Shown one piece after another: positions 1 through 64,000 of a DNA stretch of 64,000 nt. Where the stretch lies: contig CAVXLD010000001.1 of NCBI GenBank assembly GCA_963762565.1, positions 1,088,001 through 1,152,000 on the forward strand, read 5' to 3'. Each line of letters opens with the position of its first letter. Positions within the stretch are counted from its first letter, which is position 1. The notes under the pieces were generated by a model that saw nothing but the letters and a program-made list of their open reading frames with translations, made no database searches and was not told the DNA's origin. The position numbers were made by a program, and so were the translations under genes. This DNA comes from an uncultured Verrucomicrobiae bacterium (GTDB lineage Bacteria > Verrucomicrobiota > Verrucomicrobiia > Chthoniobacterales > JAFAMB01).

Positions 1-165
1 CTCCGCAAAAGTGCCCGCCGTTGCTCCCGGCGTTTGCGCCACCCAGTTCGCTACTTCCTTCTTTTTGGGGTCCCGTGTCCCCATCATCACTTGATGACCA
101 TGTTTCAAAAAGCCCGCTCCCAAAGTTTGCCCGACTTCTCCTGAGCCTAATATTGCCACTTTCAT
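1..165 (-). CDS. NAD(P)-binding oxidoreductase (NADPH-dependent F420 reductase-like), 5' part; runs off the window edge
   Basis: Manual translation from ATG at 165: MKVAILGSGEVGQTLGAGFLKHGHQVMMGTRDP...; Rossmann GxGxxG motif followed by G-T-R. Confidence 0.75.
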   Translation of the reverse strand, partial: MKVAILGSGEVGQTLGAGFLKHGHQVMMGTRDPKKKEVANWVAQTPGATAGTFAE

Positions 166-274
166 ATTTGGTTTCTACAGCAAGGACACCAAGTTCACAA
201 AGGGGCGTTGCACAACCAAGCGCAGACAAAACAACCGCGAATGGACGCGGATGGATCCGCTTCGGTCGGAACCC

Positions 275-301
275 GTGGAGCGCTGCCTCGCTTGCGAGGC
301 C
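275..301 (+). repeat. REP-like palindromic repeat, family A (GTGGAGCGCTGCCTYGCTTGCRAGGCC); representative copy
   Basis: Hairpin core GCCTCGC-TT-GCGAGGC; further copies at about 2549, 3608, 3675, 9814, 9856, 9898, 12107, 12214, 12321, 12428, 14459 (reverse) and 20109. Confidence 0.9.
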
Positions 302-580
302 GTGGTGAACAAAGGAACGCGCGATGCATGTCACATTTCGGTCTGCGCTCTGCGTCGCTACCTCTGCCTCTTCACACGCTAGAGCGCAGGCGGCCGATCC
401 GCGTGTCTCGTCCTTAGACCTGCTTCCCGCCGCCATACCAAGAAAAAGGGCCTCGCGCAGTCGTCGCAGCGGACGCAGAGGTAAAGAAGAGGGAGTCCTG
501 CAAAAAATCTGAACCTGTTAATAGCAGCTCTCGCCGGCCGACCGCTTAAAGCTAAGAACTAAGTCTACCTCTGCGCGAGG

Positions 581-1522
581 TCACTCGTCTGGATATTCTT
601 CCACCTGAAGCGTTAGCGCCCAGAACTCTTGCAGTCTTTGCGCCGCGAGATTCAAGCCGTTCCATTCCTCGTCGTACAAAACGGTTTCTAAAACTTCCTC
701 GTTAGCCCGGCTAAACGGGTTTCGCATGACGAGATAGATCGTAGCCGAGCCACCGCCCCGCGCAGGAGACAGCCGGACTAGCTTGATACCGGTGCAACGA
801 TTGCTTTCCCAAAACACCGCGGAGCCCGGGAGATACCAACCAAGTTTTTGGCGAAAGCCGTCACGCCAGCAGACCAATTGGTTCGTCGATAAGCGTCCTT
901 TTCGCCAAGCCGGGAAAAGGCCCGATCCGCCGTAGCGAAACGGGTGCGTAGCCAGCGACCGATCCGCCCGGTGCGGCTGCGAAAATTCCAGTCGGTCCGT
1001 TAATGGTAGAGACATTAAGTAGTTGTATTCGTCCGCCATAAGAGGTGTCACCGGATCGATCTGAACTCGGAAAGAGCATTTCTCCCACAGCCCGGGATGC
1101 CTTTGATAGAGTGGATTGTAGCCGCGGGTCTTCTCCCGAATAAACGTTGTCAGTTCCAAGCTTGCGCCGCCGAATACCCAATTGTGTGACCACGTATTCA
1201 CGGCAGCCCCGATCTCCGGAGTTCCGAACAACGCCGAGAACCGTTCCAATGCCAAGTGATGGTTCGCGAGTGCCTTGCCGGTAAAATCGAAATCACAACA
1301 GAACTCAGCCGGCGGCACCAACGTAGTCGGCGTGTGACAACGGACAAAATATCTTTCCCTGTTTTCCGGAAAGAGAGGTGACGGCGGTAAATAGATCGCG
1401 TCGATAAAATCGTACCATCGCCTTACACCATATTGCTGCCCCAGCTGCTCGACCGTTCGGGCACCATCAACCGCGGTCAACCCGCGTTCCCGCAAGAATC
1501 GAAGGAAACACTCTTCTGTCAT
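581..1522 (-). CDS. hypothetical protein
   Basis: 313-aa ORF with GGAG RBS upstream; no motif recognised. Confidence 0.65.
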   Translation of the reverse strand: MTEECFLRFLRERGLTAVDGARTVEQLGQQYGVRRWYDFIDAIYLPPSPLFPENRERYFVRCHTPTTLVPPAEFCCDFDFTGKALANHHLALERFSALFGTPEIGAAVNTWSHNWVFGGASLELTTFIREKTRGYNPLYQRHPGLWEKCSFRVQIDPVTPLMADEYNYLMSLPLTDRLEFSQPHRADRSLATHPFRYGGSGLFPAWRKGRLSTNQLVCWRDGFRQKLGWYLPGSAVFWESNRCTGIKLVRLSPARGGGSATIYLVMRNPFSRANEEVLETVLYDEEWNGLNLAAQRLQEFWALTLQVEEYPDE

Positions 1523-1594
1523 TCCGACTCCTTTTTTTGCGCCTTTTCGCGGCTATTCCATCCGCTTTGTGAGATTTTTTGTGCCTCTTTGCGG

Positions 1595-2491
1595 CTATCC
1601 CGAATTCATTTTCGCGTTCGCCAGCACAAACTTCCTAAACTCTTCGACCACCGCAGGCGCCGGCTTTTTGCGCCAGACCAAAGCAATCTCAGAGATCGGA
1701 ACCTTATCGCGGACCTTACAGCCGGTGACCGCCGCCCTGCTGTTCTTCACCGCGGACGCCGGTAACAATGAAATACCCGCACCCGAAGCCACCAATGAAA
1801 TCAAGGTCGGCATCTCACCAGCCACCTGCGATACTGCCGGAATCACCCCAGCTTGGTTAAGAATTCCTAAGACGAAATCGTGAAATCCAGGGGCGTGCGC
1901 CCGAGCGTAGAGAACATAGGTCTCATTAGCGGTGTCGCGAAGACGAACAGCGGACCTAGGGGCCAGAGCATGAGATGACGGAACAACGAGCACAAACTCT
2001 TCTTGATGGATTGGCGCTGCCTCCAGACTTGGCCCCAGGTTAAACGGCATCCGTAAAAACCCAAGATCAATTGAGCCTTCCTCCAGCATGGGACCTTGAT
2101 CAGCGGTGAGGATGTTGCGCAGTGAAAATTCAACCAGCGGATTCAGCTTCCGATATTGATTGATCAGGTTGGGAATCAGGTAGGTACCGGCGGTGGAAAC
2201 GAAACCCAGCCGCACCACCCCAAGCTTGCCTTGCGCCGCCAACCGTGCGTTTTGGATTGCCTGTTCCAATTGCGCAAGCCCGCCAGCAGCTTCTCTTTGA
2301 AACGCCGCCCCCGCCGTGGTTAAGGACGTTTTTCGTCGATCCCGTTCAAAGAGTTTCACTCCGATCTCGTGCTCCAGCGCCTGGATCTGCAGGGTCAAAG
2401 CCGGCTGGCTCAGATGCACAATCTCTGCCGTGCGACTGAAATTCAGTGTCTTAGCCAGCGAAAGAAACGAACGAATGTGTCGAAGTTCCAC
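1595..2491 (-). CDS. LysR-family transcriptional regulator
   Basis: N-terminal HTH (LNFSRTAEIVHLSQPALTLQIQALEHEIGVKLFER) plus substrate-binding domain; divergent from the hydrolase gene. Confidence 0.95.
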   Translation of the reverse strand: MELRHIRSFLSLAKTLNFSRTAEIVHLSQPALTLQIQALEHEIGVKLFERDRRKTSLTTAGAAFQREAAGGLAQLEQAIQNARLAAQGKLGVVRLGFVSTAGTYLIPNLINQYRKLNPLVEFSLRNILTADQGPMLEEGSIDLGFLRMPFNLGPSLEAAPIHQEEFVLVVPSSHALAPRSAVRLRDTANETYVLYARAHAPGFHDFVLGILNQAGVIPAVSQVAGEMPTLISLVASGAGISLLPASAVKNSRAAVTGCKVRDKVPISEIALVWRKKPAPAVVEEFRKFVLANAKMNSG

Positions 2492-2780
2492 GCTGAAACT
2501 TATTTGGTTTGTCTATAACCCGCTACACCGAAAACGCGGTCGGCACCCGTGGAGCGCTGCCTCGCTTGCGAGGCCGTGGTGAACAGGGAGACATCGTTGC
2601 ATAATGCCCCGGCCGCGCAGCGCTCTACCGTTCGGACCAAGAATGCTAGCCAGGAATGTGCTGAAGTCCCACGTTCGGAGCTTATTTGGTCTACTTATAA
2701 GTCGCTACATGGAATTCAATTTCAAAAGCGCTGCAGCCACGCCGATTAACAGACCATCAACTTAATTTGGAGAGTCTAAT

Positions 2781-3557
2781 ATGATATTAAATCGCTTCAG
2801 AAATTGGTTACTGTTAGCTGCTAGTTCCTTTGTGCTGGCCGGTTCCGCTCTTGCCGGGTCTTCGACCAAAAACGTCGTGCTGGTGCATGGCGCCTTTGTT
2901 GATGGATCAGGCTGGCAACCTGTCTACGATATCCTCGTACACGATGGATACCACGTGACTCTAGTCCAGGAGCCACTCAGCTCTTTGGAGGACGATGTTG
3001 CCGCCACCCGCCGTATCCTCGATCGACAGGATGGTCCTACCGTCTTGGTTGCCCATAGTTACGGCGGCACCGTTATCACGGAGGCGGGTAATCATCCTAA
3101 GGTCGCAGCGTTGGTCTATATAGCTGCTCATGCGCCGGATGTGGGCGAGACCGAAGCTGGCAACGGCAAAAATTTCCCCAACGGCAGCCGGCCGCTGGTA
3201 CAGACTTCCGATGGCTACCTCTTGCTTGATCCGAAAAATTTTCCTGCGGATTTCGCGGCTGACCTGCCGGCTGCGCAAGCCGACTTCATGGCACACGCTC
3301 AAATACTCACTGCGGCTAAGGTCTTCACCACGCCCGTCACCAGCCCGGCCTGGAAGGTCAAACCCAGCTGGTACATGGTGGCTCAAAAGGATAAGACCAT
3401 TAATCCTGACTTGGAACGGATGTACGCCGAGCGCGCTCACAGCCACAAAGTTGAGGCCGAAGGAGCCAGCCATGCGGTTTATATTTCGCACGCCAAAGAA
3501 GTAGCCGCTCTGATCGAAGAAGCTGCCGGTCAGGCCCGTGTCGCCGGCTCTCATTAG
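2781..3557 (+). CDS. secreted alpha/beta-fold hydrolase
   Basis: Signal peptide; VVLVHGAF; nucleophile elbow AHSYGG; C-terminal catalytic His (GASHA). Confidence 0.9.
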   Translation: MILNRFRNWLLLAASSFVLAGSALAGSSTKNVVLVHGAFVDGSGWQPVYDILVHDGYHVTLVQEPLSSLEDDVAATRRILDRQDGPTVLVAHSYGGTVITEAGNHPKVAALVYIAAHAPDVGETEAGNGKNFPNGSRPLVQTSDGYLLLDPKNFPADFAADLPAAQADFMAHAQILTAAKVFTTPVTSPAWKVKPSWYMVAQKDKTINPDLERMYAERAHSHKVEAEGASHAVYISHAKEVAALIEEAAGQARVAGSH

Positions 3558-3823
3558 TCGACACAGAAGATCACAAAGACCACGGAGACAAAAGATGTGC
3601 AGCACACGTGGAGCGTGCCTTGCTTGCAAGGCCGCAGCGGTTGGCACCGTGGAGGGAGCCAGCAGGCGCCAGCCGTGGAGCGTGCCTCGCTTGCGAGGCC
3701 GACCTTCAGCGTGTGACATCTTCCAACGTTTCGGTCGCGGATCGAGCGGCCTCTCCTATTCACAGGAAGTTGTCGAGCGAGTCCACCAGGACTTACAGAC
3801 GCGCTGAGGTTGAAATAACCAGC

Positions 3824-4408
3824 TCAGTGTTCGCTACCGATCGCATTGTCTACGCATCGAGTCAGCTCCTGCTGCAAAAGCCGGCGCGCTCTGCTTAAAC
3901 GCGACATGACGGTTCCTAACGGTATGTTAAGTGCAGTTGCTATTGTCTTGTAAGACCAGCCCTCGAACTCAAAAAGAGCCAAGGTCTCACGAAACTCCGC
4001 TGGCAGCCGCTTCACGGCTTGCTCGATCAGATGGGCCTCCCTTTCCCGATACGGCTCGGATGGCGCCACTAACACTCGCGTAGCGTGGATCTCATCGTCA
4101 AATGGAACCAACTTCTCTTCCGATCGACGCTTTTTTTTGATCCAGCTGTAGGCTGTGTTGCGGACAATGGTCAGCAGCCAAGCGCGCGCGTTATTCCCGC
4201 GAAATCTCGAAAATCCCTTTAGCGCACGAATGTAGGCGTCTTGGACAATATCCTGTGCATCCTGATCTTCACCGGCGATCCAATGGGCGAGATTATAGGC
4301 CGCGTCTAGGTGAGGCAGAAAAAGCTCTTCGAAATGAGACCTGTGTTCTGAAGAAGTCGTTCCCAAGACATCCCCAAGGTTTAATACTGAAGTTGATGCC
4401 GGGAGCAA
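3824..4408 (-). CDS. ECF sigma-70 family RNA polymerase sigma factor
   Basis: Region 2 (DAQDIVQDAYIRA, ARAWLLTIVRN) and region 4 (SYKTIATALNIPLGTVMSRLSRAR); start uncertain. Confidence 0.9.
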   Translation of the reverse strand: MLPASTSVLNLGDVLGTTSSEHRSHFEELFLPHLDAAYNLAHWIAGEDQDAQDIVQDAYIRALKGFSRFRGNNARAWLLTIVRNTAYSWIKKKRRSEEKLVPFDDEIHATRVLVAPSEPYREREAHLIEQAVKRLPAEFRETLALFEFEGWSYKTIATALNIPLGTVMSRLSRARRLLQQELTRCVDNAIGSEH

Positions 4409-4749
4409 ACGTTCCTGATGCTCCCGATGTCCGCTAGAGAGCAGACAATTGGTTTTGAAGTCTAAGGACTGCTAGATGGTATCGAACAGATTCATACTTC
4501 TATGGATACTTTTTACGGGGATTCTTTGTTGAAGGCTTTTCTTAAGTGGCCCCGGTTTAGTTACAGGTATTACATGGCGCAATAGCCGTGTCAAACGGTC
4601 CTCGGCAGCGATTGGCCAAGCGCCAGCCCGTTTCTCGTCGTGCTAAATTCACGATCCGGGAATAACCCTGCAGCAGGCGAAGTCTTTTTATTTGAGGAAA
4701 CGAATGTCAACATCCTTGCAGGCGTTGCCTCGAATAAACCGTTGCAATT

Positions 4750-5364
4750 ATGAAAGTCTCAGATGTTTTTTGTCGGCTGCTGCCGGTAGCGATTCTTGTT
4801 ATGTCACCGTTCACCGTAGCGCGTGCGATGCATGGTGGTGGCGGAATGGGAGGTCACGGATTGGGAGGTCATGGAATGGCATCACATTCTTTCGGCAGTC
4901 GTGGATCTAGCCGTTTTGGTGCAAACCGCAATTTCGCATTTTTTCATCACGATTTCGATCACGGCGGCCGATTTTTCCGTGATCGCGATGATTTCTTCTT
5001 CCGGCACCGTTTCTTCGTTGGTTTTGACTTCGCGGCATTTGGATTCCCTGGCTGGTGGTACCCTTATTACGACTCGTATCCGTATCCCGATGCCTACTAT
5101 GGCGACTCGGCTTCCTACAGTGACGAACCATCGTCATACGGCGGCGACCCTGCATCGTATGGAACCCAATATTGGAGTAACCTAGCGATTTCAGTGCAGA
5201 CGAAACTCGCCCAGCAGAGTTACTACCATGGGAGCATAGATGGCGTACTTGGACCGGCCAGCCAGCTAGCAATCAAAGAGTATCAAGCCGCGCATAAAAT
5301 CCGAGTCACGGGCAGGATTGACCCCAAATTACTAAAGTCGTTAGGCATTAGTTATAAGGCGTAA
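4750..5364 (+). CDS. secreted Gly/His-rich protein with C-terminal peptidoglycan-binding domain
   Basis: Signal peptide, low-complexity middle, PG_binding_1-like tail VQTKLAQQSYYHGSIDGVLGPASQLAIKEYQ...VTGRID. Confidence 0.85.
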   Translation: MKVSDVFCRLLPVAILVMSPFTVARAMHGGGGMGGHGLGGHGMASHSFGSRGSSRFGANRNFAFFHHDFDHGGRFFRDRDDFFFRHRFFVGFDFAAFGFPGWWYPYYDSYPYPDAYYGDSASYSDEPSSYGGDPASYGTQYWSNLAISVQTKLAQQSYYHGSIDGVLGPASQLAIKEYQAAHKIRVTGRIDPKLLKSLGISYKA

Positions 5365-5473
5365 AAACGAGTCGGGATCGAGACCAATCAGAAGGTGCAG
5401 ATCTCGTCCAGGCGGGGACAGGTGACCGCGAAAGTATTCATCAAGCGCACTCACTTTCCCCGCCTTCTGCGTC

Positions 5474-5526
5474 CTTTGCGTCCCTTGGCCGACGTAGCTA
5501 AAGGGGGAGATGGGGCGAAGTCTGCT
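5474..5526. repeat. ~52-bp dispersed repeat; inverted near-identical copy at 30414-30465
   Basis: CTTTGCGTCCCTTGGCCGACGTAGCTAAAGGGGGAGATGGGGCGAAGTCTGCT matches the reverse complement of 30414-30465. Confidence 0.8.
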
Positions 5527-5545
5527 CCGCGCGAGGCTTCTAGTT

Positions 5546-6514
5546 TTATGTCCTTTTGAACTGTGCGTAAAGGGCATCAAAACATTCGAAGCCTTTGCTG
5601 AGGATCTGCTGATCGGTCAAACCTTGCTTTGCCCAACCCTTGAAGATTTGTTCAACTCCGAAGCCTTCGACCCGGTGAAACTTTTCATCCTCCAGATCCG
5701 CGTCGTGGATTAGCTCCGCGATTCTCAAAACCGCGCGATCCCGAATGGCGAATCGTCCGATAAACGTTTCGAACGTACACGCGTCGGCGTGATGGCTGAA
5801 CTCAACTTCAAACATGTCGTACGGTATCGCTTCAGGAGCTGCTGCCGGCGTATTAGCGAAGACGAACTTCGCGTCCCGGTCGATAAACTTAGTAATTAGC
5901 CAGGCCGAGCCCACCCGATCGATTTCGGGTCGAGGCCGCGTGACCCAGGTTTTTCCGCGAAAATCCTCGACTCGAAGCCGAGCCTTGGTTTCTGTTTTTT
6001 TTTGGTGAGCTCCTAGTAATTCGGCTTTCTGAAGCAGAGCTCGTATGTCTTCACCGCGTGTGCTCTGGAAGTAGTCTATCTCTTGGATCTCCTGAAAGCT
6101 TCTGCGGACTTTTTCTAACTGACCTTCAAAGGCCTCAGCGAGCATTTTGCGAGCTTTTCTTTGCTTAATCAGCTGAGTTAAGGGCTGGATAATCTCGTCG
6201 TAGTCACGAGCACGAGCCTCATTGAACAAAGCGACCACCGCCGCGTACGGCATTCCCTCGATGTCCTTAACGCGCACCAGAGTGGCTTCACCGCCGCTGT
6301 CATCAATTTCTTTCGCCAGCCACTGAAACCGCTCGTAGTGAGCCGGCTCATCCGGGAGCACGTAGGTGGAGGTTTTAAGTTGGACGGCGCCAAATTTCTT
6401 TAACCGGCGCCAAACCTTAACCCGTTCACTGGCGTGCTTGGCGGGTAGATTGAATAGTAAAAAGAGCCAAGCGGCCGAGGTCTCAGACGAAATTGATCTT
6501 TCTTTCTGTGACAC
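5546..6514 (-). CDS. chrB: chromate resistance protein ChrB-like
   Basis: N-terminal RVKVWRRLKKFGAV domain; C-terminal WVTRPRPEIDRVGSAWLITKFIDRDAKFVF and FSHHADACTFE motifs. Confidence 0.85.
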   Translation of the reverse strand: MSQKERSISSETSAAWLFLLFNLPAKHASERVKVWRRLKKFGAVQLKTSTYVLPDEPAHYERFQWLAKEIDDSGGEATLVRVKDIEGMPYAAVVALFNEARARDYDEIIQPLTQLIKQRKARKMLAEAFEGQLEKVRRSFQEIQEIDYFQSTRGEDIRALLQKAELLGAHQKKTETKARLRVEDFRGKTWVTRPRPEIDRVGSAWLITKFIDRDAKFVFANTPAAAPEAIPYDMFEVEFSHHADACTFETFIGRFAIRDRAVLRIAELIHDADLEDEKFHRVEGFGVEQIFKGWAKQGLTDQQILSKGFECFDALYAQFKRT

Positions 6515-6718
6515 GTATAACAGCCGGCATAATGGAAACCGGATACGCTGTCAACGGTTTTGGATCTATCCTTTTTCTTCTGCGTCCTTTGCGCCCTCTG
6601 CGTCAGGCCTTCATCTTACGCTATCTTATTTGAATTCCTTATTACAGGACGCAAAACAAACAATTTCCATTATCTGAGGCCCTGCCGGTAATTGAGGCAT
6701 CAGCAAACGAATAGCCCA

Positions 6719-7192
6719 ATGAAGACACCACCAGAATCTAACCCAACGACGAGTTCCGCCGGAACCGCGAATGATCTGTATGTCACCAAAGTCACCGCCT
6801 CCGGAGGCCGTCACGGCCACATCCGCAGCCACGACGGGCTGCTTGATCTGAAGCTGGCCCTGCCCCGTGAACTCGGCGGCAAGGGAGATGCCACTAACCC
6901 GGAGCAACTTTTTGCCGGCGGTTATGCCGCCTGCTTCGAAAACGCGCTTCTACGCGTGAGTCGTGAGGCCGGGCTGAGATTCGCCGACCCAGACGTCGAA
7001 GTCACTGCTGAAGTTGGTATCCGTCGCAACGACTCCGGCACTTTCGTGCTGTCCGCCGCACTCGTGATCACGATCACGGGAGTGGACCAGAAAAAGGCCG
7101 AAGACCTGGTTGAGTCCGCCCACAAAATCTGCCCCTATTCCAACGCTATTCGGGGCAACGTCGACGTTAAGACCACCGTTTCGGTTCGCTGA
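6719..7192 (+). CDS. ohr: organic hydroperoxide resistance protein (Ohr/OsmC family)
   Basis: TNPEQLFAGGYAACF and AHKICPYSNAIRGN with both catalytic Cys. Confidence 0.95.
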   Translation: MKTPPESNPTTSSAGTANDLYVTKVTASGGRHGHIRSHDGLLDLKLALPRELGGKGDATNPEQLFAGGYAACFENALLRVSREAGLRFADPDVEVTAEVGIRRNDSGTFVLSAALVITITGVDQKKAEDLVESAHKICPYSNAIRGNVDVKTTVSVR

Positions 7193-7244
7193 GCACACTT
7201 GCTCTTCATTGAGCACACTTGCTCATCACTGAGCAAACTTGCTC
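7191..7244. repeat. three palindromic 14-mers (GAGCA-MACT-TGCTC) at a 20-bp period between ohr and azoR
   Basis: Copies at 7191, 7211 and 7231. Confidence 0.85.
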
Positions 7245-7265
7245 TTTAATACGAGGCATCAAACG

Positions 7266-7898
7266 ATGTATTTACTTAACATCCAATCGTCGCCGCGCCG
7301 GTCCCGGTCCGCTTCCATCGCAGTCGCTGACGCGTTTGTTGAAACGTACCGTCAAGTTTGTCCGGAGGTCATCGTGGACACGCTGAACGTTTGGGAAGAG
7401 AACCTCCCGGAGTTCGATCAGGAAGCCATCGGTGCAAAATACAAAGGAATTAACAAAGAACCGATGAACGAGGCCGAACAAAAAGTTTGGGATCGAATCC
7501 AGAAGCTGGTTGCACGTTTCAAACGCGCAGATCGCCTCGTGATTGGTGTGCCAATGTGGAACTTTGCTTATCCCTATAAGCTCAAGCAACTGATCGATCT
7601 AGTGGCCCAACGTAACATGCTCTTTACCTACGACGGCAGAACGTACGGCCCATTGCTGCAGACGCCGCGCGCGCTGTTGATCCTCACGCGGGGCGGCGAG
7701 TACGCCGAAGATTTGCCAACCCCGCCATCGCGCTTCGACCACCAGAAAAGCTACTTTGAGTTCTGGCTGCCATTGATTGGGGTTCGGGAAGTAGAGACTT
7801 TAGTGGTGGAGCGGACGTCGTGGGCTGGGGAGGAAAAAGGGAAGTATAGTGTCGAGCAAGGCAAGGAAGCGGCCAGAAAGTTAGCCACGCATTTCTAA
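7266..7898 (+). CDS. azoR: FMN-dependent NADH-azoreductase
   Basis: LLNIQSSPR N-terminus, PMWNFAYPYKLKQLID, LTRGGEY motifs. Confidence 0.9.
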   Translation: MYLLNIQSSPRRSRSASIAVADAFVETYRQVCPEVIVDTLNVWEENLPEFDQEAIGAKYKGINKEPMNEAEQKVWDRIQKLVARFKRADRLVIGVPMWNFAYPYKLKQLIDLVAQRNMLFTYDGRTYGPLLQTPRALLILTRGGEYAEDLPTPPSRFDHQKSYFEFWLPLIGVREVETLVVERTSWAGEEKGKYSVEQGKEAARKLATHF

Positions 7899-8029
7899 GC
7901 AAGTAAGAAAACAACCGCGAATGGACACGAATAAAACCCTGAGCTCAACCGCAGATGGACGCGGATTTACGCAGATAGATTTTCGGACCGAGCGCTCATT
8001 TTGCTGCATTTTATCTGCGTCTATCTGTG

Positions 8030-8058
8030 CCTGTCACGCCGTAGCTTGCGGAGGCGGA
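8030..8058. repeat. ~30-bp mini-palindrome, family C (CYTGTC..CGTAGC.TT.GCG.AGG.GGA); representative copy
   Basis: Related copies at 9916-9946 (reverse), 20126-20155 (reverse) and 36314-36343. Confidence 0.7.
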
Positions 8059-8079
8059 TCCATTCGCGGTTAAGAAAGT

Positions 8080-9738
8080 ATGGCTCACCAATCATCACAG
8101 GCTCTATCGCAGTCTTGGACCACCCGGCGCGACGAAAAGCGTCGTCGTCTCGAAAGTATCCGGCCCTGGATGCAAGGCCCGATCTTGTCACCCAGTAAGA
8201 TCGTCGACGCCCTCGAGTTGTTGATTAAGAGCAGAGATCGCGTTGTCCTGGAAGGCGACAACCAAAAGCAAGCAGACTTCCTTTCCCGATCGCTGGTGAA
8301 AGTCGATCCAACGAAATTCCAGGACTTACACCTGATCATTTCAAGCATTAGCCGGCCGGAACACCTCACGCTTTTTGAGCTCGGTATCGCGAAGAAAGTC
8401 GACTTTTCTTTTGCCGGGCCACAGAGTCTGCGCCTCGCCCAGTTATTGGAGGACGGCAAGGTCGAGATCGGAGCAATCCATACCTATGTTGAACTCTATG
8501 CCAGGTTGCTGGTCGATCTCATCCCGGATGTGGTGCTGGTCTGTGCCGAACAGGCTGACGAACAAGGCAATCTTTACACCGGACCCAACACAGAGGATAC
8601 GCCTGTCATCGTCGAAGCAGCGGCTTTTCACGACGGCATCGTCATCGCGCAAGTTAACCAGATCACTGACTCATTACCGCGCGTCGACATTCCCGGTTCA
8701 TGGGTGGATGTGGTCGTTCAGGCCGACCGCCCTTTCGCGATAGAACCGTTATTTACCCGGAACCCACGCCAGATCGATGACCTGCAAATTCTGATGGGAA
8801 TGATGGTGATCCGAGGGATCTATGAACGCCACAACGTCCAGTCTCTCAATCACGGCATCGGTTTCGGTACCGCCGCGATCGAGCTACTCCTCCCCACGTA
8901 TGGTGAATCGCTGGGGCTAAAGGGAAAAATTTGCCAACATTGGGCGTTGAACCCGCACCCAACGCTCATCCCGGCGATCGAAAGCGGTTGGGTCAAGAGC
9001 GTCCATTGCTTTGGGAGCGAGGTCGGTATGGATGATTATATCGCCGCTCGCCCCGACATTTTCTTCACTGGCAGAGATGGACGGCTCCGCTCAAATCGGG
9101 TCCTTTGCCAGTTAGCCGGCCAATACGCGGTTGATGCCTTTATTGGATCCACTCTCCAAATGGACGGAGACGCGAACTCTTCAACGGTGACAAAGGGTCG
9201 ATTGGCCGGTTTTGGCGGTGCACCAAATATGGGGCACGATCCTCACGGCAGACGTCACGCTTCGCCAGCCTGGCTCGATCTTATCCCTTCGCCGAGCCCG
9301 GTTGCTCGTGGACGCAAGCTCGTGGTCCAAGTTGTTGAAACCTTTCATAGCGGCGCTTCTCCTGCATTCGTTGAGACGTTGGATGCGGTTTCTGTCGGCC
9401 AGAAGGCTGGGATGCCAATAGCTCCCATCATGATCTACGGCGATGATGTCAGCCACGTGGTGACCGAGGAAGGAATCGCCTACCTCTATAAAGCGGATGG
9501 CCAAGAAGAACGCCGGCGCGCACTTGCCGCCGTTGCCGGTGTCAGCCCGATCGGTCTAAAAGCAAAACCGGAAGAAACTGCGGCTTTGCGCAAACGAGGG
9601 ATCGTCGCCTATCCCGAGGACATTGGTGTGCATCGTCTTCAGGCGAATCGTTCACTGCTGGCAGCGCGAAGCATGGAAGATCTTGTGGCCTGGTCAGGCG
9701 GCCTCTACCAGCCTCCGGCGCGATTCAAGAGCTGGTAA
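8080..9738 (+). CDS. mdcA: malonate decarboxylase alpha subunit
   Basis: VVLEGDNQKQADFL, GFGGAPNMGHDP and C-terminal GLYQPPARFKSW; first gene of the mdc operon. Confidence 0.97.
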   Translation: MAHQSSQALSQSWTTRRDEKRRRLESIRPWMQGPILSPSKIVDALELLIKSRDRVVLEGDNQKQADFLSRSLVKVDPTKFQDLHLIISSISRPEHLTLFELGIAKKVDFSFAGPQSLRLAQLLEDGKVEIGAIHTYVELYARLLVDLIPDVVLVCAEQADEQGNLYTGPNTEDTPVIVEAAAFHDGIVIAQVNQITDSLPRVDIPGSWVDVVVQADRPFAIEPLFTRNPRQIDDLQILMGMMVIRGIYERHNVQSLNHGIGFGTAAIELLLPTYGESLGLKGKICQHWALNPHPTLIPAIESGWVKSVHCFGSEVGMDDYIAARPDIFFTGRDGRLRSNRVLCQLAGQYAVDAFIGSTLQMDGDANSSTVTKGRLAGFGGAPNMGHDPHGRRHASPAWLDLIPSPSPVARGRKLVVQVVETFHSGASPAFVETLDAVSVGQKAGMPIAPIMIYGDDVSHVVTEEGIAYLYKADGQEERRRALAAVAGVSPIGLKAKPEETAALRKRGIVAYPEDIGVHRLQANRSLLAARSMEDLVAWSGGLYQPPARFKSW

Positions 9739-10896
9739 ATGAAAACGCTTTACCAAAAGTCTTCGCCAACCCTAAAACGCCTCCCCGCTCCCGAACCCAA
9801 CGGGTCGCGACCCGTGGAGCGCTGCCTTGCTTGCAAGGCCGAGGGGTCGCCACCCCTGGAGCGCTGCCTTGCTCGCGAGGCCGAGGGGTCGCCACCCGTG
9901 GAGCGCTGCCTCGCTTCCGCCTCCGCAAGGCCTACGGCGCGACAGGTTCGCGAGGCCGATGAGGGGTCGCCACCCCCGGATCTTTGTGCCCTGCTAGCTG
10001 CACTCGCCAGACAAGCTCTAATCGCCGAAGCAGAGCTCACCCCGAAACCGGGTCTGGTCGATCGGCGTGGATCAGGAGCACACAGCGATCTTTCGCTCGC
10101 TATGATGAGAAGATCGGCACTCGCCATCGAACCGTTCATTCGCCACATGGCTTTCCAATCACTGGACGAACCTCCTACTGCACGCCTCCGGGCGACACTC
10201 GCTGCCACCGGCCGCGCGGCAGAAACCGCTATGCTACGGGTTACCAATGGAAGCAACACTCACAAGGGAGCGATTTGGACTCTAGGTCTGCTAGCCGCAG
10301 CCGCGGCTATCCGATTTAACTTCGATCCCATTGCTATCGCGAGAACCGCGGGCCGAATCGCCTCCTTCGAAGATCCGTATGAATCAGCGCCAAACGCTCC
10401 CGCGGGACGAACGCCAAACGCCGAACGCCAAACGCCAAACGCGCTCTCACACGGCCAACTCGTTGCGAAGAGATTCGGCGTCACAGGGGCGCGGGGTGAA
10501 GCTATTAGCGGCTTCCCGCATATCGTTGAGATCGGACTGCCGATGTTGCGCGCCGGACGAAGAGTTAGCGCTCCAGAATCGATCGCTCGCCTCGACGCGT
10601 TGCTCAGTATCATGGCTCGGCTTACTGACACCTGTTTGCTTTACCGAGGTGGTGAGACGGCGCTGCAGGCTGCCCAACAAGGGGCCGCGGCGATTATTGC
10701 CGCCGGCGGCGCAGGTTCGAGCCGCGGACAGAAATTCTTGTTCGCTTTGGATAAGCGATTGATTGAACTAGGCGTTTCCCCTGGCGGAAGCGCCGATCTG
10801 TTAGCAGGCACTCTCTTTCTTGATGCCCTTGAACAAGGTCAAACCCGCATAGCGATTTCAGGTAACTCGGAGCAGAACTTTGTGTCTTTGTGGTGA
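9739..10896 (+). CDS. mdcB: triphosphoribosyl-dephospho-CoA synthase with repeat-derived insertions
   Basis: EAELTPKPGLVD, NTHKGAIW, SPGGSADLL (CitG/MdcB motifs); N-terminus made of in-frame REP repeats. Confidence 0.93.
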   Translation: MKTLYQKSSPTLKRLPAPEPNGSRPVERCLACKAEGSPPLERCLAREAEGSPPVERCLASASARPTARQVREADEGSPPPDLCALLAALARQALIAEAELTPKPGLVDRRGSGAHSDLSLAMMRRSALAIEPFIRHMAFQSLDEPPTARLRATLAATGRAAETAMLRVTNGSNTHKGAIWTLGLLAAAAAIRFNFDPIAIARTAGRIASFEDPYESAPNAPAGRTPNAERQTPNALSHGQLVAKRFGVTGARGEAISGFPHIVEIGLPMLRAGRRVSAPESIARLDALLSIMARLTDTCLLYRGGETALQAAQQGAAAIIAAGGAGSSRGQKFLFALDKRLIELGVSPGGSADLLAGTLFLDALEQGQTRIAISGNSEQNFVSLW

Positions 10897-10902
10897 AATC
10901 CT

Positions 10903-11196
10903 ATGGAACAATTCGAGTTTAATTATCCGGCTAAACGTAAAGCCCCAAAACGAGCCCACGTCGGCGTGGTCGGTTCCGGTGACCTCGAAGTGTTGCTAGA
11001 GCCGGCGGATGGCGACACCGCTTCGGTGCAGGTCCGGACCAGCGTCGACGGTTTCAAGATTACTTGGAAAGCCGTGCTAGATCGCTTTTTCGGCCAATAC
11101 GACGGCGCGGTCCATATCGAGATCAACGACGCGGGAGCTACTCCCGGCGCCGTGTCTTTGCGGCTCCAACAAGCGGTGGAAGCGAGTGAAGCATGA
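10903..11196 (+). CDS. mdcC: malonate decarboxylase acyl carrier protein (delta subunit)
   Basis: VGVVGSGDLEVL with the prosthetic-group Ser; INDAGATP; 97 aa. Confidence 0.95.
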   Translation: MEQFEFNYPAKRKAPKRAHVGVVGSGDLEVLLEPADGDTASVQVRTSVDGFKITWKAVLDRFFGQYDGAVHIEINDAGATPGAVSLRLQQAVEASEA

Positions 11197-12179
11197 GTAA
11201 CTCGGCCGAGGAAGCTAACCGGGGAGACGGAGAACCTGTCAGCCATAATGAGGGGAATGCGCGACGACGGCGGAAGTCTGCCCCAGTCTTTTCGCAAGAA
11301 TACCTTCAGCGCCGCAGCTTTATCGAGCTCAACGCGCGTGAACGCGCCAAATCTCTTTTCGATTCAGGGACCGCCCGCGAATTAGCCGGTCCCTTCGACC
11401 GGATCGAGTCACCCTGGCTTCCCCTGCAAGGGGTAACCCCGCAAGCGGATGACGGTTGTATCGTGATGCGAGGAACCATTGAAGGGCATCAGGGAGTCGT
11501 CATCGCTTTCGATGGCGCTTTTCAAGGAGGCGGGATCGGTGAGGTTTCAGGGGCTAAACTCACGGCCGCTCTCGATCTGGCTTGTCGCGATAGCCAGGAG
11601 GGTGCCTCCACCAGCGCCGTATTACTCCTTGAGACAGGCGGTGTACGCTTGCAAGAAGCCAACCTCGGCTTAGCGGCTGTCGCCGAAATCATTTCTTCAA
11701 TCATCGCGCTGCGCCAATACGCACCGGTTATCTCGGTGATTGCCGGACCTGTCGGTTGTTTTGGAGGAATGTCGTTAGCTGCAGGCCTTTCCAGTTATAT
11801 CGTGATGACGCCAGAAGGCCGGCTTGGATTGAATGGTCCGGAGGTCATCGAACAAGAATCTGGCGTTGAAGAGTTCGATGCCAGCGATCGTTCGCTCATC
11901 TGGTCTATCTACGGTGGCCAACAACGTTATAACCAAGGTCTCATCGATGTTTTGGTCGATGACGATGCCGATCAAATGATTGCGACAATAAAGGACCTGA
12001 TCGCGAAAGGCGTTCCAACAGTTCATCGGAGCCAACAAATCGATCTGTACCTATCTAGCATCGCTGCGCTTGATCCTTCCACCCAGTGGGATCCCAGCGA
12101 GTTCTCGTGGAGCGCTGCCTCGCTTGCGAGGCCGACCGGTCGGGACCACGGACCGGCTAACGAAGAGGAGAAACACTGA
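11193..12179 (+). CDS. mdcD: malonate decarboxylase beta subunit
   Basis: ETGGVRLQEANLGL, CFGGMS, GLNGPEVIEQE; C-terminus derived from a family A repeat. Confidence 0.95.
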   Translation: MSNSAEEANRGDGEPVSHNEGNARRRRKSAPVFSQEYLQRRSFIELNARERAKSLFDSGTARELAGPFDRIESPWLPLQGVTPQADDGCIVMRGTIEGHQGVVIAFDGAFQGGGIGEVSGAKLTAALDLACRDSQEGASTSAVLLLETGGVRLQEANLGLAAVAEIISSIIALRQYAPVISVIAGPVGCFGGMSLAAGLSSYIVMTPEGRLGLNGPEVIEQESGVEEFDASDRSLIWSIYGGQQRYNQGLIDVLVDDDADQMIATIKDLIAKGVPTVHRSQQIDLYLSSIAALDPSTQWDPSEFSWSAASLARPTGRDHGPANEEEKH

Positions 12180-12530
12180 TGAGCAACTTCACTGGAATCC
12201 GCGGACGAACGCAGTGGAGCGCTGCCTTGCTTGCAAGGCCGATCGGTCGGGACCACGGACCGGCTAACGAAGAGGAGAAACACTGATGAGCAACTTCACT
12301 GGAATCCGCGGACGAACGCAGTGGAGCGCTGCCTTGCTTGCAAGGCCGACCGGTCGGGACCACGGACCGGCTAACGAAGAGGAGAAACACTGATGAGCAA
12401 CTTCACTGGAATCCGAGGACGAACGCAGTGGAGCGCTGCCTTGCTTGCAAGGCCGACCGGTCGGGACCACGGACCGGCTAACGAAGGGGAGAAACACTGA
12501 TGAGCAACTTCACCGGAATCCGAGGACGAA
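12107..12530 (+). repeat. 107-bp tandem repeat (~4 units) spanning the mdcD/mdcE junction
   Basis: TGATGAGCAACTTC recurs at 12177, 12284, 12391 and 12498; units differ by a few substitutions. Confidence 0.95.
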
Positions 12531-13348
12531 TCTGGTTCAAAGCCCTAACCGCCCAGGAAACCCCGATGCCTGGCGATCCCCCTTCAGTGCTGGTGGCTGA
12601 CGCACTAATCGGCAATGACAACGCCCGGTTTCTTTGTGTCGTGCCCGACCCTGATAGCCGATTTCCTTGTGCACGCCACGGTGAGGTCGGCCTCGAACAA
12701 GCATATACCTTAGCCGCCCGCATCAGGGAAGTCATCGGCGCCGACAACGCCGGGAGCGCCGGCAACGCCGCGAACGGAAGTAAGAAACGTCCCATCATCG
12801 CGATCGTCGACATGAAAAGCCAGGCCTACGGCCGGCGCGAAGAAATCGCCGGGATACATCTCGCTGCGGCTGCAGCGGCAGACGCCTACGCCACTGCCCG
12901 ATTCGCCGGTCACCCGGTCACCACTCTGATCGTAGGCCAAGCCATCTCCGGCGGTTTCCTAACCCATGGCTACCAGGCTAACCGGCTTCTGGCTTTTGGT
13001 GATAACGAAGTATTGATCCACGCGATGCACAAAGAAGCTGCCGCCCGGATCACCCGGCGCACGATCGGGCAACTGGAAACACTGGCGAAAACCGTTACCC
13101 CGCTTTCTTACAACATTGCCGACTACGCCAAGCTTGGCCTGCTCTTCAAATTGCTACACGTTTCGAATCCAGAGAATCCATCTGCAGAAGAAATCTCGTT
13201 AGTAAGAACCGAGATAATCGCAGCGATCCGAGACGCTCGCCAAGGGTCATTCGACCTTCGCAACCGGGTTGAATCGGAAGAGGCCCGCGTCGCTCGCAAA
13301 GCCTCCAGGTTAGTGCGAGCCCGGCTGGAAGAAGAGTGGAACCAATAA
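12500..13348 (+). CDS. mdcE: malonate decarboxylase gamma subunit
   Basis: GEVGLEQ, SQAYGRREE, SGGFLTHGYQANRL motifs; operon position. Confidence 0.95.
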   Translation: MSNFTGIRGRIWFKALTAQETPMPGDPPSVLVADALIGNDNARFLCVVPDPDSRFPCARHGEVGLEQAYTLAARIREVIGADNAGSAGNAANGSKKRPIIAIVDMKSQAYGRREEIAGIHLAAAAAADAYATARFAGHPVTTLIVGQAISGGFLTHGYQANRLLAFGDNEVLIHAMHKEAAARITRRTIGQLETLAKTVTPLSYNIADYAKLGLLFKLLHVSNPENPSAEEISLVRTEIIAAIRDARQGSFDLRNRVESEEARVARKASRLVRARLEEEWNQ

Positions 13349-13357
13349 GCCGGCGAC

Positions 13358-13588
13358 ATGATCGCAGCGCTGACCAATGCGTTAGTACCAATCTTTGCAG
13401 GGCTGCTCCTCGGATATTTGGCCGGCCGCTGGAAGTTCGTCGACAATCAAAACGTCCGTACGCTCATTACATTTGTAATGAGCATGGCGGTGCCCTGTTC
13501 GCTCTTTTCTGCGAGCTTGATTTGCACCTATCTCGCAGGATTGTTCACCATGGCGGGTTGGATGGTGCTACTCAGCCATATGGCTTAG
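13358..13588 (+). pseudogene. mdcF: internally deleted AEC-family malonate transporter (mdcF-like)
   Basis: N-terminal ~50 aa are AEC-like (ALVPIFAGLLLGYLAGR...FVMSMAVPCSLF), joined to a last-TM-like tail; 76 aa versus ~300 expected; sits at the mdcF position. Confidence 0.75.
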
Positions 13589-13595
13589 GAGCCTC

Positions 13596-14267
13596 ATGAA
13601 CCTTTCGTACATTCGTCCGGATTACCTTCTCAAAATTGATACCACCGCAATCTCATTCCGCGACAGGTCGTTCCATGAAAGCGTCCCGGCATCGGTCAGG
13701 CGTGAACTTGAAAAAACTAAGCTGGTCGTTGTCCGTCGAGGCGCCGTGACGGAGAACTGGGTGCCGATCGGTATCCGGGGGCACCAACGTTTCCAAAGAT
13801 GGGCTGCTTGGTATCCGCCTGACGCTATTCGGGAAATAGTTAAACCGATGGATCTATTAACTCAGGTTGAGAGCGTGAACGACCTAAACGTCACGCCGGC
13901 TCGCCGCGCGTTGCAATCATTGATGAATTCCTGGCAATGGTCCACTAATCCCTGGGGACCGGCTGGCAGCCTTGGTTTTGAGCTGGCTACCGGACAGCAA
14001 ACTACGACGATGACAAGCGATCTCGACGTTGTGATTTATGCTGATTGCCACTTGCCGCGCAGAGACGCTCAACGTCTGCTCGCCTCTGCTGATGATCTCG
14101 AGGTACACGTCGATATCCGGATTGAAACCCCAACATGCGGTTTTTCCCTAACCGAGTACGCCACCTCCCCAACAAAAACGATCCTGCTCCGAACAGTCGC
14201 CGGCCCAGTTCTCGGCACTGATCCCTGGGACGAAAGCCTCTGCAATACCGCCAGGGTAATTCGATGA
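13596..14267 (+). CDS. mdcG: malonate decarboxylase holo-ACP synthase (phosphoribosyl-dephospho-CoA transferase)
   Basis: VVVRRG, IGIRG, GSLGFELATG...SDLD, LLRTVAGPVL motifs. Confidence 0.92.
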   Translation: MNLSYIRPDYLLKIDTTAISFRDRSFHESVPASVRRELEKTKLVVVRRGAVTENWVPIGIRGHQRFQRWAAWYPPDAIREIVKPMDLLTQVESVNDLNVTPARRALQSLMNSWQWSTNPWGPAGSLGFELATGQQTTTMTSDLDVVIYADCHLPRRDAQRLLASADDLEVHVDIRIETPTCGFSLTEYATSPTKTILLRTVAGPVLGTDPWDESLCNTARVIR

Positions 14268-14548
14268 GATTCACGCCGATTCTGTATCCCTTCTTTTCTT
14301 TGCGCCTTTGCGTCTTTGCGTGAGATTTTTCTTGTTTGGTTGCGGCTCGGACAGATGGCAATACTCCACGACTCTAACACTCCACCACTCCGCGCGGCCG
14401 AATTTGAGGACAGCCTGTCCGACGAAGCCCAAGCTCTGCATTGTCGACCGCTCAAGTCGGCCTCGCAAGCGAGGCGCGCTCCACTACCAGGACGTGGGCG
14501 AAGTCGGAAGGACGAGAACGAAGCTCTTCGCAAGGCGCGTCCGACCCC

Positions 14549-15475
14549 ATGAGCGCCGCTCTGCTATTCCCTGGCCAAGGATCGCAAACACCGGGCATGC
14601 TGCACCAGTTACCCGACCATCCCGCAGTCCATCAAACGCTCGAAGAAGTCAGCACCGAACTCGACTACGACGTCCGCACATTGGATTCGCCGGAAGCCCT
14701 ACGCTCAACCGTACCCGTCCAGCTGGCGCTTCTGACCGCCGGAGTCGCCACCGCCCGGGCTCTAGAATTAGAAGGTGTCATCCCGGAAGCAGTCGCGGGT
14801 CTATCCGTGGGAGCATTCGGAGCCGCGATCCATGCCCAAGTCCTAACTCTGGCCGATGGAGTTAGATTAGTAAAACAACGTGCCGAATTGATGGAACAAC
14901 ATTCGCCGGAAGGTTACGGCCTGACTGCCATTGTCGGATTAAAAGAAGACCAGGTCACCGCCCTAATCATGGAAGCAAATACCCCTGATGACCCGGTCTA
15001 CCTTGGCAATGTGAATTCAGCCGACCAAATCGTTATCTCCGGTTCCACGACCGGAATGCGGAAAGTAGCAAATGCAGCCTTGCAAGCCGGTGCTCGCAAA
15101 GTCGAACGATTAGACGTCGCCGTCCTTTCCCACTCGCCCCTTCTGCAACCCGTTGCTGAGACCCTGGCGAGAACTCTTCAAAACATCTCGTTACGTTCTC
15201 CTCGAATGTTGTATATCGGCAATGTAACCGCCAGGGCATTGCGTAACCCAGAAGACATTGCCGCCGACCTTGCCAAGAATATCGCGCACGGTGTCCGCTG
15301 GTACGAATCGATGATCGTCCTTGAGGAATTAGGCTGTACATTGTTTATCGAAACCCCACCGGGTCATGTCCTAACCAATCTCGCCAAACAGTCCGTCCCT
15401 GACGCCAAGAGCATCGCCCTGGCCGACACGTCGCTTTCTTACGTAGTCCAACAGGCTCGCCGGCACGCCGGATGA
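14549..15475 (+). CDS. mdcH: malonyl-CoA:ACP transacylase (malonate decarboxylase epsilon subunit)
   Basis: LFPGQGSQ, GLSVG active site, SHSPLL; start trimmed to ATG 14549. Confidence 0.93.
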   Translation: MSAALLFPGQGSQTPGMLHQLPDHPAVHQTLEEVSTELDYDVRTLDSPEALRSTVPVQLALLTAGVATARALELEGVIPEAVAGLSVGAFGAAIHAQVLTLADGVRLVKQRAELMEQHSPEGYGLTAIVGLKEDQVTALIMEANTPDDPVYLGNVNSADQIVISGSTTGMRKVANAALQAGARKVERLDVAVLSHSPLLQPVAETLARTLQNISLRSPRMLYIGNVTARALRNPEDIAADLAKNIAHGVRWYESMIVLEELGCTLFIETPPGHVLTNLAKQSVPDAKSIALADTSLSYVVQQARRHAG

Positions 15476-15690
15476 GTGCGCATGAGCGTGTCGGCGTTTG
15501 GCGTTTGGCGTTTGGCGTTCGGCGTTTCGGGCCGGAGGCCCGGGAGGGATCGCGTCCTCGCGATCCGTGGTTGCCGAAGCCGAGTACCTGTCATAACCGC
15601 GGAAGATAAATACACCTCTAGGTGATGGCACATCCTCGTGGCGCGCGGGGGCGCAGGCCCTCCCCAAATTGGACGCGCCTAGCGCCTCGG

Positions 15691-15981
15691 CTATCGGCTA
15701 TTGGTCCTGCGCGAAGCGCCCGACATATAACTCAAGAAAAACAGAGTAACCCCGACCACCATACCCGCGAACAGCACGATAGTGAGAGCGAGGAAAGCAT
15801 CTCGCAAGACGCTGTGCGTTAGCATGGTTGTGAATACAGCAGCGGTCACGTAAAGCAGGCCACTAATAGTGAAAAACAACAACAGCGATAACGAATGCTT
15901 TTCCGTCACTGACAGGGCTCGCACAGAGATCGGATTACGACGCCCAACGGATTGAGGTTTCCTATCAAGTAGTGCGTTCAT
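15691..15981 (-). CDS. small two-TM membrane protein, probable sigma-54 target
   Basis: 96 aa from ATG 15981 with two hydrophobic helices; -24/-12 motif 34 nt upstream. Confidence 0.6.
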   Translation of the reverse strand: MNALLDRKPQSVGRRNPISVRALSVTEKHSLSLLLFFTISGLLYVTAAVFTTMLTHSVLRDAFLALTIVLFAGMVVGVTLFFLSYMSGASRRTNSR

Positions 15982-16014
15982 AAAATTAACTTTTTTGCTT
16001 CCGATTGGCCTTAA

Positions 16015-16030
16015 TGCACACGGCGTGCCC
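16015..16030 (-). promoter_or_regulatory. putative sigma-54 (-24/-12) promoter
   Basis: Minus strand GGGCACG-CCGT-GTGCA gives GG-N10-GC, close to TGGCACG-N4-TTGCW; adjacent to a sigma-54 activator gene. Confidence 0.65.
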
Positions 16031-16163
16031 AAATCGGATGAACATCCGAACCTGCTGACAAGCAACGACTTGCGAAATTAGCGAGCAGTATCTCGCCCGA
16101 CAAATCTTCACCCAGAGTAACGAAAACTCGTGAAAATTTACGAAATTGTGTAACGTAAACAAC

Positions 16164-16240
16164 CCAAACGCCAAACGCCAAACGCCAAACGCCAAACGCC
16201 AAACGCCAAACGCCAAACGCCAAACGCCAAACGCCAAACG
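16164..16240 (+). repeat. heptamer microsatellite (CCAAACG)x11
   Basis: Perfect array ending 4 nt before ATG 16245; shorter related tracts at ~10389-10441 (inside mdcB) and ~15493-15527 (reverse). Confidence 0.95.
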
Positions 16241-16244
16241 CCCC

Positions 16245-17846
16245 ATGAACGTTGAGTTTCTCAAAGATGTCGCGCTTGCCGTTGCTCAGGAGCAGCATCT
16301 TGAGACGGTCATGAACATGATCGCTGAAGGGATCGGCCAAGACCCCAAGGTTGCTTTGGTCCGGCTCTGGCTCCTCCGACCAGGCGATATATGTGCCGAA
16401 TGTTATGTGCGGTCGCAGTGTCCCGACCAAACTCGTTGTCTGCATTTGGTGGCTAGTGCCGGCAAATCACTGGATCAAAAGGAAAGTTGGACCCGGCTCA
16501 ATGGAGCCTTCCGCCGATTCCCGCTCGGAGTTCGCAAGGTCGGGTTCATGGGCAAATCAGGCGAATCAATTCTGATCCCCGATCTTGCCGTCGACCAAAA
16601 ATGGGTCACAAACCCTGATTGGGTGAAGCGGGAAGAGCTCCGGAGTTTTGCTGGTCACCCTTTAAAGTTTCGGGAGGAAGTACTGGGTGTGCTGGGCGTC
16701 TTCAGCCGCACGCGGCTGACTGAGAACGTGTTCGGTTGGTTACGTACGTTCGCGGATTCAGCAGCCGTCGCCATCACCAATGCAAGAAGGTTCGAAGAGA
16801 TCGATCGGTTACGGGCCAAACTGGAATTAGAGAACGAATATCTCCAGACCGAGATTAAAGAAATCTACGATTTCGGAGAGATTGTTGGCCAATCAGCCGC
16901 GTTGAAAAAGGTGCTGGAGCAAATCCAGCTGGTTGCCGGCACAAATGCAACCGTTCTGATTCTAGGCGAGTCAGGGACCGGCAAAGAGTTGATCGCCCGG
17001 GCAGTGCACGAGCGGAGTTCGCGAAAAGAGAGACCATTTATCAAGGTCAACTGCGCGGCTATCCCGGAGAAATTGTTCGAAAGCGAATTCTTCGGCCACG
17101 TTAGAGGCGCTTTCACCGGCGCCGATAAAGACCGGATGGGCCGGGTTCAGCTGGCAGACGGAGGCACCCTTTTTCTGGACGAGATCGCTGAGATACCCAT
17201 CGGTCTTCAAGCCAAGCTTCTCCAGGTATTACAGGAACAACAATTTGAACGGGTCGGAGAAGCCCGGTCCCGAAAAGTAGATGTCCGCATCATTGCTGCC
17301 ACCAATCGCGATCTAGAGAAAGAGATCGAAAATGGAAACTTTCGAAGTGACTTATTTTATCGGCTCAGCGTTTTCCCAATAAAAACGCCACCCCTGCGGG
17401 AACGCCGCGAAGATGTCCCGCTACTGGCTGTGCACTTCCTCAAGACGTGTGCAAAGCAGATGAATATCCAGGCGCCGAAACTGACCAAGGGCCACATTGA
17501 ACGGTTACAGGCGTACGATTGGCCCGGGAATATTCGTGAGCTACAAAACGCCATCGAACGCGCCGCCATTTTCGCCCAGACCGGCGCACTCCAGTTCGAA
17601 TTTCTCTCACTCGAGGCTCCGAAATCAGACGTTTCAATGAAGAGTGTTCCTTCCGCCCCCACCCCGAAACCTGACTCCATCATTTTGACCGAGGCTGAAC
17701 TTAAGAAGCGCGAACGCGAAAGCATCATTGCTGCTTTGGCCCAGGCCAACGGCAAAATTTCCGGCCCACGAGGCGCCGCAGAATTGCTCGGTATGAAACC
17801 GACAACTTTGGCCTCCCGAATCAAGGCCCTTGGCCTGAAGGGCTAA
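16245..17846 (+). CDS. sigma-54-dependent enhancer-binding protein, GAF-AAA+-HTH (FhlA/HyfR-like)
   Basis: [30 protein letters not shown] and a C-terminal Fis-type HTH; N-terminal GAF domain. Confidence 0.95.
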
Positions 17847-17956
17847 AATCGTCGTCGTCCTCGTCGTCGTCCTCGTCCTCGATCGGACGTTTCTCTCCCA
17901 GCGCAACGAACTACCGGGTACTACTCGGCTATTGGCTATCGGCTATCGGCTATCGG

Positions 17957-18997
17957 CTATTCGCGCAGCGACCGGCTATTGGCCCTGCGCGTAGCGCCCG
18001 CCCACGCCTTGAGAACAAAACAGACGCTGCCGACAACCAATACTCCTCCGGTCATACCCGCAATACGGCCGATCACGGGATCGATTGTGTCCGGCGTACT
18101 ATTCCCAGTTACCATCGCCAGAATAAAGGCCACGCCTGCCTGAGTACCGACATAAGAGAAAGGTCCCGTACTAAGATGTAACCGGGAAAAAATAAAAATT
18201 CCCCCAAAGAGAATAACGGACCACGCCAAAACCGACGAAGTCGCAAACTCAGCCGCTACCAGTCCAACAGCCCCTCCCAGAAGACATCCAAGAACTCGCT
18301 GAGTCACTCGATTTTGCGCGTTGGCGATATTTCGATCGATCGTCACTAGGACGGTAACGATCGCTTGCACCAGACTCGGAAGATGTAACCAGGACCAAAG
18401 CAGGGTCGTAATTACTGGAACCGACCCGCCCACCACGATTAGCATTTTTATTTCTCTCGGAGTTAAACCGCTTGGAGATCCCGCGCTGATCGGTTCCGTC
18501 TCCTCGACGCGGGCACTAAGCCCCAACAACGGTCGGAGCACACGTGCGCACAGCCACGCGGCAACGACCCCTGAAATGATCTCGTAAAGCCGATACTGTG
18601 CGGTTTCGTAGATCGAGCCGGGATCAGCAATATCAATAACCAGGAGTATGAACGCGGTAGCCGATCCGATAATCCACGCATAAGAAAATCTGCTTCGAAA
18701 CCGCATCGACATGCCAATCGCGCCGATTAGAAACAGGGCCAATGCTTGCCAGACCGGTTCGCCTTCAGTGACCGAAGCACAGATGAGGCCCACAAAATAG
18801 CCGGCTAAAGTCCCAGCAACTCGCATTATCGCCTTGAGAGAAGACTGATGAAAATCCGCGCTGGAGATAACCCAGGCGGATATCACACCCCACCAAGGAT
18901 TGTCACAATGAAAGAAAAAGACGAACATCGCCGCCAGCCAGCAGGATGCGGCCGTGATAATACTGTGCCGGAAGTCAACCGTTTCTATCCCGCTCAT
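17957..18997 (-). CDS. FUSC-family membrane protein
   Basis: NPWWGVISAWVIS...RVAGTLAG repeated architecture; ATGA overlap with the upstream HlyD gene. Confidence 0.85.
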   Translation of the reverse strand: MSGIETVDFRHSIITAASCWLAAMFVFFFHCDNPWWGVISAWVISSADFHQSSLKAIMRVAGTLAGYFVGLICASVTEGEPVWQALALFLIGAIGMSMRFRSRFSYAWIIGSATAFILLVIDIADPGSIYETAQYRLYEIISGVVAAWLCARVLRPLLGLSARVEETEPISAGSPSGLTPREIKMLIVVGGSVPVITTLLWSWLHLPSLVQAIVTVLVTIDRNIANAQNRVTQRVLGCLLGGAVGLVAAEFATSSVLAWSVILFGGIFIFSRLHLSTGPFSYVGTQAGVAFILAMVTGNSTPDTIDPVIGRIAGMTGGVLVVGSVCFVLKAWAGATRRANSRSLRE

Positions 18998-20031
18998 TTC
19001 TGGATCCACCAAACCGTTGCATTCGATCCCAGGAACAGATCTTTTTTGTCTGGTAAATCGCTGAGATCGATTCCCACCGGAAACCGTCGGGCGAGTCGAA
19101 TCCATTCCGTCGCCGGTTCCACATAGGGCAACACGTTAACCGCGTTCGCGGAGCGGGCGACACCCGGGGCAATACTACGAAGATGGCCGGTATAAATCCG
19201 CCAGGGGTCGGAGCCCATCGACACCCAAACCGGTTGTCCAATCTGGAGTCCGCTGAGATGTCTCTCCGGCAGGTTCGCCATAATCCGCCAATTGTCGGCG
19301 GTTACAATCGCCAGTACGGATTTGCCAACCTCAAGAAAACTTCCCGGTCGGATCTGAAATGGCGCTACCCGGCCGCGAGCCGGTGATTTGATCTCTGTCT
19401 TGCTCAGCTCCCATTCCGCCTTGGCTACGGATGTCTCCGCCCGCTGCACTTCCGCGTTCTGGACGGCAATATCCTGTTCGGCAACAACTCTGGCAGCCCG
19501 CGTGTGAGCTAGATCGGCTTCCGCTACCTTAAAACTGCGCTGAAGATTATCGACCGTCTCTTGGGAAACCACGTTCTCTTTGAGGAGCTGGAGACCACGA
19601 TCCCGGTTGATGGTCACATCGTCGAACGTCGCTTTTTTGGCCTCGATATCATTTTGCGCCAATGCCAACCGATCTTTCGCTCCGCTCAGGTTCGCCTGGG
19701 CCAATGCCAGAGCCGCTTTCTCTCGATCGAGCTCAATTTGATACGGCTGAGGATCGATCGTGAAAAGAACATCTCCTTTCTCGACAGATTGATTGTCGGT
19801 CACCGCAAGCCGAAGCATGGGACCGCTCACTTGAGGAGCCACCGCAACGATATCAGCCGTCACGTAGGCATCCCGGCAAATGACCAAGAACGTCGTACAA
19901 AATTCGTAGACGAGATAAACCAAAACAAGCCCCAAGGCCGTACCGATCAACGGATGTCGCTTCAACCAAGCGATCAATCCACTTAAACGATTCTTTAAGA
20001 ATGCTGGCACGCGTCGACGCAGTTCCTCCAA
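18994..20031 (-). CDS. HlyD-family secretion / membrane fusion protein
   Basis: N-terminal TM, DAYV...VAPQVSG...VTDNQSVEKGDVLFTIDP, coiled coil, WIRLARRFPV. Confidence 0.93.
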   Translation of the reverse strand: MEELRRRVPAFLKNRLSGLIAWLKRHPLIGTALGLVLVYLVYEFCTTFLVICRDAYVTADIVAVAPQVSGPMLRLAVTDNQSVEKGDVLFTIDPQPYQIELDREKAALALAQANLSGAKDRLALAQNDIEAKKATFDDVTINRDRGLQLLKENVVSQETVDNLQRSFKVAEADLAHTRAARVVAEQDIAVQNAEVQRAETSVAKAEWELSKTEIKSPARGRVAPFQIRPGSFLEVGKSVLAIVTADNWRIMANLPERHLSGLQIGQPVWVSMGSDPWRIYTGHLRSIAPGVARSANAVNVLPYVEPATEWIRLARRFPVGIDLSDLPDKKDLFLGSNATVWWIQK

Positions 20032-20196
20032 CGAATTCCCCGGGCTCGTTGACTAGGCCTGTTCTATTCTCCTCCCAAAAACCCAACAAGCCCAAAGTCA
20101 GACGATGTGTGGAGCGCGCCTCGCTTCCTCCGTCGCTAAAGCTTTGGAGGACAAGTGCGAGGCCGACTTGATGGGCAGTCGCTCAATCTCCCCCAT

Positions 20197-20302
20197 TGGC
20201 TATCGGCTATTGGCTATTGATCATGCGCCTCGCTGGGCTATTATTCCGGCCACGCAACGCACTTGGCTATCGGCTATTGGCTATTGGTCATGCGCGTAGC
20301 GC
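20197..20302. repeat. GGCTAT-hexamer/hairpin repeat, family B (GGCTATYGGCTATTGGTCATGCGCGTAGCGC); representative cluster
   Basis: Other copies at ~15689, ~17927-17999, ~20465, ~53315, ~53944 and ~54174. Confidence 0.85.
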
Positions 20303-20306
20303 TGCC

Positions 20307-20378
20307 GTCCCCGTAGTTCAACGGATAGAACGGAGGTTTCCTAAACCTTAAATGTGGGTTCGATTCCCGCCGGGGACA
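20307..20378 (+). tRNA. tRNA-Arg (anticodon CCT)
   Basis: Acceptor stem GTCCCCG/CGGGGAC, D-arm TAGTTCAACGGATAGAAC, anticodon arm GAGGT-TTCCTAA-ACCTT, T-loop GGTTCGATTCC; CCA not encoded. Confidence 0.95.
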
Positions 20379-20512
20379 TGATCAACGCCGACAGCGCCGT
20401 GATCGCCGTCAACGCCGGGAACTGCTCGATTAGTGGCCCTGGTGTCGACTTGCCGACCGACCCTTTGGCTATTGGTCATGCGCCTAGCGCCTTGTGGGTT
20501 CGCTCACTTTCG

Positions 20513-20623
20513 TGGCATCCAAGTTCGCGAGCTGCACGGCCCTTTCAGCCGGCGTAGCGAGCGGCATGCGATACCCAGCCATGGCGATCCGGCGCAAAGT
20601 CTATTTAACTATTGACCTGTCCC
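20513..20623 (+). repeat. ~111-bp repeat ending in TTGACCTGTCCC; inverted copy at 32336-32446
   Basis: By-eye alignment with the reverse complement of 32336-32446 shows only a few differences. Confidence 0.9.
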
Positions 20624-20693
20624 TAGTCCGGTTTTCTCCTTACTGCTTGTCGCGAACCGTGCGCGAAAGTGAGCTATTAGTGGTGAATACTCG

Positions 20694-22434
20694 ATGCTCA
20701 AACGATTATCTCTGTTAAATTTCAGATGCTTTGAGGATCATGAGATACCTGTTCGCTCGCGTACTATCATCGTAGGTCAGAATAACGCTGGAAAATCTAC
20801 AGTTGTCGAAGCTCTTCGCCTGGTATCACTGGTAACGGAAAGAGCCGGCGGGCTCCATTTCAAAGCGCCGCCGTCTTGGGCTGATTTACCGCGACGTTGT
20901 CGGGGACTGTCTCCATCCCTTCAAAGCATCGAAATTCGCAAAGAATCACTTTTTCACCGTTATGGAAGCCCGCCGGGCCTGATCAAGGCGGAATTTACTT
21001 CAGGGACGAGGATCGAGCTGTCGATCGGCCCCGAGGCTGCGATCTATGGGACAATTTACGATGAGAAGGGGGCTGTGATTTCGTCGTCCCAAAAGTTAAG
21101 ATCTGCTGGCATCCCTTCGATCAGTATTCTTCCACAGATTTCACCTTTAGCCGAATCTGAAACAATCCTTGGGAGGGAGTATGTTCGCGCCAATTTGGCG
21201 ACAGCCCGATCGTCCATTCACTTCAGGAATCAGCTGCACTATTATAGCGAGATTTTTCCTGAGTTTCGAAAGTTGGCGGAGCAATCGTGGCCAGGGCTTA
21301 AAATTCAACCTTTGGATTCCGGAAGAGGCATGCCGGCCCTTGATAACTTGAATCTAATTGTGAGAGACGGCGATTTTTCGGCGGAGGTCTCGTGGAGGGG
21401 GGCATGGAATGCAGATGTGGCTCCAAACGATGTGGTTCTTAGCCCGGACGGCGAATTCGAGAACTATCATTCTCGATGAACCGGACGTTTATATGCACGC
21501 CGATTTGCAGCGCCGCCTGATACGCTTGCTGAAGCTGGATGAGTCACGACAAATTATCATTGCCACTCATTCCGCCGAAATCATGGCCGAGGTTGAGGCA
21601 GATGAGGTCCTCCTAGTGGATCGAAAAAGGAGAGCTTCATCCTTTGCAGGATCTATGCCGACCGTCCAAAAGATCCTGGAGCACGTCGGCAGTGTTCACA
21701 ATTTGGCCTTTGCGAGGCTCGCTAATTCTAAAGTGTTGCTTTTGGTAGAGGGGAATGACGTCCCTTTCCTGAAGCGATTCCAAGATAAGATTTTCCCTCA
21801 AAGTAGACGGCCGATTGACACGATCCCGCATATACCGCTGGGGGGATGGTCTGGATGGCAATATGCGTTGGGAGTGGCAAAGTTTCTGAGGTCCGCATCA
21901 GACCACCGAGTCGCTCCAATTTGTATCCTCGACCGCGATTTTCACACCAGCGAAGAAATCGATACTCGATTAAAGCAAGCCAAAGAAGCGAACATAGAAC
22001 TGACGATTTGGAATCGGAAGGAGATCGAAAATTACCTTCTTGTCCCGGAAGCCATCGCCAGAGTTCTATGTAGGCGTTCGAAACGTGTCAAAGGAGTTGA
22101 CGCTGCCGAAATCGAAAAAGCGCTCGACGAAATTGCTGAGGGCATGAAGGACGACGTGCTCGATCGCTTTATTGAGTCCTTTCACGCAATTGATAAGGCG
22201 TCCGGCCCGGCAATGGCCAGCAAGCGCGCTAGAGAATACGCTCGCGAGAATTGGAACGGTTCTGGCCGATTGCGGCTGGTTGGTGGTAAGGAAGTTATAA
22301 GCGCTTTATCCGCTTGGGCACAGAATCGGTACAGCGTCTCGCTTTCTCCATTGGCAATCGCAGCTGAGCTTCGGCGAGAGGAGATAGACGAGGCGGTCGT
22401 TTCACTGATCTCTCGGATCGAGCAGCTCAATTAG
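20694..22434 (+). pseudogene. ABC-type ATPase plus TOPRIM-like nuclease (OLD-like), split by a +1 frameshift at a G6 run (21397-21402)
   Basis: ORF1 has Walker A GQNNAGKST; ORF2 has Walker B IILDEPD, IIATHS, TOPRIM LVEGND/ILDRD and EIENYL; removing one G fuses them into ~579 aa. Confidence 0.8.
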
Positions 22435-22537
22435 CGTGCGCGCCACAGTTCAGGGCATCCAGACTGGACTATCGACGTGTTTCCACTTCAGCTCTTTTTT
22501 CGCGGAGCGCTCTTTGTATGATAGTTTTTGAGCAGAA

Positions 22538-22699
22538 ATGGCGAAGAAGAAGAGTCCGCGCACGGCTGCTCTTGGCAGGCTAGGAGGCCTCAAGGGTGCG
22601 GCAAAAGGGATAAGGCTATGCCGACGCCAGGACTCCCGGCCAACGAACCGAGGCCGCAAGAAACGCAGTAAAAATCAGATGAGTCGAGGAGGGCCATGA
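22538..22699 (+). CDS. small basic KGG-motif protein, probably degenerate
   Basis: Manual translation MAKKKSPRTAALGRLGGLKGAAKG... resembles AxALGRxGGxKGG small proteins; 53 aa. Confidence 0.4.
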   Translation: MAKKKSPRTAALGRLGGLKGAAKGIRLCRRQDSRPTNRGRKKRSKNQMSRGGP

Positions 22700-22739
22700 A
22701 CCTAAGCGTAAACCCAATCCTCGCCAGAAAAGACATTTT

Positions 22740-23118
22740 ATGAAGCCGATCGTGATCCAACTTCAAGAAGATCTCACCATCGGCAATAAGACGATTGCCG
22801 AGCAACTTAGAACCGCAAAATTAATATCAGCAAAGCTTGAATTGCCATTAGTCGAAGATTGGATCCAACACGAGTTGGAGGGCTACCCACCCGACCCAAG
22901 GAAGTTGCCCAAATATCGATTTATTAGTGGCGGAGAGCTACAGTTCCGCAATCCGATGCACGGATGGATTCCGGCTATGGGAACGTCAGTAATTACCGTG
23001 CCTATCTTTCAACCGGTGGCGGAAATTGAAGCCTACAACGAAGGGGATCACTTATACCTCCAACCGGCAACTAAGTATCGGCTCACCGACCTACATGGAG
23101 ACGGTGGTTTGATGACAA
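22740..23118 (+). pseudogene. AbiTii-like domain protein, 3'-truncated
   Basis: QLRTAKLISAKLEL...WIQHELEGY...LPKYR...NPMHGWIP resembles the AbiTii N-terminus; the frame runs into the repeat motif at 23119. Confidence 0.7.
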
Positions 23119-23163
23119 GGGCCGAGAAACAGGGGGGGCCGAGAAACAGGGGTCGCGTCTATA

Positions 23164-23873
23164 CGGGCTGTTGCCCAATAGGTGCACTATTTGAATAAAG
23201 TTGCAGAGGGAATTCGTAGATTTTCGGTCGGTCTAGCTTGACGGAAGTATGATGGATTGGCTGCGTAGAAGCTTAATGAGGCGACGAACTAATTGCGCGA
23301 GAGAGTCGGCCAGCTCAGGGTCGGCCTGAGAGAGGTGTCTAGTGAGTTTTCTGAGATTCTGCACCGTGGCGATGAGCAAATCTTGGATAGCTTGCTTCCA
23401 AAGGCCGCGCCAGCGTGAGCGCTTCAACCCGTGACAATTAGCAGCATCGGCAAAACTGCGTTCCATGAGATGTTGGCGGCGTTTGAGGTCGCGCTTTGCC
23501 GCCTTGGAATTAGCGATCTTGCGCGCTTTTTCTATCAGCTCCTGGTCGCGATGCCGATGAATGGTGCGACCCGTGCGGGAGCGGGTACAGAAGGCTCGTA
23601 GTTTGCAGACCAGGCAAACCCCCATGGCAGTCACATATTCCCAGGTTAGGCGCTTTGGGTGCAAACGCCGGGGCTTCATGATCTGATTGGCCGGACAGCG
23701 GTAGGTATTGCTGTTTGGGTCGTAACAAAACTGTTCTTCAGAATAGATCCCTGCGCTAGAGCCCTTCCCTTTGATGGAGTCTCCTAAAGGCTTCACATGC
23801 GCCCGAATCCCTGATTTTTGACAACCAATCAGGTTGCTGACATTACCATAGCGGGCATCAGCAATCACGGTTC
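23164..23873 (-). mobile_element. divergent IS1182-family remnant (right end plus 3' part of transposase, 23233-23873)
   Basis: End CGGGCTGTTGCCCAAT; translation is clearly homologous to, but differs from, the C-terminal half of the 24353 transposase. Confidence 0.85.
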
Positions 23874-23901
23874 GGGCCGAGAAACAGGGGTCGCGTCTAT
23901 A

Positions 23902-24246
23902 GGGCGTGTTGCCCAATTAATAACCATTATAGTATTGCTTTGCTGGTTACAGATTTGATAGTGTATTGTTCCCATGATGGACGAAGAAGACTCGCAGGTT
24001 CCGATCTGGAGCTATCGGGTCAATTTAGATAAGCGGGTGCGGGACGATCATCCACTGCGGCGGATCAGGGCGGCGTTAGATTTGAGTTTTGTGCGTAAGG
24101 AGGTAGCGCACACTTATGGGCGAAGAGGCAACAAGTCGGTTCCGCCCGAAGTGATTGTCCGGATGATGTTGTTGTTGTTCTTGGATGATATCAAGAGCGA
24201 GCGGGAGCTGATGCGCATCATCCCTGAACGGCTGGATTACCTTTGG
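23902..24246 (+). mobile_element. 5' partial copy of the IS1182-family element
   Basis: Matches the first 345 bp of 24281-25893 (one substitution noticed); breaks after ...TACCTTTGG. Confidence 0.9.
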
Positions 24247-24280
24247 CCAGCGAGGCCGAGAAACAGGGGTCGCGTCTTTA

Positions 24281-25893
24281 GGGCGTGTTGCCCAATTAAT
24301 AACCATTATAGTATTGCTTTGCTGGTTACAGATTTGATAGTGTATTGTTCCCATGATGGACGAAGAAGACTCGCAGGTTCCGATCTGGAGCTATCGGGTC
24401 AATTTAGATAAGCGGGTGCGGGACGATCATCCACTGCGGCGGATCAGGGCGGCGTTAGATTTGAGTTTTGTGCGTAAGGAGGTAGCGCACACTTATGGGC
24501 GAAGAGGCAACAAGTCGGTTCCGCCCGAAGTGATTGTCCGGATGATGTTGTTGTTATTCTTGGATGATATCAAGAGCGAGCGGGAGCTGATGCGCATCAT
24601 CCCTGAACGGCTGGATTACCTTTGGTTTCTTGGCTATGGGCTAGACGATCAGATTCCCGACCACAGTGTGTTGAGCAAGGCGCGCAAGCGCTGGGGTAAA
24701 GAAGTGTTTGTCTCGCTATTTAGCCGGGTAGTGCAGCAGTGCGTGGAGGCTGGTCTGGTAGAAGGCCGTAAGATCCACGTGGATGCGAGCCTAGTGGAGG
24801 CCGATGCCAATCTGGGTTCAGTTAAGCCCCTGTCTGCGGAGACGCTCAATGCCATCGAGCAAACTGCCAAAGAGCAAGTGCAAAAGCTCGATGAACCCGA
24901 CCAAGACCAAGATCCGCCATCAGGGGACAGCGGCAGCGGCGGTTCTGCCATTGGCCAATACTCCAAAACCAATCGCCAGTTCCGCAGTACGACCGACCCG
25001 GATGCGACTCTAGTTCGACACGCCGGCCTAAAGAGCCGCTTACGCTATAAGACTCATCGAGTAGTCGACGATGCCCATGAGATCATCACCGCCGTAGAGA
25101 CCACCACCGGTGCGGTCGACGAAGCCTCGCAACTGTTGAGGCTCATTGAAGCTCATGAAGATACTACCGATCAAGCAGTGCGAACTGTGATTGCTGATGC
25201 GCGTTACGGCAGCGTCAGCAACCTGATTAGCTGTCAAAAAGCGGGGATTAAAGCCCATGTGAAGCTGCTGGGGGAGTCGATCCGAGGTAAGGGACGAAGC
25301 GAGGGCATTTATTCCGACGAGCATTTTAGATACGATGCACAGACTAATACCTATCTCTGTCCCGCCAAGCAGATCATGAAAGCCAGGCGCTTACACCCCA
25401 AGCGCTTGACCTGGGAATATGTCACCGCCAAGGGGACCTGTTTAGTGTGCAAGCTGCGCGCCTTGTGCACTCGTTCCCGCACCGGACGCACCATTCACCG
25501 CCATCGGGATCAAGCCTGGTTAGAAAAGGCTCGCAAAATTGCTAACTCCAAGGCTGCTAAAGCCGACCTTAAACGCCGCCAACATCTCATGGAAAGGAGC
25601 TTTGCCGACGCCGCCAATCGTCATGGGCTCAAGCGTTCTCGTTGGCGTGGACTTTGGAAGCAAGCTATCCAAGACTTACTCATTGCTACGGTACAGAACC
25701 TGAGAAAACTCCTCAGGCATCTCTCCCAAACCAACCCTGCGCTAGCCTATCGCCTTACTCAGTTGCTCCGCTGGCTCACCCGGCTCCTTCACCCGATTTC
25801 AACCTCCTTCTTGCCAAGCTAACCCTTCGCCAAACCTTCCAATTACTAACCCAAAATCCTCATACTAATTAGGCGCTATTGGGCAACAGCCCC
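24281..25893 (+). mobile_element. IS1182-family insertion sequence, copy 1 (1613 bp)
   Basis: 16-bp imperfect IRs GGGCGTGTTGCCCAAT / GGGGCTGTTGCCCAAT; flanks TTTA and TATA. Confidence 0.9.
24353..25822 (+). CDS. IS1182-family DDE transposase
   Basis: DHPLR...SERELM...IPDHS N-domain, HVDAS, TTDPDA, ADARY, Cys-rich insert, ERSFADA...GL.R.R.RG. Confidence 0.92.
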   Translation: MMDEEDSQVPIWSYRVNLDKRVRDDHPLRRIRAALDLSFVRKEVAHTYGRRGNKSVPPEVIVRMMLLLFLDDIKSERELMRIIPERLDYLWFLGYGLDDQIPDHSVLSKARKRWGKEVFVSLFSRVVQQCVEAGLVEGRKIHVDASLVEADANLGSVKPLSAETLNAIEQTAKEQVQKLDEPDQDQDPPSGDSGSGGSAIGQYSKTNRQFRSTTDPDATLVRHAGLKSRLRYKTHRVVDDAHEIITAVETTTGAVDEASQLLRLIEAHEDTTDQAVRTVIADARYGSVSNLISCQKAGIKAHVKLLGESIRGKGRSEGIYSDEHFRYDAQTNTYLCPAKQIMKARRLHPKRLTWEYVTAKGTCLVCKLRALCTRSRTGRTIHRHRDQAWLEKARKIANSKAAKADLKRRQHLMERSFADAANRHGLKRSRWRGLWKQAIQDLLIATVQNLRKLLRHLSQTNPALAYRLTQLLRWLTRLLHPISTSFLPS

Positions 25894-26064
25894 TATATAC
25901 AATACACAGAACGAACGGCTGTCTTGGTGGTAAAGAGATTCGTACGAACGGCTGTTTGCATCGACTATTCGGACAGCCTCACACCACTTCGATCAGTCCT
26001 GCCGTAGGTGCTGAATCATGGTTTCTGTCGGTCGGGGTTTAGTGTAAGGTATAGACGCGACCCC
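25894..26064 (+). mobile_element. MITE-like element copy B; body and right TIR, with the left TIR at 24266-24280 separated by the IS
   Basis: Highly similar to 30100-30268; ends TATAGACGCGACCCC followed by AATTCAAAGG. Confidence 0.8.
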
Positions 26065-26172
26065 AATTCAAAGGCACTCTAATCGATAAAGTCTTGCGCA
26101 GAGACGCAAACGACGGACAAAAAATGACTGATTTTTGATCAGGACAGAACAGAGGTAACAGAGGTAGCTACC

Positions 26173-28560
26173 ATGCGACGCCCCTCAGGTCATTTTTCAC
26201 CTTTCACCTTTGATTTCTCACTGGTGGCCGAACTGTTAGTGACGGTCACGCGCTCAGGCAGCGCGTTGCTCGCTTTGCTCTGGGCTGCCTCTATCCAGCA
26301 CGCGAATGCCACCGGTTTCTACGGACCCCAGGTCTACCTGGACGATGGTGGAGCGAATTTAACGCGAGCGCCGGAGTTTTACTGGGATGTCGAGGTTAAA
26401 CGACTGGCACGAAGCTTCAAGCCGGCCGAGAAACGGATTCCGATTCGTACCAGCGATGGCCAGGAGGTCGTCCCAGGCGAAGAGAACACCAAGGAAAGCA
26501 TCGACGCCTTGGGCGCCGAGATGACAGCGAATGCCGATACTCAGGATTTCGCAACCGCTCTTAAAGAGAACCGAATCAAACCGGCTGATCCGGTACAGGC
26601 AACGGCCAAGCACGAAGCAGCGCGGACGTTAATCACGACCGCCAATGATAAAACCACTGATCCTCTGCCGGAAGAATTTCCCTCTGAGTTCGCCGATTAT
26701 GACAAAGGGGCATTCGCCTATAAGCGAGGCCAATGGGATGAAGCGCGCGCCGCCTGGCAGACATTGCTGAATCGGCCGGCCGAGGAACGGCATTACCGCT
26801 CGGTTTGGGCGGCGTTTATGCTCGGGAAAGCCGCGTTGAAAGCGGGAGATCCGCAAGCTGCGAAATGGTTCGAGCTAACCCGAGACCTGGCTAAGGCCGG
26901 ATTTGCGGACCCACTGGGATTAGCCGCCGATAGTTACGGATGGGAAGGCCGCAGTGAATGGAAACAGAATCATCCGGCGAAAGCAGCTCAACTTTTCTTG
27001 ACCCAACTGGCGCTGGGAGATGATGGCGCCGTGGTATCGTTGAAAGCCTTGGTACCCGACCGTCTTCCAGTGGACGGATTTGTAAACTATGGGTCGGCAT
27101 CTGAGGAAGATTCGAGCCAGTGGAGTGACGAGCGCCGGAAAGCAGAAGCCGAAAAGACGCTTGTGGCTCTCAAGGAAGCGGCGAAGGATCCGTTGCTACG
27201 GGAATTAGTGACGGCGCATATCTTGGCGGCGGTTGATCAAAGCTCGGATTCGCAGAGCGACGCCCAGTCTGAAGGCAAAGGGCAAACACCTGACCGCTTT
27301 TCTCGCTGGCTTTCAGTAATCGCCGAAGAACATATCGAGCGAGTCGAGAATGCTGACTATCTGGGCTGGGTTGCCTATGGCAACGGCGACTACAAGGCGG
27401 CCCAGCGGTGGTTGAAACTGGCCGATCCCAACAGTCCGGTGGCTCTGTGGCTAAGTGCAAAGCTACTTCGTCGCGCCGGAAAATTGGATGAAGCCGCCAA
27501 AGCCATGGCGCAGGCGCAACAGGCCATTGTCCCGATCACCAACTATACCGGATGGACTTGGCGGGCAGATGATACCGGCGGAGAGGGTCATTGGTCTTTT
27601 GGGGAGTCGGCCAGCGGTGATCTCGGCGCGTTGCAGCTTGAGCAGGCGCAGTTTACTCCCGCACTCGAAAGCTTCCTCAAAGGCGGAGGGAAAGATCCCT
27701 CTTTCGCCGGAGAATTCTCTTATGGAGGACTCTGGGATGATGCAGCCTTCGTCGCGGAACGGGTTTTGAGCACGGATGAACTAAAAGCGTTTGTCGATCG
27801 CCAACCAATTCCTAAAGGAACTCCCGCCGAAGGCAGCGACGACTTTCCCATGGTCCGCCTCCGCTATTTACTGGGACGCCGGCTCGTTCGCGAGGATCGA
27901 TATAGAGAGGCAACTCAGTACCTGAAACCACCTTATGACAAAGTCTTGACGGAATATGTTCAGGCGCTCGAGGCCGGTGCGAACGAAAAATTGCCAAAGC
28001 TCGAACGCGCCCGGTCATGGTTCACAGCCGCCTGGCTAGCGCGTTATGACGGCATGGAAATAATGGGAACGGAGGGCGCACCCGATGGTTTTTCCGAAGG
28101 AGGCGATTTTGAAATTCCGGACGTGGCGAAGCAACAGCAAACTGGCTTCTACGTGGACGCGATCGACGGGGCCGATGAGAAAACGCCAAAACATCCGATT
28201 GTGCTTAAGCCGTCGAAGGAAGAGCTGCAGAGGCTAGCTAAGACGAAAACCAGCCCGGATTTACGATTCCACTATCGCGTGGTCGCTGGGGCTTTGGCCA
28301 TCCGTGCCGCCGACCTTTTGGAAGACAATTCCGAGGAGCTCGCCGACGTCCTAAATACGGCAGGACAATGGGTCAAAGATCGCGACGAGAAGATCGGCGA
28401 TCGCTATTTTCAGATCCTGAAGGCACGTGCTCCCAAGACAAAGATCGGGCGATTAGCGGTCGCCAAACATTGGTTTGTGGATGAGACCGGTCCTTGGTCG
28501 GAAGAACAAACAGCGGCCGAAGAGAAATTACACAAGGACCTTGGCATTACGAAGGATTGA
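26173..28560 (+). CDS. large secreted helical-repeat (TPR-like) protein
   Basis: Signal-like segment, TPR-like helices (WAAFMLGK, LGRRLVRE); co-oriented with the DUF3142 gene; start may lie downstream. Confidence 0.75.
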   Translation: MRRPSGHFSPFTFDFSLVAELLVTVTRSGSALLALLWAASIQHANATGFYGPQVYLDDGGANLTRAPEFYWDVEVKRLARSFKPAEKRIPIRTSDGQEVVPGEENTKESIDALGAEMTANADTQDFATALKENRIKPADPVQATAKHEAARTLITTANDKTTDPLPEEFPSEFADYDKGAFAYKRGQWDEARAAWQTLLNRPAEERHYRSVWAAFMLGKAALKAGDPQAAKWFELTRDLAKAGFADPLGLAADSYGWEGRSEWKQNHPAKAAQLFLTQLALGDDGAVVSLKALVPDRLPVDGFVNYGSASEEDSSQWSDERRKAEAEKTLVALKEAAKDPLLRELVTAHILAAVDQSSDSQSDAQSEGKGQTPDRFSRWLSVIAEEHIERVENADYLGWVAYGNGDYKAAQRWLKLADPNSPVALWLSAKLLRRAGKLDEAAKAMAQAQQAIVPITNYTGWTWRADDTGGEGHWSFGESASGDLGALQLEQAQFTPALESFLKGGGKDPSFAGEFSYGGLWDDAAFVAERVLSTDELKAFVDRQPIPKGTPAEGSDDFPMVRLRYLLGRRLVREDRYREATQYLKPPYDKVLTEYVQALEAGANEKLPKLERARSWFTAAWLARYDGMEIMGTEGAPDGFSEGGDFEIPDVAKQQQTGFYVDAIDGADEKTPKHPIVLKPSKEELQRLAKTKTSPDLRFHYRVVAGALAIRAADLLEDNSEELADVLNTAGQWVKDRDEKIGDRYFQILKARAPKTKIGRLAVAKHWFVDETGPWSEEQTAAEEKLHKDLGITKD

Positions 28561-28567
28561 CGCACCA

Positions 28568-29881
28568 ATGGAATGGTGGGCCCCGCACCCTGTTCGCCGG
28601 CTTACCTTAGCGTTGATTCCGATGGCGCTAGGATTATGGGGCTTGCTCGGTTGTCACCGGTCACTCACAACCGCTATCGGACCTTTGCCCCAACGCGGGT
28701 ATCTTTGGCAGCGGGCATGGAGTCCAGCGGTCATGGCAGCGGTGCAGGAAGCCAGCAACCACATGGATGGAATGGTCATCATCGGCGCCGAAATTCTGTG
28801 GAATGGTTCAACACCGGAAACGATCCGGGCAAACATCGATTGGCCAACTCTCAAGAATGCCGGGAAGCCGATTGCACTAGCGCTGCGCGTTGCGCCTTAC
28901 CCAGGCCCTTTCTCGAAAGATGATTCCACAATCAATTACATCGGCGACGTAGCTAAATCTCTACTTACGAGCGCAACCGCTCATGGATTAACCGTCTCTG
29001 AATTCCAACTAGATTTCGATTGTGCTCAAAAGAAATTGAGCGGCTATAGCCTCTGGGTGGAGGCGGTGCGGACTGCTGTCCGACCCACCCGCTTTGTGAT
29101 CACTACTCTTCCGGCTTGGCTCAATGAGCCTGCTTTCGCGCCATTGGTGCGGCTTGCTGATAGTTATGTGCTTCAAGTTCACTCAGTTCCGATCTCATCC
29201 GGAGCTGGTGAGTCTTTTTTGTTAGATACTGACCTGGCACGGCAGTGGACCAAAACGGCCGCTAAGCTCGGAATCCCATTCTCCGTCGCGTTGCCGACTT
29301 ACCGTTGCTTGGCTGGATATGACAGTACGGGGAAATTGTTAGGAGTCGCCATGGACAGCGTCGACCTGGCTTGGCCGCCCGACACCCGCACGATCGAGTT
29401 TTCTACCAATTCGGATGATACAGCGACACTAGTCAAGGAATGGCTTTCCGCCCGGCCGGCGGAACTGAAAGAAGTAATCTGGTATCGAATACCGGTAGCA
29501 ACCGATCAGCGGAATTGGCGCTGGCCGACTCTGACGGCGATCATGGCGGGCCGAAAGCCGGCCCACAGTCTGCAGGCTGTCCAGCGTGGTGATAACCCAG
29601 TCGATCTCTCGATCAAGAACATGGGTGAGGCGGATAAACAAATTGGCGCTAAATTAACTGTGACCTGGACCGGCGCATCCATCGTTGCATTGGACGCATT
29701 GCCCGGCTGGACGGTTGCCGCTAGCAGAGAGCACGCAGTGTTTACCCGGGTAGAAAAAATACCTTTCGAACTGCCACCCGGCAGCGAGCGCAGCATCGGA
29801 TGGCTTCGCTTTGACCGGGTCGCAAATGCAACCTGCTTGGCGGAGGAATCTTCCCCCGATCGACGATCTCATGACAAATGA
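28568..29881 (+). CDS. DUF3142 domain-containing lipoprotein (glycoside hydrolase-like barrel)
   Basis: YLWQRAW, FQLDFDC, ITTLPAWL, YVLQVH, FSVALPTY motifs; lipobox-like LLGC. Confidence 0.8.
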   Translation: MEWWAPHPVRRLTLALIPMALGLWGLLGCHRSLTTAIGPLPQRGYLWQRAWSPAVMAAVQEASNHMDGMVIIGAEILWNGSTPETIRANIDWPTLKNAGKPIALALRVAPYPGPFSKDDSTINYIGDVAKSLLTSATAHGLTVSEFQLDFDCAQKKLSGYSLWVEAVRTAVRPTRFVITTLPAWLNEPAFAPLVRLADSYVLQVHSVPISSGAGESFLLDTDLARQWTKTAAKLGIPFSVALPTYRCLAGYDSTGKLLGVAMDSVDLAWPPDTRTIEFSTNSDDTATLVKEWLSARPAELKEVIWYRIPVATDQRNWRWPTLTAIMAGRKPAHSLQAVQRGDNPVDLSIKNMGEADKQIGAKLTVTWTGASIVALDALPGWTVAASREHAVFTRVEKIPFELPPGSERSIGWLRFDRVANATCLAEESSPDRRSHDK

Positions 29882-30060
29882 TGAAAACATTACTACGAGA
29901 CTTATCCCTTCGGCTTTTTGTGGCCTTCGCTTTTGCCACGTTCGCAGTTAATGCTCGAGCTGGGGCCGTGGCCTTTGACGCATCAGGCAATCTCTTCGCA
30001 GTAGAGCATTGGCGTTCCATCGCGAAGTTCACCGGCGACGGAATACAGAGCACCTTCGGG
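29878..30060 (+). pseudogene. N-terminal fragment of an NHL/beta-propeller secreted protein
   Basis: Signal peptide plus a single VAFDASGNLFA...IAKFT.DG repeat, then breaks at the repeat motif. Confidence 0.55.
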
Positions 30061-30088
30061 GGTCGAGAAATAGGGGGAGGGAGAAACA

Positions 30089-30268
30089 GGGGTCGCGTCT
30101 ATATAATACACAGAACGAACGGCCTTCTTGGTGGTAAAAAGATTCGTACGAAGGGCTGTTTGCATCGACTATTCGGACAGCCTCACACCACTTCGATCAG
30201 TCCTGCCGTAGCTGCTGAATCATGGCTTCTGTCGGTAGGGGTTTAGTGTAAGGTATAGACGCGACCCC
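30089..30268 (+). mobile_element. 180-bp MITE-like element copy A with perfect 15-bp terminal inverted repeats
   Basis: GGGGTCGCGTCTATA (30089-30103) and TATAGACGCGACCCC (30254-30268). Confidence 0.85.
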
Positions 30269-30713
30269 AATTCAAAGGCTCAGGTCCAAAGCCTGCTTCA
30301 ACCTCTAAAGGCGGTCACTAGAGCGCAACTGGACTAAATAGCCTGTTTCCCAATCCGATCAGCACAGTACGGAAAGATCACAAAGGACACAAAGACAGAA
30401 AAATCTCACGCAAAGCAGACTTCGCCCCATCTCCCCCTTTAGCTACGCCGGCCAGGGACGCAAAGATGGGTCACTGTCACATAGATCTCATGAGTCCCAT
30501 GGTCCGATCCGCATTCGCCGCTCTGCGCGCTATCGCGAACTGAGGACGGATCTTGAACCTGTTTAGCATTCTGTGGCTGGGTGAGACTAAAGGTGAAATA
30601 GACAACAGAGATCTCCGTTGTTTCCTGTTTAAGTGTGTCTTATGCCGTTGCGTCCTCGGGCGACGCAGTCCGGCGGCTGCCGGCAGCCGCGTGGCAGCGC
30701 GGCAGCCGCGAGA

Positions 30714-31985
30714 TCAAAGGTCCCTTTCGGCGAGCTTGCGAAACGCGTCGGGAACGGAGCGGGACATTCCCAATGCGACCGATCCGTATCCAATCGCGTC
30801 CCATCCGAAGCGATCGCGGATGGTGTCCACAGCCCAATCGGCGGCCCAGCGCGCCATACCTCTCTTGCTGCCGGGGCGGCGCGACTCCTCCGCAAGCCCA
30901 AGTGGAAGCTCGAGCTGCAGCTCCGGGCGCTCCTCGAGATTCGATACAGAGATCGCCAGGAGCGAGATAGTCTTCTCACACGGATGCTGCGCGAGGACCG
31001 TGCGCACCAGTTCCTCTGCGATCTCGGCTAGGATTGCCGTCGTCGAAGTCGGCGCGTCGAGTGTTATGGAACGGCTGACGGAGCGCAGGTCGGCGAAGCG
31101 AACCCGGACCGTCACCGTTCGGCCGGGCCGGGAATTGGCCCGAAGCCGGCTGCAAATCCTGTCCGCGAGATGGCGCAGCGTCGGCCGAAAAACGCACTCT
31201 TCAGCAGCCTTGCGGCCGAGCGCTGACTGTGCGCCCGCCGATCCGGCCCGCCGATGACTCTTGATTTCCCGTGGATCACAATTCCACGCGAGCGCCGCGA
31301 GCTTCTCCCCCGCTGCGGGACCAAGCAACTGCGTGAGCGACCGTTCCGATGTTCGCGCCAGTTGTCCAATGGTACACACACCGAAGTCGGCCAGCCGGGC
31401 CTTAGTGACCGGGCCCACGCCCCACATCAGTTCGACGGGCAGATCGCGAAGGAAGTCCAGTTCCGTGCCAGGATCGACAACCACCAGCCCGTCGGGCTTG
31501 GCCGCTTGCGAGGCTATCTTCGCCAAGTGCTTGGTGCACGCCACGCCAACTGAGATCGGAAGGCCAAGCTCCGCCCGAACACGGCGCCGGATTGCTCCTG
31601 CAATTTCGGCCGGCGGACCAAACAGATGGGTGCAGCCCGCAACGTCGGCGAAGGCCTCATCGATGGAAATCCGCTCAACGAGAGGCGTAAAATCATTAAT
31701 TACCTTGATGACCGCATCGCCCAGCCGTTGGTAGTCCTGGAAATGGCCGCCAACAAAAACGAGCTGCGGGCAGAGCTCACGCGCCCGTCTGCCTGGCATG
31801 CCCCCGCCGACCCCGTAGGCCCTGGCTTCGTAAGAAGCAGCGAGCACGACTCCGCCACCGACAGCGATAGGCTTGCCGCGCAACGATGGGTCGAGCAACT
31901 GCTCGACCGATGCGTAGAACGCATCCAGGTCCGCATGAAGGATCGTTGCAGTCGTCTCCAGCTGTTCTTCGTTCACCAAGAGCAA
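30714..31985 (-). CDS. dinB: DNA polymerase IV (Y-family)
   Basis: ILHADLDAFYASVE, ASYEAR, SIDEAF, KIAS...KPDG, WGVG. Confidence 0.95.
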   Translation of the reverse strand: MLLVNEEQLETTATILHADLDAFYASVEQLLDPSLRGKPIAVGGGVVLAASYEARAYGVGGGMPGRRARELCPQLVFVGGHFQDYQRLGDAVIKVINDFTPLVERISIDEAFADVAGCTHLFGPPAEIAGAIRRRVRAELGLPISVGVACTKHLAKIASQAAKPDGLVVVDPGTELDFLRDLPVELMWGVGPVTKARLADFGVCTIGQLARTSERSLTQLLGPAAGEKLAALAWNCDPREIKSHRRAGSAGAQSALGRKAAEECVFRPTLRHLADRICSRLRANSRPGRTVTVRVRFADLRSVSRSITLDAPTSTTAILAEIAEELVRTVLAQHPCEKTISLLAISVSNLEERPELQLELPLGLAEESRRPGSKRGMARWAADWAVDTIRDRFGWDAIGYGSVALGMSRSVPDAFRKLAERDL

Positions 31986-32274
31986 CTATATCCTAGGCAA
32001 CTTCGAGGGCATCCTCCAAAGTGATGGTTACGGGGCGTACTAGGTTGTTACTCAGCTCCACCACGGGATAGTACAAAACCGCTAGGTGGGTCGCTCTGAC
32101 GGATACGATTTAACCACTTCGATACTTGTACTCGAGCGAGCTACCGTCGTACGCCACTGCTAAAATCTGCTCTCGCATTACGCAGCTGCTTTCATCGGGA
32201 TCAAGTTCTTAGGTTTCGCGGGCCGGATCTTCCACCACAGCCTAGCTACGGAAGGCGAAGGACAAGACCGATTG

Positions 32275-32576
32275 GGGACAGGTCAACAAGACCGATTGGG
32301 GACAGGTCAATAGTCGACAAAGGGAAACCAGAACGGGGACAGGTCAATATTAAATAGACTTGGCGCCGGATCGCCATGGCTAGGTATCGCACGCCGCTCG
32401 CTACGCCGGCTGAAAGGGCCGTGCAGCTCGCGAACTTGGAATGCCAGGAGAGCGGGCACCTCGGATAGGGACAGGTCAACTGTTGACCGTCCTAAGGTTG
32501 TCGCTAGAAGTCGAAAAATGGGGACAGGTCAATAGTCGCTAACGAGAACAAGACGAGGCAACACCTGACCTGTCCC
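32275..32576. repeat. cluster of GGGACAGGTCAA sites, family D
   Basis: Copies at 32275, 32299, 32336, 32468, 32521 and an inverted copy at 32565. Confidence 0.9.
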
Positions 32577-32651
32577 TTACCGATTTCTGTCAGTTACATG
32601 AAAAAAGAATTGGGATCTAACCAGTAGTTCTGTCAGTTAGAGAGTCGAAAA

Positions 32652-34226
32652 ATGGACCTCCAAACTTTCTCACCTCTCTACGGTAGCTGGTGCCCGTCGG
32701 TGAACTTGCTGGGATTGATAATGTTGTTCATCGCCGTACCAGCGCTGGGGCAAGGCGGCGGAACGCATACGACACTTGACCAAGTAAATCAGGCGGTGCG
32801 GGAGGCCCGAAGACTCTGTGAAGATCAAATTGGAAAAGATGCGGTTCCAGGTCTCGCCATTGCCGTCGTATTTCAGGATCAAGTCACCTATGCAGCGGGC
32901 TTTGGGGTGCGAGATGTCAATACCCGGGAACCGGTGAATGTAGATACTGTGTTCCAGTTGGCATCGTTATCCAAAGCGATTGGCTCAACCGTCGTAGCGG
33001 AACTTGTCGGCGAAGGCAAAATCTCCTGGGACTCCAAAATCAGCGATATCGATCCTAATTTTGCGATGTACGATCCCTGGGTGACACGCGAAATCACGAT
33101 TCGTGATTTCTACGAGCATCGCAGTGGCCTACCTGCATACGCAGGCGATTCGCTCGAAGTTCTAGGATTCAACCGAGAGCAAATCTTGCATCGTTTGCGC
33201 TATCAAAAGTCCAACACCAGTTTCCGTTCTCACTTCGCCTATACCAATTTTGGCGTTACCGAGGCCGCCGTGGCAGCAGCCAAGGCGTATAACCTGACCT
33301 GGGAAGACGCCGCAGAGCAAACGCTCTACCAACCACTCGGCATGAGTTCTACCAGTTCGCGTTATGCCGATTTTTCTGCGCGGACGAACAAAGCATCTGG
33401 CCATGTACTGGTCGATGGCAAGTGGGCCCAAAAATATAAGCGCGATCCGGATCCGCAATCCCCGGCTGGCGGAGTCAGCTCATCGGTCAATGACCTTGCC
33501 AAGTGGATGCGTTTGCAGCTCGCGGACGGGCAATTTGAAGGCCGACGGATCGTCGACGAAAAAGCGTTAGCAGAAACCCATTCACCGGAAATTTTAATAG
33601 GATCCAATCCACAGAACGGGTTGCCTATGTTTTATGGGCTTGGTTGGTTCGTCAGTTACGACCAAGCAGGGCGGTCGCTCCTTTGGCATAACGGAATATT
33701 CACATCGGGAGCGGCTACCATCGTAGAGCTAGTTCCGTCCGAACATTTGGGCATTGTTGTCCTCACCAACGCTTTCCCGCCTGGCGTTGGGGAAGGGCTC
33801 GCTTTTACGTTTACCGATGTCGCTTTGTACGGGAAGGCCACTCAGGATTGGCTCGCATTTTTCAAAAAGGTGTATGCCAACGTGGCTGCGCTGGGTGTGG
33901 GAACCGACTACTCCAAACCGCCCGCGGCACCCGCATCGGCATTGGCGACCGGCGCGTACGTCGGGACCTACACCAACAACTTCTATGGAGAGATTCAGAT
34001 CATCGAACAGGGCGACGGACTCGCCATTGTCGAGGGCCCTTCCAAGTTGACTTTCTCCTTAAAGCATTATGACCGCGACCTATTCACTTGTGACAACACC
34101 GAAGGCGAAACGACCGGAGTGACCTTTGCTATTGGTGCGGACGGGAAGGCGACGACAGTGGTGGTTGCGGACCTCAACTTACATGGCGACGGGACTTTTC
34201 AACGCCGGTCCGCTGAGGACAAATGA
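32652..34226 (+). CDS. serine hydrolase (beta-lactamase/AmpC-like family) with DUF3471-like C-domain
   Basis: SxxK (ASLSK), YxN (YTN), HxG (WHNG); C-terminal YVGTY.N.FYG. Confidence 0.92.
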   Translation: MDLQTFSPLYGSWCPSVNLLGLIMLFIAVPALGQGGGTHTTLDQVNQAVREARRLCEDQIGKDAVPGLAIAVVFQDQVTYAAGFGVRDVNTREPVNVDTVFQLASLSKAIGSTVVAELVGEGKISWDSKISDIDPNFAMYDPWVTREITIRDFYEHRSGLPAYAGDSLEVLGFNREQILHRLRYQKSNTSFRSHFAYTNFGVTEAAVAAAKAYNLTWEDAAEQTLYQPLGMSSTSSRYADFSARTNKASGHVLVDGKWAQKYKRDPDPQSPAGGVSSSVNDLAKWMRLQLADGQFEGRRIVDEKALAETHSPEILIGSNPQNGLPMFYGLGWFVSYDQAGRSLLWHNGIFTSGAATIVELVPSEHLGIVVLTNAFPPGVGEGLAFTFTDVALYGKATQDWLAFFKKVYANVAALGVGTDYSKPPAAPASALATGAYVGTYTNNFYGEIQIIEQGDGLAIVEGPSKLTFSLKHYDRDLFTCDNTEGETTGVTFAIGADGKATTVVVADLNLHGDGTFQRRSAEDK

Positions 34227-34241
34227 ACTGAAACCGCCCCA

Positions 34242-35234
34242 ATGCGAATACTCCGTCGAGTGATATGGTGGCTCGCGTTCGTGATCCTCTGTTTCGTAAC
34301 CGCTTGGGCAACTGCAGCCATTTTCTTCGATCTTCCGGCACGTAACCTGAGTGTGCCAGCCGCCACTATTTACGTAGCCTTAGTAGTAGCTATTCTGTTC
34401 TTTCTGAGGTTCAGGTGGGTTTCGCTGGGGTTTTGTTTCGTTTTATTTGCCGGCGTTCTTTGTTGGTGGTGGTCAATCCAAGCGACTGGCAAACGCGACT
34501 GGCGGCCGGATGTTGCCGAAACCGCCTGGACAGAAAGAGACGGAGACAAGATCACCATTCACAACCTGCGAAACTTTGATTACGAGCCGGGGCAGCCGGC
34601 CAAGCCCCGGTGGGAGACTAAGGTCTTAGATCTTAGCCAACTGCAAGGAGTGGATCTTTTTATTAACTTTTGGGGATCGACTATGATCTGTCACCCGATA
34701 GTGAGCTTTCAATTCGGGCCGACCGATCACGTAGCCATTTCGGTTGAGACCAGGATGGCCCAAGGCCAGACCTATTCCATGATTCGCGGTTTCTTCAAAC
34801 AGTTCGAGCTGATCTACATTGTCGCCGATGAACGCGACGTGATTAGGGTCCGAACGAATTACCGGCACGAACAACTCTACCTTTATCGAACCAGCATTCG
34901 ACCAGAACGAGCCCGAAGCCTATTCCTCGATTACCTGAAGAGCGTTAATGCCATCCACGTGCGACCGCATTTCTACAACGCGGTAACAGATAACTGCACG
35001 ACTAATGTGCGAACGCATACCGCAGCCACAACGGTAAAACCTGCTCCCTGGGATTGGCGAATGTTGTTGAACGGAACCGTAGACGAATTGGTGTACGAAA
35101 ACGGAGGATTCGCCAGCCACCTCCCCTTTGCTGAGCTCAAACCGATGTCGCTCATCGACGCCAAGGCTCAAGCTGCGGACCAGGCTCCCGATTTTTCTGA
35201 GCGGATCCGAGTCGGTTTGCCAGGATTCGACTAG
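34242..35234 (+). CDS. DUF4105 (Lnb N-terminal-like) membrane protein
   Basis: Three N-terminal TMs; HPIVSF, ISVETR, ADERD, FYNAVTDNCTT. Confidence 0.85.
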   Translation: MRILRRVIWWLAFVILCFVTAWATAAIFFDLPARNLSVPAATIYVALVVAILFFLRFRWVSLGFCFVLFAGVLCWWWSIQATGKRDWRPDVAETAWTERDGDKITIHNLRNFDYEPGQPAKPRWETKVLDLSQLQGVDLFINFWGSTMICHPIVSFQFGPTDHVAISVETRMAQGQTYSMIRGFFKQFELIYIVADERDVIRVRTNYRHEQLYLYRTSIRPERARSLFLDYLKSVNAIHVRPHFYNAVTDNCTTNVRTHTAATTVKPAPWDWRMLLNGTVDELVYENGGFASHLPFAELKPMSLIDAKAQAADQAPDFSERIRVGLPGFD

Positions 35235-36976
35235 AAAGGGTTGGGAATAACCGAATGCGCTTTTTTTGAGGCGAGGCTTGAGCCCGAACGCTCGAGAGTC
35301 GCTAAATGCAGACGGAGAATTCGTTTCAATTCGGCAATGGTCTGAGGAAGAGCAAAGGAGCCGTGAGGGCCCGGAACGATCAATTCTGATTGGGCGCCCG
35401 CAAGATGCGAGCTCCAATAGGGAACCACACCGTCCGAACTGTTGGGGGTATCACCGCGACCCCGATCGCCAATGATCGAGTAGTACGGAACAACAATTGG
35501 AAGCTTATCAAGAGCGTGAAGAACAGGGTTTCGCGGAGAAAGACCGTTGATCCCGGTCGGTGGGTGTTTCAAGCCGATATTCTTTAAGACTGAACCGGTG
35601 ATTGCCTCGCCAACATGACTCACGATGGTCCTGGGAATACGAATGAGACCGACGCCGATCGAACCAATCCAGTTAGTCGCGAGATAACTGCCGCGGTGAG
35701 GTACACAGATGAAAACGATCCTTTCGACGTGCGGGGTGGGATCGAAGATCAGCGCTTTTTTGGCTAAATTATCCGGCGGCGTTGTCGCGTAGAGGCGATC
35801 CGCGTCATTCTGGAACACCGCGTTCCATAGAACCCGCTCGGTGCGCACCGCTTGCAGGTGGGCAAGTAATCCACCCATACTATGAGTGATGAGAACCATG
35901 CCCTTGCTGCGAGGATAGAGTTGATAAATGCGCTCTAAGCTTTCCCGAAGCCGGAGAGCGGACACCAGTATGGGGTCGCCCGTCGGATAAGCGAAAAGCC
36001 AGAACTGAAACCGGCCCCGCAACTCCGGATCGGACTGGATTGCGCTGATCGTCGGAACCCACATCTGGGGGATCGACAACAGGCCATGGATGAAAACGAC
36101 CGGGATCTGGTCAGGGTCATAGGGTTCGACCAGATAGAGTCCCGTTTGTTCCCGGTATCTTTCCGGGTCCATCATTGCTTGGAGACCCAAGAACGTCGGA
36201 TTTGGGTAATAAGTGTAGACGGCCGCGAAGTCAGCGCCCAAGGGTCTCTGCGTACCGGCGATCCGAATCGTTTCTTGTTTCGCCGGATCATAGAGGCTGA
36301 AGGTCGCGTCGCGCTTGTCCGACATAGCTTTAGCGACGCCCGAAACACCATCGCTCTTAGAACCGCCCTTGGGAAAGTCGACCGTGGCGGTCACCGGGAC
36401 CGCGAGGCCCAGGCGAGGTAGAAAGAATTGCCTGGGATCAGGCGGTTTATGGACTCCCACTAACAAACCGCCCCAACCACTGGTGCGTCCCGTTTCAACA
36501 GCGAGTTTCCTATGCAACTGTTGCGGGGTACGGAAAAAGTCGAAGTAGCTCGGGTCCCACGTGCCGGCCTCACGCGAACCGGCTGCGAATTCCAACCTGT
36601 AAGTGTGATCGCCCGATTGAATGGTCGTAGTCCGATTCCACAGCTGGTTACTAGACCGCAGTAAGACGGCCATTTCCTGGCAGGCCCGGTTGTAAGTTAG
36701 CCGGGCGTCTGTCGCCTCGTCGCCGGATGTACTGCTCACCAGGGGTAACGCGGTATAGGCTGCATCCAGGTAATGTCCTACGGCGGTCTTTGGATCAGCT
36801 TGTGTTCTGCGTGCTTCATCCAGACTTAGCTGGGCTCCCGAAACTGGCAGGTTGCGGTTCGACGTTTGCTGCGTGACACACCCGCTAGAGATTGCGAGGC
36901 AGCATATAAGCAAGAGAAATCGACTTAGCTGCCGACACGGGCTTCTACCATTCATCGACGTTAGTGCGCAGGCCAT
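35231..36976 (-). CDS. lipoprotein alpha/beta hydrolase (esterase/lipase-like)
   Basis: VVFIHGL, THSMGG, VPHRGS, SDGVVPYWS; lipobox-like SSGC. Confidence 0.88.
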   Translation of the reverse strand: MACALTSMNGRSPCRQLSRFLLLICCLAISSGCVTQQTSNRNLPVSGAQLSLDEARRTQADPKTAVGHYLDAAYTALPLVSSTSGDEATDARLTYNRACQEMAVLLRSSNQLWNRTTTIQSGDHTYRLEFAAGSREAGTWDPSYFDFFRTPQQLHRKLAVETGRTSGWGGLLVGVHKPPDPRQFFLPRLGLAVPVTATVDFPKGGSKSDGVSGVAKAMSDKRDATFSLYDPAKQETIRIAGTQRPLGADFAAVYTYYPNPTFLGLQAMMDPERYREQTGLYLVEPYDPDQIPVVFIHGLLSIPQMWVPTISAIQSDPELRGRFQFWLFAYPTGDPILVSALRLRESLERIYQLYPRSKGMVLITHSMGGLLAHLQAVRTERVLWNAVFQNDADRLYATTPPDNLAKKALIFDPTPHVERIVFICVPHRGSYLATNWIGSIGVGLIRIPRTIVSHVGEAITGSVLKNIGLKHPPTGINGLSPRNPVLHALDKLPIVVPYYSIIGDRGRGDTPNSSDGVVPYWSSHLAGAQSELIVPGPHGSFALPQTIAELKRILRLHLATLERSGSSLASKKAHSVIPNPF

Positions 36977-37309
36977 TGGTATGAGACGTGCTGGACGGAG
37001 CCGCTAGACCACGTTTAACCATAAGAAGCGACTCGTGCACGAACGCTGCCATCTTTAGTCAATCAGGGGAATTGGACCTTGGTCCAGTGTTTTCGTAAAC
37101 TTTGCTCAAGCTCGGCAAGAATCGAGCGCTGGATTTTGGTCCTATAGTGCGAGATTACCGTTTCGTTAATCTGTTTCCACGAAGGGCCAAGGTGTTGCTG
37201 GATTGAGGGATGGAAAGCTCCGGAAGGGGAATTGGTTTCAGTTGCCAAAAATCATCCTCGAGGTAGAGTTCACCGGCGGAATCGAAGCCGTCCGACGAGA
37301 GGATTGGCT

Positions 37310-37981
37310 GTGCAGAAACTCATCGCAGGCATTGTCGATTTTCGAGAGCGGATGTTGCCGCAGTATGCACAACGCTTCAAAGAGCTCGCACTCCGCCAGA
37401 CGCCTGATGCCCTGTTTGTGACCTGTTCAGACAGCCGCGTGGTGCCGGACTTATTGGCCTCGACTCACCCGGGCGATCTTTTCACGATGCGGAACGTTGG
37501 CAATCTCATACCACCTGCGACCGCCGATGGGATTTCGATTGGTGACCTCTCCGAGGCAAGCGCGATCGAGTACTCGGTGCTTGTTCTGAGGGTTCCGAAT
37601 ATTGTCATTTGCGGACACTCCGAGTGTGGGGCGATGAAAGCCGTAATGGCGAACAACCCACGGCCCGAGACCCCAAACCTTATCAAGTGGCTTCACCACG
37701 CGCGCGCTGCGGCGGTCCGCCTAGAGCACGAAGGCGCGCTCGACGGGAAGTTGAAGCCGCACGATCAACTCTCACAGCTCAATGTGTTGGTGCAGCTCGA
37801 ACACCTTATGTCTTACGCGATCGTCCGCGACAAAGTATTAGCCGGAACCCTTCGATTGAGCGGGTGGTGGTTTAACGTCGCATCCGGGAGTATGTGCGCG
37901 TATGACCGCGCAAGTCATTCGTTCGAAGTTATCGACCGGCAGATGGCCGATCGCTTAATCGCGCACCTCATCACGCCTTGA
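37310..37981 (+). CDS. beta-class carbonic anhydrase
   Basis: TCSDSR, RNVGN, CGHSECG zinc ligands; GTG start after GAGAGGA. Confidence 0.95.
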   Translation: MQKLIAGIVDFRERMLPQYAQRFKELALRQTPDALFVTCSDSRVVPDLLASTHPGDLFTMRNVGNLIPPATADGISIGDLSEASAIEYSVLVLRVPNIVICGHSECGAMKAVMANNPRPETPNLIKWLHHARAAAVRLEHEGALDGKLKPHDQLSQLNVLVQLEHLMSYAIVRDKVLAGTLRLSGWWFNVASGSMCAYDRASHSFEVIDRQMADRLIAHLITP

Positions 37982-38034
37982 AGTTTAAAATTCTTGCTGT
38001 GTCCCTGAAAGTTCTGAAAACAATGTCCTTGATA

Positions 38035-38100
38035 GGGACAGGTCAACTGTCGGCCGCCCAAGGATGTCGTTATGCAGCCGCACCACTATTGACCTGTCCC
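38035..38100. repeat. 66-bp hairpin element bounded by GGGACAGGTCAA / TTGACCTGTCCC
   Basis: Perfect 12-bp inverted ends; spacer similar to that of 38858-38923. Confidence 0.9.
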
Positions 38101-38278
38101 CTCTTGACATTCTCGGCCCGGATGTCGGTTTTATCTGTTTCGAACCACCCGGACGAAGGGTTCGCCTAAAAAGGCGACGGAGGGTCGAGAAATAGGGGTC
38201 GCGTCTTACTGATAGGATCAATGTTGACGTCGTCCACATCGCCTCAGATCCATCCATCCTTTTAACTCCGAGTTTCCC

Positions 38279-38797
38279 ATGATCATCATTCCAAAACGTA
38301 TGACTGCCCGGATGCAGGAACCATTTTGTCTGTTCCTCATCGGTATGCGGATCAATCGACCGCTCAAAATTCAAAAATGGTTGCCGGTTTTCAGCGCGAT
38401 GCCTCGAATGATGCAGGAGTTGTATCGACACCCAGAGCTTGGCTTTATCAGCGGCCATTTTTGGTTCGGCCGAACCACGATCGCCGTTCAATACTGGAAA
38501 TCGTTCGAGGCGCTTACCCGCTATGCAAAACAGCCTGACCTAGCTCATTTGCCTGCCTGGGCGCAATTTCGTCGAAATATCGGCAACAGCGGCGACGTCG
38601 GCATCTGGCACGAAACCTATCTGATCGCGCCAGGCCAAAACGAGAACATCTATCACAACATGCCCACCTTCGGCCTCGGCCAAGCCAGCCAACTGGTCGA
38701 AGCGAGCGGGCGCCTGGAGTCTGCCGAAGGACGTGTGTCGCCAGAGACGGGGCATAGCCGGCCCGATCAGGAATCGCCACCGGTTAAGATCGACTAG
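38279..38797 (+). CDS. DUF4188 (monooxygenase-like) protein
   Basis: FLIGMRIN, VQYWKSFE, HLPAW, VGIWHETY, ENIYHNMP.FGL. Confidence 0.88.
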   Translation: MIIIPKRMTARMQEPFCLFLIGMRINRPLKIQKWLPVFSAMPRMMQELYRHPELGFISGHFWFGRTTIAVQYWKSFEALTRYAKQPDLAHLPAWAQFRRNIGNSGDVGIWHETYLIAPGQNENIYHNMPTFGLGQASQLVEASGRLESAEGRVSPETGHSRPDQESPPVKID

Positions 38798-38857
38798 CGT
38801 CCGTCGCGCCCGATGTCCTTTTTGGCCCGTCCCCACCGCAGCGAACGGTTCTGCATG

Positions 38858-38923
38858 GGGACAGGTCAACTGTTGTCCGTCCCAAAGTTGTCGTTGTGCA
38901 GCAGCCCACTGTTGACCTGTCCC
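38858..38923. repeat. 66-bp hairpin element bounded by GGGACAGGTCAA / TTGACCTGTCCC
   Basis: Same length and ends as 38035-38100. Confidence 0.9.
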
Positions 38924-39012
38924 TGATTGGATATTTGGCGTATGATGTAGGGACGAAAGGCCCCGATTCGCATGAGCGCCCTGGCTTCGCTGCTCGAATC
39001 TGCTCGGAAGAT

Positions 39013-39408
39013 ATGAAAACAATCCCCTTTGTTTTCCTGACGCTCTTTTTCATTTTAGCGTTCGACTCCAGGTCCAGCGCCGCTTCTGTCAGCGGCAAGG
39101 TGGTTGAAATTCATTATGGCGCCGGGACAGCGAACCCGGCCAATCAGGTAATCGTTACGCTCTACCGAATGAATACATACCTGGACCGTCCCGACGGCCC
39201 GAAATTAGGAAGTTTTATTACGAAGATCGATGGCCTCTTTCATTTCGAGCATATTCCGAAGGGCGAATACATGCTCCATGTTCAGGGCGCCAAGTCTTGG
39301 GGACCGGAACTGGGGCCGGAACTGGATCGACGCATATCGATTCTCAAAGACGACGAGGCAGTAGAACCTGAGACGATCGTCATAGACTACAAAGACAGTC
39401 CGCCCTGA
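39013..39408 (+). CDS. secreted protein with prealbumin/carboxypeptidase-regulatory-like beta-sandwich
   Basis: Signal peptide; VSGKV...T..DG.FHF..IP.GEY.L.V pattern. Confidence 0.65.
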   Translation: MKTIPFVFLTLFFILAFDSRSSAASVSGKVVEIHYGAGTANPANQVIVTLYRMNTYLDRPDGPKLGSFITKIDGLFHFEHIPKGEYMLHVQGAKSWGPELGPELDRRISILKDDEAVEPETIVIDYKDSPP

Positions 39409-39693
39409 GTGAGAGGACCTAATAGATTCGTCTCCTTGCGTCTCTTCCACGCCGAAAAAAGCTCGCATTCTGTCTCAAAAGATATCTAAGGGAATTGAAG
39501 GAGGCTTTAGAAGTAAGGGACGTAGCTTGAGCATTGGACATTTGCCAAAGCAGTTCTCCGTGATTGAAACGTCCAAAGTTAAGATAGGTCGCTTCTATAG
39601 TTCGTCCCTTCTATAGTTCGCATGCGCGATTACCAATTGATATGTTTGTTGGTGGCCGGTTCTAACTACTCCCCCCGAAAGGAAAATTAAGAT

Positions 39694-39891
39694 ATGCCGT
39701 TGAATGAAACCCAAAGATCGCTTGCGATGGCTCAAATCGTCACCGGTCTTCTCTCCCGCAGCGGCGCACGTCGTCTGGATAACGAGACCTTAGCCCACGA
39801 AGCGCGTGAGCTTCTCGTCGCGATCGAGACCGAAGCCGCTCTTCCCAAGCAAAAAATAAGACGTCGTGACATCCCGCGTACCCGACTGTAA
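39694..39891 (+). CDS. small hypothetical protein
   Basis: 65-aa helical-looking ORF with AAGGA upstream. Confidence 0.45.
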   Translation: MPLNETQRSLAMAQIVTGLLSRSGARRLDNETLAHEARELLVAIETEAALPKQKIRRRDIPRTRL

Positions 39892-39931
39892 CGATTCTCC
39901 ACAAAAAACGCTCTAGAAGGAGGCTAAATTG

Positions 39932-40014
39932 GGGACAGGTCAACAGTCGGCAAGAGTCTGTCGCTATCGACCGTATCATGCCGGCAACCGGCTCAATCAA
40001 TAATTGACCTGTCA
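39932..40014. repeat. family D paired sites, degenerate right half
   Basis: GGGACAGGTCAA at 39932 and TTGACCTGTCA at 40004. Confidence 0.75.
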
Positions 40015-40180
40015 TTCTGCCGCTGGGGCATGCATAGTCGTGCGAGTGGCCGGAACGTAGGGCGCGTGATGAGGGGGGTACTTTTCCCTCGAAGCTGACC
40101 TGGAGAACAAGTCACCTGGGACTAAGGTCCAATAGCGCTACCAAGCCCGGCCGGCGATAACTGCTAGGAGCCCACAGCAA

Positions 40181-41149
40181 ATGAATCATGAAGGCAATTG
40201 GCTGCTCCCCAGTGGTGGCGGAGCGCAGCGGAATATCAGGCGGCGGGTCATCTCTCTTGCTATTTGGATCGCAGGTTGCACTCTGCTATTCAGTCCCTGC
40301 GCTCCGGTTCACGCCGGATGGCTAGAAGCGGACGTCGACTTCTCGAATTACGATGTGCCGTTATTCCAGCAGATCGTCAACCGCATCAAGGCCAAGGTTG
40401 CAGCCCGATTGGGAGAGGGCGTAAATACGCAGGACCGCTATTTTATTGTTCCGTTCGCTTTCCAAAAAAGGTGGAATAATCCGCAGTTTTCGCACTCGTT
40501 CATCTCCGTGATCCGCGTGCTCGGCGACGGCAAACAACCAAACCTCAGTCCGGGACTCCGGCGCGGGCGATTCAAGAACCGAGATTTTGAAGCATTTACC
40601 ATCAGCTGGGTGCCTCACGATTATGGTACTAATCCGGTGTGCGTTTTCGATGGCTTCGGCAGTCGGATTTTTCCAACCTGGAACAAATGTCCTATTGTCG
40701 TCGGGAGAGACTTCAGGCTGGCTGAGACACTGAAGGTCGCGCTGAATGACAAAAGTTCCGTCGGCATGTGGGGACCCTACGAGATCAGGAAAGAAGCGTT
40801 TGAGCTTGGCGTGAAGCGGATGCTTTTGCTCGACGGAGGAACTATCAAATATAAAGCCGATGACCGCCTTACTCGTAAGGATCAAGTCGCGATCAATTGT
40901 TTCCATGCGATGGCGAACTTGGAAGAACTTTATCCTAACGGCGGATTTCTAGGGTCGGGATTTAGGATGTGGGGAATCAATGGCACCGCCCGAGTTCTGA
41001 TCGAATACACCAAGGCGGTTCGTAACAGAGGCCTGCTGCTTGAGCCGGTCGATATCAAAAAAGATCTCTACGGATTTGTGTACGCCCCGGAGAGGAATAG
41101 CGGTGGCCTCTACGATCCTTTTCCGAACGCATCTGCGTACCACCAGTAG
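40181..41149 (+). CDS. secreted hypothetical protein
   Basis: 322 aa, AGGAG RBS, signal-like segment; SHSF and INCFH motifs. Confidence 0.7.
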   Translation: MNHEGNWLLPSGGGAQRNIRRRVISLAIWIAGCTLLFSPCAPVHAGWLEADVDFSNYDVPLFQQIVNRIKAKVAARLGEGVNTQDRYFIVPFAFQKRWNNPQFSHSFISVIRVLGDGKQPNLSPGLRRGRFKNRDFEAFTISWVPHDYGTNPVCVFDGFGSRIFPTWNKCPIVVGRDFRLAETLKVALNDKSSVGMWGPYEIRKEAFELGVKRMLLLDGGTIKYKADDRLTRKDQVAINCFHAMANLEELYPNGGFLGSGFRMWGINGTARVLIEYTKAVRNRGLLLEPVDIKKDLYGFVYAPERNSGGLYDPFPNASAYHQ

Positions 41150-41249
41150 GAATTCGTCCAATCGAAATGCGGCAAGTCTCAAAGACATCCGAGCCGCGGT
41201 TCGCAGCGAAGCGTGTGGCTGCGCTGCTACATTCTCTGATCGGGCGACG

Positions 41250-43919
41250 TCATTCACTTCTCTGCCTCGCAGCATCGGCGATATCACGAGCCACGAGCGC
41301 GGTCCAGCCGGTCTGGTGGCTTGCGCCTAGACCTCGACCGGTCTCGCCGTGGAAATATTCGTGAAAGAGGACAAGTTCGCGCCAATGCGGATCAGCTGCG
41401 AATCGGAGATCGTCTCCGTGACACGGGCGCCGTCCTGCGGCATCCGGCAGAAAAATACTCGCCAACCGCGCACCAAGTTCGTTCACGACTCCTTGAAGAT
41501 TCATCATACGACCCGAACCAGTAGGACATTCCACCTGCAACTTATCGCCGTAAAAATGGTGGTACCGCTCCAGTGCCTCGATCAGCAAATGGTTGACAGG
41601 AAACCAAATCGGTCCGCGCCAATTCGAGTTGCCGCCGAAGAGGTGAGTGCGGGATTCGCCGGGATCATAGTCGACGCGATGCTCTACGCCTTCCGCTATA
41701 AAGACGCACGGACTTTTCTCGTGGAACTTCGATAGGGACCGGATTCCATAAGGCGAGAGAAACTCACTCTCGTCGAGCATATAACTCAGCAGGCGCTGCA
41801 AACGCTCGCGCGCCGGAATCGCCAGTAGAAATCGTTGACTGTCGCCGTGCTCGTAAAAGCTGATATTGTGAGCAAGATCGGGACGGTGGTTTATGAACCA
41901 GGCCGCCCGTTTGTAGAAACCTGGAAGTTTCTTGATTGTTTCCCCCTCCAGGACTTCGGTCGCGATCAATGGCAACAGTCCGACCAGGGAGCGTGTCTTG
42001 AGTGGGATGGCGCTCTGATCGGTCCGCAGCTGGTCGTAGTAAAAGCCGTCCTCTTCGCTCCAAAGCCCGCTGCCGCCGAGTTGGTTCATCGCATCTGCGA
42101 TCTGGACGAAGTGCTCGAGAAACTTCGATGCCATGTCCTCATAGGCCCGATAAATACGCAGTCCTTCGCCAACCGCCAGCTCCAGCGCCATCGAAAGCAT
42201 TGTGGCGCAGTAAAACGCCATCCAGGCGGTGCCATCGGCCTGCCGGAGGACGGCTCCGTTTGGCAAGACCTGAGAGCGATCGAACACGCCGATGTTATCC
42301 AACCCAAGGAAGCCGCCCGAAAACAGGTTCTCACCGTTCGCATCCTTACGGTTCACCCACCATGTGAAATTGAGCAGCAGTTTCTGAAAGACGCTTTCGA
42401 GAAAGTCGCGGTCCCGTGCGCCCCGCTCGCCCGAGATTTTATAGACGCGCCAGGCGGCCCAGGCATGCACTGGTGGGTTCACGTCCCCAAAGGCAAACTC
42501 GTACGCCGGAATCTGGCCGTTCGGATGCATGTACCATTCCCGCAACAGTAGAATCAATTGCTCCTTGGCGAACTCTGGGTCGATATGAGCCAGCGGGATC
42601 ATGTGGAATCCAAGGTCCCATGCGGCGAACCATGGATACTCCCACTTGTCCGGCATCGAAATGATGTCGCGGCTATAAAAATGACTCCAAGCTTTGTTGC
42701 GGCCCTGCAGCCGACCGGTGGGCGGCGCCGGACCGGACGGATCGCCGCTAAGCCAATCCTGAACGATGTAGTGATAGAATTGTTTGCTCCAGAGCAGCCC
42801 TGCGGCGGCTTGGCGTACCACGCCCTGCTCGATACTGTTAAACTTTATCCTGTACAGAGAGCCGTAGTACTCATCAGCCTCACGCATGCGTTCGGCGAAC
42901 ACCGCGTCAGAGTCCGGAGCCTTCGTCGAAGCCTCCTGCTCATTGAAAAGCCGCAAGGAGATGGTTTGCGTGGAATAGGATGGGATGCGCAAAACATAGT
43001 GGAGAGCTGCCTTCGTGCCGGTCTTTGCTGGATTGACGGCGCCGTCCTTACCGTGAATAACGTAGTCGTGAAATGCGTCCTTAAAAAACGCGTGGTCGGG
43101 CCCGAGATTGTACAAGCGGCGCGTGTTCGTGTCATTCTCTGTAAAGAGCGCAAGCGGACGGGGAGAATCCGGGGTCGTCCCGCTATCGAGCAGATAATGG
43201 CCGAGCGATTCATGATGGAGCGAGAGACTGTCGGCGCCTGCCCACGTAATCCTCGGTTTAGTGGCACTGCGTTCATCGATCGCGCCCCATGACCAAGTGT
43301 TGCGAAACCAGACGGTCGGTAGCAGGTGAAGCGTCGCTGCCTCGGCGCCGCGATTGGCCGCAGTGAGGCGGATCAGGATGTCGTTAGGCCCGTTTTTTGC
43401 ATACTCGGCCGTGATATCGAAATAACGACTGTCGTCGAATACGCCGGTATCCAAAATCTCGAATTCAGGATCGTCTTTGCCCCGGCGTCGATTCTCCGCC
43501 ACCAGCTGCGCGTATGGGTACTCGGCCTGCGGATATTTATAAAGCGCCTTCATGTAGGAGTAAGTCGGCGTCGCGTCGAGATAGAAGTATTGCTCCTTCA
43601 CATCCTCTCCATGATTCCCTTCCGGACCCGTCAAGCCGAAGAGGCGCTCTTTCAGAATCGGATCCTTGCCATTCCACAACGCCAATGCGAAGCAAAGCCG
43701 GCATTGACGATCGGCGATGCCGAGCAGTCCGTCTTCCCCCCATCGGTAGGACCGGCTTCGAGCATGATCGTGCGGGAAGTAATCCCAACAACCGCCGTCT
43801 GGGGAGTAGTCTTCGCGCACCGTGGCCCACTGGCGCTCCGATAGATAAGGTCCCCAACGTTTCCAGTTTGCCTCACGCTGCGCATCGGCTGTAAGACGCG
43901 CCTTCTCGGCATTGCTCAT
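41250..43919 (-). CDS. MGH1-like / GH63-type glucosidase
   Basis: WKRWGPYLSERQW, MPDKWEYPWFAAWDL, GGFLGLDNIG, GLGASHQTGWT; start trimmed to ATG 43919. Confidence 0.92.
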   Translation of the reverse strand: MSNAEKARLTADAQREANWKRWGPYLSERQWATVREDYSPDGGCWDYFPHDHARSRSYRWGEDGLLGIADRQCRLCFALALWNGKDPILKERLFGLTGPEGNHGEDVKEQYFYLDATPTYSYMKALYKYPQAEYPYAQLVAENRRRGKDDPEFEILDTGVFDDSRYFDITAEYAKNGPNDILIRLTAANRGAEAATLHLLPTVWFRNTWSWGAIDERSATKPRITWAGADSLSLHHESLGHYLLDSGTTPDSPRPLALFTENDTNTRRLYNLGPDHAFFKDAFHDYVIHGKDGAVNPAKTGTKAALHYVLRIPSYSTQTISLRLFNEQEASTKAPDSDAVFAERMREADEYYGSLYRIKFNSIEQGVVRQAAAGLLWSKQFYHYIVQDWLSGDPSGPAPPTGRLQGRNKAWSHFYSRDIISMPDKWEYPWFAAWDLGFHMIPLAHIDPEFAKEQLILLLREWYMHPNGQIPAYEFAFGDVNPPVHAWAAWRVYKISGERGARDRDFLESVFQKLLLNFTWWVNRKDANGENLFSGGFLGLDNIGVFDRSQVLPNGAVLRQADGTAWMAFYCATMLSMALELAVGEGLRIYRAYEDMASKFLEHFVQIADAMNQLGGSGLWSEEDGFYYDQLRTDQSAIPLKTRSLVGLLPLIATEVLEGETIKKLPGFYKRAAWFINHRPDLAHNISFYEHGDSQRFLLAIPARERLQRLLSYMLDESEFLSPYGIRSLSKFHEKSPCVFIAEGVEHRVDYDPGESRTHLFGGNSNWRGPIWFPVNHLLIEALERYHHFYGDKLQVECPTGSGRMMNLQGVVNELGARLASIFLPDAAGRRPCHGDDLRFAADPHWRELVLFHEYFHGETGRGLGASHQTGWTALVARDIADAARQRSE

Positions 43920-43977
43920 GCCGGTGTCAAACTCCCCTTCACCGCGAGTGCCCATCATGTAACGCGTGCGATACTGG

Positions 43978-45174
43978 TCACGCCGTTGTCGAGAAACCGC
44001 CTCGTCTTCCAACTTGCCCAGCGGCGGCACCGTTACCAACACCAGCACTCCGCTGCCCCAAGATCTGCTGACCATGCGCTTCGGCCCGCGCGAACACGAC
44101 TTTGTACACCTGGCAATAAGGATCCTTGGCTAACAGCGTTCCCTTCGCGCTGTAAGTTCGCACAGGACATCCGCCGTGGCAGATCGATAGGTAGCGGCAG
44201 GCCAGGCAGTCTTCATGCTCCATTAGATGCTTCGGCCGCTCCACGAAATCCTGCCGCGCTCGACTGGTTTTTAGCATCCGCGTAAGGTCGGGTTCGCGGA
44301 ACATATTACCAAAGAAGTATTCGGGATAGCTGGTAACCCAGCAATCGCACTGAGCAACCGTCCCTCTGGCGTCCACTGAGATAAATTGATTGGAGCAGTT
44401 CTCTTTCCAGATACAGGGTAAACGTGCCGGTCGGCCGACGAAGTGATCAATCAAGGCATCGAACGGACCCAGCGATACACCAGCGTCGTAGCCTTTCTGT
44501 ATCCAGATATCAAAGAGCTCACCGAGAAACCGGGCCAGTTCACCATTATCGAGTTGAAAGCCGCCTTCGACATCTTTCGCCGGGCCACCGGCAAACGGGG
44601 TATTCACCTGGAAATCATCGAGACCAAGGTCCTCGGTGAAGTACCGATAGAACCTCTCCGCGCCGGCTTCCAGACTGGCTTTATGGAGTACGGCAATGAC
44701 CCCGATCTTGATGCCTGCTTCGCGTGCTTCGTGCAGCCTTTTAGTCCAAAGTTTAGTGTAAGCTTCCGCACCGCTCTTGATAAGCTTCCGATGGACATTG
44801 GGATAGTCCATCGACGTTCCGACGGATCCGTTAAACATCCCATGGATTACCCTATTCCACGATGGTGAATAGCTAATAAGATTCGTTTGTAGATAGTGAA
44901 CGAATTTGCGTCCTTTCTCCGCGGCAGCGCGTCCCATAAGATTTCCAGCGTCTGCAAACCAGTCGGGACCCATAATCATCGCTTCTCCGCCCTGCCAATA
45001 GATCTCGCAAACTTCGATATTCTCATGTTCGAGATGGTCAAGCAGTCGCCGAGTTAACAACGGGAGCAACGCCGGTGAAAGTCGATGCGGTTCCTTGTGC
45101 TCAAAGCAGTAATCGCAGGCGACGTTGCACTCTGACGTCGGTAGGAGGATCACGCTGAAGACTCGTCCGTTCAT
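43978..45174 (-). CDS. radical SAM/SPASM-domain peptide maturase (anSME-like; candidate cyclophane synthase)
   Basis: CNVACDYC, WQGGE, LQTN; SPASM cysteines CIWKENC...QCDC...CLACRYLSICHGGCP...YC. Confidence 0.93.
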   Translation of the reverse strand: MNGRVFSVILLPTSECNVACDYCFEHKEPHRLSPALLPLLTRRLLDHLEHENIEVCEIYWQGGEAMIMGPDWFADAGNLMGRAAAEKGRKFVHYLQTNLISYSPSWNRVIHGMFNGSVGTSMDYPNVHRKLIKSGAEAYTKLWTKRLHEAREAGIKIGVIAVLHKASLEAGAERFYRYFTEDLGLDDFQVNTPFAGGPAKDVEGGFQLDNGELARFLGELFDIWIQKGYDAGVSLGPFDALIDHFVGRPARLPCIWKENCSNQFISVDARGTVAQCDCWVTSYPEYFFGNMFREPDLTRMLKTSRARQDFVERPKHLMEHEDCLACRYLSICHGGCPVRTYSAKGTLLAKDPYCQVYKVVFARAEAHGQQILGQRSAGVGNGAAAGQVGRRGGFSTTA

Positions 45175-45189
45175 CAGTAGGGACTCCGG

Positions 45190-46104
45190 TTATTCTACGG
45201 GCGACGCCAGGGGTCCAACCTTCGCCAGCTCCTCTGTTTGATCAGCACGATCTCGGTTGGCAAGCTCGTGACCCATCTCATCGGCAGCAGCCTTTATGGC
45301 GAAGAACAACTGTTTGACTCCTCCGCAATCGTAAGCGGGATCCGGCCACTTGAAGTATCCTTGGCAGATCTCTTGGAAAGGACAAGTCACACACTCGGCG
45401 TCTTGCTCCAGTAGGCGTCTAAACCAAGCCTCCACAAAAGTCGTGGACGAGAGATCCGATGACGGAGAACTGAAGCCGCCGGGTAATTCAAAGCCGACGC
45501 CCACTCCTCGACGCAGAAATAAAGCTGGGTCTTCTTCAAGAATCATCCAGAGCGAACCGTCGCCGGTGCCGCACATGGCAGCCAACACCGAATGGAAGAA
45601 CTCTACCGGCGCTTCCACCATCGGATCACGAAGGTAGAAGGTTACCGCCTCGGTCAATTCAATTAGTACTTCAGGAGATGGTTGCCCCGGCAGTAATCGC
45701 ACCGGCAGTCGCAATGCGATAGCCACCTTGACGGCTCTAAGAAACCCGGGCGAGGCAGGCATACTCACCCTGACGTCACGGACGGCAAAGACGTCGACCA
45801 GTCGATACAAATCGGAAAACTGCGAACCGGGATCCGTAATGAGGACATCCAGAGGAACATTCGATGTGCTTTGCGCCGCCGGGATCCAAGCATCCTGATC
45901 GCTGAGCAACTCCTCTACTTGGATCCATTGTAAGCTAGCCGGGGCATTACTAAGCCATTGGCTAAGTTCAGCCCGGCTCCTGACGATGGCGACAAATGGG
46001 CTCCCACCGTGGCCGGACGCTAAATCGGACCGCAAGAAAAGAATGGGCCAATCGGGTTCTAGCGGCGCGCTATTGTACCCATCATTTACCAGCGGTTGAT
46101 CCAT
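45190..46104 (-). CDS. hypothetical protein with SPASM-like Cys-rich C-terminus
   Basis: CVTCPFQEICQGYF...YDC; no CxxxCxxC; sits between precursor and rSAM genes; start uncertain. Confidence 0.75.
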   Translation of the reverse strand: MDQPLVNDGYNSAPLEPDWPILFLRSDLASGHGGSPFVAIVRSRAELSQWLSNAPASLQWIQVEELLSDQDAWIPAAQSTSNVPLDVLITDPGSQFSDLYRLVDVFAVRDVRVSMPASPGFLRAVKVAIALRLPVRLLPGQPSPEVLIELTEAVTFYLRDPMVEAPVEFFHSVLAAMCGTGDGSLWMILEEDPALFLRRGVGVGFELPGGFSSPSSDLSSTTFVEAWFRRLLEQDAECVTCPFQEICQGYFKWPDPAYDCGGVKQLFFAIKAAADEMGHELANRDRADQTEELAKVGPLASPVE

Positions 46105-46433
46105 GAACCTCCGCCGCCATAGTACCGGCGGTTAATCCAGCCGCCACCACCCCCGCCGCGACCATTCAACCAGCCACCACCGCCACCCCAGCCTCCCCGG
46201 CCGTTGATCCAGCCGCCGACGCCCCCGCCAGCTCGCCGATTCACCCAGGCGCCAGCCTGAGCCGCCGGTGGAGATGCCAGCCAAGCGCCGCCGATTATTG
46301 CCGCCGCAATTGCGGCCCCTGACCATTTGCCCAGGCTTTGTAGAAACCACCGGCGTCCGAGCAGTTCCTGATTGTCACCTGAGCCGGTTGTTCCAGCAGA
46401 GTGCTCACTTTTCATAACCGTAAAATCGGCCAT
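46086..46433 (-). CDS. putative RiPP precursor: Tat signal plus Gly-rich core with five W-x-N motifs
   Basis: GRRWFLQ twin-Arg motif, hydrophobic helix, AQA site; core contains WVN, WIN, WLN, WIN, WIN. Confidence 0.85.
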   Translation of the reverse strand: MADFTVMKSEHSAGTTGSGDNQELLGRRWFLQSLGKWSGAAIAAAIIGGAWLASPPAAQAGAWVNRRAGGGVGGWINGRGGWGGGGGWLNGRGGGGGGWINRRYYGGGGSWINRW

Positions 46434-46436
46434 TTG

Positions 46437-46931
46437 TTAGGCGTCTTCCTTGCCCGTTGCCCCTGTCAACGTTGAGAAATGCATGGCAGCGATCCGCCAT
46501 TTGCCGGCCTCTTTTGCGACGGTAAGGGATAGGTTGATGGGGTAGGTGAACTCTTTCCCAGCCTTTTCGCCCGAGATATTTCCGGACGTCATCAGCCAAC
46601 CCATGTCAGTGCCAACCGCCGCTATTTTGAATTGGTATTCGTACTTTTGTTTTCCCTCGTCGAAACCCTGGAAGAAGTGCTGATAAGCAACTTTGATCTC
46701 ATCCGGACCGGACCAGATCTCTCCGGGACCGGTTCCCATGATAGCGGCCTTTTCAGTCAGGCATGCCATAACCCCCTCGAGGTTATGGTTAGTGAAGGCT
46801 TCATCGTGCGCCTTTAATAAAGCGCGAATCGGCTCTATCTCTGGATTTTCGGATGTCTCCGCATTCACTGCGGTAGGCAGCGTGGCAGCAATGCTAACGA
46901 CCCCGGCGATAATTGCTTCTCTTCGGTTCAT
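46437..46931 (-). CDS. Tat-signal NTF2/SnoaL-like protein
   Basis: MNRREAII signal with VNA site; IRALL...AF...NLEGVM; C-terminal KEAGKWRIAAMHFS. Confidence 0.85.
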   Translation of the reverse strand: MNRREAIIAGVVSIAATLPTAVNAETSENPEIEPIRALLKAHDEAFTNHNLEGVMACLTEKAAIMGTGPGEIWSGPDEIKVAYQHFFQGFDEGKQKYEYQFKIAAVGTDMGWLMTSGNISGEKAGKEFTYPINLSLTVAKEAGKWRIAAMHFSTLTGATGKEDA

Positions 46932-47424
46932 AACATCATTTTCTGGCGATCCCGAAAGTGTTTCTCGTTCGCAGTGGCCGATTCCTTAATCGAAAACGAC
47001 TGCATCATCCTGTTCTTGAGCCGGCTGGGGACCGCTTTGCAAGATTTCCCCAAGAAGGCGCGCCCTCCAATATCTATTGCAGCGCGTTGTAAGAGCTTTT
47101 GTGTATGGCAAAAGAGGCTCAGATTTTGACAACTTTCTAAACTCGAATACACGCTTATGTCCGTAAGAACATATGTGTGGCACTGAATCGTAGACTCGTT
47201 TTCGATTACAATCGCGTAGCGTACGCCAAAGATGATCGACGCAGAGAATCCGCTCTCTGTTGCAGAATTGGTGAGACTCACCGAACACGCAGGAATCCGC
47301 CGCGGAACTGCGGGATAGGACTAGGGCCTAATATCCGGTACGCAGCCGGAATAGTACGACGCTACCAGTTCGGTTCCGACCGAGGTCGAAGCTATAAAAT
47401 CTTGAAGTTTCAGACATAGTCGCC

Positions 47425-47796
47425 ATGCTGGCGGGAGATTTTGTTGCAACGATGGAACCTCCCGCCTTACCCAACGTAAAGGGACGTTCATCGAAACGGC
47501 GGTGGAAAAGTTTTGCCTGCTATCTTCCTCTGGCAACCATCGGACTGCAGATTGCCTGGGGCGTATTACTTTTCGTGGCGTTGATCTTCGCAGTCGGCGA
47601 TACTCCCTACAGAAACACCCCAAGTAATCAGCATCTATTCGAATTCATCGGGGCATTGCCCGCGATAGCAGGATCGATTTTCGGAGTAATCGCGATGGTC
47701 TGTCGTTGGCCACAAAACCCGGTCGATTGGATAGGTCTCATCGGGGGCACTATCGTTTGTTCTGTTCTTGCTATCTGGCTCGGAGGTTTTTTGTAA
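47425..47796 (+). CDS. small membrane protein (three TM)
   Basis: Three hydrophobic segments in 123 aa. Confidence 0.55.
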   Translation: MLAGDFVATMEPPALPNVKGRSSKRRWKSFACYLPLATIGLQIAWGVLLFVALIFAVGDTPYRNTPSNQHLFEFIGALPAIAGSIFGVIAMVCRWPQNPVDWIGLIGGTIVCSVLAIWLGGFL

Positions 47797-47821
47797 CTTT
47801 AAGTACCAATTGTTGATGACA

Positions 47822-48046
47822 ATGGACAAAGACGTAGAACACTTAAAGCTACTCTCGATTTTCTATTATATCGTGGGCGGGCTGGCCTGCTTTTGTGGAC
47901 TGTTATGGATACTATATATCGTATCCGGCGTCATTCTGGTAGTCGCGTCGGGATCTATGGCAAGTGACGATCGCATGGGAGCATCTATCGGCGGCGTCGC
48001 GGCCGCTATCGTCGGTCGTCTTGCGACTCTAGCGTGCGGTAGTTGA
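47822..48046 (+). pseudogene. probable truncated membrane protein
   Basis: EHLKLLSIFYYIVGGL N-terminus, ends within the second TM. Confidence 0.45.
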
Positions 48047-48174
48047 CTACCTGGCATTCTTTGTTCCGGCTGCCGGAACTATTGTCTAGATGGCGTCGCC
48101 GAGCTTCCGCGATCCGACGAACAATGTTGTCGTTCCTCGCACCAGGCATATCAGAACACAACTTCCGGCACTGC

Positions 48175-49080
48175 GCAGTCACCGATCTAATGGAACCGGA
48201 TCGCATTGTGATTGGATCGAACAGCCAGCGGGCGTTAGCGATTATGGAAAAGGTTTACGCGCCGTTTTCGGCGCCAATTATGGTGACGGATGTCAAGAGC
48301 GCTGAGTTGATAAAGCATGCGGCCAACTCGTTTCTTGCGCTCAAAATTTCTTATATCAACGCGGTGTCCGCAATTTGTGAGACCACTGGAGCAGATATTG
48401 AACAGGTCGCAGAAGGGATTGGGGCGGACAAACGAATCGGAAGGAGCTTTTTCAGCGCCGGTCTGGGATATGGAGGGTCTTGCTTTCCGAAGGACCTTGC
48501 CGCCTTCATTGCCATCAGCGAACAAATTGGCGAACCCTTCCAGCTCCTGCGCGAGGTCCAGAGAATAAACCGCCAGCAGCGCGAACGCTTCGTAAAGAGA
48601 TTACGCGACACTTTGTGGGTGTTAAAAGAGAAGCGAATCGCAGTTTGGGGTCTTACCTTTAAACCACATACCGACGACGTTCGCAGTTCGGTGGCCGTCG
48701 ATCTGGTAAACGATCTTATTCGGGAAGGCGCCCTCGTGACCGCCTACGACCCAAAAGGCAACCAAAAGGTTCAAGAGCTCAATCTTTGTCCAGGAGTTCA
48801 TCTGGCCAAGTCCGCGCTCGAGGCTGTGCAGGATGCTGAAGCATTAGTCTTAGCAACGGAATGGCCCGAGTTCAGTGAAGCGGATCTCACAGAGGTATAT
48901 CAGCGGATGCATATGCCAATCGTTTTCGACGGAAGGAATCTATTCGATCCGGCTACCATGCGAGATCTCGGTTTCCAATACTTCGGCATCGGGCGTCCGT
49001 TGGACGACCCCGGCGACAGTAACCGGAATAGTAACGGCACAAGCACGCGTGGCGACCTCGTTGCCCTCCGCTCTAACTGA
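48175..49080 (+). pseudogene. ugd: UDP-glucose/GDP-mannose dehydrogenase, 5'-truncated
   Basis: PDRIVIG, SAELIKHAANSFLA.KIS, GYGGSCFPKD, GLTFKPHTDD present; N-terminal GxGYVG Rossmann half absent. Confidence 0.85.
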
Positions 49081-49139
49081 CCATCCTCAGCACGCCGCGG
49101 ACTCTCTCGGAAAATTGGTCTAGCCGCGGCGGCGATCAA

Positions 49140-49625
49140 TTACTCTTCGCCATCGAAGTAGTCGACGGCTTTTCCCTTCAGAACCGGCCCATTCAGATTC
49201 GAGGGTAATCCCCATTTGTCGCTGTCCGGATAATAACAGGTTTCACCCACCGGATTGTCAGCGATGATGTAAAACACGAGTTCTTCACTGCCGTCGTTGA
49301 TGATTTGATGAGGCTCGCCGGGAGCGCAAAAGACGGCATCGCCGCTGGTTAGCTCAGTTAAACCCTGGGGCGTTCTGAATTTGCCGGATCCGGACAAGAT
49401 CAAGTAGAGCTCTGATTGGCTAGAATGAGCGTGGTACGGACAAGGGGAAATGCCCGCGGGTACACGACAGAGTTCCAAGTCGAAGGGGTGACTATTCTGC
49501 TTCGAATCCGAATCCTTAATATGCCCAAGAGCCTGTGAAATGTTTTGGCTGAACGATCGGAAACGGCTGGCAGGTGAAGGTGGATTCTCTTCCACCGGCA
49601 CCTGACAGAGATTTACTTTACGCAT
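49140..49625 (-). CDS. cupin domain protein
   Basis: PYHAHSSQSELYLILSG...PHQIIN; CYYPDSDKW. Confidence 0.9.
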   Translation of the reverse strand: MRKVNLCQVPVEENPPSPASRFRSFSQNISQALGHIKDSDSKQNSHPFDLELCRVPAGISPCPYHAHSSQSELYLILSGSGKFRTPQGLTELTSGDAVFCAPGEPHQIINDGSEELVFYIIADNPVGETCYYPDSDKWGLPSNLNGPVLKGKAVDYFDGEE

Positions 49626-49792
49626 TGTGATCTGCTCCTCCAGAACAACGAGCTTTGCAATATGGGTTTTCAGGCTGGGACAAGGTCTCGAAGTGATTGT
49701 GGCGCCGCCTAACTTTCACCAACCGAGTTTCTTTAAACCATTTCCACTGAACGACACTTGATTTGGCGTGCTCAGCCGGGGTTACGTCTATA

Positions 49793-51405
49793 GGGGCTGT
49801 TGCCCAATAGCGCCTAATTAGTATGAGGATTTTGGGTTAGTAATTGGAAGGTTTGGCGAAGGGTTAGCTTGGCAAGAAGGAGGTTGAAATCGGGTGAAGG
49901 AGCCGGGTGAGCCAGCGGAGCAACTGAGTAAGGCGATAGGCTAGCGCAGGGTTGGTTTGGGAGAGATGCCTGAGGAGTTTTCTCAGGTTCTGTACCGTAG
50001 CAATGAGTAAGTCTTGGATAGCTTGCTTCCAAAGTCCACGCCAACGAGAACGCTTGAGCCCATGACGATTGGCGGCGTCGGCAAAGCTCCTTTCCATGAG
50101 ATGTTGGCGGCGTTTAAGGTCGGCTTTAGCAGCCTTGGAGTTAGCAATTTTGCGAGCCTTTTCTAACCAGGCTTGATCCCGATGGCGGTGAATGGTGCGT
50201 CCGGTGCGGGAACGAGTGCACAAGGCGCGCAGCTTGCACACTAAACAGGTCCCCTTGGCGGTGACATATTCCCAGGTCAAGCGCTTGGGGTGTAAGCGCC
50301 TGGCTTTCATGATCTGCTTGGCGGGACAGAGATAGGTATTAGTCTGTGCATCGTATCTAAAATGCTCGTCGGAATAAATGCCCTCGCTTCGTCCCTTACC
50401 TCGGATCGACTCCCCCAGCAGCTTCACATGGGCTTTAATCCCCGCTTTTTGACAGCTAATCAGGTTGCTGACGCTGCCGTAACGCGCATCAGCAATCACA
50501 GTTCGCACTGCTTGATCGGTAGTATCTTCATGAGCTTCAATGAGCCTCAACAGTTGCGAGGCTTCGTCGACCGCACCGGTGGTGGTCTCTACGGCGGTGA
50601 TGATCTCATGGGCATCGTCGACTACTCGATGAGTCTTATAGCGTAAGCGGCTCTTTAGGCCGGCGTGTCGAACTAGAGTCGCATCCGGGTCGGTCGTACT
50701 GCGGAACTGGCGATTGGTTTTGGAGTATTGGCCAATGGCAGAACCGCCGCTGCCGCTGTCCCCTGATGGCGGATCTTGGTCTTGGTCGGGTTCATCGAGC
50801 TTTTGCACTTGCTCTTTGGCAGTTTGCTCGATGGCATTGAGCGTCTCCGCAGACAGGGGCTTAACTGAACCCAGATTGGCATCGGCCTCCACTAGGCTCG
50901 CATCCACGTGGATCTTACGGCCTTCTACCAGACCAGCCTCCACGCACTGCTGCACTACCCGGCTAAATAGCGAGACAAACACTTCTTTACCCCAGCGCTT
51001 GCGCGCCTTGCTCAACACACTGTGGTCGGGAATCTGATCGTCTAGCCCATAGCCAAGAAACCAAAGGTAATCCAGCCGTTCAGGGATGATGCGCATCAGC
51101 TCCCGCTCGCTCTTGATATCATCCAAGAATAACAACAACATCATCCGGACAATCACTTCGGGCGGAACCGACTTGTTGCCTCTTCGCCCATAAGTGTGCG
51201 CTACCTCCTTACGCACAAAACTCAAATCTAACGCCGCCCTGATCCGCCGCAGTGGATGATCGTCCCGCACCCGCTTATCTAAATTGACCCGATAGCTCCA
51301 GATCGGAACCTGCGAGTCTTCTTCGTCCATCATGGGAACAATACACTATCAAATCTGTAACCAGCAAAGCAATACTATAATGGTTATTAATTGGGCAACA
51401 CGCCC
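49793..51405 (-). mobile_element. IS1182-family insertion sequence, copy 2 (inverted)
   Basis: Same length, ends and translations as copy 1; flanks TATA and TTGA do not match each other. Confidence 0.92.
49864..51333 (-). CDS. IS1182-family DDE transposase
   Basis: Protein identical to 24353-25822. Confidence 0.92.
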   Translation of the reverse strand: MMDEEDSQVPIWSYRVNLDKRVRDDHPLRRIRAALDLSFVRKEVAHTYGRRGNKSVPPEVIVRMMLLLFLDDIKSERELMRIIPERLDYLWFLGYGLDDQIPDHSVLSKARKRWGKEVFVSLFSRVVQQCVEAGLVEGRKIHVDASLVEADANLGSVKPLSAETLNAIEQTAKEQVQKLDEPDQDQDPPSGDSGSGGSAIGQYSKTNRQFRSTTDPDATLVRHAGLKSRLRYKTHRVVDDAHEIITAVETTTGAVDEASQLLRLIEAHEDTTDQAVRTVIADARYGSVSNLISCQKAGIKAHVKLLGESIRGKGRSEGIYSDEHFRYDAQTNTYLCPAKQIMKARRLHPKRLTWEYVTAKGTCLVCKLRALCTRSRTGRTIHRHRDQAWLEKARKIANSKAAKADLKRRQHLMERSFADAANRHGLKRSRWRGLWKQAIQDLLIATVQNLRKLLRHLSQTNPALAYRLTQLLRWLTRLLHPISTSFLPS

Positions 51406-51461
51406 TTGAGAAAGCATCCGCAAGCCCGCGGACCTAATCTGCCGCCCCAGATACGGGGGCG

Positions 51462-52265
51462 TTAAGTCGTGGGCATCGTGCCACCGTCGACAATGTAATC
51501 AGCCCCGCTGATAAACGCGCCTCGATCTGAGGCGAGGAAGGCTACCAGTTCCGCCACTTCCTCGGGTCGACCGGGACGGCCGACGGGAATGCCCCCAAGC
51601 ATCTCCACAATCCGTTGACGTGCAGCGTCCTTACTGATGCCACTGCATTTGGAAATGTCTTCGATCATCCCCTGCGCGCCGGAGGTCTCGATGAAACCGG
51701 GCGAAATCATCGTTACGCGCACTCCTTTCGGAGCAACACCCTTTGCGAGCCCCTTGCTGTAAGTAGTAAGGGCTCCCTTGGCGGCAGCGTAGGCGAGAGT
51801 CGAATTGGAGAACGGTAGACGATGAGCGACGGAAGAGATATGAATGACGACTCCGGACTGGCGTTCGATCATGCCGGGAAGGAAAGCACGGTCCAGGCGA
51901 ACGGCGGCGAGCAGGTTGACCTCCAGTATTCGTTGCCAGTCCTCGTCGGAGAGCACCTCGCATCCGCCTGGTCTTGTTTCTGTTCCACCGACATTGTTCA
52001 CCAATACGTCTAGCCCACCCCACTCTTGCTGAATGCGATCGACGACGTTTTGGACACCGCGGGCCGTTCCGAGATCCGCCTGTATAAACAGAGCAGGAGC
52101 CACGCCTGGAGCCGGCGCAGAGCGCGCGGTGGTGGCGACCGAGGCACCGCTCAATTCAAAACGACGTACGATCGCTTCTCCTACACCCTTCGTGCCACCG
52201 GTCACGAGAACACGCTTGCCTTTGAACTCATCGCCAAAAACGACAAAAGGATAGCGGTTGATCAT
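51462..52265 (-). CDS. SDR-family oxidoreductase
   Basis: VTGGTKGVG, NNVG, YAAAK, SPGFIET, VDGG. Confidence 0.95.
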   Translation of the reverse strand: MINRYPFVVFGDEFKGKRVLVTGGTKGVGEAIVRRFELSGASVATTARSAPAPGVAPALFIQADLGTARGVQNVVDRIQQEWGGLDVLVNNVGGTETRPGGCEVLSDEDWQRILEVNLLAAVRLDRAFLPGMIERQSGVVIHISSVAHRLPFSNSTLAYAAAKGALTTYSKGLAKGVAPKGVRVTMISPGFIETSGAQGMIEDISKCSGISKDAARQRIVEMLGGIPVGRPGRPEEVAELVAFLASDRGAFISGADYIVDGGTMPTT

Positions 52266-52320
52266 ATTCTCCCCAGGAAATTGTGATTCGACAAATGTTT
52301 GAGCCTAGTGGTCGGGTCGG

Positions 52321-53199
52321 TTAGCTGCTGAGTTTTAGATCGGGGCGTTCGACCAGCCGCCGCAGCATTGGCCCGAGGTCTGGCGCCTTATAGAACGGAT
52401 GGCCGCGCAAGATTTCCGCACATTTTCCGTCCAGGATGTTGATGACCTCATGCGCCTTCGGTGCGGCTTCCCGCACCTCGCAGACTCGTTCGCGAACGAA
52501 CAAGAGGTTCTGGGGATCGACGTGGCCTGCTTGTATGAAGCCACGGGTCTTCTTGGCACACCGGCAGGGGTTCGCGTGGTTTACCAGTCCGCACTTGTCG
52601 TTCATGAAGTTGCGCAGGTCTCGACGCGCACGGGCCAGACGTTGGCGAAAGTTGTCGGGAGTGATCTCCAAGAGCTCAGCGGCAACGGTGTCGCTTACAC
52701 CGAAGATGGCACCGAGGATAAAGGTCAAGCGTTGCTCGCGGTCAAGGCAAAGAAGCATTCCGGAAGTACAGGAGATCATTGCCTCGGTCACCGACAGGTC
52801 CGTGTCCGGCGATGCGCTTTTTGGATCGGCCAGCTCTAGGTCTGGCGTGTTGTCGAGCGCCGCGCCGTAAAAGGCGAAATCCAATGACGCATGCTCGACG
52901 CGCCCGCGTTTCATATTGAGCACATGATTGAATACGATGCGGTAGAGCCAGGTGCGGAAGCTGCCGCGGCCCTCAAAGGATGCCAGCCGGGTGAGTACTT
53001 TGATGAGGATCTCTTGCGTGGCGTCCTCCGCATCCTGCGGATGGTGGAGCATGCGGACGGCGATGTTGTAAATCCAAGCTTGATGCCGGTGGACCAGATC
53101 TTCTAGCGCCTGGCGATCTCCCGAGCGGGCGCGCAGCACAAGGCTTTGATCCTCGTGGTCGGGGGAGTTGTCGGCTAGCGGGTTACTGATGACGCTCAT
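52321..53199 (-). CDS. ECF sigma factor with Cys-containing C-terminal extension
   Basis: DAEDATQEI, FRTWLYRI, FRQRLARAR, then KCGLVNHANPCRC; GGAGGAG RBS. Confidence 0.88.
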   Translation of the reverse strand: MSVISNPLADNSPDHEDQSLVLRARSGDRQALEDLVHRHQAWIYNIAVRMLHHPQDAEDATQEILIKVLTRLASFEGRGSFRTWLYRIVFNHVLNMKRGRVEHASLDFAFYGAALDNTPDLELADPKSASPDTDLSVTEAMISCTSGMLLCLDREQRLTFILGAIFGVSDTVAAELLEITPDNFRQRLARARRDLRNFMNDKCGLVNHANPCRCAKKTRGFIQAGHVDPQNLLFVRERVCEVREAAPKAHEVINILDGKCAEILRGHPFYKAPDLGPMLRRLVERPDLKLSS

Positions 53200-53323
53200 A
53201 TTTGTGTCTCCTCCTATATAGTGAGACACGCGCCGCGGCACACTGTGACAGAACTATACCGCCGAATCTGCTCACCGCCGGCGCACTGGCGAGTGGAGGC
53301 ATCCCATTCCGCTTGGCTATCGG

Positions 53324-53860
53324 CTATTGGCTATCGGTCATGCGCGTAGCGCCCGGGACTAGCGCAGTTCCATGCCCTTTTTCACGGGCCAAATACTCCT
53401 CAACACGCAATAGATTTCCTTCGCCTGCGCGCTGAACCACTCGTAGCAACTGATCCATAGAAGAGACTTCCTCGAGTTGTTCCTTTACGAACCATTGCAA
53501 AAAATTGTCAGTCGTATAATCGGATTCGGCCTTTGCCGTTGAGATAAGTGTATTGACCTGGGTAGTAACGCGTTCTTCCTGTTCGAGTGAAAGTTTTACC
53601 GCCTCCTCTGCGGCAGCAAAATTTGCCTGCGGAGCAGGTACACCCGGGATCTCCACCCGAGCACCGGCGTCGAGCAGAAACTGAATGAACCGGAGGGCAT
53701 GTTGTTTTTCTTCCTCTGCCTGTTTCCGGAAATGAGCGGCTAGTTCGGGTAAAGCTTCAGCGCCGAAATGCGCCGCAATCGCGTAATATTGCAACATGGC
53801 GCTGAATTCGTTACCGATCTGTTGGTTGATCAGGGGAACAATCTTTGGATGGGCGACCAT
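53324..53860 (-). CDS. ftn: non-heme ferritin
   Basis: QIGNE...Y, EEKQHA, EQE, FLQWFVKEQLEE ferroxidase residues. Confidence 0.93.
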   Translation of the reverse strand: MVAHPKIVPLINQQIGNEFSAMLQYYAIAAHFGAEALPELAAHFRKQAEEEKQHALRFIQFLLDAGARVEIPGVPAPQANFAAAEEAVKLSLEQEERVTTQVNTLISTAKAESDYTTDNFLQWFVKEQLEEVSSMDQLLRVVQRAGEGNLLRVEEYLAREKGHGTALVPGATRMTDSQ

Positions 53861-53970
53861 GCGAAAAACCTCTTCCCACCGAGCGCGATTGCAATTGATT
53901 TTCTAGGTAGTGGCCGTCATGTCGACGTGCGGACCGACCCCTTTGGCTATCGGTCATGCACGTAGCGCTT

Positions 53971-54058
53971 GGTTTCCTGAACCTTAAATGTGGGTTCGAT
54001 TCCCGCCGAGGACATGTTCAACGCCGGGAACGCCGTGATCGCCGACAACGCCGGGAAC
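53971..54058 (+). repeat. degenerate direct repeat of the tRNA-Arg 3' half plus 44 nt downstream (att-like)
   Basis: 81 of 88 nt identical to 20335-20422 by manual count. Confidence 0.9.
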
Positions 54059-54263
54059 GCCGGGAACGAAGCTCGCGCGTGTGGACTGTTTTTGAGAGCG
54101 ATCAAATTCGGAGTCATCTCATCACCCGCAGATTTGGATCGATCTTGCGGGCAACCTCAGCCTCGGGACTCTTTGGCTATTGGTCATCCGCGTAGCGTAG
54201 CCCAGCGTCAATACGCCGTTTTACGTATTGCGAGAAACAGCCGCATTCCGCTTTGTTTATACC

Positions 54264-54953
54264 ATGAAGGTCGCGCTGAAATTGCTCGAATTGTCCGTCC
54301 AGGAAGACGAGCAAAAACCGCAACCAGCCCCAGCAATAACCAAGGAACAATATGACTTCTTTAAAGCGGTGTACGATGAGCACAAGGACCGAGCGAAGGC
54401 CCTCGAGAGCCGCGCTCAACTCTACTTTACAATTCAGAGCCTCTACTTTGGCTTCGTTATTCTAAAGTTTAGCGACCTATTCGGGTCAGGGAAACCGGGC
54501 GTTTCAATACCTGCGTCTTACCAATGGTTTCAAGTGATAGTAGCAACCTTCTTAGCTGTGGCTCTGCTTTTCACTCTTTGGGCCGTCCGCATGCGCGAGT
54601 ACGAGACTACGTGCGATCCAACTGAAGCAGCGGCAGCGCTAGATGATGACAAGTCGAACGAACTGTTTTTTGCTCTCAGAATAGGCGATTTTGCAGTAGC
54701 CGCGAATCGCAACCGGCAACAAAACTTGCATGCCGCAAAGTGCCTGCAGGCGGCCTGTTGGTTTATGGTCGCGGCAGTTGCGACTCATCTACTGTTCTTT
54801 CTGTCTACCGCGGCCCTTTCGAATGGATTCGCAGTGACCAGTTTAACCAGTAAATTACCGTGGTTGCCAACCACCTTGCTTGTCATTCTCTTGGGCGTTG
54901 TCTGGCCCTTTTTGGCGTGGAACGAATCTAAAAGAAAAACTAAAAAATCATGA
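54264..54953 (+). CDS. hypothetical membrane protein (about four TM)
   Basis: Helix-TM-TM-helix-TM-TM pattern; followed by an overlapping 53-aa charged ORF at 54950-55111. Confidence 0.65.
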   Translation: MKVALKLLELSVQEDEQKPQPAPAITKEQYDFFKAVYDEHKDRAKALESRAQLYFTIQSLYFGFVILKFSDLFGSGKPGVSIPASYQWFQVIVATFLAVALLFTLWAVRMREYETTCDPTEAAAALDDDKSNELFFALRIGDFAVAANRNRQQNLHAAKCLQAACWFMVAAVATHLLFFLSTAALSNGFAVTSLTSKLPWLPTTLLVILLGVVWPFLAWNESKRKTKKS

Positions 54954-55135
54954 GCGACCAAGACGATAAATCCTCAAAACCGGAAGCAGAGTCAAAATCC
55001 AGCGATTCCGGACGATCCACTATGAAAGAAATACTCCGTGATCGAGAACAGCAAAAACATAAAGTCATGGAAGTGACGCAGCCAAAGGAAGATGAGCATC
55101 CCGATCTGTGAAAGTCACCATAACTGACAGTGACC

Positions 55136-56254
55136 TTATTCGTATTCACCCAAGTAATGCCGAAGAATCTCGTGCCACTCCGGTTCAGCGAGCCGCGCGA
55201 GCAAGCATCGGTTGATATATTCGCGTAACGGGCTCCCTTCCTTAACCCCAAAGCCATAGAGTTCTTCGTCCAAATGAATCGGCAGGACGATGAGTACGTT
55301 CTGATACTCCGTATGGATGCGATAATAAAGAATCGGGCCATCGTTGATGACCGCATCGATTTTGCCGCTCTTAAGCGCCGGCAAGAGCTGTCCAGCGGGC
55401 ATCGTCTTGAACTTGAGATGATTCATTGCAGCGTACTGCGCAGCAGTCGTGTCCGGCGCCGTTCCGATGCTCAAGTCGCGTAGATCTTCCGGACTCTGGA
55501 TCGCTTTCGGGCCGCCCAATTTCTCGGCCGTCAGCAAAGAAGCCATCGTTGCCGTGAATATGGAGATCATTACTAAACTAATGAACATCCACCCTATCGC
55601 TACGATCCGCCCGATCAATGTCCTCGGGTAAAGATCGCCGTATCCGACCCCTGTCATAGTCACGGCCGACCACCACACGGCCGAACCGATTCCCGGGAAT
55701 CGTTTACCATGCCCTCCAAAGTGAGCGGCGTTCTTACGTCGCTCGCAAAGCCAAATTAACACGGCGGCCGCGAGCAGGATGCCCAGAATGAAAAGGACGA
55801 TTTTTAACACGTGCCCTGAGAGCAATGCTCTTAGCAAAGGGATAACTAAATTCGAATTAGGAGCGGAATCCTTTGCCCGCATCGCGACTCGCAATCCGGA
55901 AGTGAAAAAACGGTGAGTAAAATCAATTTGCTCTTCGCGCTCCGCTGTCACGGTAATCGGGTCTATACAAACGTCGATCCAACCATTCATTAAGGCATTG
56001 AACCGGTCCGCGACCGGGATCTCCTTGAACTCAAAATCGACTTTGAGATCGGAGGCAATCTCTCGCCAAAGATCAACGCTGATGCCGGTCCACGACCCAT
56101 CCGCTTGCCGCATATCGAAGGGCGCCGCGGTATACACCCCAACCGTTAGTCTATGCCAAACGGGCGACGGGTTTCCACTTGGCGACGCTGATTCTGCATG
56201 GACACCGAATAGAAGAAGGCAACAAAATAGAAAGATTAGAACCGCGCTTTTCAT
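55136..56254 (-). CDS. GluR0-like ligand-gated K+ channel (split periplasmic binding domain plus 2TM/P-loop)
   Basis: AAPF...GISVDLW, ITVTAERE...DFT, WWSAVTMTGVGYGD, AVIND.P. Confidence 0.9.
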   Translation of the reverse strand: MKSAVLIFLFCCLLLFGVHAESASPSGNPSPVWHRLTVGVYTAAPFDMRQADGSWTGISVDLWREIASDLKVDFEFKEIPVADRFNALMNGWIDVCIDPITVTAEREEQIDFTHRFFTSGLRVAMRAKDSAPNSNLVIPLLRALLSGHVLKIVLFILGILLAAAVLIWLCERRKNAAHFGGHGKRFPGIGSAVWWSAVTMTGVGYGDLYPRTLIGRIVAIGWMFISLVMISIFTATMASLLTAEKLGGPKAIQSPEDLRDLSIGTAPDTTAAQYAAMNHLKFKTMPAGQLLPALKSGKIDAVINDGPILYYRIHTEYQNVLIVLPIHLDEELYGFGVKEGSPLREYINRCLLARLAEPEWHEILRHYLGEYE

Positions 56255-56385
56255 AGACCGGGGAGACGGCTTCTGTAACATTCTCTCATAATCTGTTTTA
56301 GCGAGGCCGTATTGCGGACAGGTCAATGATCATGGCTAACCGTAAAGGAAATCTATGGAGTGACCCTACCGGAGGCGACGAAGTG

Positions 56386-56940
56386 ATGGAATGGATTGCA
56401 AGAGCTCTGCAGACTCCCAATGCCAGGATAACTGGTGTCGTCTATTTGCTTTATTTTCTCACCGCAATTTCCGGTTCCCTGTTCGCTGGTTGGCCGCGGC
56501 TGAGTCTCACCGTCAACCTGATCTCAACCGCGCTCTATGTCGCATTGACTCTGCTCCTCTACCATCTGTTCAAGCCGGTGAACAAGAGCCTTTCCTTGCT
56601 GGCGGCCTTCTTTAGTCTCGCCGGATGCGCCATTACCGCTCTTGCCTTCGTTGATCGCGCTCCCTCCAACATCAGCCCGCTGGCATTCTTCGGGCCTTTT
56701 TGCCTCCTGGTCGGCTACCTCATTTTCAGATCGACATTCCTGCCGCGAATTCTGGGCGTGTTGATGGCGTTAGCCGGTTTGGGTTGGCTGGCCTTTCTTA
56801 CCGCGCTCGCAAATTACCTGGCTCTCTACTTGAAAGTTCTCGGCTTCGTGGCGGAATTATCGCTGATGTTTTGGCTCATCACAAAAGGCGTAAACGTTCA
56901 GCGATGGAAGGAGCAGGCCGACGCGGCCAACCGTGCGTGA
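56386..56940 (+). CDS. DUF4386-like membrane protein
   Basis: ARITGVVYL, LYHLFKPVN, IFRSTFLPRILG, EL...FWLI.KG. Confidence 0.8.
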   Translation: MEWIARALQTPNARITGVVYLLYFLTAISGSLFAGWPRLSLTVNLISTALYVALTLLLYHLFKPVNKSLSLLAAFFSLAGCAITALAFVDRAPSNISPLAFFGPFCLLVGYLIFRSTFLPRILGVLMALAGLGWLAFLTALANYLALYLKVLGFVAELSLMFWLITKGVNVQRWKEQADAANRA

Positions 56941-57515
56941 AAGCCGTCGTCTATCGCCGCAGCGGTTCGAGCGCGTGACCATCACGAAGCGATTAAATAC
57001 CACGTTGCCGGCCGTTAATATCTACTCTACAGAAGCGTCACCGCCTACCAAATCAGGAGGGCGCCCTTCTACCAGGTGGCAGTGTTCCTGGAGCCACAAT
57101 CGCACAAGAGGCGCGATCGCTGGCACGGAGCTAGTGAGATGATTCATCGAATTAAGCCACGTCGCTTTTTCCGGGTCGGTGCATGCCCAGCCGTCATGGC
57201 TAAACGTCACAATCGAACCGTCCGTATGCCTCCATATAAACAGAAAGTTCTTGGGTCCCATTTCTACGGTCGGAGTATCGATTTAGATGATTACTATCGC
57301 CGAATAATCTCGGAAGATTTCACTAACAGGGCGCCCCCGCCAATATGTATTGCAAAGTGCTGTGAGAGCTTTCGCGTATGGCAAAAGGTGAACCGAAAGT
57401 TGATTGGGACACCCACCGGCTACGAATATCGTGAGTACAAGAACTGGCGCCAGATTCCTAAGCCGACGCCCGTCGGGTTTGCAGTTTGCTGTTAGCGGTT
57501 CACCGTAAGAGGTTT

Positions 57516-58469
57516 ATGCGCGATCGACCGATCCACCGCCTTGTTTCGCTATGTATTCCGCTGCTTTGCTGGCTATGCCTTGCTCTAACCAGCCCTTTTA
57601 TCCCTCATGCGAACGCTCAGAATTGCGGCGAAAAGGGTATCGCGGTTCAGGTGCTCGGATCCGGCGGACCTGAGTTGCAAGATAAGCGGGCTTCCAGCAG
57701 TTATCTGGTCTGGCAGGATGGGCAGGCCCGGGTTTTAATCGATGCTGGTGGCGGTAGCGCTCTGCGGTTCGGTGAAAGCGGCGCGAAAATGTCGCAACTG
57801 GATGCGATGTTGTTTACGCACCTACATGTTGACCATAGCGCCGATTTTCCTTCGCTAATGTTTTCGTCCTGGTTTGAAGAACGTAACCGGCCTTTGCCCA
57901 TATATGGTCCGGACGGAAACAATTATTTTCCGTCCATGGTCGATTTCGTGCGTGCGTTCTTTAACAGTCGGAACGGTATTTACCGTTATCTGAGTGTGCT
58001 TTTGGTTGCACAAGAGAACGGCGGTTACGAGTTGCAACCCCACAATGTTGCCGGCGATCCATCGGCGGTTGCCTTTCGAGGCGAACATTTTTCTGCCTAT
58101 GCCGCACGGGTCATCCATGGCGGGGTGCCGGCTTTAGCGTGGCGTATCGAAATCGGCGGTAAAACCGTTGTTTTTAGCGGTGACACTAACGGCGAGGGCG
58201 ACGATCTGGTTCTTCTAGCTAAAGACGCTGATTTGTTCGTAGCCCATAATGCGGTTCCTGAAGGAGCTACCGGAGTTGAACGGCGTTTGCATATGCCACC
58301 TTCTGTGATCGGGCAGATCGCTCAGCAGGCGCACGTCAAAAAGCTCGTGTTGTCTCACCGAATGCTGCGCACATTGGGCAAGGAAACAGAGACCTTATCC
58401 GAAATCAAAAAGAGTTACCCTGGTCCAGTTACCTTTGCGAATGATCTGGATTGCTTCCCCCTCGAATAG
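57516..58469 (+). CDS. secreted MBL-fold metallohydrolase (RNase Z/arylsulfatase-like)
   Basis: VLGSGGP, IDAG, THLHVDH, FSGDT, LVLSH. Confidence 0.9.
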   Translation: MRDRPIHRLVSLCIPLLCWLCLALTSPFIPHANAQNCGEKGIAVQVLGSGGPELQDKRASSSYLVWQDGQARVLIDAGGGSALRFGESGAKMSQLDAMLFTHLHVDHSADFPSLMFSSWFEERNRPLPIYGPDGNNYFPSMVDFVRAFFNSRNGIYRYLSVLLVAQENGGYELQPHNVAGDPSAVAFRGEHFSAYAARVIHGGVPALAWRIEIGGKTVVFSGDTNGEGDDLVLLAKDADLFVAHNAVPEGATGVERRLHMPPSVIGQIAQQAHVKKLVLSHRMLRTLGKETETLSEIKKSYPGPVTFANDLDCFPLE

Positions 58470-58904
58470 TTGCCGGAGCTGTAGCGCCATTCCGGCGGCC
58501 CGGTGATATCGAACTTTACCCGCCGAAGAATAAAAAGCGGACCATTGCCGTCACTCCGGTCACTTCAATTGGTAGCACACACAGCGCCACTTCTGCGACC
58601 GCGACCCAAAACATAATACGCCAAAACATCGTTTCAGGGCTTCCCAATACAACAATATCCTGGAGCGTACAATCAGAAATGATGTGGTAGCGAATTTTTC
58701 TGCTTCCTGAAGCGCTTTTGGGACTGTCAGGTAGGGACGGTCAACCGTCCGGTCCCAGCGCAAAGAGGCATCCTCCATCACCAGCTGTAAGCCTGCCTCG
58801 AGAGACTACGGACCCGCCCCACACCCCCTCTTTCTGAAAGCACCTCGGCTAGGTTCCGCAAAATAGCTGACCTGTCCCTTTCTTCTCTGCTACACTACCA
58901 CTGC

Positions 58905-59441
58905 ATGAAAGCTCATCCCCTGCGGCGCGTGGCTCTTCTGCTAGCGCTGTTCCTTGCCTCATGTGCGTTCGCCGGTTTCAACGCCGTCCCGCGTCAGGTG
59001 GCATTCAACGAAGCCGACTTCGCTACCTATGGCGGACAAGGGACGGCTTCCGTGACCGGTCAATTGATCTGCTCGTACGAGGGGAAAAATCATCCAGGAC
59101 AAGGAACCCCAGTCACGCTGCTGCCAGTGACGGCTTACACCAAGGAGATGATCGACCGGGAACTGGGCGACGGGGTGACACTGATGCCGTCCGATTCGCG
59201 CCTGAAAAAATACATCCGCATCACCAATGCGGATCACCAAGGCAACTTCGCTTTCCGCCACGTTCCCGCTGGGGAGTATTTCGTCGCCGGCGAAGCGGGG
59301 TGGGACAAGGCCGACTACGAACTGCACCAGTGGGCCTGTGAGCGAGTGACCGTTCACAACCGCCAGATGGTCAACATTCGGGTGACGCACAATCCACAGC
59401 ACGGGAATAGCCCGATCAACAATATCTGGACGGTCCAGTAG
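58905..59441 (+). CDS. secreted/lipoprotein with prealbumin-like beta-sandwich
   Basis: Signal with LASC; ADHQGNFAFRHVPAGEYFV. Confidence 0.7.
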   Translation: MKAHPLRRVALLLALFLASCAFAGFNAVPRQVAFNEADFATYGGQGTASVTGQLICSYEGKNHPGQGTPVTLLPVTAYTKEMIDRELGDGVTLMPSDSRLKKYIRITNADHQGNFAFRHVPAGEYFVAGEAGWDKADYELHQWACERVTVHNRQMVNIRVTHNPQHGNSPINNIWTVQ

Positions 59442-59478
59442 CGCGGCCGGCGGGGTCACCTGGGACAAAAACCCACCG

Positions 59479-59853
59479 TTAGGCACCTAAGATGACCGGC
59501 TTGCCATGCGGGGTGCGCCGGTACGCCGCGGCCCACGCCTCCTTTCGCACCAGCAGCGAAGCCCGGTTGGCCAAACCTTTGGCCGTGACCAGGTTTTCGA
59601 GAGCCGCAAGCCAATGATCATAGTAATGCGAACCGTCGTCGGGTTCCCCGCGACTCGCAGCGAGCTCGAGCTCGTTGGCGAGGGCCGCCGCCCATTCCTT
59701 ACATGTGAAATGCCCCTGTTCAGAGAGTTTCACGGCGAGTGCAAATGCCTGGGCCTGCCAAGGCTCGGCAAACACCGGCTCGCCGTTGTCTTGCGGCAGC
59801 CGAGGCAGAGCTTGGAGCCGCTCGGGCTCGAATATAGAATTAGGCGTACTCAA
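59479..59853 (-). CDS. nitrile hydratase accessory (P14K-like) protein
   Basis: PVFAEPWQAQAFA, YYDHWLAALE, TPHG; TTG start overlapping the nthB end. Confidence 0.9.
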   Translation of the reverse strand: MSTPNSIFEPERLQALPRLPQDNGEPVFAEPWQAQAFALAVKLSEQGHFTCKEWAAALANELELAASRGEPDDGSHYYDHWLAALENLVTAKGLANRASLLVRKEAWAAAYRRTPHGKPVILGA

Positions 59854-60499
59854 GATAGTCGTCCCACATATCGATATAAACGGCGTCGCGTTCAGAGGCT
59901 TGCTCTCCCCACAGCTCGCGTGCGGCAAATCGTACCGAGTACAGGTGTTGCGGCTTCTCGCCCAGGGAATGGGCGTTGGTGTCTGGGTAGACGTATACAC
60001 CATGGTCCCGGTGGATTGTGCCAAGTTTGCCGCGTGCGTACCGCGGCAGTCGCGTGTGCCCAGTCGGGTGGATGTTGCGGGCGCGTACGAGTTGGCCCAC
60101 GGTGAAGCGCGCGTCCACCCGTACATCTCGACTCGCAGGGTTACCCTTCGCGACCACACCTGGAACGGCATTCGCAATGAGCGCAGGAGCGGCTTTGGGC
60201 GAGTCCGGCGCCGGCTTGCCACTCTCAACTTCGGCGCGAGTGACCAGTGCACTTTCGACGATTAGCTCGATGAGCGCGTGTAGCCGTTGCTCATAGTAGC
60301 TCATGCCCAGATATTCCGGGGCGGGAATTAGTTCGACCGCGTGACGCGAGGCGTCGCCGGTCCATTTGGTCCAGGCCCTCACCGCGCGGTTAAGCGCGAA
60401 TACCCGGGCTTCCCAGGGCTCGTGGAATACCGGCTCGTTGCTCTCGTATTGGATGGGACCCATGCCGTGCATACCGCCCATGTCATGGACGCTATTCAT
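59840..60499 (-). CDS. nthB: nitrile hydratase beta subunit
   Basis: [38 protein letters not shown]. Confidence 0.96.
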
Positions 60500-61131
60500 C
60501 GGTTGGCTCCGGTGTGCGACAGCTCAACTTTGGCGACACCCACCATGGCATCACGAGTGACCAGCGACGCGAGTTCCTCCTCACTCAGTTTTTCAGTGCC
60601 AGCTGGCCGCTCAGGCAGCACCAAGTAGCGCACTTCCGCTGTGCTGTCCCAAACCCGTATTTCGACATCAACCGGCAACTCCAGACCGAATTCCCGTAAT
60701 ACGCCGCGTGGATCGATCACCGCGCGTGAGCGGTAAGGCGCGGACTTGTACCACACCGGCGGTAAACCGAGAACCGGCCAGGGATAGCAGGAGCACAACG
60801 TGCAGACCACTAGGTTGTGCACCCTGGGCCCATTAGCGACCACCATCATATGTTCGCCCTGCCCGCCGGTGTAGCCCAGTTCGCCGATCGCAGCGGTGGC
60901 GTCGGTCAGCAGGCGCTGCTTGTAAGAGGGATCGATCCAGGCCCGCGCTACTACCCGCGCGCCGTTGCGCGGACCAACCTTGTGCTCGTAGGTATCGATC
61001 AACGCATCAAGAGCCGCCGAATCGACCAGCCCCTTTTCGACTAACAACGATTCGAGCGCTTTGACGCGAAGAGTGAGATCCGAAGGAACTGCCTGGTGCC
61101 CGTGATCGTGATCGGCCGCTCTCATCGTCAT
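60496..61131 (-). CDS. nthA: cobalt-type nitrile hydratase alpha subunit
   Basis: VCTLCSCY metal-binding motif (Thr/Tyr indicates Co type); [10 protein letters not shown]. Confidence 0.97.
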
Positions 61132-61218
61132 GGGGACCTCCTTTTTGGTGTTCTGGACAGTCTAAATCCTACAGCGCTGGATGTAGTCAAACTTTTTGTA
61201 CGAGCCAAACCGCACTTC

Positions 61219-61926
61219 TCACTTCCGTCCTTCCGAAAACCTTTTCAGACCTTGGAGCCAATCGTCATGACTGACGTGAACCAGCTCCGGATAAGCTCCT
61301 CGGGCATACCGCGCCGCCACTCCGGTCGCAACCTCTTCGAAAGTCACAACGCACTTCTTAGCGCCAATCGGTTTAATGTACCAATTGTGGTACGAAGCAA
61401 CCACCGCACCGTGGTGAGTGAAGGCACGGCCGTAACTGCGCCAGCCGAGGCGATTCGGCGGATCGTATTCCATCACCACAGCGTCTACTCGTTCAGGCGG
61501 GGGGTTCTCCCCGATCGGGATATCTTGCGGCAGGTCGGAACTAACCCAGGTGAACCTGCCATTCTTTTGCAGCACCTTCGCCCAACCCAAAATTTGGACT
61601 TTGCCAGAAAACGGGCACCATTGGGACCAGCGCTCCGCTTGGATCAGGTAATCCCATACCGTCTCGCACGAAGCATTTATCTCGATCTGATTGTGCGTAA
61701 ATACTTCCGCGGCTCCATTGAACATCGTGGTGGGCCAATGCATCTCCGGCGACCGCTCGGCCCAATCCCGGCTGACAGTATCGCCCGGAGGTGCGGGTTT
61801 GACCTCTCCCGTGACTGTTACCCCCGGTAACTCAGTTGCCGCCCTGATAGTAGTCGCAGCCATTGCCGCGAATAGACTGCAAACTGCAAACACTAGCTTT
61901 GTGGCTATGACAAAATGCGTTCTCAC
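61219..61926 (-). CDS. secreted SRPBCC/START-fold protein
   Basis: IEINASCETVWDYL...W..W; YDPPNRLGW; WLQGLK. Confidence 0.8.
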   Translation of the reverse strand: MRTHFVIATKLVFAVCSLFAAMAATTIRAATELPGVTVTGEVKPAPPGDTVSRDWAERSPEMHWPTTMFNGAAEVFTHNQIEINASCETVWDYLIQAERWSQWCPFSGKVQILGWAKVLQKNGRFTWVSSDLPQDIPIGENPPPERVDAVVMEYDPPNRLGWRSYGRAFTHHGAVVASYHNWYIKPIGAKKCVVTFEEVATGVAARYARGAYPELVHVSHDDWLQGLKRFSEGRK

Positions 61927-62100
61927 CGGCTTCCTCTAGCTGATGCGGTGAACTATTTGGCTTCCTCTGATTGACGTCAATTCTAATGCTCGGGCGGGCA
62001 GGTGGGAACCTCTGATAGGGACAGGTCAACTGTCCGGTACCGTGAGAAGGTCCTTTCTCGAGAGGTCACGTCTAAATAAAAGACGTGACCCATGGTCCTT

Positions 62101-62994
62101 TCATTTGCTGGTCGATGAGGAAACGTTGCCCAAACGTGACATCGTGCGGACGAAGAGGTCCGGGGACTGAAGACGGCGGCAGCAGTCCTCGAAGTCCCTG
62201 CACGGACCCGTCCAGCGGAGCGTGTCGACCGCGTCGAAGGTCGGGACATCCAACCGCAGTGTTGCCAGTGTGCGATACAACAGGACGTCGTTCCGGGCGT
62301 CGAACAGTGTCGCGGCCAGTGTGCGCGCTTTCCGGATTGACGGATGCCACGCCTGCCAGTCCTTGGGGATAGCCTCCAGGTGGGCATACCGCGACAACGT
62401 GAGCGCCGCGGCTTTCGGGCCCCATCCAGACGCGCCTGGAAAACCGTCTGCGCTGTCGCCAACCAAGGCCAGGTAATCCGGAATCGACTCCGGCACGACG
62501 CCGAATTTCTCGACGACGCCGGCCTCATCGCGAACGACGCCGCGGCGGCGATCCAATTGCACGACGCGCGTGCCCACAATGCACTGCCCGAGATCCTTGT
62601 CGGGTGTGCATATCACGACTTGGTCGACCGTGGGTTCACGCGCGGCCTTAGCGGCCGCCGAGGCGAGGGCGTCATCCGCCTCGAATTCGACCATCGGCCA
62701 GACGACCACGCCCAAGGAAACAAGCGCGGTCTCGAGGATCGGAAACTGCGCCAGCAACGTCGGCGGCACGCCTTCGCTCGTTTTGTAGCCGGCATACAGG
62801 TCGTTGCGAAACGATTCCACGACATGATCGGTCGCGACCCCGATGTGGGTCGCGCCGCGCTCGATCATCGATACAACCGTTCCGAGCACGCCGCGCACGG
62901 CGCCAACGTCCTGGCCGTTCGCATCCATTACCGCCGGCACCGCGAAGAAATGGCGAAACAGCTCGTAGGTGCCGTCAACCAGGTGGACCTTCAT
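62101..62994 (-). CDS. stand-alone 5'-3' exonuclease / flap endonuclease
   Basis: LVDG, FRNDLYAGYK, EADD, DKDL, LVGDSADG.PG..G.GPK. Confidence 0.93.
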   Translation of the reverse strand: MKVHLVDGTYELFRHFFAVPAVMDANGQDVGAVRGVLGTVVSMIERGATHIGVATDHVVESFRNDLYAGYKTSEGVPPTLLAQFPILETALVSLGVVVWPMVEFEADDALASAAAKAAREPTVDQVVICTPDKDLGQCIVGTRVVQLDRRRGVVRDEAGVVEKFGVVPESIPDYLALVGDSADGFPGASGWGPKAAALTLSRYAHLEAIPKDWQAWHPSIRKARTLAATLFDARNDVLLYRTLATLRLDVPTFDAVDTLRWTGPCRDFEDCCRRLQSPDLFVRTMSRLGNVSSSTSK

Positions 62995-63059
62995 CGATCA
63001 GAAAGGTAGCATGCTCGTCACGGCTCACCAGCTCACGACCTCGTATCTCGAGGTCGCGA

Positions 63060-64000
63060 TCACTTCCGGCCAAGCTTGCGGATGAAGGTGTAGAAGGCCG
63101 GTGCGAAAAGAAGCCCGAAGCAGGTCACACCGATCATTCCAAAGAGCACGGCGGTTCCAAGGGATTGCCGCATTTCGGCGCCGGCCCCCGTCGCCACGGC
63201 GAGCGGCGCGACGCCAAGGATGAACGCGAAGGAGGTCATTAAGATAGGAGGCAGCCGCGTCCGGGCGGCATGAACGGCAGCCTCGCCGGCGCCGACACCG
63301 TCTGCTTCTTCGTTCTGGCGCGCGAACTCAACGATCAGGATTACATTCTTGGCAGCCAGGCCCACTAGGACGACAAACCCGATCTGGGCCAGGATGTCGA
63401 TTGGCATACCGCGCGAAAGCAGCCCTGTGACGGAAGCAAGCAGGCACATTGGCAGGATCAAGACGATGGATAAAGGCAACTTCCAGTTCTCATACTGGGC
63501 GACCAGGACAAGGAACACGAACAGGGCAGCGGCTCCGAACACTAGCAGAGTCGGCGTCCCGCGCTCCTCTTGCTGGTAGGCAAGGTCGGTCCATTCAAAG
63601 CTAATGCCCTTTAGGGAGGACTTGGTGTGCCAGTTCCTCCATTCGGTGCAGCGCGGTACAGAGGCGACGCCTGGTGCTGCCACGCCCTGCACCTCGGCTG
63701 CGGGGTACAGATTGTACCGGGGCACTCGGTAAGGGATCGTTGTATCTATCAGTCGCGCCACGGTGCCTATCGGTACCATCTGACCTGACGCGTTGCGCGC
63801 CCTCAGACGTGCGATGTCCTCAGGCTTCTCTCTGAACCGGCCGTCGCCCTGCGCGATCACTTGATAGGTGCGACCGAGATAATTGAAGTCGTTCACATAC
63901 TGAGAGCCCAGATAAACCTCAAGCGTCGAGAAGACGTCAGTGGGTGTCAATCCGACCTCTTCTGTTTTCACCCGGTCGATATCGGCGTAAATCGAAGGGG
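63060..64000 (-). CDS. RND efflux permease (HAE1-like), 3' part; begins beyond the window
   Basis: YVNDFN..GR, VFLVLVAQYE, GLAAKNVILIVEFA, PILMTSFAFILG. Confidence 0.93.
   Translation of the reverse strand, partial: PSIYADIDRVKTEEVGLTPTDVFSTLEVYLGSQYVNDFNYLGRTYQVIAQGDGRFREKPEDIARLRARNASGQMVPIGTVARLIDTTIPYRVPRYNLYPAAEVQGVAAPGVASVPRCTEWRNWHTKSSLKGISFEWTDLAYQQEERGTPTLLVFGAAALFVFLVLVAQYENWKLPLSIVLILPMCLLASVTGLLSRGMPIDILAQIGFVVLVGLAAKNVILIVEFARQNEEADGVGAGEAAVHAARTRLPPILMTSFAFILGVAPLAVATGAGAEMRQSLGTAVLFGMIGVTCFGLLFAPAFYTFIRKLGRK

Follow-up and report, generated by a model that had tools for sequence, protein, structure and literature searches.

On the minus strand of a 64,000-nucleotide stretch of DNA from an uncultured Verrucomicrobiae bacterium (the window), four packed genes encode an NTF2-like protein, a precursor peptide, a partner protein and a radical-SAM/SPASM enzyme. 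On balance, this cassette is probably a self-contained unit for the production of a ribosomally made, enzyme-modified peptide of the triceptide (three-residue cyclophane) kind. Analogy with described enzymes and export signals makes a triceptide-like system the favored reading, with a product that would leave the cell via a Tat-type signal. New chemistry and antibiotics are actively being drawn from radical-SAM cyclophane peptides (triceptides, darobactin, dynobactin), and little is understood of how such peptides get out of the cell when no exporter is dedicated to them. The peptide and the partner are covered by no curated model, the enzyme stays under every curated family cutoff, and the family is large and present in several phyla.

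The ORF listing of positions 43978-46931 contains the four genes separated, from gene 1 to gene 4, by a gap of 3 nt, an overlap of 19 nt and a gap of 15 nt, in exact agreement with the tight packing given in the preliminary description. The features are:

46437..46931, minus strand: gene 1, NTF2-like protein (ORF, 164 aa)
46086..46433, minus strand: gene 2, precursor peptide (ORF, 115 aa; 109 aa if the start is Met7, at 46415)
46254..46433, minus strand: precursor leader and putative twin-arginine signal, aa 1-60 (motifs and conservation), with an acidic n-region, RRWFL (46341-46355), W37-S38 (GKWS), a Gly/Ala-rich h-region and an AQA site
46089..46253, minus strand: precursor core, aa 61-115 (Gly-rich, 55 aa long, with W-[VIL]-N five times and WINRW at the C-terminus)
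45190..46104, minus strand: gene 3, partner (304 aa), apparently a radical-SAM/SPASM-like pseudo-enzyme without SAM-cluster motif
45325..45393, minus strand: conserved partner cysteines C238-x2-C241-x5-C247-x12-C260, which may bind one Fe-S cluster or a metal
43978..45174, minus strand: gene 4, radical-SAM/SPASM peptide maturase (398 aa)
45106-45129, minus strand: CxxxCxxC of the enzyme
about 44113-44415, minus strand: SPASM region of the enzyme

The precursor might start at Met7, because this Met column is kept in at least 90 % of 37 aligned precursors and the closest relative among the matches listed is 108 aa long. Downstream of the enzyme lies a GH63-like gene, the longest ORF of which (41250-44075) overlaps the 3' end of the enzyme gene; its likely start is MMGTRGE at about 43958, 20 nt past the enzyme stop.

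The cassette is not a chance assembly, since each family has hundreds of relatives in the database (precursor 725, partner 796, enzyme 977) and the gene order is conserved. The relatives of the partner form 374 clusters at 50 % identity. Cassettes occur in Verrucomicrobiota, Chromatiaceae, Acidobacteriota and deltaproteobacteria, and the order NTF2-like protein, precursor, partner, enzyme is found in 38 of 41 well-flanked genome loci. The preliminary description had named two grounds for refutation that sequence data can address. The first, enzyme homologues without a link to W-x-N peptides, is countered by these 38 loci with all four genes. In a wider set of 59 loci, the partner was counted 59 times, the enzyme 56 times, the NTF2-like protein 52 times and the precursor 47 times (among ORFs of at least 90 aa), and these four were the only gene families common to more than 14 of the loci. 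Among the neighbor families of the same 59 loci, no peptidase or transporter is conserved beside the cassette, in agreement with the preliminary description, which had noted that no peptidase or ABC exporter is present. Three of the 41 well-flanked loci carry incomplete cassettes: L029 is without the NTF2-like gene and the precursor, L048 lacks the NTF2-like gene and keeps the other three, and in L055 the partner has decayed and the enzyme is missing. The topology of the radical-SAM tree tracks the phyla, which fits long retention of the cassette.

The division of the precursor into a 60-aa N-terminal part with GRRWFLQ, ending in AQA, and a 55-aa core with five W-x-N motifs agrees with the sequence; the core motifs are, in order, WVN, WIN, WLN, WIN and WIN. 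The window precursor is without a Pfam or NCBIfam match. In the alignment of 37 locus precursors, the W and N columns of the core are invariant. All 120 listed relatives (of 725) carry W-x-N repeats and 112 of them have five, while the number is 3-9 in 51 of the 54 precursors detected at the loci and varies between lineages. The cores of the listed relatives consist of 46 % G, 13 % R, 12 % W and 10 % N, with no Cys and 0.9 % Ser; their net charge is about +6 to +7, and acidic residues are present in only 2 of the 120. Arg follows W-x-N in 414 of 596 motifs, at a position that varies (R, G, H, W, A). As in the triceptide class, the gene for a peptide with aromatic-x-x core motifs thus lies beside that for a radical-SAM/SPASM enzyme, which is a neighbor in 56 of 59 loci. 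According to excerpts of a review, OscB joins Trp-C7 to the C-beta of Asn or Asp, from i to i+2, and XncB, like OscB, makes Trp-to-Asn C-beta links at i, i+2 (PMC11002830); W-x-N had rightly been taken for a triceptide-type crosslink motif.

The product of gene 4 contains the Pfam domains Radical_SAM and SPASM and scores 54 bits against the SPASM domain model TIGR04085 of NCBIfam (cutoff 27), in line with its first assignment. Twelve cysteines (C16, 20, 23, 254, 260, 276, 278, 323, 326, 332, 336 and 354) are invariant in 23 of 23 family members; they include the CxxxCxxC motif (C16/C20/C23) and SPASM cysteines for two auxiliary clusters. All cyclophane-maturase models are matched, with E-values of 1e-15 to 1e-40. 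The NCBIfam family scores are all below the cutoffs: anSME (TIGR03942) with 141 bits (cutoff 349), DynA with 138 (450), DarW with 130 (650), DarE with 116 (650) and GrrM (TIGR04261) with 74 (310). In 23 of 23 enzyme-family members, DynA, DarW and DarE are next-best after anSME, and all four score higher than TIGR04261, which is matched at E 6.5e-25 or weaker. The only distinct solved proteins that match the enzyme by sequence at E up to 0.001 are anSME (E 2.7e-23) and ChlB (E 2.2e-11). On the bit scores, membership of GrrM/OscB, of DynA, DarE or DarW, and of anSME was rejected. For anSME there is the further point that a substrate of its type is absent, since the cores are without Cys and almost without Ser. 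The enzyme is therefore not a member of the GrrM/OscB family, which the preliminary description had named as its example of triceptide maturases; anSME, DynA and DarW/DarE all score higher. That no maturase cutoff is reached, and that the top score goes to anSME, an enzyme with another reaction, counts against the favored reading.

These scores bear on the possibility that the cassette is a plain GrrA/GrrM (OscA/OscB) triceptide system outside the cyanobacteria. Such a system would account for the resemblance of the Gly-rich W-x-N core to OscB substrates (PMC11002830, excerpts), for the enzyme match to TIGR04261 (E 1e-20) and for the fact that 20 of 37 precursors touch the GrrA model TIGR04260 at E up to 10 (best 0.004). 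However, the best precursor score is 17.7 bits (cutoff 31), the precursor matches cover the repeats only (positions about 63-118) and never the leader, and the window peptide is without a TIGR04260 match at E up to 10. With the partner and its family matching no NCBIfam or Pfam model, and with the enzyme score quoted above, this explanation is very improbable.

It is also conceivable, though rather unlikely, that the cassette and the exported peptide are as described here and that the enzyme performs a different reaction: a bond between Trp and the next Arg, an ether or C-N linkage of the daropeptide type, epimerization or beta-hydroxylation of Asn, or a modification of Gly. The enzyme does score best to anSME and DynA/DarW/DarE rather than to triceptide synthases, Arg is the prevalent residue after W-x-N, and Trp-Arg links made by radical-SAM enzymes are reported for WprB (PMC11851443). 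Yet W and N are the invariant pair of each repeat whereas the next residue varies, W-x-N is a proven triceptide motif (PMC11002830, excerpts), and the near lack of Cys and Ser in the cores rules out the anSME reaction.

Gene 3 had been set down as encoding an unknown protein. The partner matches no Pfam or NCBIfam model, and neither the Pfam domains SPASM or Radical_SAM nor the CxxxCxxC motif of the SAM cluster were found in any of the 103 sequences of its family. An AlphaFold2 model made with these 103 sequences (pLDDT 90.9, pTM 0.86) was most similar in Foldseek to ChlB (9gmc/9gm3; E 1.1e-5, 338 columns, TM 0.53/0.45, of which 0.53 is a moderate value) and next to anSME (4k39, E 7.7e-4). A first profile comparison of partner and enzyme gave a probability of 14 % only; hhalign of the two families gave 81 % (E 1.2e-5), collinear with the C-terminal half of the enzyme. 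In this comparison C238, C241, C247 and C260 of the partner align with C323, C326, C332 and C354 of the enzyme. The first three are present in 103 of 103 family members and C260 in 102, and the pattern is carried by 98 of 99 near-full-length members. Because it combines a ChlB/anSME-like fold in the model with four retained cysteines and no CxxxCxxC, the partner looks like a pseudo-radical-SAM/SPASM protein. Its domain is naturally fused to Radical_SAM domains in four of nine long relatives scanned, and these fusions with other modifying enzymes suggest a reusable recognition module.

The N-terminal part of the precursor appears, from its sequence, to be a putative Tat-type export signal in place of the usual leader. 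In the 37 locus precursors, R28, F30, W37 and S38 are invariant and R27 (kept in at least 90 %), L31, G35 and A60 nearly so, and RR-x-F-[LFIM] and G-x-WS are both present in 120 of 120 listed relatives. Loss of the RR motif among precursor homologues, the second ground for refutation named in the preliminary description, was thus not observed. The distance from RR to the cleavage site is about 35 aa; it spans an h-region of about 25 aa that is weakly hydrophobic (mean Kyte-Doolittle 0.5-0.8). By a heuristic search, a small-x-small site directly precedes the first Trp in all 120 listed relatives and all 37 locus precursors, with a basic residue near it in only 26 and 20 of them, respectively. 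RR-x-F-L, h-region and small-x-small, the elements of a Tat signal, are thus all present at the level of motifs. Matches to curated TAT models fall on the RR region and stay under threshold: TIGR01409 was matched by 6 of 37 locus precursors (best 16.6 bits, cutoff 16.7), TIGR02811 by 8 and PF10518 by 3. The window precursor matched none of the curated TAT-signal models, and no tat genes are located within the 64-kb window. The Tat consensus does not include W-S after the RR motif, and the invariant W37-S38 therefore suggests a role of the leader in enzyme recognition, either in addition to export or in its place.

In another, unlikely reading, the N-terminal region is not a Tat signal at all. 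It would then be an ordinary leader for recognition, a signal for Sec or a membrane anchor that stays uncleaved, with RR-x-F-L serving recognition by the enzyme or the partner. The sub-cutoff TAT-model matches, their absence from the window peptide and the GKWS motif are in keeping with this. Furthermore, the published RiPPs with an export signal that were found use Sec (bufferins) or lipoprotein signals only (PMC12452194, PMC13056109, excerpts), and ChlB binds its own leader directly, to judge from the title of PDB entry 9gm3. In favor of a Tat-type signal, four phylum-level groups share RR-x-F-L, the long h-region has only weak hydrophobicity, small-x-small comes right before the first Trp, no other exporter or peptidase is conserved, and the neighboring NTF2-like protein is predicted to be exported.

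The latter protein, correctly recognized as NTF2-like at the outset, matches SnoaL_3 (E 1.1e-13) and DUF4440 (E 7.4e-9) of Pfam and stays below the cutoff of the NCBIfam SgcJ/EcaC model (31 of 34 bits). Its N-terminus is hydrophobic and signal-like in all full-length copies, from which export of the protein itself is predicted; the signal looks Sec-type, since copies from outside Verrucomicrobiota have not retained RR. The conserved positions of the protein are MGxGPGE, W, N and H.S. The small subunit of quinohemoprotein amine dehydrogenase is crosslinked by a radical-SAM enzyme, and by comparison the cassette product might be a crosslinked small subunit or ligand of the periplasmic NTF2-like protein rather than a free natural product. 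This is improbable, albeit with several points in its favor. The NTF2-like gene, with its pocket-like conserved residues, is the first of the cassette, upstream of the precursor, in 52 of 59 loci. For a RiPP, the core with its five repeats varies unusually little in architecture. Enzyme identity among 120 listed relatives (of 977) amounts to 72-100 %, the enzyme tree follows the phyla, and the QhpD model finds 14 of 23 members of the enzyme family (E up to 1e-10). Against it, L048 does without the NTF2-like gene, and repeat number differs from lineage to lineage.

In the favored reading of a triceptide-like peptide with a Tat-type signal, the 115-aa precursor would be synthesized in the cytoplasm. 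The enzyme, which has all the cysteines for three Fe-S clusters, would abstract a hydrogen at the Asn beta-carbon of every motif and bond this carbon to the indole of the Trp at position i-2. As many as five small rings, connected by glycine linkers, could be formed in this way in the window peptide and 3-9 in its relatives, each with a mass change of -2 Da. This chemistry is proposed because W and N are invariant, the enzyme cysteines are kept, ChlB is matched and OscB and XncB set a precedent. The partner, probably a dead paralogue of the enzyme type with the same fold, no SAM cluster and one remaining four-cysteine site, would bind the enzyme, the leader or both as a subunit without catalytic activity. 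Tat proofreading chaperones (TorD, DmsD, NapD) are cytoplasmic proteins that bind a twin-arginine leader until maturation is complete, and the partner may, by analogy, retain the leader until the rings have been made. The leader would double as Tat-type export signal, and once the modified peptide is outside, signal peptidase I would cleave it behind small-x-small and so free a product some 50 aa long that carries a charge near +6. Export along this route is proposed because of RR-x-F-L, the weakly hydrophobic h-region, small-x-small, the lack of a conserved transporter or peptidase and the predicted export of the NTF2-like protein. The latter, exported on its own signal, could bind the peptide in the periplasm, protect it or process it further.

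A more speculative and rather unlikely extension is that the cassette couples maturation to Tat quality control. The dead paralogue, with its one remaining Fe-S site, would then be a dedicated leader chaperone that hands the precursor over to the Tat translocon once all Trp-Asn rings are in place and not before. The exported, strongly cationic poly-cyclophane product, paired with the co-exported NTF2-like protein, would be a conserved component of the periplasm or envelope and not an antibiotic. If true, a Tat-routed RiPP and a pseudo-radical-SAM export gatekeeper would each be the first of their kind. The constant architecture of the product hints at a physiological role and not at warfare. 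Already in the favored reading, the family would add a cluster-less radical-SAM/SPASM paralogue as an obligatory partner and a twin-arginine-type signal as a leader; in the literature searched, only Sec and lipoprotein signals were found in the latter role, and a triceptide precursor with a twin-arginine-type leader was not encountered.

Several known systems share features with the cassette. GrrA/GrrM, also named OscA/OscB (TIGR04260/TIGR04261; Nguyen et al. 2020, as cited in PMC11002830), is a glycine-rich-repeat triceptide system. GrrA/OscA resembles the cassette in having a Gly-rich repetitive core with Trp-x-Asn beside a radical-SAM/SPASM enzyme. Unlike it, the cassette has the RR-x-F-L signal-like leader, the putative pseudo-radical-SAM partner and the NTF2-like protein with its predicted export, its enzyme and precursor both miss the family cutoffs, and the likeness of the precursors is limited to the repeats. 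anSME acts in the cytoplasm on a client bearing an export signal. It gave the highest HMM score and the best PDB sequence match of the cassette enzyme (TIGR03942; PDB 4k36-4k39). DynA, DarW and DarE are, like the cassette enzyme, peptide-crosslinking radical-SAM/SPASM enzymes, and they act on Trp. Dynobactin and darobactin clusters include dedicated transporters. Their precursors are short and carry a single motif, whereas the cassette core is ~50 aa long with multiple repeats, and no transporter is conserved. The 3-CyFEs and the daropeptide maturases are said to have a common origin (PMC12912966, excerpts). ChlB/ChlA (PDB 9gm3, 9gmc) matches the cassette enzyme by sequence and the partner by structure; ChlB works as one active enzyme and, going by the entry title, binds the leader of its own substrate, whereas the cassette combines an active enzyme with a cluster-less paralogue.

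TorD, DmsD and NapD bear no sequence or fold relation to the partner, the fold of which is radical-SAM/SPASM-like, and the comparison with them is by analogy only. Bufferins and oxazolins, which are MNIO-modified and carry a Sec signal, and DAG-RiPPs, which carry a lipoprotein signal, are comparable in another respect (PMC12452194, PMC13056109, excerpts); the words Tat and twin-arginine occur in neither of these papers. Membership of the bufferin type was rejected for the cassette, which is without MNIO (DUF692) and DUF2063 domains and the cores of which are without Cys. As far as the excerpts go, bufferins and DAG-RiPPs depend on MNIO acting on Cys with DUF2063-type partners, whereas the cassette has a radical-SAM enzyme, Trp-x-Asn and a twin-arginine-type signal. 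What bufferins share with the cassette is only the logic of an export signal as leader: in these systems a general export signal replaces the leader, the precursor is modified before it leaves the cytoplasm, and neither an exporter nor a peptidase is set aside for it, all of which would apply to the cassette in the reading favored here.

The four minus-strand genes named in the preliminary description, with their 3-nt gap, 19-nt overlap and 15-nt gap, were recovered in the ORF listing at the following positions:

46437-46931, minus strand: NTF2-like protein, 164 aa, Pfam SnoaL_3/DUF4440
46086-46433, minus strand: precursor peptide, 115 aa, without Pfam or NCBIfam match
45190-46104, minus strand: partner protein, 304 aa, without Pfam or NCBIfam match
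43978-45174, minus strand: enzyme, 398 aa, Radical_SAM and SPASM

The Pfam match bears out the assignment of the first gene product as NTF2-like, and the layout ascribed to the precursor was found in its sequence: 60 N-terminal residues that contain GRRWFLQ and end in AQA, followed by a 55-aa core with five W-x-N motifs (WVN, WIN, WLN, WIN, and WIN). Translation of the precursor may start at Met7, since at least 90 % of the aligned precursors share this Met and the nearest relative has 108 aa. Downstream of the enzyme gene lies a GH63/MGH1-like glycoside hydrolase ORF (41250-44075, minus strand) with a likely start at about 43958; this gene probably begins some 20 nt past the enzyme stop, without overlapping the enzyme gene. 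It may be co-transcribed with the cassette in the window, but was rejected as part of the system because it recurs in only one of 59 cassette loci, on the opposite strand. Promoter and terminator scans gave signals at or below shuffle expectation, and no Rfam match was obtained in 43000-48500. Out of frame, the GC-rich DNA of the glycine repeats yields shadow ORFs with many Arg, Trp, and Cys codons, e.g., at 46132-46350 on the minus strand. In some database entries, such as the partner relative P0113, a shadow ORF is joined to the N-terminus of the partner, which is an annotation artefact.

Database searches returned 796 relatives of the partner out of 3318 candidates, 977 of the enzyme out of 8000, and 725 of the precursor out of 3009; the few named sources were Verrucomicrobiota (Chthoniobacterales and Terrimicrobiaceae). 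A genome collection was scanned with the partner alignment; from 94 pattern matches, 59 loci were confirmed. By record title, Verrucomicrobiota account for 35 of these and Pseudomonadota for 15, mostly Chromatiaceae, with Thiorhodococcus minor DSM 11518 and Thioalkalicoccus limnaeus Um2 as isolates among them; four are from Deltaproteobacteria/Desulfobulbaceae, three from Acidobacteriota, one is labelled Dormiibacterota, and one is without a group label. When the window proteins were compared with all locus ORFs, order and strand (NTF2-like, precursor, partner, enzyme) proved to be constant, and the four-gene order held in the genome search: all four genes are present in 38 of the 41 well-flanked loci, i.e., those with at least 1000 nt upstream and at least 1250 nt downstream of the partner. 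The remaining 18 of the 59 loci are cut by contig ends.

Each of the three well-flanked exceptions is of a different kind. The verrucomicrobial locus L029 lacks the NTF2-like gene and the precursor: at 5000-7000 it carries the partner and the enzyme, with no W-x-N precursor or NTF2-like gene upstream, and its precursor may be encoded elsewhere or may have been lost. In L048, the NTF2-like gene is absent. L055 is a second copy from the same MAG as L010 and looks like a decaying duplicate, in which (6564-7805) the NTF2-like gene is intact, the precursor has six repeats, the partner is split over several ORFs, and the enzyme is absent. All-against-all clustering of the neighbourhood ORFs of at least 90 aa in the 59 loci showed that only the four cassette families and their antisense shadow ORFs occur in more than 14 loci: the partner family was found in 59, that of the enzyme in 56, the NTF2-like family in 52, and the precursor family in 47. 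No peptidase or transporter is conserved beside the cassette in these loci. A maximum-likelihood tree of the enzyme was built from 45 rows (the window and 44 loci), ORFs without CxxxCxxC or shorter than 340 aa after trimming being excluded. Each phylum is confined to one side of a well-supported branch, a pattern that fits long retention of the cassette after few transfers. A tblastn search of 72,556 plasmid records gave no match to the partner.

The window itself is ordinary verrucomicrobial chromosomal DNA, which encodes a nitrile hydratase and an AcrB-type pump and contains a malonate decarboxylase operon; no tat genes are found within its 64 kb. The cassette is situated in 23.9 kb bracketed by two identical inverted insertion-sequence copies. 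This bracketed segment could be movable or invertible as a unit; the cassette as such is chromosomal, and elsewhere it is conserved along lineages. The surrounding features are the following:

8080-15475, plus strand: complete-looking malonate decarboxylase operon (alpha subunit, CitG-like, carboxyltransferase, MdcE, MdcG, acyltransferase)
20694-23198, plus strand: defence-like genes adjoining insertion-sequence remnants
20694-21479 and 21409-22434, plus strand: AAA_15/AAA_21 ATPase, apparently split
22740-23198, plus strand: AbiTii-domain ORF, after the split ATPase
about 23277-24246: degraded third insertion-sequence copy
24275-25900 and 49786-51411, inverted: insertion-sequence copies, 1626 nt each, 100 % identical, with a 489-aa DDE_Tnp_1_6/DUF772 transposase
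48043-49080, plus strand: UDP-glucose/GDP-mannose dehydrogenase ORF, central and C-terminal domains only

The dehydrogenase ORF is probably a truncated gene, because its N-terminal NAD-binding domain is missing and an insertion sequence is nearby.

A precursor was detected in 54 of the 59 loci, and 51 of these peptides carry three to nine W-x-N motifs; the other three (L009, L033, and L054) are truncated or frameshifted. An alignment was made of the window peptide and 36 of the 54 locus precursors, from which truncated, frameshifted, or fused ORFs and near-duplicates were omitted. In these 37 sequences, R28, F30, W37, and S38 of the leader and the W/N pairs of the core are invariant, with R27, L31, G35, and A60 conserved to at least 90 %. 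Conservation of the twin-arginine motif, on which the preliminary description had staked its export proposal, was evident among the 120 precursor relatives listed, all of which have RR-x-F-[LFIM], G-x-WS, and a small-x-small site ahead of the first Trp. Exactly five W-x-N motifs are present in 112 of these 120. Of their 596 motifs, 576 have V or I in the middle, and the motif is followed by R in 414 cases and by G in 171. Their cores consist of 46 % Gly, 13 % Arg, 12 % Trp, 10 % Asn, and 0.9 % Ser, and contain no Cys.

Whether the leader is a Tat signal or a leader of another kind has to be weighed on several properties of this region. Besides the conservation of the RR motif, the TAT signal model TIGR01409 matched the RR region of six of the 37 precursors, the best at 16.6 bits and so below the cutoff of 16.7; TIGR02811 (8 of 37) and PF10518 (3 of 37) gave weak signals on the same region. 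The n-region is acidic and, by heuristic estimate, the h-region spans about 25 residues of low hydrophobicity (mean Kyte-Doolittle 0.5-0.8), with about 35 residues between the RR pair and the predicted cleavage site. The window peptide was matched by none of TIGR01409, TIGR02811, PF10518, and the GrrA/OscA1 model TIGR04260. The exact cleavage point is ambiguous because small-x-small sites overlap. The predicted mature peptide has about 50 aa and a net charge of +6 to +7 by the same heuristic, and acidic residues occur in it in only two of the 120 relatives listed.

Pfam Radical_SAM (22 bits) and SPASM (17.9 bits) both matched the enzyme below their gathering scores (29.5 and 21.5), and the NCBIfam SPASM domain model passed its cutoff of 27 with 54 bits. 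The CxxxCxxC motif is kept (C16, C20, and C23) and, together with nine further cysteines, is invariant in all 23 enzyme relatives, a complement that would be enough for three Fe-S clusters. The NCBIfam maturase models all scored below their cutoffs:

Scores of the enzyme with NCBIfam models
anSME (anaerobic sulfatase maturase): 141 bits, cutoff 349
DynA: 138 bits, cutoff 450
DarW: 130 bits, cutoff 650
DarE: 116 bits, cutoff 650
GrrM/OscB: 74 bits, cutoff 310
YhhB: 67 bits, cutoff 445
AmcB: 62 bits, cutoff 425
XyeB: 60 bits, cutoff 450
FxsB: 56 bits, cutoff 370

The first four are also the best by E-value over the 23 aligned family members, each matching all 23, and the only two solved proteins matched by the enzyme sequence are anSME (E 2.7e-23) and the triceptide synthase ChlB (E 2.2e-11). 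Judged by these scores and matches, the enzyme appears to form a separate family within the anSME-like SPASM group, to which the cyclophane and daropeptide maturases also belong, and the likeness to GrrM/OscB proposed earlier does not extend to membership. Plain membership of the cassette in the GrrA/GrrM (OscA/OscB) system could draw on TIGR04260, which matched 20 of the 37 precursors, but both proteins fell short of the family cutoffs, the best precursor match (E 0.004) reaching 17.7 bits against 31. The TIGR04260 matches are confined to the repeat part of the model.

The third gene product, first described as an unknown protein, could be given an affiliation by its fold, profile match, and cysteine pattern. 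A first model, based on 19 sequences, was of poor quality (pLDDT 62), and a structural search with it found no match at E up to 0.001 and nothing but generic TIM barrels; a confident model from 103 sequences (pLDDT 90.9, pTM 0.86) took its place. In an exhaustive profile search, E values up to 0.001 were obtained for 374 representative clusters, 271 of which had E up to 1e-10. The top structural match of the second model is ChlB (9gmc/9gm3; E 1.1e-5, probability 1.0, TM 0.53/0.45, 338 columns), followed by anSME (4k39, E 7.7e-4); five matches reach E 0.001, and the rest are generic TIM barrels at E 0.01 or worse. Partner profiles gave no meaningful match to PDB sequences. Profile-profile comparison of the partner with the enzyme family gave a probability of 14 % at first and later of 81 % (E 1.2e-5), in an alignment collinear with the C-terminal half of the enzyme. 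Partner residues C238, C241, C247, and C260, present in 103, 103, 103, and 102 of the 103 family members, stand opposite enzyme C323, C326, C332, and C354; enzyme C336 is without a counterpart. Going by the anSME structure, these four positions would be the ligands of one auxiliary cluster. CxxxCxxC and the Pfam SPASM and Radical_SAM domains are found in none of the 103 members, and an atlas annotation of SPASM on 17 % of one related cluster was thus not confirmed at the sequence level.

Nine long partner relatives were scanned, four of which are fused to a Radical_SAM domain, with the partner domain first in P0448, P0478, and P0499 and last in P0405, where it forms the C-terminal part, after a different radical-SAM domain. 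P0435 and P0444 combine the partner domain with DUF483, with or without a SAM-dependent methyltransferase, and in the other three no further domain was seen. The ChlB/anSME-like modelled fold, the absent CxxxCxxC, and the Radical_SAM fusions point to the partner being a radical-SAM/SPASM-like pseudo-enzyme that travels with modifying enzymes, putatively as an enzyme subunit and/or leader binder. The fusions to DUF483, methyltransferase, and a different radical-SAM domain suggest that the partner domain is a reusable module for other modification systems.

All full-length NTF2-like copies have a signal-like hydrophobic N-terminus. As the RR of the Verrucomicrobiota proteins (MNRREA, or MTRKEA) is not retained in other groups, this signal is likelier to be of the Sec than of the Tat type. 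Positions conserved to at least 90 % comprise MGxGPGE, one Trp, one Asn, and an H.S motif. Co-occurrence and location would agree with a periplasmic protein that binds, protects, or further processes the peptide; in a rival reading, the peptide would be a subunit or ligand of the NTF2-like protein. In the mechanism proposed here, the enzyme would install Trp-Asn cyclophanes in the cytoplasm, assisted by the pseudo-enzyme partner. The modified peptide would be exported by way of the putative Tat-type leader and cleaved by signal peptidase I, after which it would act alongside the NTF2-like protein in the periplasm.

NCBIfam release 20 and Pfam hold no model that captures the precursor or partner, nor one that captures the enzyme above cutoff. 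In one paper, export signals on RiPP precursors are called highly unusual and experimentally shown only for the Sec-dependent bufferins (PMC12452194), and RiPPs with lipoprotein signals were reported in 2026 (PMC13056109). Neither Tat nor twin-arginine appears in these texts. The literature searched contained no Tat or signal peptide tied to a radical-SAM, SPASM, or triceptide RiPP, nor a glycine-rich radical-SAM RiPP from Verrucomicrobia. The papers that first described triceptides (Nguyen 2020; Sugiyama 2022) and their supplements lay outside this literature and may already list this cluster type. According to PMC12912966, triceptide and daropeptide maturases have a common origin, and characterised triceptides are cut directly before the first cyclophane motif. 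The rival that the enzyme performs a different reaction on the same peptide has to be set between its DynA, DarW, and DarE scores and the linkages made by two known maturases. OscB joins Trp-C7 to the C-beta of Asn or Asp, and XncB joins Trp-C6 to the C-beta of Arg or Asn, in each case at positions i and i+2, as described in PMC11002830. This i, i+2 linkage matches the invariant W-x-N of the precursors of the present cassette.

Follow-up and report, generated by a model that had tools for sequence, protein, structure and literature searches.

A four-gene cassette that joins a twin-arginine-type W-x-N peptide to a radical SAM/SPASM enzyme and its degenerate homologue

Four closely packed minus-strand genes in the stretch of DNA analyzed here (64,000 nucleotides from an uncultured Verrucomicrobiae bacterium, referred to as "the window") encode an NTF2/SnoaL-like protein, a peptide in which a twin-arginine-type leader precedes five W-x-N motifs, a degenerate radical SAM/SPASM homologue, and an intact radical SAM/SPASM enzyme. 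From these sequences we propose, with confidence that is evenly balanced, that the cassette makes a RiPP carrying Trp-to-Asn-Cβ rings, with a Tat signal doubling as leader and a pseudo-enzyme assisting maturation. A literature search, with the main triceptide surveys lying outside it, returned no description of the four-gene cassette, and the combination of an exported W-x-N peptide, a radical enzyme, and a dead-enzyme helper looks unstudied.

Layout and distribution of the cassette

Successive genes are separated by a 3-nt gap, a 19-nt overlap, and a 15-nt gap, as the first-pass annotation had described. Its identification of the NTF2-like protein, the peptide, and the radical SAM/SPASM enzyme also stands, whereas the protein it left as "unknown" is a degenerate radical SAM/SPASM protein. 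A promoter and terminator scan at the locus did no better than chance, and there were no Rfam matches between positions 40,000 and 50,000 of the window.

Of 75 genome loci, 10 were set aside for flanks shorter than 2 kb upstream; 62 of the remaining 65 have the full four-gene order, whose conservation the annotation had suggested checking. Of 80 metagenome loci, 44 fell short of 2.6 kb upstream and were likewise set aside, and the order is complete in 34 of the other 36, in a set that includes some near-duplicates. Carriers belong to the Verrucomicrobiota, Acidobacteriota, Syntrophobacteraceae, and other groups. In the Acidobacteriota and the Syntrophobacteraceae, where enzyme identity is ∼50%, the cassette is still intact. 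Enzyme homologues unlinked to W-x-N peptides, which were to count against the original proposal, did not emerge as a pattern; the incomplete loci include three with the enzyme but no peptide (L014, L057, and L193) and one with the dead copy but no enzyme (L116). Two further cassettes have decayed (L111 and L118), and one is rearranged (L117).

The cassette occurs in 11 of 22 sampled genomes of the source genome's family and in 18 of 122 genomes of a class that includes a member of the Syntrophobacteraceae, which are anaerobes. In a phylum-wide sample, gene 3 had 0 of 300 full-length matches, with nine weak matches to its Cys end only, and the cassette is therefore patchy. Searches of plasmids and viral contigs gave no match. 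Two soil metatranscriptomes gave small word shares (0.16 and 0.05), and contigs of relatives span parts of all four genes; transcription, strand, and level are not readable from such contigs, and this RNA evidence was set aside.

Core motifs and the radical SAM/SPASM enzyme

The precursor (positions 46,086 to 46,433, minus strand) has 115 residues, of which 61 to 115 form the core (46,086 to 46,253), in which Gly linkers space five W-[IVL]-N-[RG] motifs and the end reads W-I-N-R-W. The 55-residue core with five W-x-N motifs reported at first reading was borne out, with the motifs at W63, W75, W88, W99, and W111. All five core Asn residues fall within W-x-N, and shuffling of the core reached five motifs in 1 of 200,000 shuffles. 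Homologous precursors (n = 76) carry 3 to 12 motifs each, and 356 of 365 core Asn residues in 63 precursors lie within W-x-N; what varies is the middle residue, the linker length (5 to 21), and the motif count. Triceptide precursors carry aromatic-x-x three-residue motifs (PMC11499958), and the window precursor has motifs of this type. An R-W or R-F ending is seen in many cores and had suggested a BamA-inhibitor role; this was set aside, as many others end in R-R.

The enzyme (43,978 to 45,174, minus strand; 398 residues) has the SAM-binding CxxxCxxC at C16/C20/C23 and matches the SPASM domain model TIGR04085 at 54 bits (cut-off, 27), in line with its first assignment. With both the SAM-binding and the SPASM Cys sets, it belongs to the radical SAM/SPASM superfamily; the tested Cys motifs are intact in 62 of 62 aligned rows, and there is no N-terminal RRE extension. 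Compared along its whole length, it is closest among solved structures to the sulfatase maturase anSME, with which it shares the eight SPASM Cys and the Cys-Asp pair (C276-D277), while its match to ChlB involves mainly the N-terminal part. Positions of a cyclophane-type catalytic-site profile are defined in a section of PMC10288494; after the auxiliary Cys, the enzyme has D277-C278 and anSME, the reference compared, has D-F.

The likeness to GrrM/OscB suggested by the first-pass annotation did not hold up: the enzyme scores 74 bits on TIGR04261 (cut-off, 310) and five homologues score 69 to 87, so that six of six fail, while a true GrrM elsewhere in this genome, serving as positive control, scores 382. 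The other comparisons it had called for likewise gave no membership, with 60 bits for XyeB (cut-off, 450), 56 for FxsB (370), and 141 for the anSME model TIGR03942 (349). YhhB (67; cut-off, 445), AmcB (62; 425), DynA (138; 450), DarE (116; 650), and DarW (130; 650) were also below. The best scores thus come from anSME, DynA, DarW, and DarE, the anSME-like branch, all far under their cut-offs; triceptide models score low, and no named-family cut-off is passed, cyclophane synthases included. With family scores so far below the cut-offs, it is the motif in the substrate, and not the enzyme family, that speaks for the proposed cyclophane chemistry.

The same cassette and export could accordingly serve other chemistry on W-x-N, such as Asn desaturation, β-oxidation, an indole-N link, or epimerization by an anSME-like site, which we regard as rather unlikely. 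It would suit the invariant C276-D277-C278, the retention of all eight anSME-type Cys, the low GrrM, XyeB, and FxsB scores, and the versatility of DarE, which lies on the same branch and, in the part of PMC10705402 that treats it, forms ether, C-C, β-oxo, or formylglycine products depending on substrate. Against this, the strict Trp/Asn pairing at i, i+2 (356 of 365 Asn) mirrors known triceptide rings. An O2-derived ether is unlikely given an aliphatic partner residue and the presence of the cassette in an anaerobe-containing class (18 of 122 genomes).

Among known systems, GrrA/OscA with GrrM/OscB (TIGR04260/TIGR04261) likewise pairs a Gly-rich precursor of repeated Trp-x-Asn motifs with a radical SAM/SPASM enzyme without N-terminal extension, and OscB bonds Trp C7 to Asn/Asp Cβ (passages of PMC11002830). 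The cassette differs in adding the twin-arginine K-W-S leader, the dead paralogue, and the NTF2-like partner, and its enzyme keeps both auxiliary Cys sets. TIGR04260 did not match the window peptide and matched 5 of 10 precursor homologues weakly (12 to 22 bits; cut-off, 31), but it is insensitive here, since it also misses this genome's own GrrA-like peptide (18.6). The precursor at the genome's separate GrrM locus has W-G-N repeats and lacks RR-x-F-L. Trp-Asn C-C rings are also made by xenorceptide (XyeA/XyeB) and dynobactin/darobactin maturases (i+2 for XncB; i+3 for dynobactin). Xye clusters, as portrayed in part of 10.1101/2024.12.16.628070, have a Gly-Gly leader and a dedicated protease and transporter, whereas the cassette has a long repeat core and lacks protease and transporter genes.

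The leader and the accessory proteins

Tat substrates share an R-R-x-F-L motif, an uncharged h-region, and an A-x-A site. The 60-residue leader (46,254 to 46,433, minus strand) has all three, as first described: R27-R28-W-F30-L31, an uncharged Gly/Ala stretch, and a predicted signal-peptidase site at A58-Q-A60. Loss of the RR motif among homologues, which was to count against the original proposal, did not occur, since [RK]R-x-F-[LF] is present in 75 of 76 precursors. The uncharged stretch has a median of 19 residues, 61 of 75 precursors have A-x-A and 73 of 75 small-x-small, the distance to the first Trp is fixed at 30 to 36 residues, and the tripartite signal is maintained across phyla. These statistics fit Tat and signal peptidase I, and this genome encodes TatC. 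The window precursor did not match curated Tat signal models; on TIGR01409, 2 of 10 homologues match just below the cut-off (16.0 and 14.2 versus 16.7), and Pfam assigned a family to none of eight. Within the signal lies a near-invariant K-W-S tag (K36-W37-S38; W and S in 75 of 75 precursors, K in 74 of 75), found at the equivalent place in 0 of 21 other Tat-like ORFs of this genome. This conservation is more than Tat requires.

That tag, the unpassed Tat models, and a Lys nine residues past the first Arg would accord with R-R-x-F-L being only an enzyme-recognition leader, or with the leader being an uncleaved membrane anchor, without Tat export or signal peptidase release. We consider this improbable, given the complete tripartite signal across phyla, an NTF2-like partner that also bears a signal, and flanks that offer no other conserved protease or exporter. 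The lack of a peptidase or ABC exporter noted earlier is borne out in the flanks of 95 loci to the extent that neither is conserved there, the most frequent gene outside the cassette occurring at no more than 16; RND pump (16 of 95) and GH1 (15 of 95) genes are restricted to one set of related loci. Of 37 neighbor clusters, 16 were scanned against Pfam, whereas the others belonged to the cassette, looked like shadows on the opposite strand, or occurred in 4 to 6 loci. An alpha/beta-hydrolase (10 of 95 loci) was rejected as leader protease, its Peptidase_S9 match lying below the cut-off.

Gene 3 (45,190 to 46,104, minus strand; 304 residues) has a six-stranded partial TIM barrel and a SPASM-like end in its AF2 model (pLDDT, 91.3), which make up a radical SAM/SPASM fold. 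Foldseek matched the model to ChlB (E, 3.7e-5) and then anSME, and VIA-align gave Z scores of 13.2 for ChlB, 12.2 for anSME, 10.8 for 5wgg, and 10.7 for TigE. Profile-profile comparison with the enzyme family gave a probability of 87% (E, 3.8e-6; 165 columns). CxxxCxxC is present in 0 of 159 aligned rows, and the one retained four-Cys site (C238, C241, C247, and C260) resembles the second SPASM auxiliary cluster. Gene 3 thus encodes a dead radical SAM/SPASM homologue of the adjoining enzyme. Six longer homologues have the domain fused to other radical SAM, DUF483, or methyltransferase domains; a metagenome scan for the fusion form with query P0072 gave no match, and none of 80 metagenome loci has it. 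In the ESM Atlas, genes 2 and 3 match only unnamed clusters, one with 17% SPASM members. Complex prediction with enzyme residues 1 to 372, precursor residues 20 to 70, and dead-copy residues 16 to 290 (the partner) scored 0.81, against 0.00 and 0.00 with the partner replaced and 0.78 with the enzyme replaced, and bears neither way on binding. The enzyme, the dead copy, and the leader show correlated distances (0.80 to 0.91), which reflect shared descent and do not distinguish a leader binder. A pair of radical SAM-fold proteins that are required jointly is also known in TrnC/TrnD of thuricin CD (parts of PMC12093266), but both of those are active and have RRE domains, whereas here the second protein lacks the SAM-cluster motif and neither has an RRE-sized extension.

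The NTF2-like protein (46,437 to 46,931, minus strand; 164 residues), so named from the start, matches PF13474 (SnoaL_3) at 52 bits (cut-off, 22). It begins, as the N-termini of homologues also indicate, with a twin-arginine-like export signal (residues 1 to 24, A-x-A-type end) that had been overlooked. G66, E71, N133, W145, H151, and S153 are invariant among 96 aligned homologues. The peptide might instead be no free natural product but, together with this protein, part of an exported complex in which it acts as a small modified subunit or carries a cofactor. That its gene is nearly always adjacent, even at the rearranged locus L117, that it bears a signal, and that polar E71, N133, H151, and S153 are invariant would agree, but a motif count of 3 to 12 and free linkers are unlike a stoichiometric subunit, and the AF2 model (pLDDT, 94.8) resembles generic NTF2-fold proteins only, which makes this quite improbable. 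Finally, a reading of the enzyme as an ordinary anaerobic sulfatase maturase, with the peptide a bystander, is very improbable: TIGR03942 does give the enzyme its top score, Cys-Asp is retained, and sulfatase genes lie near 10 of 95 loci, but 141 bits is also below the 157 that this genome's true GrrM reaches on that model, the cassette contig carries none of this genome's sulfatase matches, and the enzyme is almost obligately linked to the peptide.

Proposed maturation and its meaning

We return to the proposed ringed, exported RiPP. The precursor, as its sequence reads, is a Tat-type signal followed by 3 to 12 Trp-x-Asn motifs in the family, and the radical SAM/SPASM enzyme very probably acts on it in the cytoplasm. 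The enzyme would probably take H from Asn Cβ and bond Cβ to the ring of the Trp two positions before it, giving −2 Da per motif (to −10 Da here) and a chain of three-residue cyclophanes. OscB and XncB bond Trp to Asn Cβ at i+2 (passages of PMC11002830), xenorceptide A2 contains a W-V-N ring (part of 10.1101/2024.12.16.628070), and with an aliphatic partner residue the anSME-like DarE forms C-C links (section of PMC10705402). The dead paralogue would fairly probably replace an RRE: it would bind the R-R-x-F-L...K-W-S region of the leader and present the core. In the TrnC-TrnD two-radical-SAM complex, the radical activity of only one is strictly needed (parts of PMC12093266).

The ringed peptide would quite probably exit via the housekeeping Tat translocase, with signal peptidase I cleaving after A-x-A, a route that would make a dedicated protease or exporter unnecessary. 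More speculatively, the exported NTF2-like protein may bind or complete the Trp/Arg-rich product beyond the inner membrane. Since the loci share no conserved exit through the outer membrane, the product more likely acts in the periplasm or at the surface than as a secreted antibiotic. In bufferins and oxazolins (MNIO RiPPs with a Sec signal), a general export signal likewise stands where a leader would be and is combined with a partner protein, and their product is found in the periplasm (portions of PMC11626156 and PMC12452194); enzyme class, modified residue, and export route differ here, and "Tat" has 0 occurrences in the main texts of those papers. Bufferin modification proceeds without the signal peptide (part of PMC11626156), so such a signal need not serve as leader.

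Tat signal-binding chaperones exist for redox enzymes. By analogy, the dead duplicate might read K-W-S both in place of an RRE and as a proofreader of export, hiding the signal from the translocase until every ring is in place, with the poly-cyclophane core, once freed by signal peptidase, passing to the co-exported NTF2-like partner and the enzyme an independent origin of Trp-x-Asn rings from the anSME branch; we think this whole scheme unlikely.

The cultured carriers Chthoniobacter flavus Ellin428 and Verrucomicrobium sp. BvORR034 make the cassette directly testable. For a RiPP precursor to bear a general-pathway signal peptide is rated highly unusual, with bufferins the only case of native-host Sec use in the relevant part of PMC12452194. 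A Tat route, if true, would suit a ring-stiffened precursor and, by sparing a dedicated protease and exporter, be useful for macrocyclic peptide production. A pseudo-radical-SAM leader binder, if true, would offer a new explanation of how maturases without an RRE locate their substrates, and the fusions of the gene 3 domain to tailoring domains hint at more variants, in a cassette whose hosts are abundant, little-studied soil and sediment lineages.

The four-gene cassette and its distribution

The cassette lies on the minus strand (43978..46931) and comprises gene 1, for an NTF2-like protein (46437..46931), the gene for a 115-residue precursor peptide (46086..46433), gene 3, for a pseudo-radical-SAM/SPASM protein (45190..46104), and gene 4, for a radical SAM (rSAM)/SPASM enzyme (43978..45174). 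The four reading frames, their spacing, and the peptide sequence were re-derived from the window and agree with the first-pass annotation. GC content around the cassette (0.53 to 0.58) is in line with that of the window, and the enzyme's nearest relatives in a GTDB genome scan are from Verrucomicrobiota (identity up to 86%), which points to a host in that phylum. The scan returned 75 loci; after 10 with <2 kb of upstream sequence were set aside, 62 of the remaining 65 have all three partners, the gene for the NTF2-like protein, one for a W-x-N peptide, and gene 3, on the upstream side of the enzyme gene. Metagenomes yielded 80 loci. Upstream sequence reaches 2.6 kb or more in 36, several near-duplicates among them, and the cassette is complete in 34 of the 36. 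Most of 20 distant regions retrieved keep the same order (L117 is rearranged but complete; L111, L116, and L118 are partial or decayed).

The distribution is wide yet patchy. Full-length matches to a gene 3 profile occur in 11 of 22 genomes of the host's family (host excluded), 14 of 201 of its order, 18 of 122 from the class of a Syntrophobacteraceae genome, 7 of 201 from the class of an Acidobacteriota genome, and none of 300 other genomes in a phylum-wide sample.

Outside the cassette, the commonest neighbor recurs in at most 16 of 95 loci, and no clear peptidase or ABC exporter was found among 16 neighbor clusters scanned, extending to the relatives what had been noted for this locus. Arylsulfatase genes lie within a few kilobases of the cassette in 10 of 95 loci, mostly of the distant clade (L104, L108, L113, L117, L118, L122, L047, L051, and L069). 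Immediately downstream in the window is an MGH1-like/GH63 glycoside hydrolase gene (41250-44075, minus strand), not kept beside the cassette in other loci; as called, it overlaps the enzyme's unconserved tail, and its true start is probably near 43,958. One to 4 kb upstream are a UDP-glucose dehydrogenase-like reading frame matching the central and C-terminal domains only (48043-49080) and a DDE transposase with DUF772 (49864-51333). Judged by eye, in L040, L042, L045, L048, L052, and L055 TTGAC stands ~35 nt ahead of the gene 1 start codon and a −10-like box ends a few bases before the ATG, which suggests very short or absent 5′ leaders.

A conserved leader and a repetitive core

In the window precursor, every core Asn sits inside one of the five W-x-N motifs; when the core was shuffled 200,000 times, five motifs arose once. 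Homologous precursors were chosen by their W-x-N core, with the leader ignored, from 93 loci (two duplicates dropped), and 76 passed the filter. The twin-arginine motif proposed from the window peptide alone is conserved among them: [RK]R-x-F-[LF] is present in 75 of 76 (72 RR, 3 KR), the sole exception coming from a decayed locus. After the motif, which precedes the first Trp by 30 to 36 residues, come an uncharged stretch (19 residues in the median) and, in 73 of 75, a small-x-small site (A-x-A in 61). K-W-S occupies motif positions +9 to +11 (K in 74/75, W and S in 75/75) and is absent from all 21 other Tat-like reading frames of the genome. The gene 1 protein has a generic NTF2/SnoaL fold in which a few polar residues are invariant; its predicted export signal drifts among RR, RK, and non-RR types. 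The near-invariance of K-W-S, its absence elsewhere, and this drift thus argue for constraint on the leader beyond export, as a recognition sequence would show.

Cores carry 3 to 12 W-x-N motifs with variable linkers, the middle residue being mostly I, V, A, or L. A sub-type with W-I-N-R-W-G-P-R-R repeats (L007, L008, L010-L013, L017, L019, L020, L022, L060, and L065) far exceeds the Gly-linker type in Trp and Arg content; its second Trp may give extra crosslink options.

The pseudo-enzyme and the enzyme

Gene 3 has 303 relatives (E ≤0.001) among 50%-identity representatives, and its protein matches nothing in Pfam or NCBIfam. Its predicted model (pLDDT 91) shows a partial barrel of six strands that ends in a SPASM-like region. 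Structure comparison, with which Foldseek concurs, ranks rSAM/SPASM enzymes that modify peptides or proteins highest: ChlB (Z 13.2, rmsd 3.8, 253 aligned), anSME, the anaerobic sulfatase maturase (12.2), 5wgg (10.8), and TigE (10.7), the next unrelated structure scoring 8.9. A profile-profile comparison matches gene 3 to gene 4 across 165 columns (E 3.8e-6, probability 87%), so gene 3 probably arose long ago by duplication of an enzyme of gene 4's kind. CxxxCxxC occurs in 0 of 159 aligned rows and C-x2-C-x5-C-x-G in 89 of 97; we infer that ordinary SAM cleavage would be beyond this protein and that it probably retains one Fe-S cluster. In six longer relatives (P0072, P0127, P0153, P0083, P0113, and P0131), the domain is fused to an HxsC-like rSAM, a HemN-like rSAM, DUF483, or a methyltransferase, which fits a substrate-holding platform; the fused forms are possibly tailored variants of the system.

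The enzyme itself carries the SAM motif, and its eight SPASM cysteines align with those of anSME, the closest solved sequence across the full length; D277 and C278 are invariant in the enzyme's family. It falls below the anSME cut-off (141/349 bits), and since a true GrrM in the same genome reaches 157 on that model, 141 is background for the fold. It also falls below DynA (138/450), DarW (130/650), and DarE (116/650), and five homologues likewise pass no named family.

Proposed maturation and relation to known systems

By analogy with OscB and XncB, described in PMC11002830 as making Trp-to-Asn-Cβ rings on W-x-N, the enzyme would form such rings here; PMC10705402 leads one to expect a C-C ring with an aliphatic partner residue from the anSME-like DarE branch. 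The pseudo-enzyme would bind the leader in place of a leader-recognition domain (RRE), for which TrnC/TrnD (PMC12093266) is a loose precedent, and Tat and signal peptidase would free the core. The host genome has a TatC gene; that the window peptide and its homologues do not pass curated Tat models counts against Tat. Taken jointly, these three steps make a proposal that we regard as evenly poised. A different chemistry at the same W-x-N motif is a rather improbable alternative, and it ranks first among the rivals because the enzyme retains the anSME Cys-Asp.

The kinship with named maturases considered in the first-pass annotation did not emerge: the enzyme scores below the GrrM/OscB, XyeB, and FxsB cut-offs (74/310, 60/450, and 56/370), and a GRRM system (GrrM/OscB maturase with Gly-rich precursor) is ruled out for the cassette, the in-genome GrrM reaching 382. 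That GrrM belongs to a separate canonical pair in this non-cyanobacterial genome (L077:906-2652; G000:C7, about 198,000-199,800), which has nitrite/sulfite reductase and formate/nitrite transporter genes as neighbors; its 147-residue precursor has a signal-like N-terminus and eight W-x-N motifs, mostly repeated W-G-N.

A literature search, outside which the main triceptide surveys lay, found no paper on this cassette or on any Tat-signal rSAM RiPP. Its taxa and motifs were not found in the portions at hand of the supplements of PMC11499958, PMC10288494, and PMC9062424; it may overlap clusters of the last, which mentions two unnamed ones, 19 and 63, whose motifs are aromatic-x-Asn. The accessible text of PMC10885120 mentions neither Tat nor signal peptidase. 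That RiPP precursors can carry signal peptides has its precedent in bufferins, which use Sec (PMC11626156, PMC12452194), whereas the signal here is Tat-type. The RiPP cassette is real and conserved and apparently without a name so far. It resembles triceptide systems, which make three-residue cyclophanes, in its substrate logic, yet stands outside every named maturase family tested, and it is distinguished by two features: the K-W-S tag within its Tat-type leader, and the pseudo-enzyme that accompanies the enzyme.

What the first reader, a model, noticed from the sequence alone, without database searches (positions are those of the whole stretch)
45190..46104. Unknown partner protein with a SPASM-like CxxC-x5-C tail but no SAM-binding cluster motif
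Seen: CVTCPFQEICQGYFKWPDPAYDC parallels the neighbouring enzyme's CLACRYLSICHGGC...YC, while the N-terminal ~230 aa show alternating beta/alpha segments and lack CxxxCxxC. Inference: a catalytically dead rSAM paralogue or Fe-S accessory subunit. It could recognise the substrate or hold the Tat precursor until modification is complete, making a two-component maturase.
Basis: partly seen in the sequence, partly recalled or inferred. Interest (0 to 1): 0.72.

Follow-up and report, generated by a model that had tools for sequence, protein, structure and literature searches.

The report
Dead radical-SAM paralogue partnering a peptide maturase
This gene encodes an uncatalogued relative of radical-SAM enzymes that has lost its catalytic iron-sulfur site but keeps four cysteines for one auxiliary cluster, and it always sits between a secreted glycine/tryptophan-repeat peptide gene and the real enzyme, so it is most likely a non-catalytic helper subunit.

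Summary
The ORF at 45190-46104 (-) encodes a 304-aa protein carrying C238-x2-C241-x5-C247-x12-C260 and no CxxxCxxC. Those four Cys and W186 are invariant in 107 aligned relatives.

- An AlphaFold2 model (pLDDT 91) matches radical-SAM/SPASM peptide maturases over its whole length: ChlB Z 13.0, anSME 11.9, TigE 10.7, CteB 10.5.
- Profile comparison puts the four Cys on the neighbouring enzyme's CX2CX5C...C, which are the Aux II ligands. The RS-cluster and Aux I cysteines are absent.
- No Pfam or NCBIfam model matches. The family has 303 clusters at 50% identity and comes mostly from soil Verrucomicrobiota.
- It lies in a four-gene cassette: SnoaL-like protein, Tat-signal W-x-N repeat precursor, partner, rSAM. 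The rSAM follows it in 24 of 25 genome loci.
- In its own family, all 23 genomes with the partner also hold the rSAM, and one genome has both genes broken.
- Distant members are fused to HxsC/NirJ-like rSAM, HemN-like rSAM, or DUF483-methyltransferase.

Best reading: a TrnD-like non-catalytic subunit holding one [4Fe-4S], which presents the precursor to the maturase. An electron relay is the main rival. Fe-S content, binding and necessity are all untested. It is a new variant of a known kind (pseudo-rSAM partners).

The parts
46437..46931 (-). SnoaL-like protein (164 aa) with an N-terminal RR-containing signal sequence; first gene of the conserved cassette
   Evidence: Pfam SnoaL_3 E 1.1e-13. 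Found upstream in 21 of 25 genome loci and in L037.
46086..46433 (-). Precursor peptide (115 aa). It has a twin-arginine signal (RRWFLQSLGKWSG...AQA) followed by five Gly-rich W-[VIL]-N repeats. Its stop overlaps the partner's start by 19 nt.
   Evidence: In an alignment of 9 precursors, R28, F30, L31, G35, K36, W37, S38 and the W and N of every repeat are invariant. tblastn hit in 22 of 25 loci.
45190..46104 (-). The finding: a 304-aa pseudo-radical-SAM/SPASM partner. It has a (beta/alpha)6 partial barrel without an RS cluster site and a SPASM remnant without Aux I cysteines.
45325..45393 (-). C238-x2-C241-x5-C247-x12-C260, the presumed single Aux II-type [4Fe-4S] site. The family consensus is C-x2-C-x5-C-x-G-[YF]-F-K-x-P...C.
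   Evidence: Invariant in 107 sequences. Aligned to C323/C326/C332/C354 of the neighbouring rSAM. The equivalent anSMEcpe residues ligate Aux II (PMC5715301 passages).
45547..45549 (-). Invariant W186, in the motif LW-x-I-x-E-E-D-P. It lies about where the neighbour's first Aux I cysteine (C254) aligns.
43978..45174 (-). Active radical-SAM/SPASM maturase (398 aa): CxxxCxxC at 16-23, and the full SPASM Cys set C254, C260, C276, C278, C323, C326, C332, C336, C354.
   Evidence: Its best NCBIfam hits are anSME, DynA, DarW, DarE and the cyclophane synthases GrrM/OscB, YhhB, AmcB, XyeB and FxsB, all below their family cut-offs. All these Cys are invariant in 30 orthologues.

Best explanation
The protein is a degenerate paralogue of radical-SAM/SPASM peptide maturases. 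It keeps the partial TIM barrel and the SPASM-like C-terminal domain. It has lost the SAM-cleaving CxxxCxxC cluster and the Aux I cysteines, so it cannot do radical chemistry itself. It retains exactly the four cysteines that ligate the surface-proximal Aux II [4Fe-4S] cluster in anSME-type enzymes.

It is the third gene of a four-gene cassette: a SnoaL-like exported protein, a Tat-signal precursor with Gly-rich W-x-N repeats, the partner, and an anSME/cyclophane-synthase-like rSAM.

The most likely mechanism is inferred, by analogy with TrnD in the TrnC/TrnD sactisynthase complex. In this picture the partner is a non-catalytic subunit that binds the precursor and presents the W-x-N core to the active rSAM. 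It probably binds the unusually conserved RR-x-FL-x3-GKWSG leader, which is also the Tat signal. The rSAM would cross-link each aromatic-x-Asn triplet. The modified peptide would then leave by Tat and lose its signal at A-x-A.

Shown: homology, fold, cysteine conservation, gene linkage, fusions and purifying selection. Inferred: Fe-S binding, complex formation, leader binding and the cross-link chemistry.
For: FOLD. The AF2 model has pLDDT 91.0 and pTM 0.86. In a search of 48,161 chains the top four are all rSAM/SPASM RiPP or protein maturases:
- ChlB 9gm3: Z 13.0, rmsd 3.8, 253 residues aligned, model 17-281 against chain 5-375
- anSMEcpe 4k36: Z 11.9
- TigE: Z 10.7
- CteB: Z 10.5
Foldseek's top 10 are ChlB and anSMEcpe chains, E 1.4e-5 to 1.2e-3.

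SEQUENCE.
- hhalign of the family profile against the neighbour's profile gives prob 74.6%, E 2.6e-5 over 169 columns. It pairs C238/241/247/260 with C323/326/332/354. The single-sequence version gives E 1.2e-4.
- In anSMEcpe, Aux II is bound by C317, C320, C326 and C348, and Aux I by C255, C261, C276 and C330 (PMC5715301, passages).
- 16 of 107 members weakly hit the SPASM model TIGR04085.
- In 400 other genomes of the phylum, the family profile's only hits are the CxxCx5C region of ORFs. Nine of those 10 ORFs also carry CxxxCxxC.

LINKAGE.
- The rSAM is directly downstream in 24 of 25 loci.
- Only four gene families are conserved across the loci.
- Of 43 family genomes, 23 have the partner and 24 the rSAM. 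All 23 with the partner have the rSAM adjacent. In G402 both genes carry stops.

FUSIONS. Six long relatives were examined.
- Three are partner + HxsC4/NirJ/AhbD-like rSAM with CxxxCxxC.
- One is HemN-like rSAM + partner.
- Two are partner + DUF483, one of them with a methyltransferase that weakly resembles the RiPP methyltransferase ApyS.

SELECTION. Against L001, dN/dS is 0.23 for the partner and 0.034 for the rSAM.

PRECEDENT. [quoted passage not shown] TrnD's rSAM cluster is dispensable. TrnD has a CX2CX5C motif plus one further conserved Cys for a single auxiliary cluster, and it mainly contacts the leader in an AF3 model (PMC12093266, abstract and sections 10-11).
Against: - No experiment exists: Fe-S content, binding and necessity are all unmeasured.
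- Four cysteines could bind Zn instead of Fe-S.
- The neighbouring rSAM resembles enzymes such as ChlB that, by the title of PDB entry 9gm3, bind the leader of their substrate themselves. A separate leader-binding subunit is therefore not obviously needed.
- The partner evolves about 2.5 times faster at non-synonymous sites than the rSAM.
- In L020 and L023, which have full upstream flanks, tblastn found no SnoaL or precursor gene beside the partner-rSAM pair.
- Conserved acidic and polar motifs (P-V-E-F-F-H-S, I-Q-E-E-D-P, K252) could equally be a catalytic site of an unknown kind.
- Sequence homology to rSAM covers only the C-terminal two thirds. The N-terminal barrel is linked by fold alone.
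Confidence: 0.68

Rival explanations
1. Electron relay subunit. The partner's single Aux II-type [4Fe-4S] shuttles electrons between a cellular reductant or acceptor and the clusters of the active rSAM. This would speed the repeated turnovers needed for five or more cross-links per peptide. Peptide binding would be secondary.
For: Exactly the Aux II ligand set is retained. [quoted passage not shown] In PapB, re-activation after each turnover needs intermolecular electron transfer, likely through the second auxiliary cluster (PMC10470005, abstract).
Against: The neighbouring rSAM keeps its own complete Aux I and Aux II sites. Two of six fused relatives join the partner domain to DUF483 and a methyltransferase, where no electron supply is expected. 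A whole 230-residue barrel is conserved, which a ferredoxin-like function would not need.
Confidence: 0.17
2. An enzyme in its own right. The barrel and one Fe-S cluster would catalyse a second, SAM-independent modification of the precursor, for example on Asn, Arg or Gly residues. Alternatively the Fe-S cluster could act as a Lewis acid.
For: Nearly invariant polar residues cluster in P-V-E-F-F-H-S and LW-x-I-Q-E-E-D-P. The TIM-barrel-like fold is a common catalytic scaffold, and many barrel enzymes score Z 6-7.
Against: No match to any enzyme family in Pfam or NCBIfam. The closest folds are all rSAM maturases, whose catalytic apparatus is missing here. The barrel's N-terminal half is poorly conserved: the consensus is mostly x before about residue 95.
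Confidence: 0.1
3. A decaying duplicate with no function, or a purely structural Zn-binding remnant.
For: It evolves faster than the rSAM. One genome, G402, has it broken.
Against: dN/dS is 0.23. There are 303 clusters at 50% identity with invariant Cys, and loci labelled as four other phyla besides Verrucomicrobiota. In G402 the rSAM is broken as well, so the whole cassette decayed together. The domain is kept in fusions.
Confidence: 0.03

Closest known systems
TrnD of the TrnC/TrnD sactisynthase pair (thuricin CD), PMC12093266
   Same: A second rSAM-fold protein encoded beside the catalytic rSAM. It carries a truncated SPASM with CX2CX5C plus one further conserved Cys for a single auxiliary cluster. 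Its own radical chemistry is dispensable. It forms a tight complex and mainly contacts the leader in an AF3 model (sections 10-11 read).
   Different: TrnD still has CxxxCxxC and cleaves SAM, whereas the partner here has no RS-cluster cysteines at all. The substrate and chemistry differ: thioether against a presumed C-C cyclophane.
Radical-SAM/SPASM maturases ChlB (PDB 9gm3) and anSMEcpe (PDB 4k36)
   Same: Whole-length fold match: Z 13.0 and 11.9, with 253 and 250 residues aligned. The CX2CX5C...C register is shared.
   Different: 9-13% sequence identity. The partner lacks CxxxCxxC, the CX9-15GX4C pair and the x3C cysteine. It is about 70-95 residues shorter.
Curated cluster-less rSAM relatives in NCBIfam: TIGR04347 pseudo-SAM/SPASM and TIGR04419 PsgB (both seen as names); TIGR04150 pseudo-rSAM of GG-Bacteroidales, TIGR04193 GwsS and TIGR04321 (names from earlier scan notes, and recall)
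   Same: The same kind of thing: an rSAM-derived protein without the SAM cluster, encoded in a peptide-modification cassette. None has been tested biochemically as far as I know (recalled).
   Different: The window protein matches no NCBIfam model at E <= 0.1. None of these families is among the 25 families hit by any of 107 members at E <= 1. By its name, GwsS keeps all seven SPASM Cys, whereas this family keeps only the Aux II set.
Twitch domain (single-cluster truncated SPASM)
   Same: One auxiliary cluster instead of two.
   Different: Twitch lacks the CX2CX5CX3C motif (PMC5715301 passage). This family is the opposite: it keeps CX2CX5C and the last Cys and loses the upstream cysteines.
RiPP recognition elements (PqqD-like) and Tat-signal-binding chaperones (TorD, DmsD, NapD; recalled)
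   Same: The proposed job: to bind the leader or Tat signal of a precursor and hand it to the enzyme before export.
   Different: Unrelated folds (recalled). No Pfam hit to such families. This is a functional analogy only.

Membership tests
Radical SAM superfamily (catalytic members) | CxxxCxxC (or a variant) three-Cys site for the SAM-binding [4Fe-4S] | tested here: not met
   No such motif in the window protein or in any of 103 representatives. No Cys is conserved before residue 238.
Radical SAM superfamily (catalytic members) | Partial (beta/alpha)6 TIM-barrel core | tested here: met
   Six beta-alpha units in the model. Whole-length structural matches to ChlB, anSME, TigE and CteB, Z 10.5-13.0.
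Radical SAM superfamily (catalytic members) | Match to PF04055 at gathering score | tested here: not met
   0 Pfam families at E <= 0.1. PF04055 is not among the first 25 of 36 families listed for 107 members at E <= 1.
SPASM domain (TIGR04085 / PF13186) | Seven-Cys motif CX9-15GX4C...CX2CX5CX3C...C binding two auxiliary clusters | tested here: not met
   Only CX2CX5C and the final C are present. The positions of the first pair and of x3C hold no Cys: W186 lies near the first, and F/Y in C-x-G-[YF]-F replaces x3C.
SPASM domain (TIGR04085 / PF13186) | HMM score above the curated cut-off | tested here: not met
   The window protein has no hit. 16 of 107 relatives hit TIGR04085 only weakly, best E 0.034. 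Remote homology is supported instead by hhalign, E 2.6e-5.
Twitch domain proteins | Single auxiliary cluster, with the CX2CX5CX3C motif absent | tested here: not met
   CX2CX5C is present and invariant. The definition is from a PMC5715301 passage.
NCBIfam pseudo-SAM families (TIGR04347, TIGR04419, TIGR04150, TIGR04193, TIGR04321) | HMM match at the curated cut-off | tested here: not met
   No NCBIfam family at E <= 0.1 for the window protein. None of these is among the 25 families hit by 107 members at E <= 1. I did not check by name that every one of these models is in the release searched; TIGR04347 and TIGR04419 are.
TrnD-like accessory rSAM subunit (functional class) | Forms a complex with the catalytic rSAM and is required for modification | not testable with these tools
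   Needs co-expression and pull-down experiments. Gene linkage and fusions are only indirect.
Fe-S protein | Bound [4Fe-4S] cluster | not testable with these tools
   Four invariant Cys in the Aux II register. Metal content is unmeasured.
Three-residue cyclophane (triceptide) system, for the cassette as a whole | Precursor with aromatic-X-X motifs, and an rSAM of the 3-CyFE families at the curated cut-off | tested here: inconclusive
   The precursor has five invariant W-x-N triplets, which fit the aromatic-X2-X3 pattern described in PMC12912966 passages. The rSAM hits GrrM/OscB, YhhB, AmcB, XyeB and FxsB, but at 56-74 bits against cut-offs of 310-450, and it hits anSME and DynA better. The chemistry is untested.

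The most novel reading that the evidence does not exclude
The family is a new, portable substrate-recognition module built from a dead radical-SAM/SPASM scaffold, doing the job that RRE domains do elsewhere. It grips the leader of a ribosomal peptide and delivers it to whichever enzyme it is paired or fused with: anSME-like rSAM, HxsC/NirJ-like rSAM, HemN-like rSAM or a methyltransferase. In this cassette the leader is at the same time a Tat signal. The partner would then double as a proofreading chaperone that keeps the precursor away from the Tat translocase until all W-x-N units are cross-linked. That would make this the first RiPP pathway whose export signal is its recognition sequence.
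Probability: 0.25. Interest if true: 0.8.

Novelty: new variant of a known kind. Interest (0 to 1): 0.55.

Why it matters
Radical-SAM peptide maturases are a main source of new cross-linked peptide natural products, and most are assumed to work alone or with a small RRE domain.

A conserved partner that descends from the enzyme itself would show how a duplicated enzyme becomes a dedicated helper subunit. This partner is stripped of two of its three clusters and is re-used by fusion with three other enzyme types. It would be the end point of the path on which TrnD appears to be half way.

In practice, anyone expressing these soil Verrucomicrobiota cassettes to obtain the Gly-rich Trp-x-Asn peptides should include this gene. 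The family also deserves its own HMM so that genome miners stop labelling it hypothetical. The Tat-signal leader adds a testable question about how modification and export are ordered.

Tried and rejected
1. Complex prediction with three chains: rSAM, precursor and partner. Verdict: no answer. Scores were 0.89, 0.87 and 0.87. With the partner replaced the score was 0.00 twice. With the rSAM replaced by an unrelated protein it was 0.71, so the mark of 0.20 above every control was missed. The tool says this is neither support nor evidence against. It also says the score may come from the chain that was kept, and that pairs should be sent alone.

2. AF2 of a natural fusion, P0242, 588 aa, 36-row alignment. 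The partner half is confident and has the same fold. A segment at 266-312 has pLDDT < 50, the rSAM half is mediocre, and pTM is 0.54. No conclusion about a domain interface is possible, because the alignment of the rSAM half had only 3 rows.

3. Family libraries gave nothing significant for the window protein.
- Pfam and NCBIfam on the protein itself.
- Pfam on 107 members: every one of the first 25 of 36 families listed was hit by a single member only.
- A PDB sequence profile search: best E 0.064, to a mandelate racemase barrel.

A single distant protein (P0204) then gave one locus, L037.

5. Literature.
- 'pseudo-rSAM', 'pseudo radical SAM', 'pseudo-SAM': none of the 20 papers listed holds either of the first two terms. 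The hits were 'pseudo-sample' and similar words.
- 'twin-arginine' + 'RiPP' + 'radical SAM' + 'precursor peptide': 0 papers.
- GrrM/OscB/GrrA/OscA: the 15 listed were unrelated.
- The ChlB structure paper (10.1021/jacs.4c16004) is not held. I saw only its citation and the PDB titles.
- No paper found in the searches describes this family. The library lacks most subscription journals.

6. Expression. Contigs from one soil metatranscriptome run, X19, lie on the SnoaL gene, the precursor, the first 340 nt of the partner (45762-46124) and parts of the rSAM gene. These are contigs at 90-100% likeness, the RNA library may contain DNA, and uncovered parts prove nothing. I do not count this as proof of transcription.

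7. dS is saturated in most pairs: for the partner and the rSAM only 3 and 2 of 12 pairs gave a finite dN/dS, and L001 is the only one with dS below 1.

8. The GH63-like gene downstream (41250-44075) was considered as a cassette member and rejected. It has no tblastn hit in any of the 25 loci.

9. Earlier scan notes by place and by sequence returned nothing.
Full report
OBSERVATION

One search shows four ORFs in a row on the minus strand.
- 46437-46931: 164 aa, SnoaL_3, E 1.1e-13.
- 46086-46433: 115 aa. It has a twin-arginine signal, ...GRRWFLQSLGKWSGAAIAAAIIGGAWLASPPAAQA, followed by five Gly-rich W-[VIL]-N repeats.
- 45190-46104: 304 aa, the finding.
- 43978-45174: 398 aa, a radical-SAM/SPASM protein with CNVACDYC at residues 16-23.

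The precursor's stop overlaps the partner's start by 19 nt. The partner's stop lies 15 nt before the rSAM start.

The partner has five cysteines. It has no CxxxCxxC.

IS THE MOTIF MORE THAN CHANCE?

The protein matches no Pfam or NCBIfam family at E <= 0.1, but it is not an orphan.
- A word-indexed search found 796 proteins at E <= 0.001 among 3318 candidates. The best 120 are all unnamed or 'hypothetical' and carry no precomputed Pfam domain.
- An exhaustive phmmer search of 1.84 billion cluster representatives found 303 at E <= 0.001, 211 at <= 1e-10 and 65 at <= 1e-30.

Conservation of the motif is strict.
- Of 103 representatives of 240-345 aa, 100 carry CxxCx5C at the same place and none carries CxxxCxxC. 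Two of the three exceptions match the query only over its N-terminal part.
- In a 107-row alignment with 24% mean column identity, the only invariant columns are W186, C238, C241, C247 and C260.
- G249, F251, K252 and P254 are at least 90% conserved, giving the consensus C-x2-C-x5-C-x-G-[YF]-F-K-x-P...C.

FOLD

AlphaFold2 on that alignment gave mean pLDDT 91.0 and pTM 0.86. The model has six beta-alpha units (strands 21-25, 37-41, 58-64, 85-88, 111-116, 135-138), a small hairpin region, short helices around the cysteines and a long C-terminal helix.

Foldseek against the PDB puts chains of ChlB (9gm3, 9gmc) and anSMEcpe (4k36-4k39) in ranks 1-10, with E 1.4e-5 to 1.2e-3 and TM about 0.5.

An independent all-against-all alignment to 48,161 chains gives these top matches:

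| Chain | Z | Detail |
|---|---|---|
| ChlB | 13.0 | rmsd 3.8, 253 aligned, model 17-281 on chain 5-375 |
| anSMEcpe | 11.9 | |
| TigE | 10.7 | |
| CteB | 10.5 | |
| SuiB | 8.7 | |
| PqqE | 8.4 | |
| SkfB | 8.1 | |

Generic TIM barrels and de novo barrels score Z 6-9 and cover only the N-terminal 200 residues. The match to rSAM/SPASM enzymes therefore covers both the barrel and the C-terminal domain, and it stands above the background.

ChlB is cited as a 'multiple cyclophane synthase' in the reference list of PMC12912966. I could not read that paper itself.

SEQUENCE LINK TO THE NEIGHBOUR

Profile-profile comparison of the partner family (A1) with 30 orthologues of the neighbouring rSAM (A3) gives probability 74.6% and E 2.6e-5 over 169 columns. 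Partner residues 98-283 align with rSAM residues 174-377. Against the single rSAM sequence the result is E 1.2e-4.

The alignment pairs C238, C241, C247 and C260 with C323, C326, C332 and C354 of the rSAM. The rSAM's own SPASM set is complete: C254, C260-x10-G-x4-C276, C323-x2-C326-x5-C332-x3-C336 ... C354, all invariant.

In anSMEcpe, Aux II is bound by C317, C320, C326 and C348, which are the CX2CX5C motif and the last Cys. Aux I is bound by C255, C261, C276 and C330 (passages of PMC5715301).

The partner thus keeps exactly the Aux II ligand set and none of the Aux I ligands. Its invariant Trp sits about where the first Aux I cysteine aligns. This is the reverse of a Twitch domain, which lacks CX2CX5CX3C (same paper).

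Three weaker observations agree.
- 16 of 107 members hit the SPASM model TIGR04085, 15 hit HxsC and 6 hit AhbC, all weakly.
- In 400 other genomes of the phylum, the family profile hit only a 37-61-position stretch around CxxCx5C in ten ORFs. Nine of these also carry CxxxCxxC.
- The ESM Atlas neighbours include one cluster automatically named as radical SAM and one in which 17% of members carry SPASM.

GENE LINKAGE

A scan of one genome per species found 25 loci. Twenty-one are labelled Verrucomicrobiota lineages. The other four are labelled Dormiibacterota, Armatimonadetes, Acidobacteriota and 'bacterium'.

tblastn with the window's proteins gave these counts:

| Gene | Loci with a hit | Comment |
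|---|---|---|
| rSAM, directly downstream | 24 of 25 | the 25th locus, L021, ends inside the partner gene |
| Precursor, upstream | 22 of 25 | |
| SnoaL-like gene | 21 of 25 | |
| GH63-like gene | 0 of 25 | not part of the cassette |

L020 and L023 have full upstream flanks but no detectable precursor or SnoaL gene. I leave that open.

Clustering all ORFs of the 25 loci shows only these four gene families recurring, apart from antisense shadow ORFs. There is no dedicated protease or transporter, which fits export by Tat and cleavage at A-x-A.

A soil metagenome contig holding a 35%-identical partner, L037, shows the same order, with a precursor carrying W-V-N repeats.

In nine aligned precursors, the W and N of each repeat are invariant. 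So are R28, F30, L31, G35, K36, W37 and S38 of the signal. That is more conservation than a plain Tat signal would seem to need (my inference).

Distribution.
- Within the window's own family of 43 genomes, 23 have the partner and 24 the rSAM.
- All 23 with the partner have the rSAM next to it.
- The extra rSAM genome, G413, has only a partial rSAM match (query residues 89-374).
- In G402 both genes are interrupted by stops.
- The genome of the window has one copy.
- In a 401-genome sample of the phylum, only the window's genome has a full-length match.

The cassette is therefore common in one family, rare elsewhere, and gained or lost as a unit.

SELECTION

Against L001, the only pair with unsaturated dS, dN/dS values are as follows.
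- Partner: 0.23
- rSAM: 0.034
- SnoaL-like gene: 0.15

The partner is constrained, but less so than the enzyme. Protein identity across the Verrucomicrobiota loci L001-L022 is 50-65% for the partner against 71-86% for the rSAM; the three most distant loci fall to 34-39% and about 52%.

FUSIONS

Six long relatives were examined, out of the best 150 listed.
- P0187, P0242 and P0268 have the partner domain N-terminal to an rSAM domain with CxxxCxxC. The best NCBIfam hits of that domain are HxsC4, NirJ, AhbD and MoaA-like.
- P0198 has a HemN-like rSAM N-terminal to the partner domain.
- P0228 and P0246 join the partner domain to DUF483. P0246 also has a methyltransferase that weakly resembles the RiPP methyltransferase ApyS (E 2.6e-7).

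One domain paired with three unrelated enzyme types is what one expects of a substrate-handling module. It fits less well with an electron relay tailored to one enzyme. This is my main reason for ranking presentation above relay.

MECHANISM

The closest documented analogue is TrnC/TrnD (PMC12093266; abstract and sections 10 and 11 read).
- Two rSAM proteins form a tight complex.
- Only TrnC's radical chemistry is essential.
- TrnD has a truncated SPASM with CX2CX5C and one more conserved Cys for a single cluster.
- In an AF3 model TrnD mainly holds the leader.

The protein here looks like the next step along that path, with the SAM cluster gone altogether.

I therefore propose the following sequence. 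The partner holds one [4Fe-4S] and binds the RR-x-FL-x3-GKWSG leader. It docks on the rSAM. The rSAM cross-links each W-x-N, a pattern that fits the aromatic-X2-X3 motif of triceptides (PMC12912966 passages). The product is then exported by Tat. All of these steps are inference.

The rival electron-relay reading draws on two sources: the proposed role of Aux II as the route to the protein surface (PMC5715301), and the intermolecular electron transfer seen in PapB (PMC10470005, abstract).

COMPARISON AND NOVELTY

Cluster-less rSAM relatives in peptide cassettes are a known category. NCBIfam names TIGR04347 'pseudo-SAM/SPASM' and TIGR04419 'non-iron pseudo-SAM PsgB'. Earlier notes of this scan list TIGR04150, GwsS (TIGR04193), TIGR04321 and an AhbD-derived four-Cys protein (unchecked AI notes).

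The present family matches none of these models. It is distinct in four ways: its Aux II-only cysteine set, its partnership with a Tat-signal W-x-N precursor and a SnoaL-like protein, and its fusions. It is thus a new, uncatalogued variant of a known kind, not a new principle.

I found no paper on it in the searches. The library lacks most subscription journals.

VERDICT

The specific job is open.

Interest is moderate at 0.55. It would be higher if the leader-and-Tat-signal chaperone reading proves true.

Noticed in passing
window 46086-46433 (-), and A4: The precursor's Tat signal is conserved far beyond the RR-x-FL consensus: G35, K36, W37 and S38 (GKWSG) are invariant in 9 precursors down to 51% identity. 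The export signal may double as the leader recognition sequence. The core ends in W-[IV]-N-R-[WRF] in 8 of 9 (L037: W-V-N-R-R-G-W).
   Followed up: partly
window 46437-46931 (-): A SnoaL-like / DUF4440 protein with its own RR-containing signal (MNRREAIIAG...VNA) is the first gene of the cassette in 21 of 25 loci. It may bind or further process the exported peptide in the periplasm. Its role was not studied.
   Followed up: partly
proteins P0228 and P0246: Distant partner-domain proteins are fused to DUF483 (PF04467). P0246 also has a class I methyltransferase that weakly resembles the RiPP methyltransferase ApyS. This hints that DUF483 belongs to peptide modification.
   Followed up: partly
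G402:C11:754582-756397: In one genome of the same family, both the partner and the rSAM gene are interrupted by TGA stops or split into pieces. The cassette is decaying as a unit.
   Followed up: no
L020 and L023: Two loci with full upstream flanks have the partner-rSAM pair but no detectable SnoaL or W-x-N precursor gene. L023 is labelled Armatimonadetes, and its partner is 34% identical. The substrate there may be encoded elsewhere or be different.
   Followed up: partly
window 48043-49080 (+) and 49864-51333 (-): A UDP-glucose/GDP-mannose dehydrogenase ORF has only the central and C-terminal domains, the central domain starting at residue 85, so the N-terminal NAD-binding domain appears to be missing. 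It lies about 0.8 kb from a DDE transposase gene (DDE_Tnp_1_6, DUF772). It is possibly a gene truncated by an insertion.
   Followed up: no
window 41250-44075 (-): A 941-aa GH63 / mannosylglycerate-hydrolase-like ORF would overlap the 3' end of the rSAM gene by about 98 nt if it starts at 44075. The true start is probably further downstream. It is not conserved beside the cassette: 0 of 25 loci.
   Followed up: partly
L027-L036: Many rSAM proteins of other Verrucomicrobiota carry C-x2-C-x5-C-G-G-N-F-R-A-R. As in the partner, an aromatic residue stands where the SPASM x3C cysteine would be. This may mark a wider class of single-auxiliary-cluster tails that keep the CX2CX5C half.
   Followed up: no
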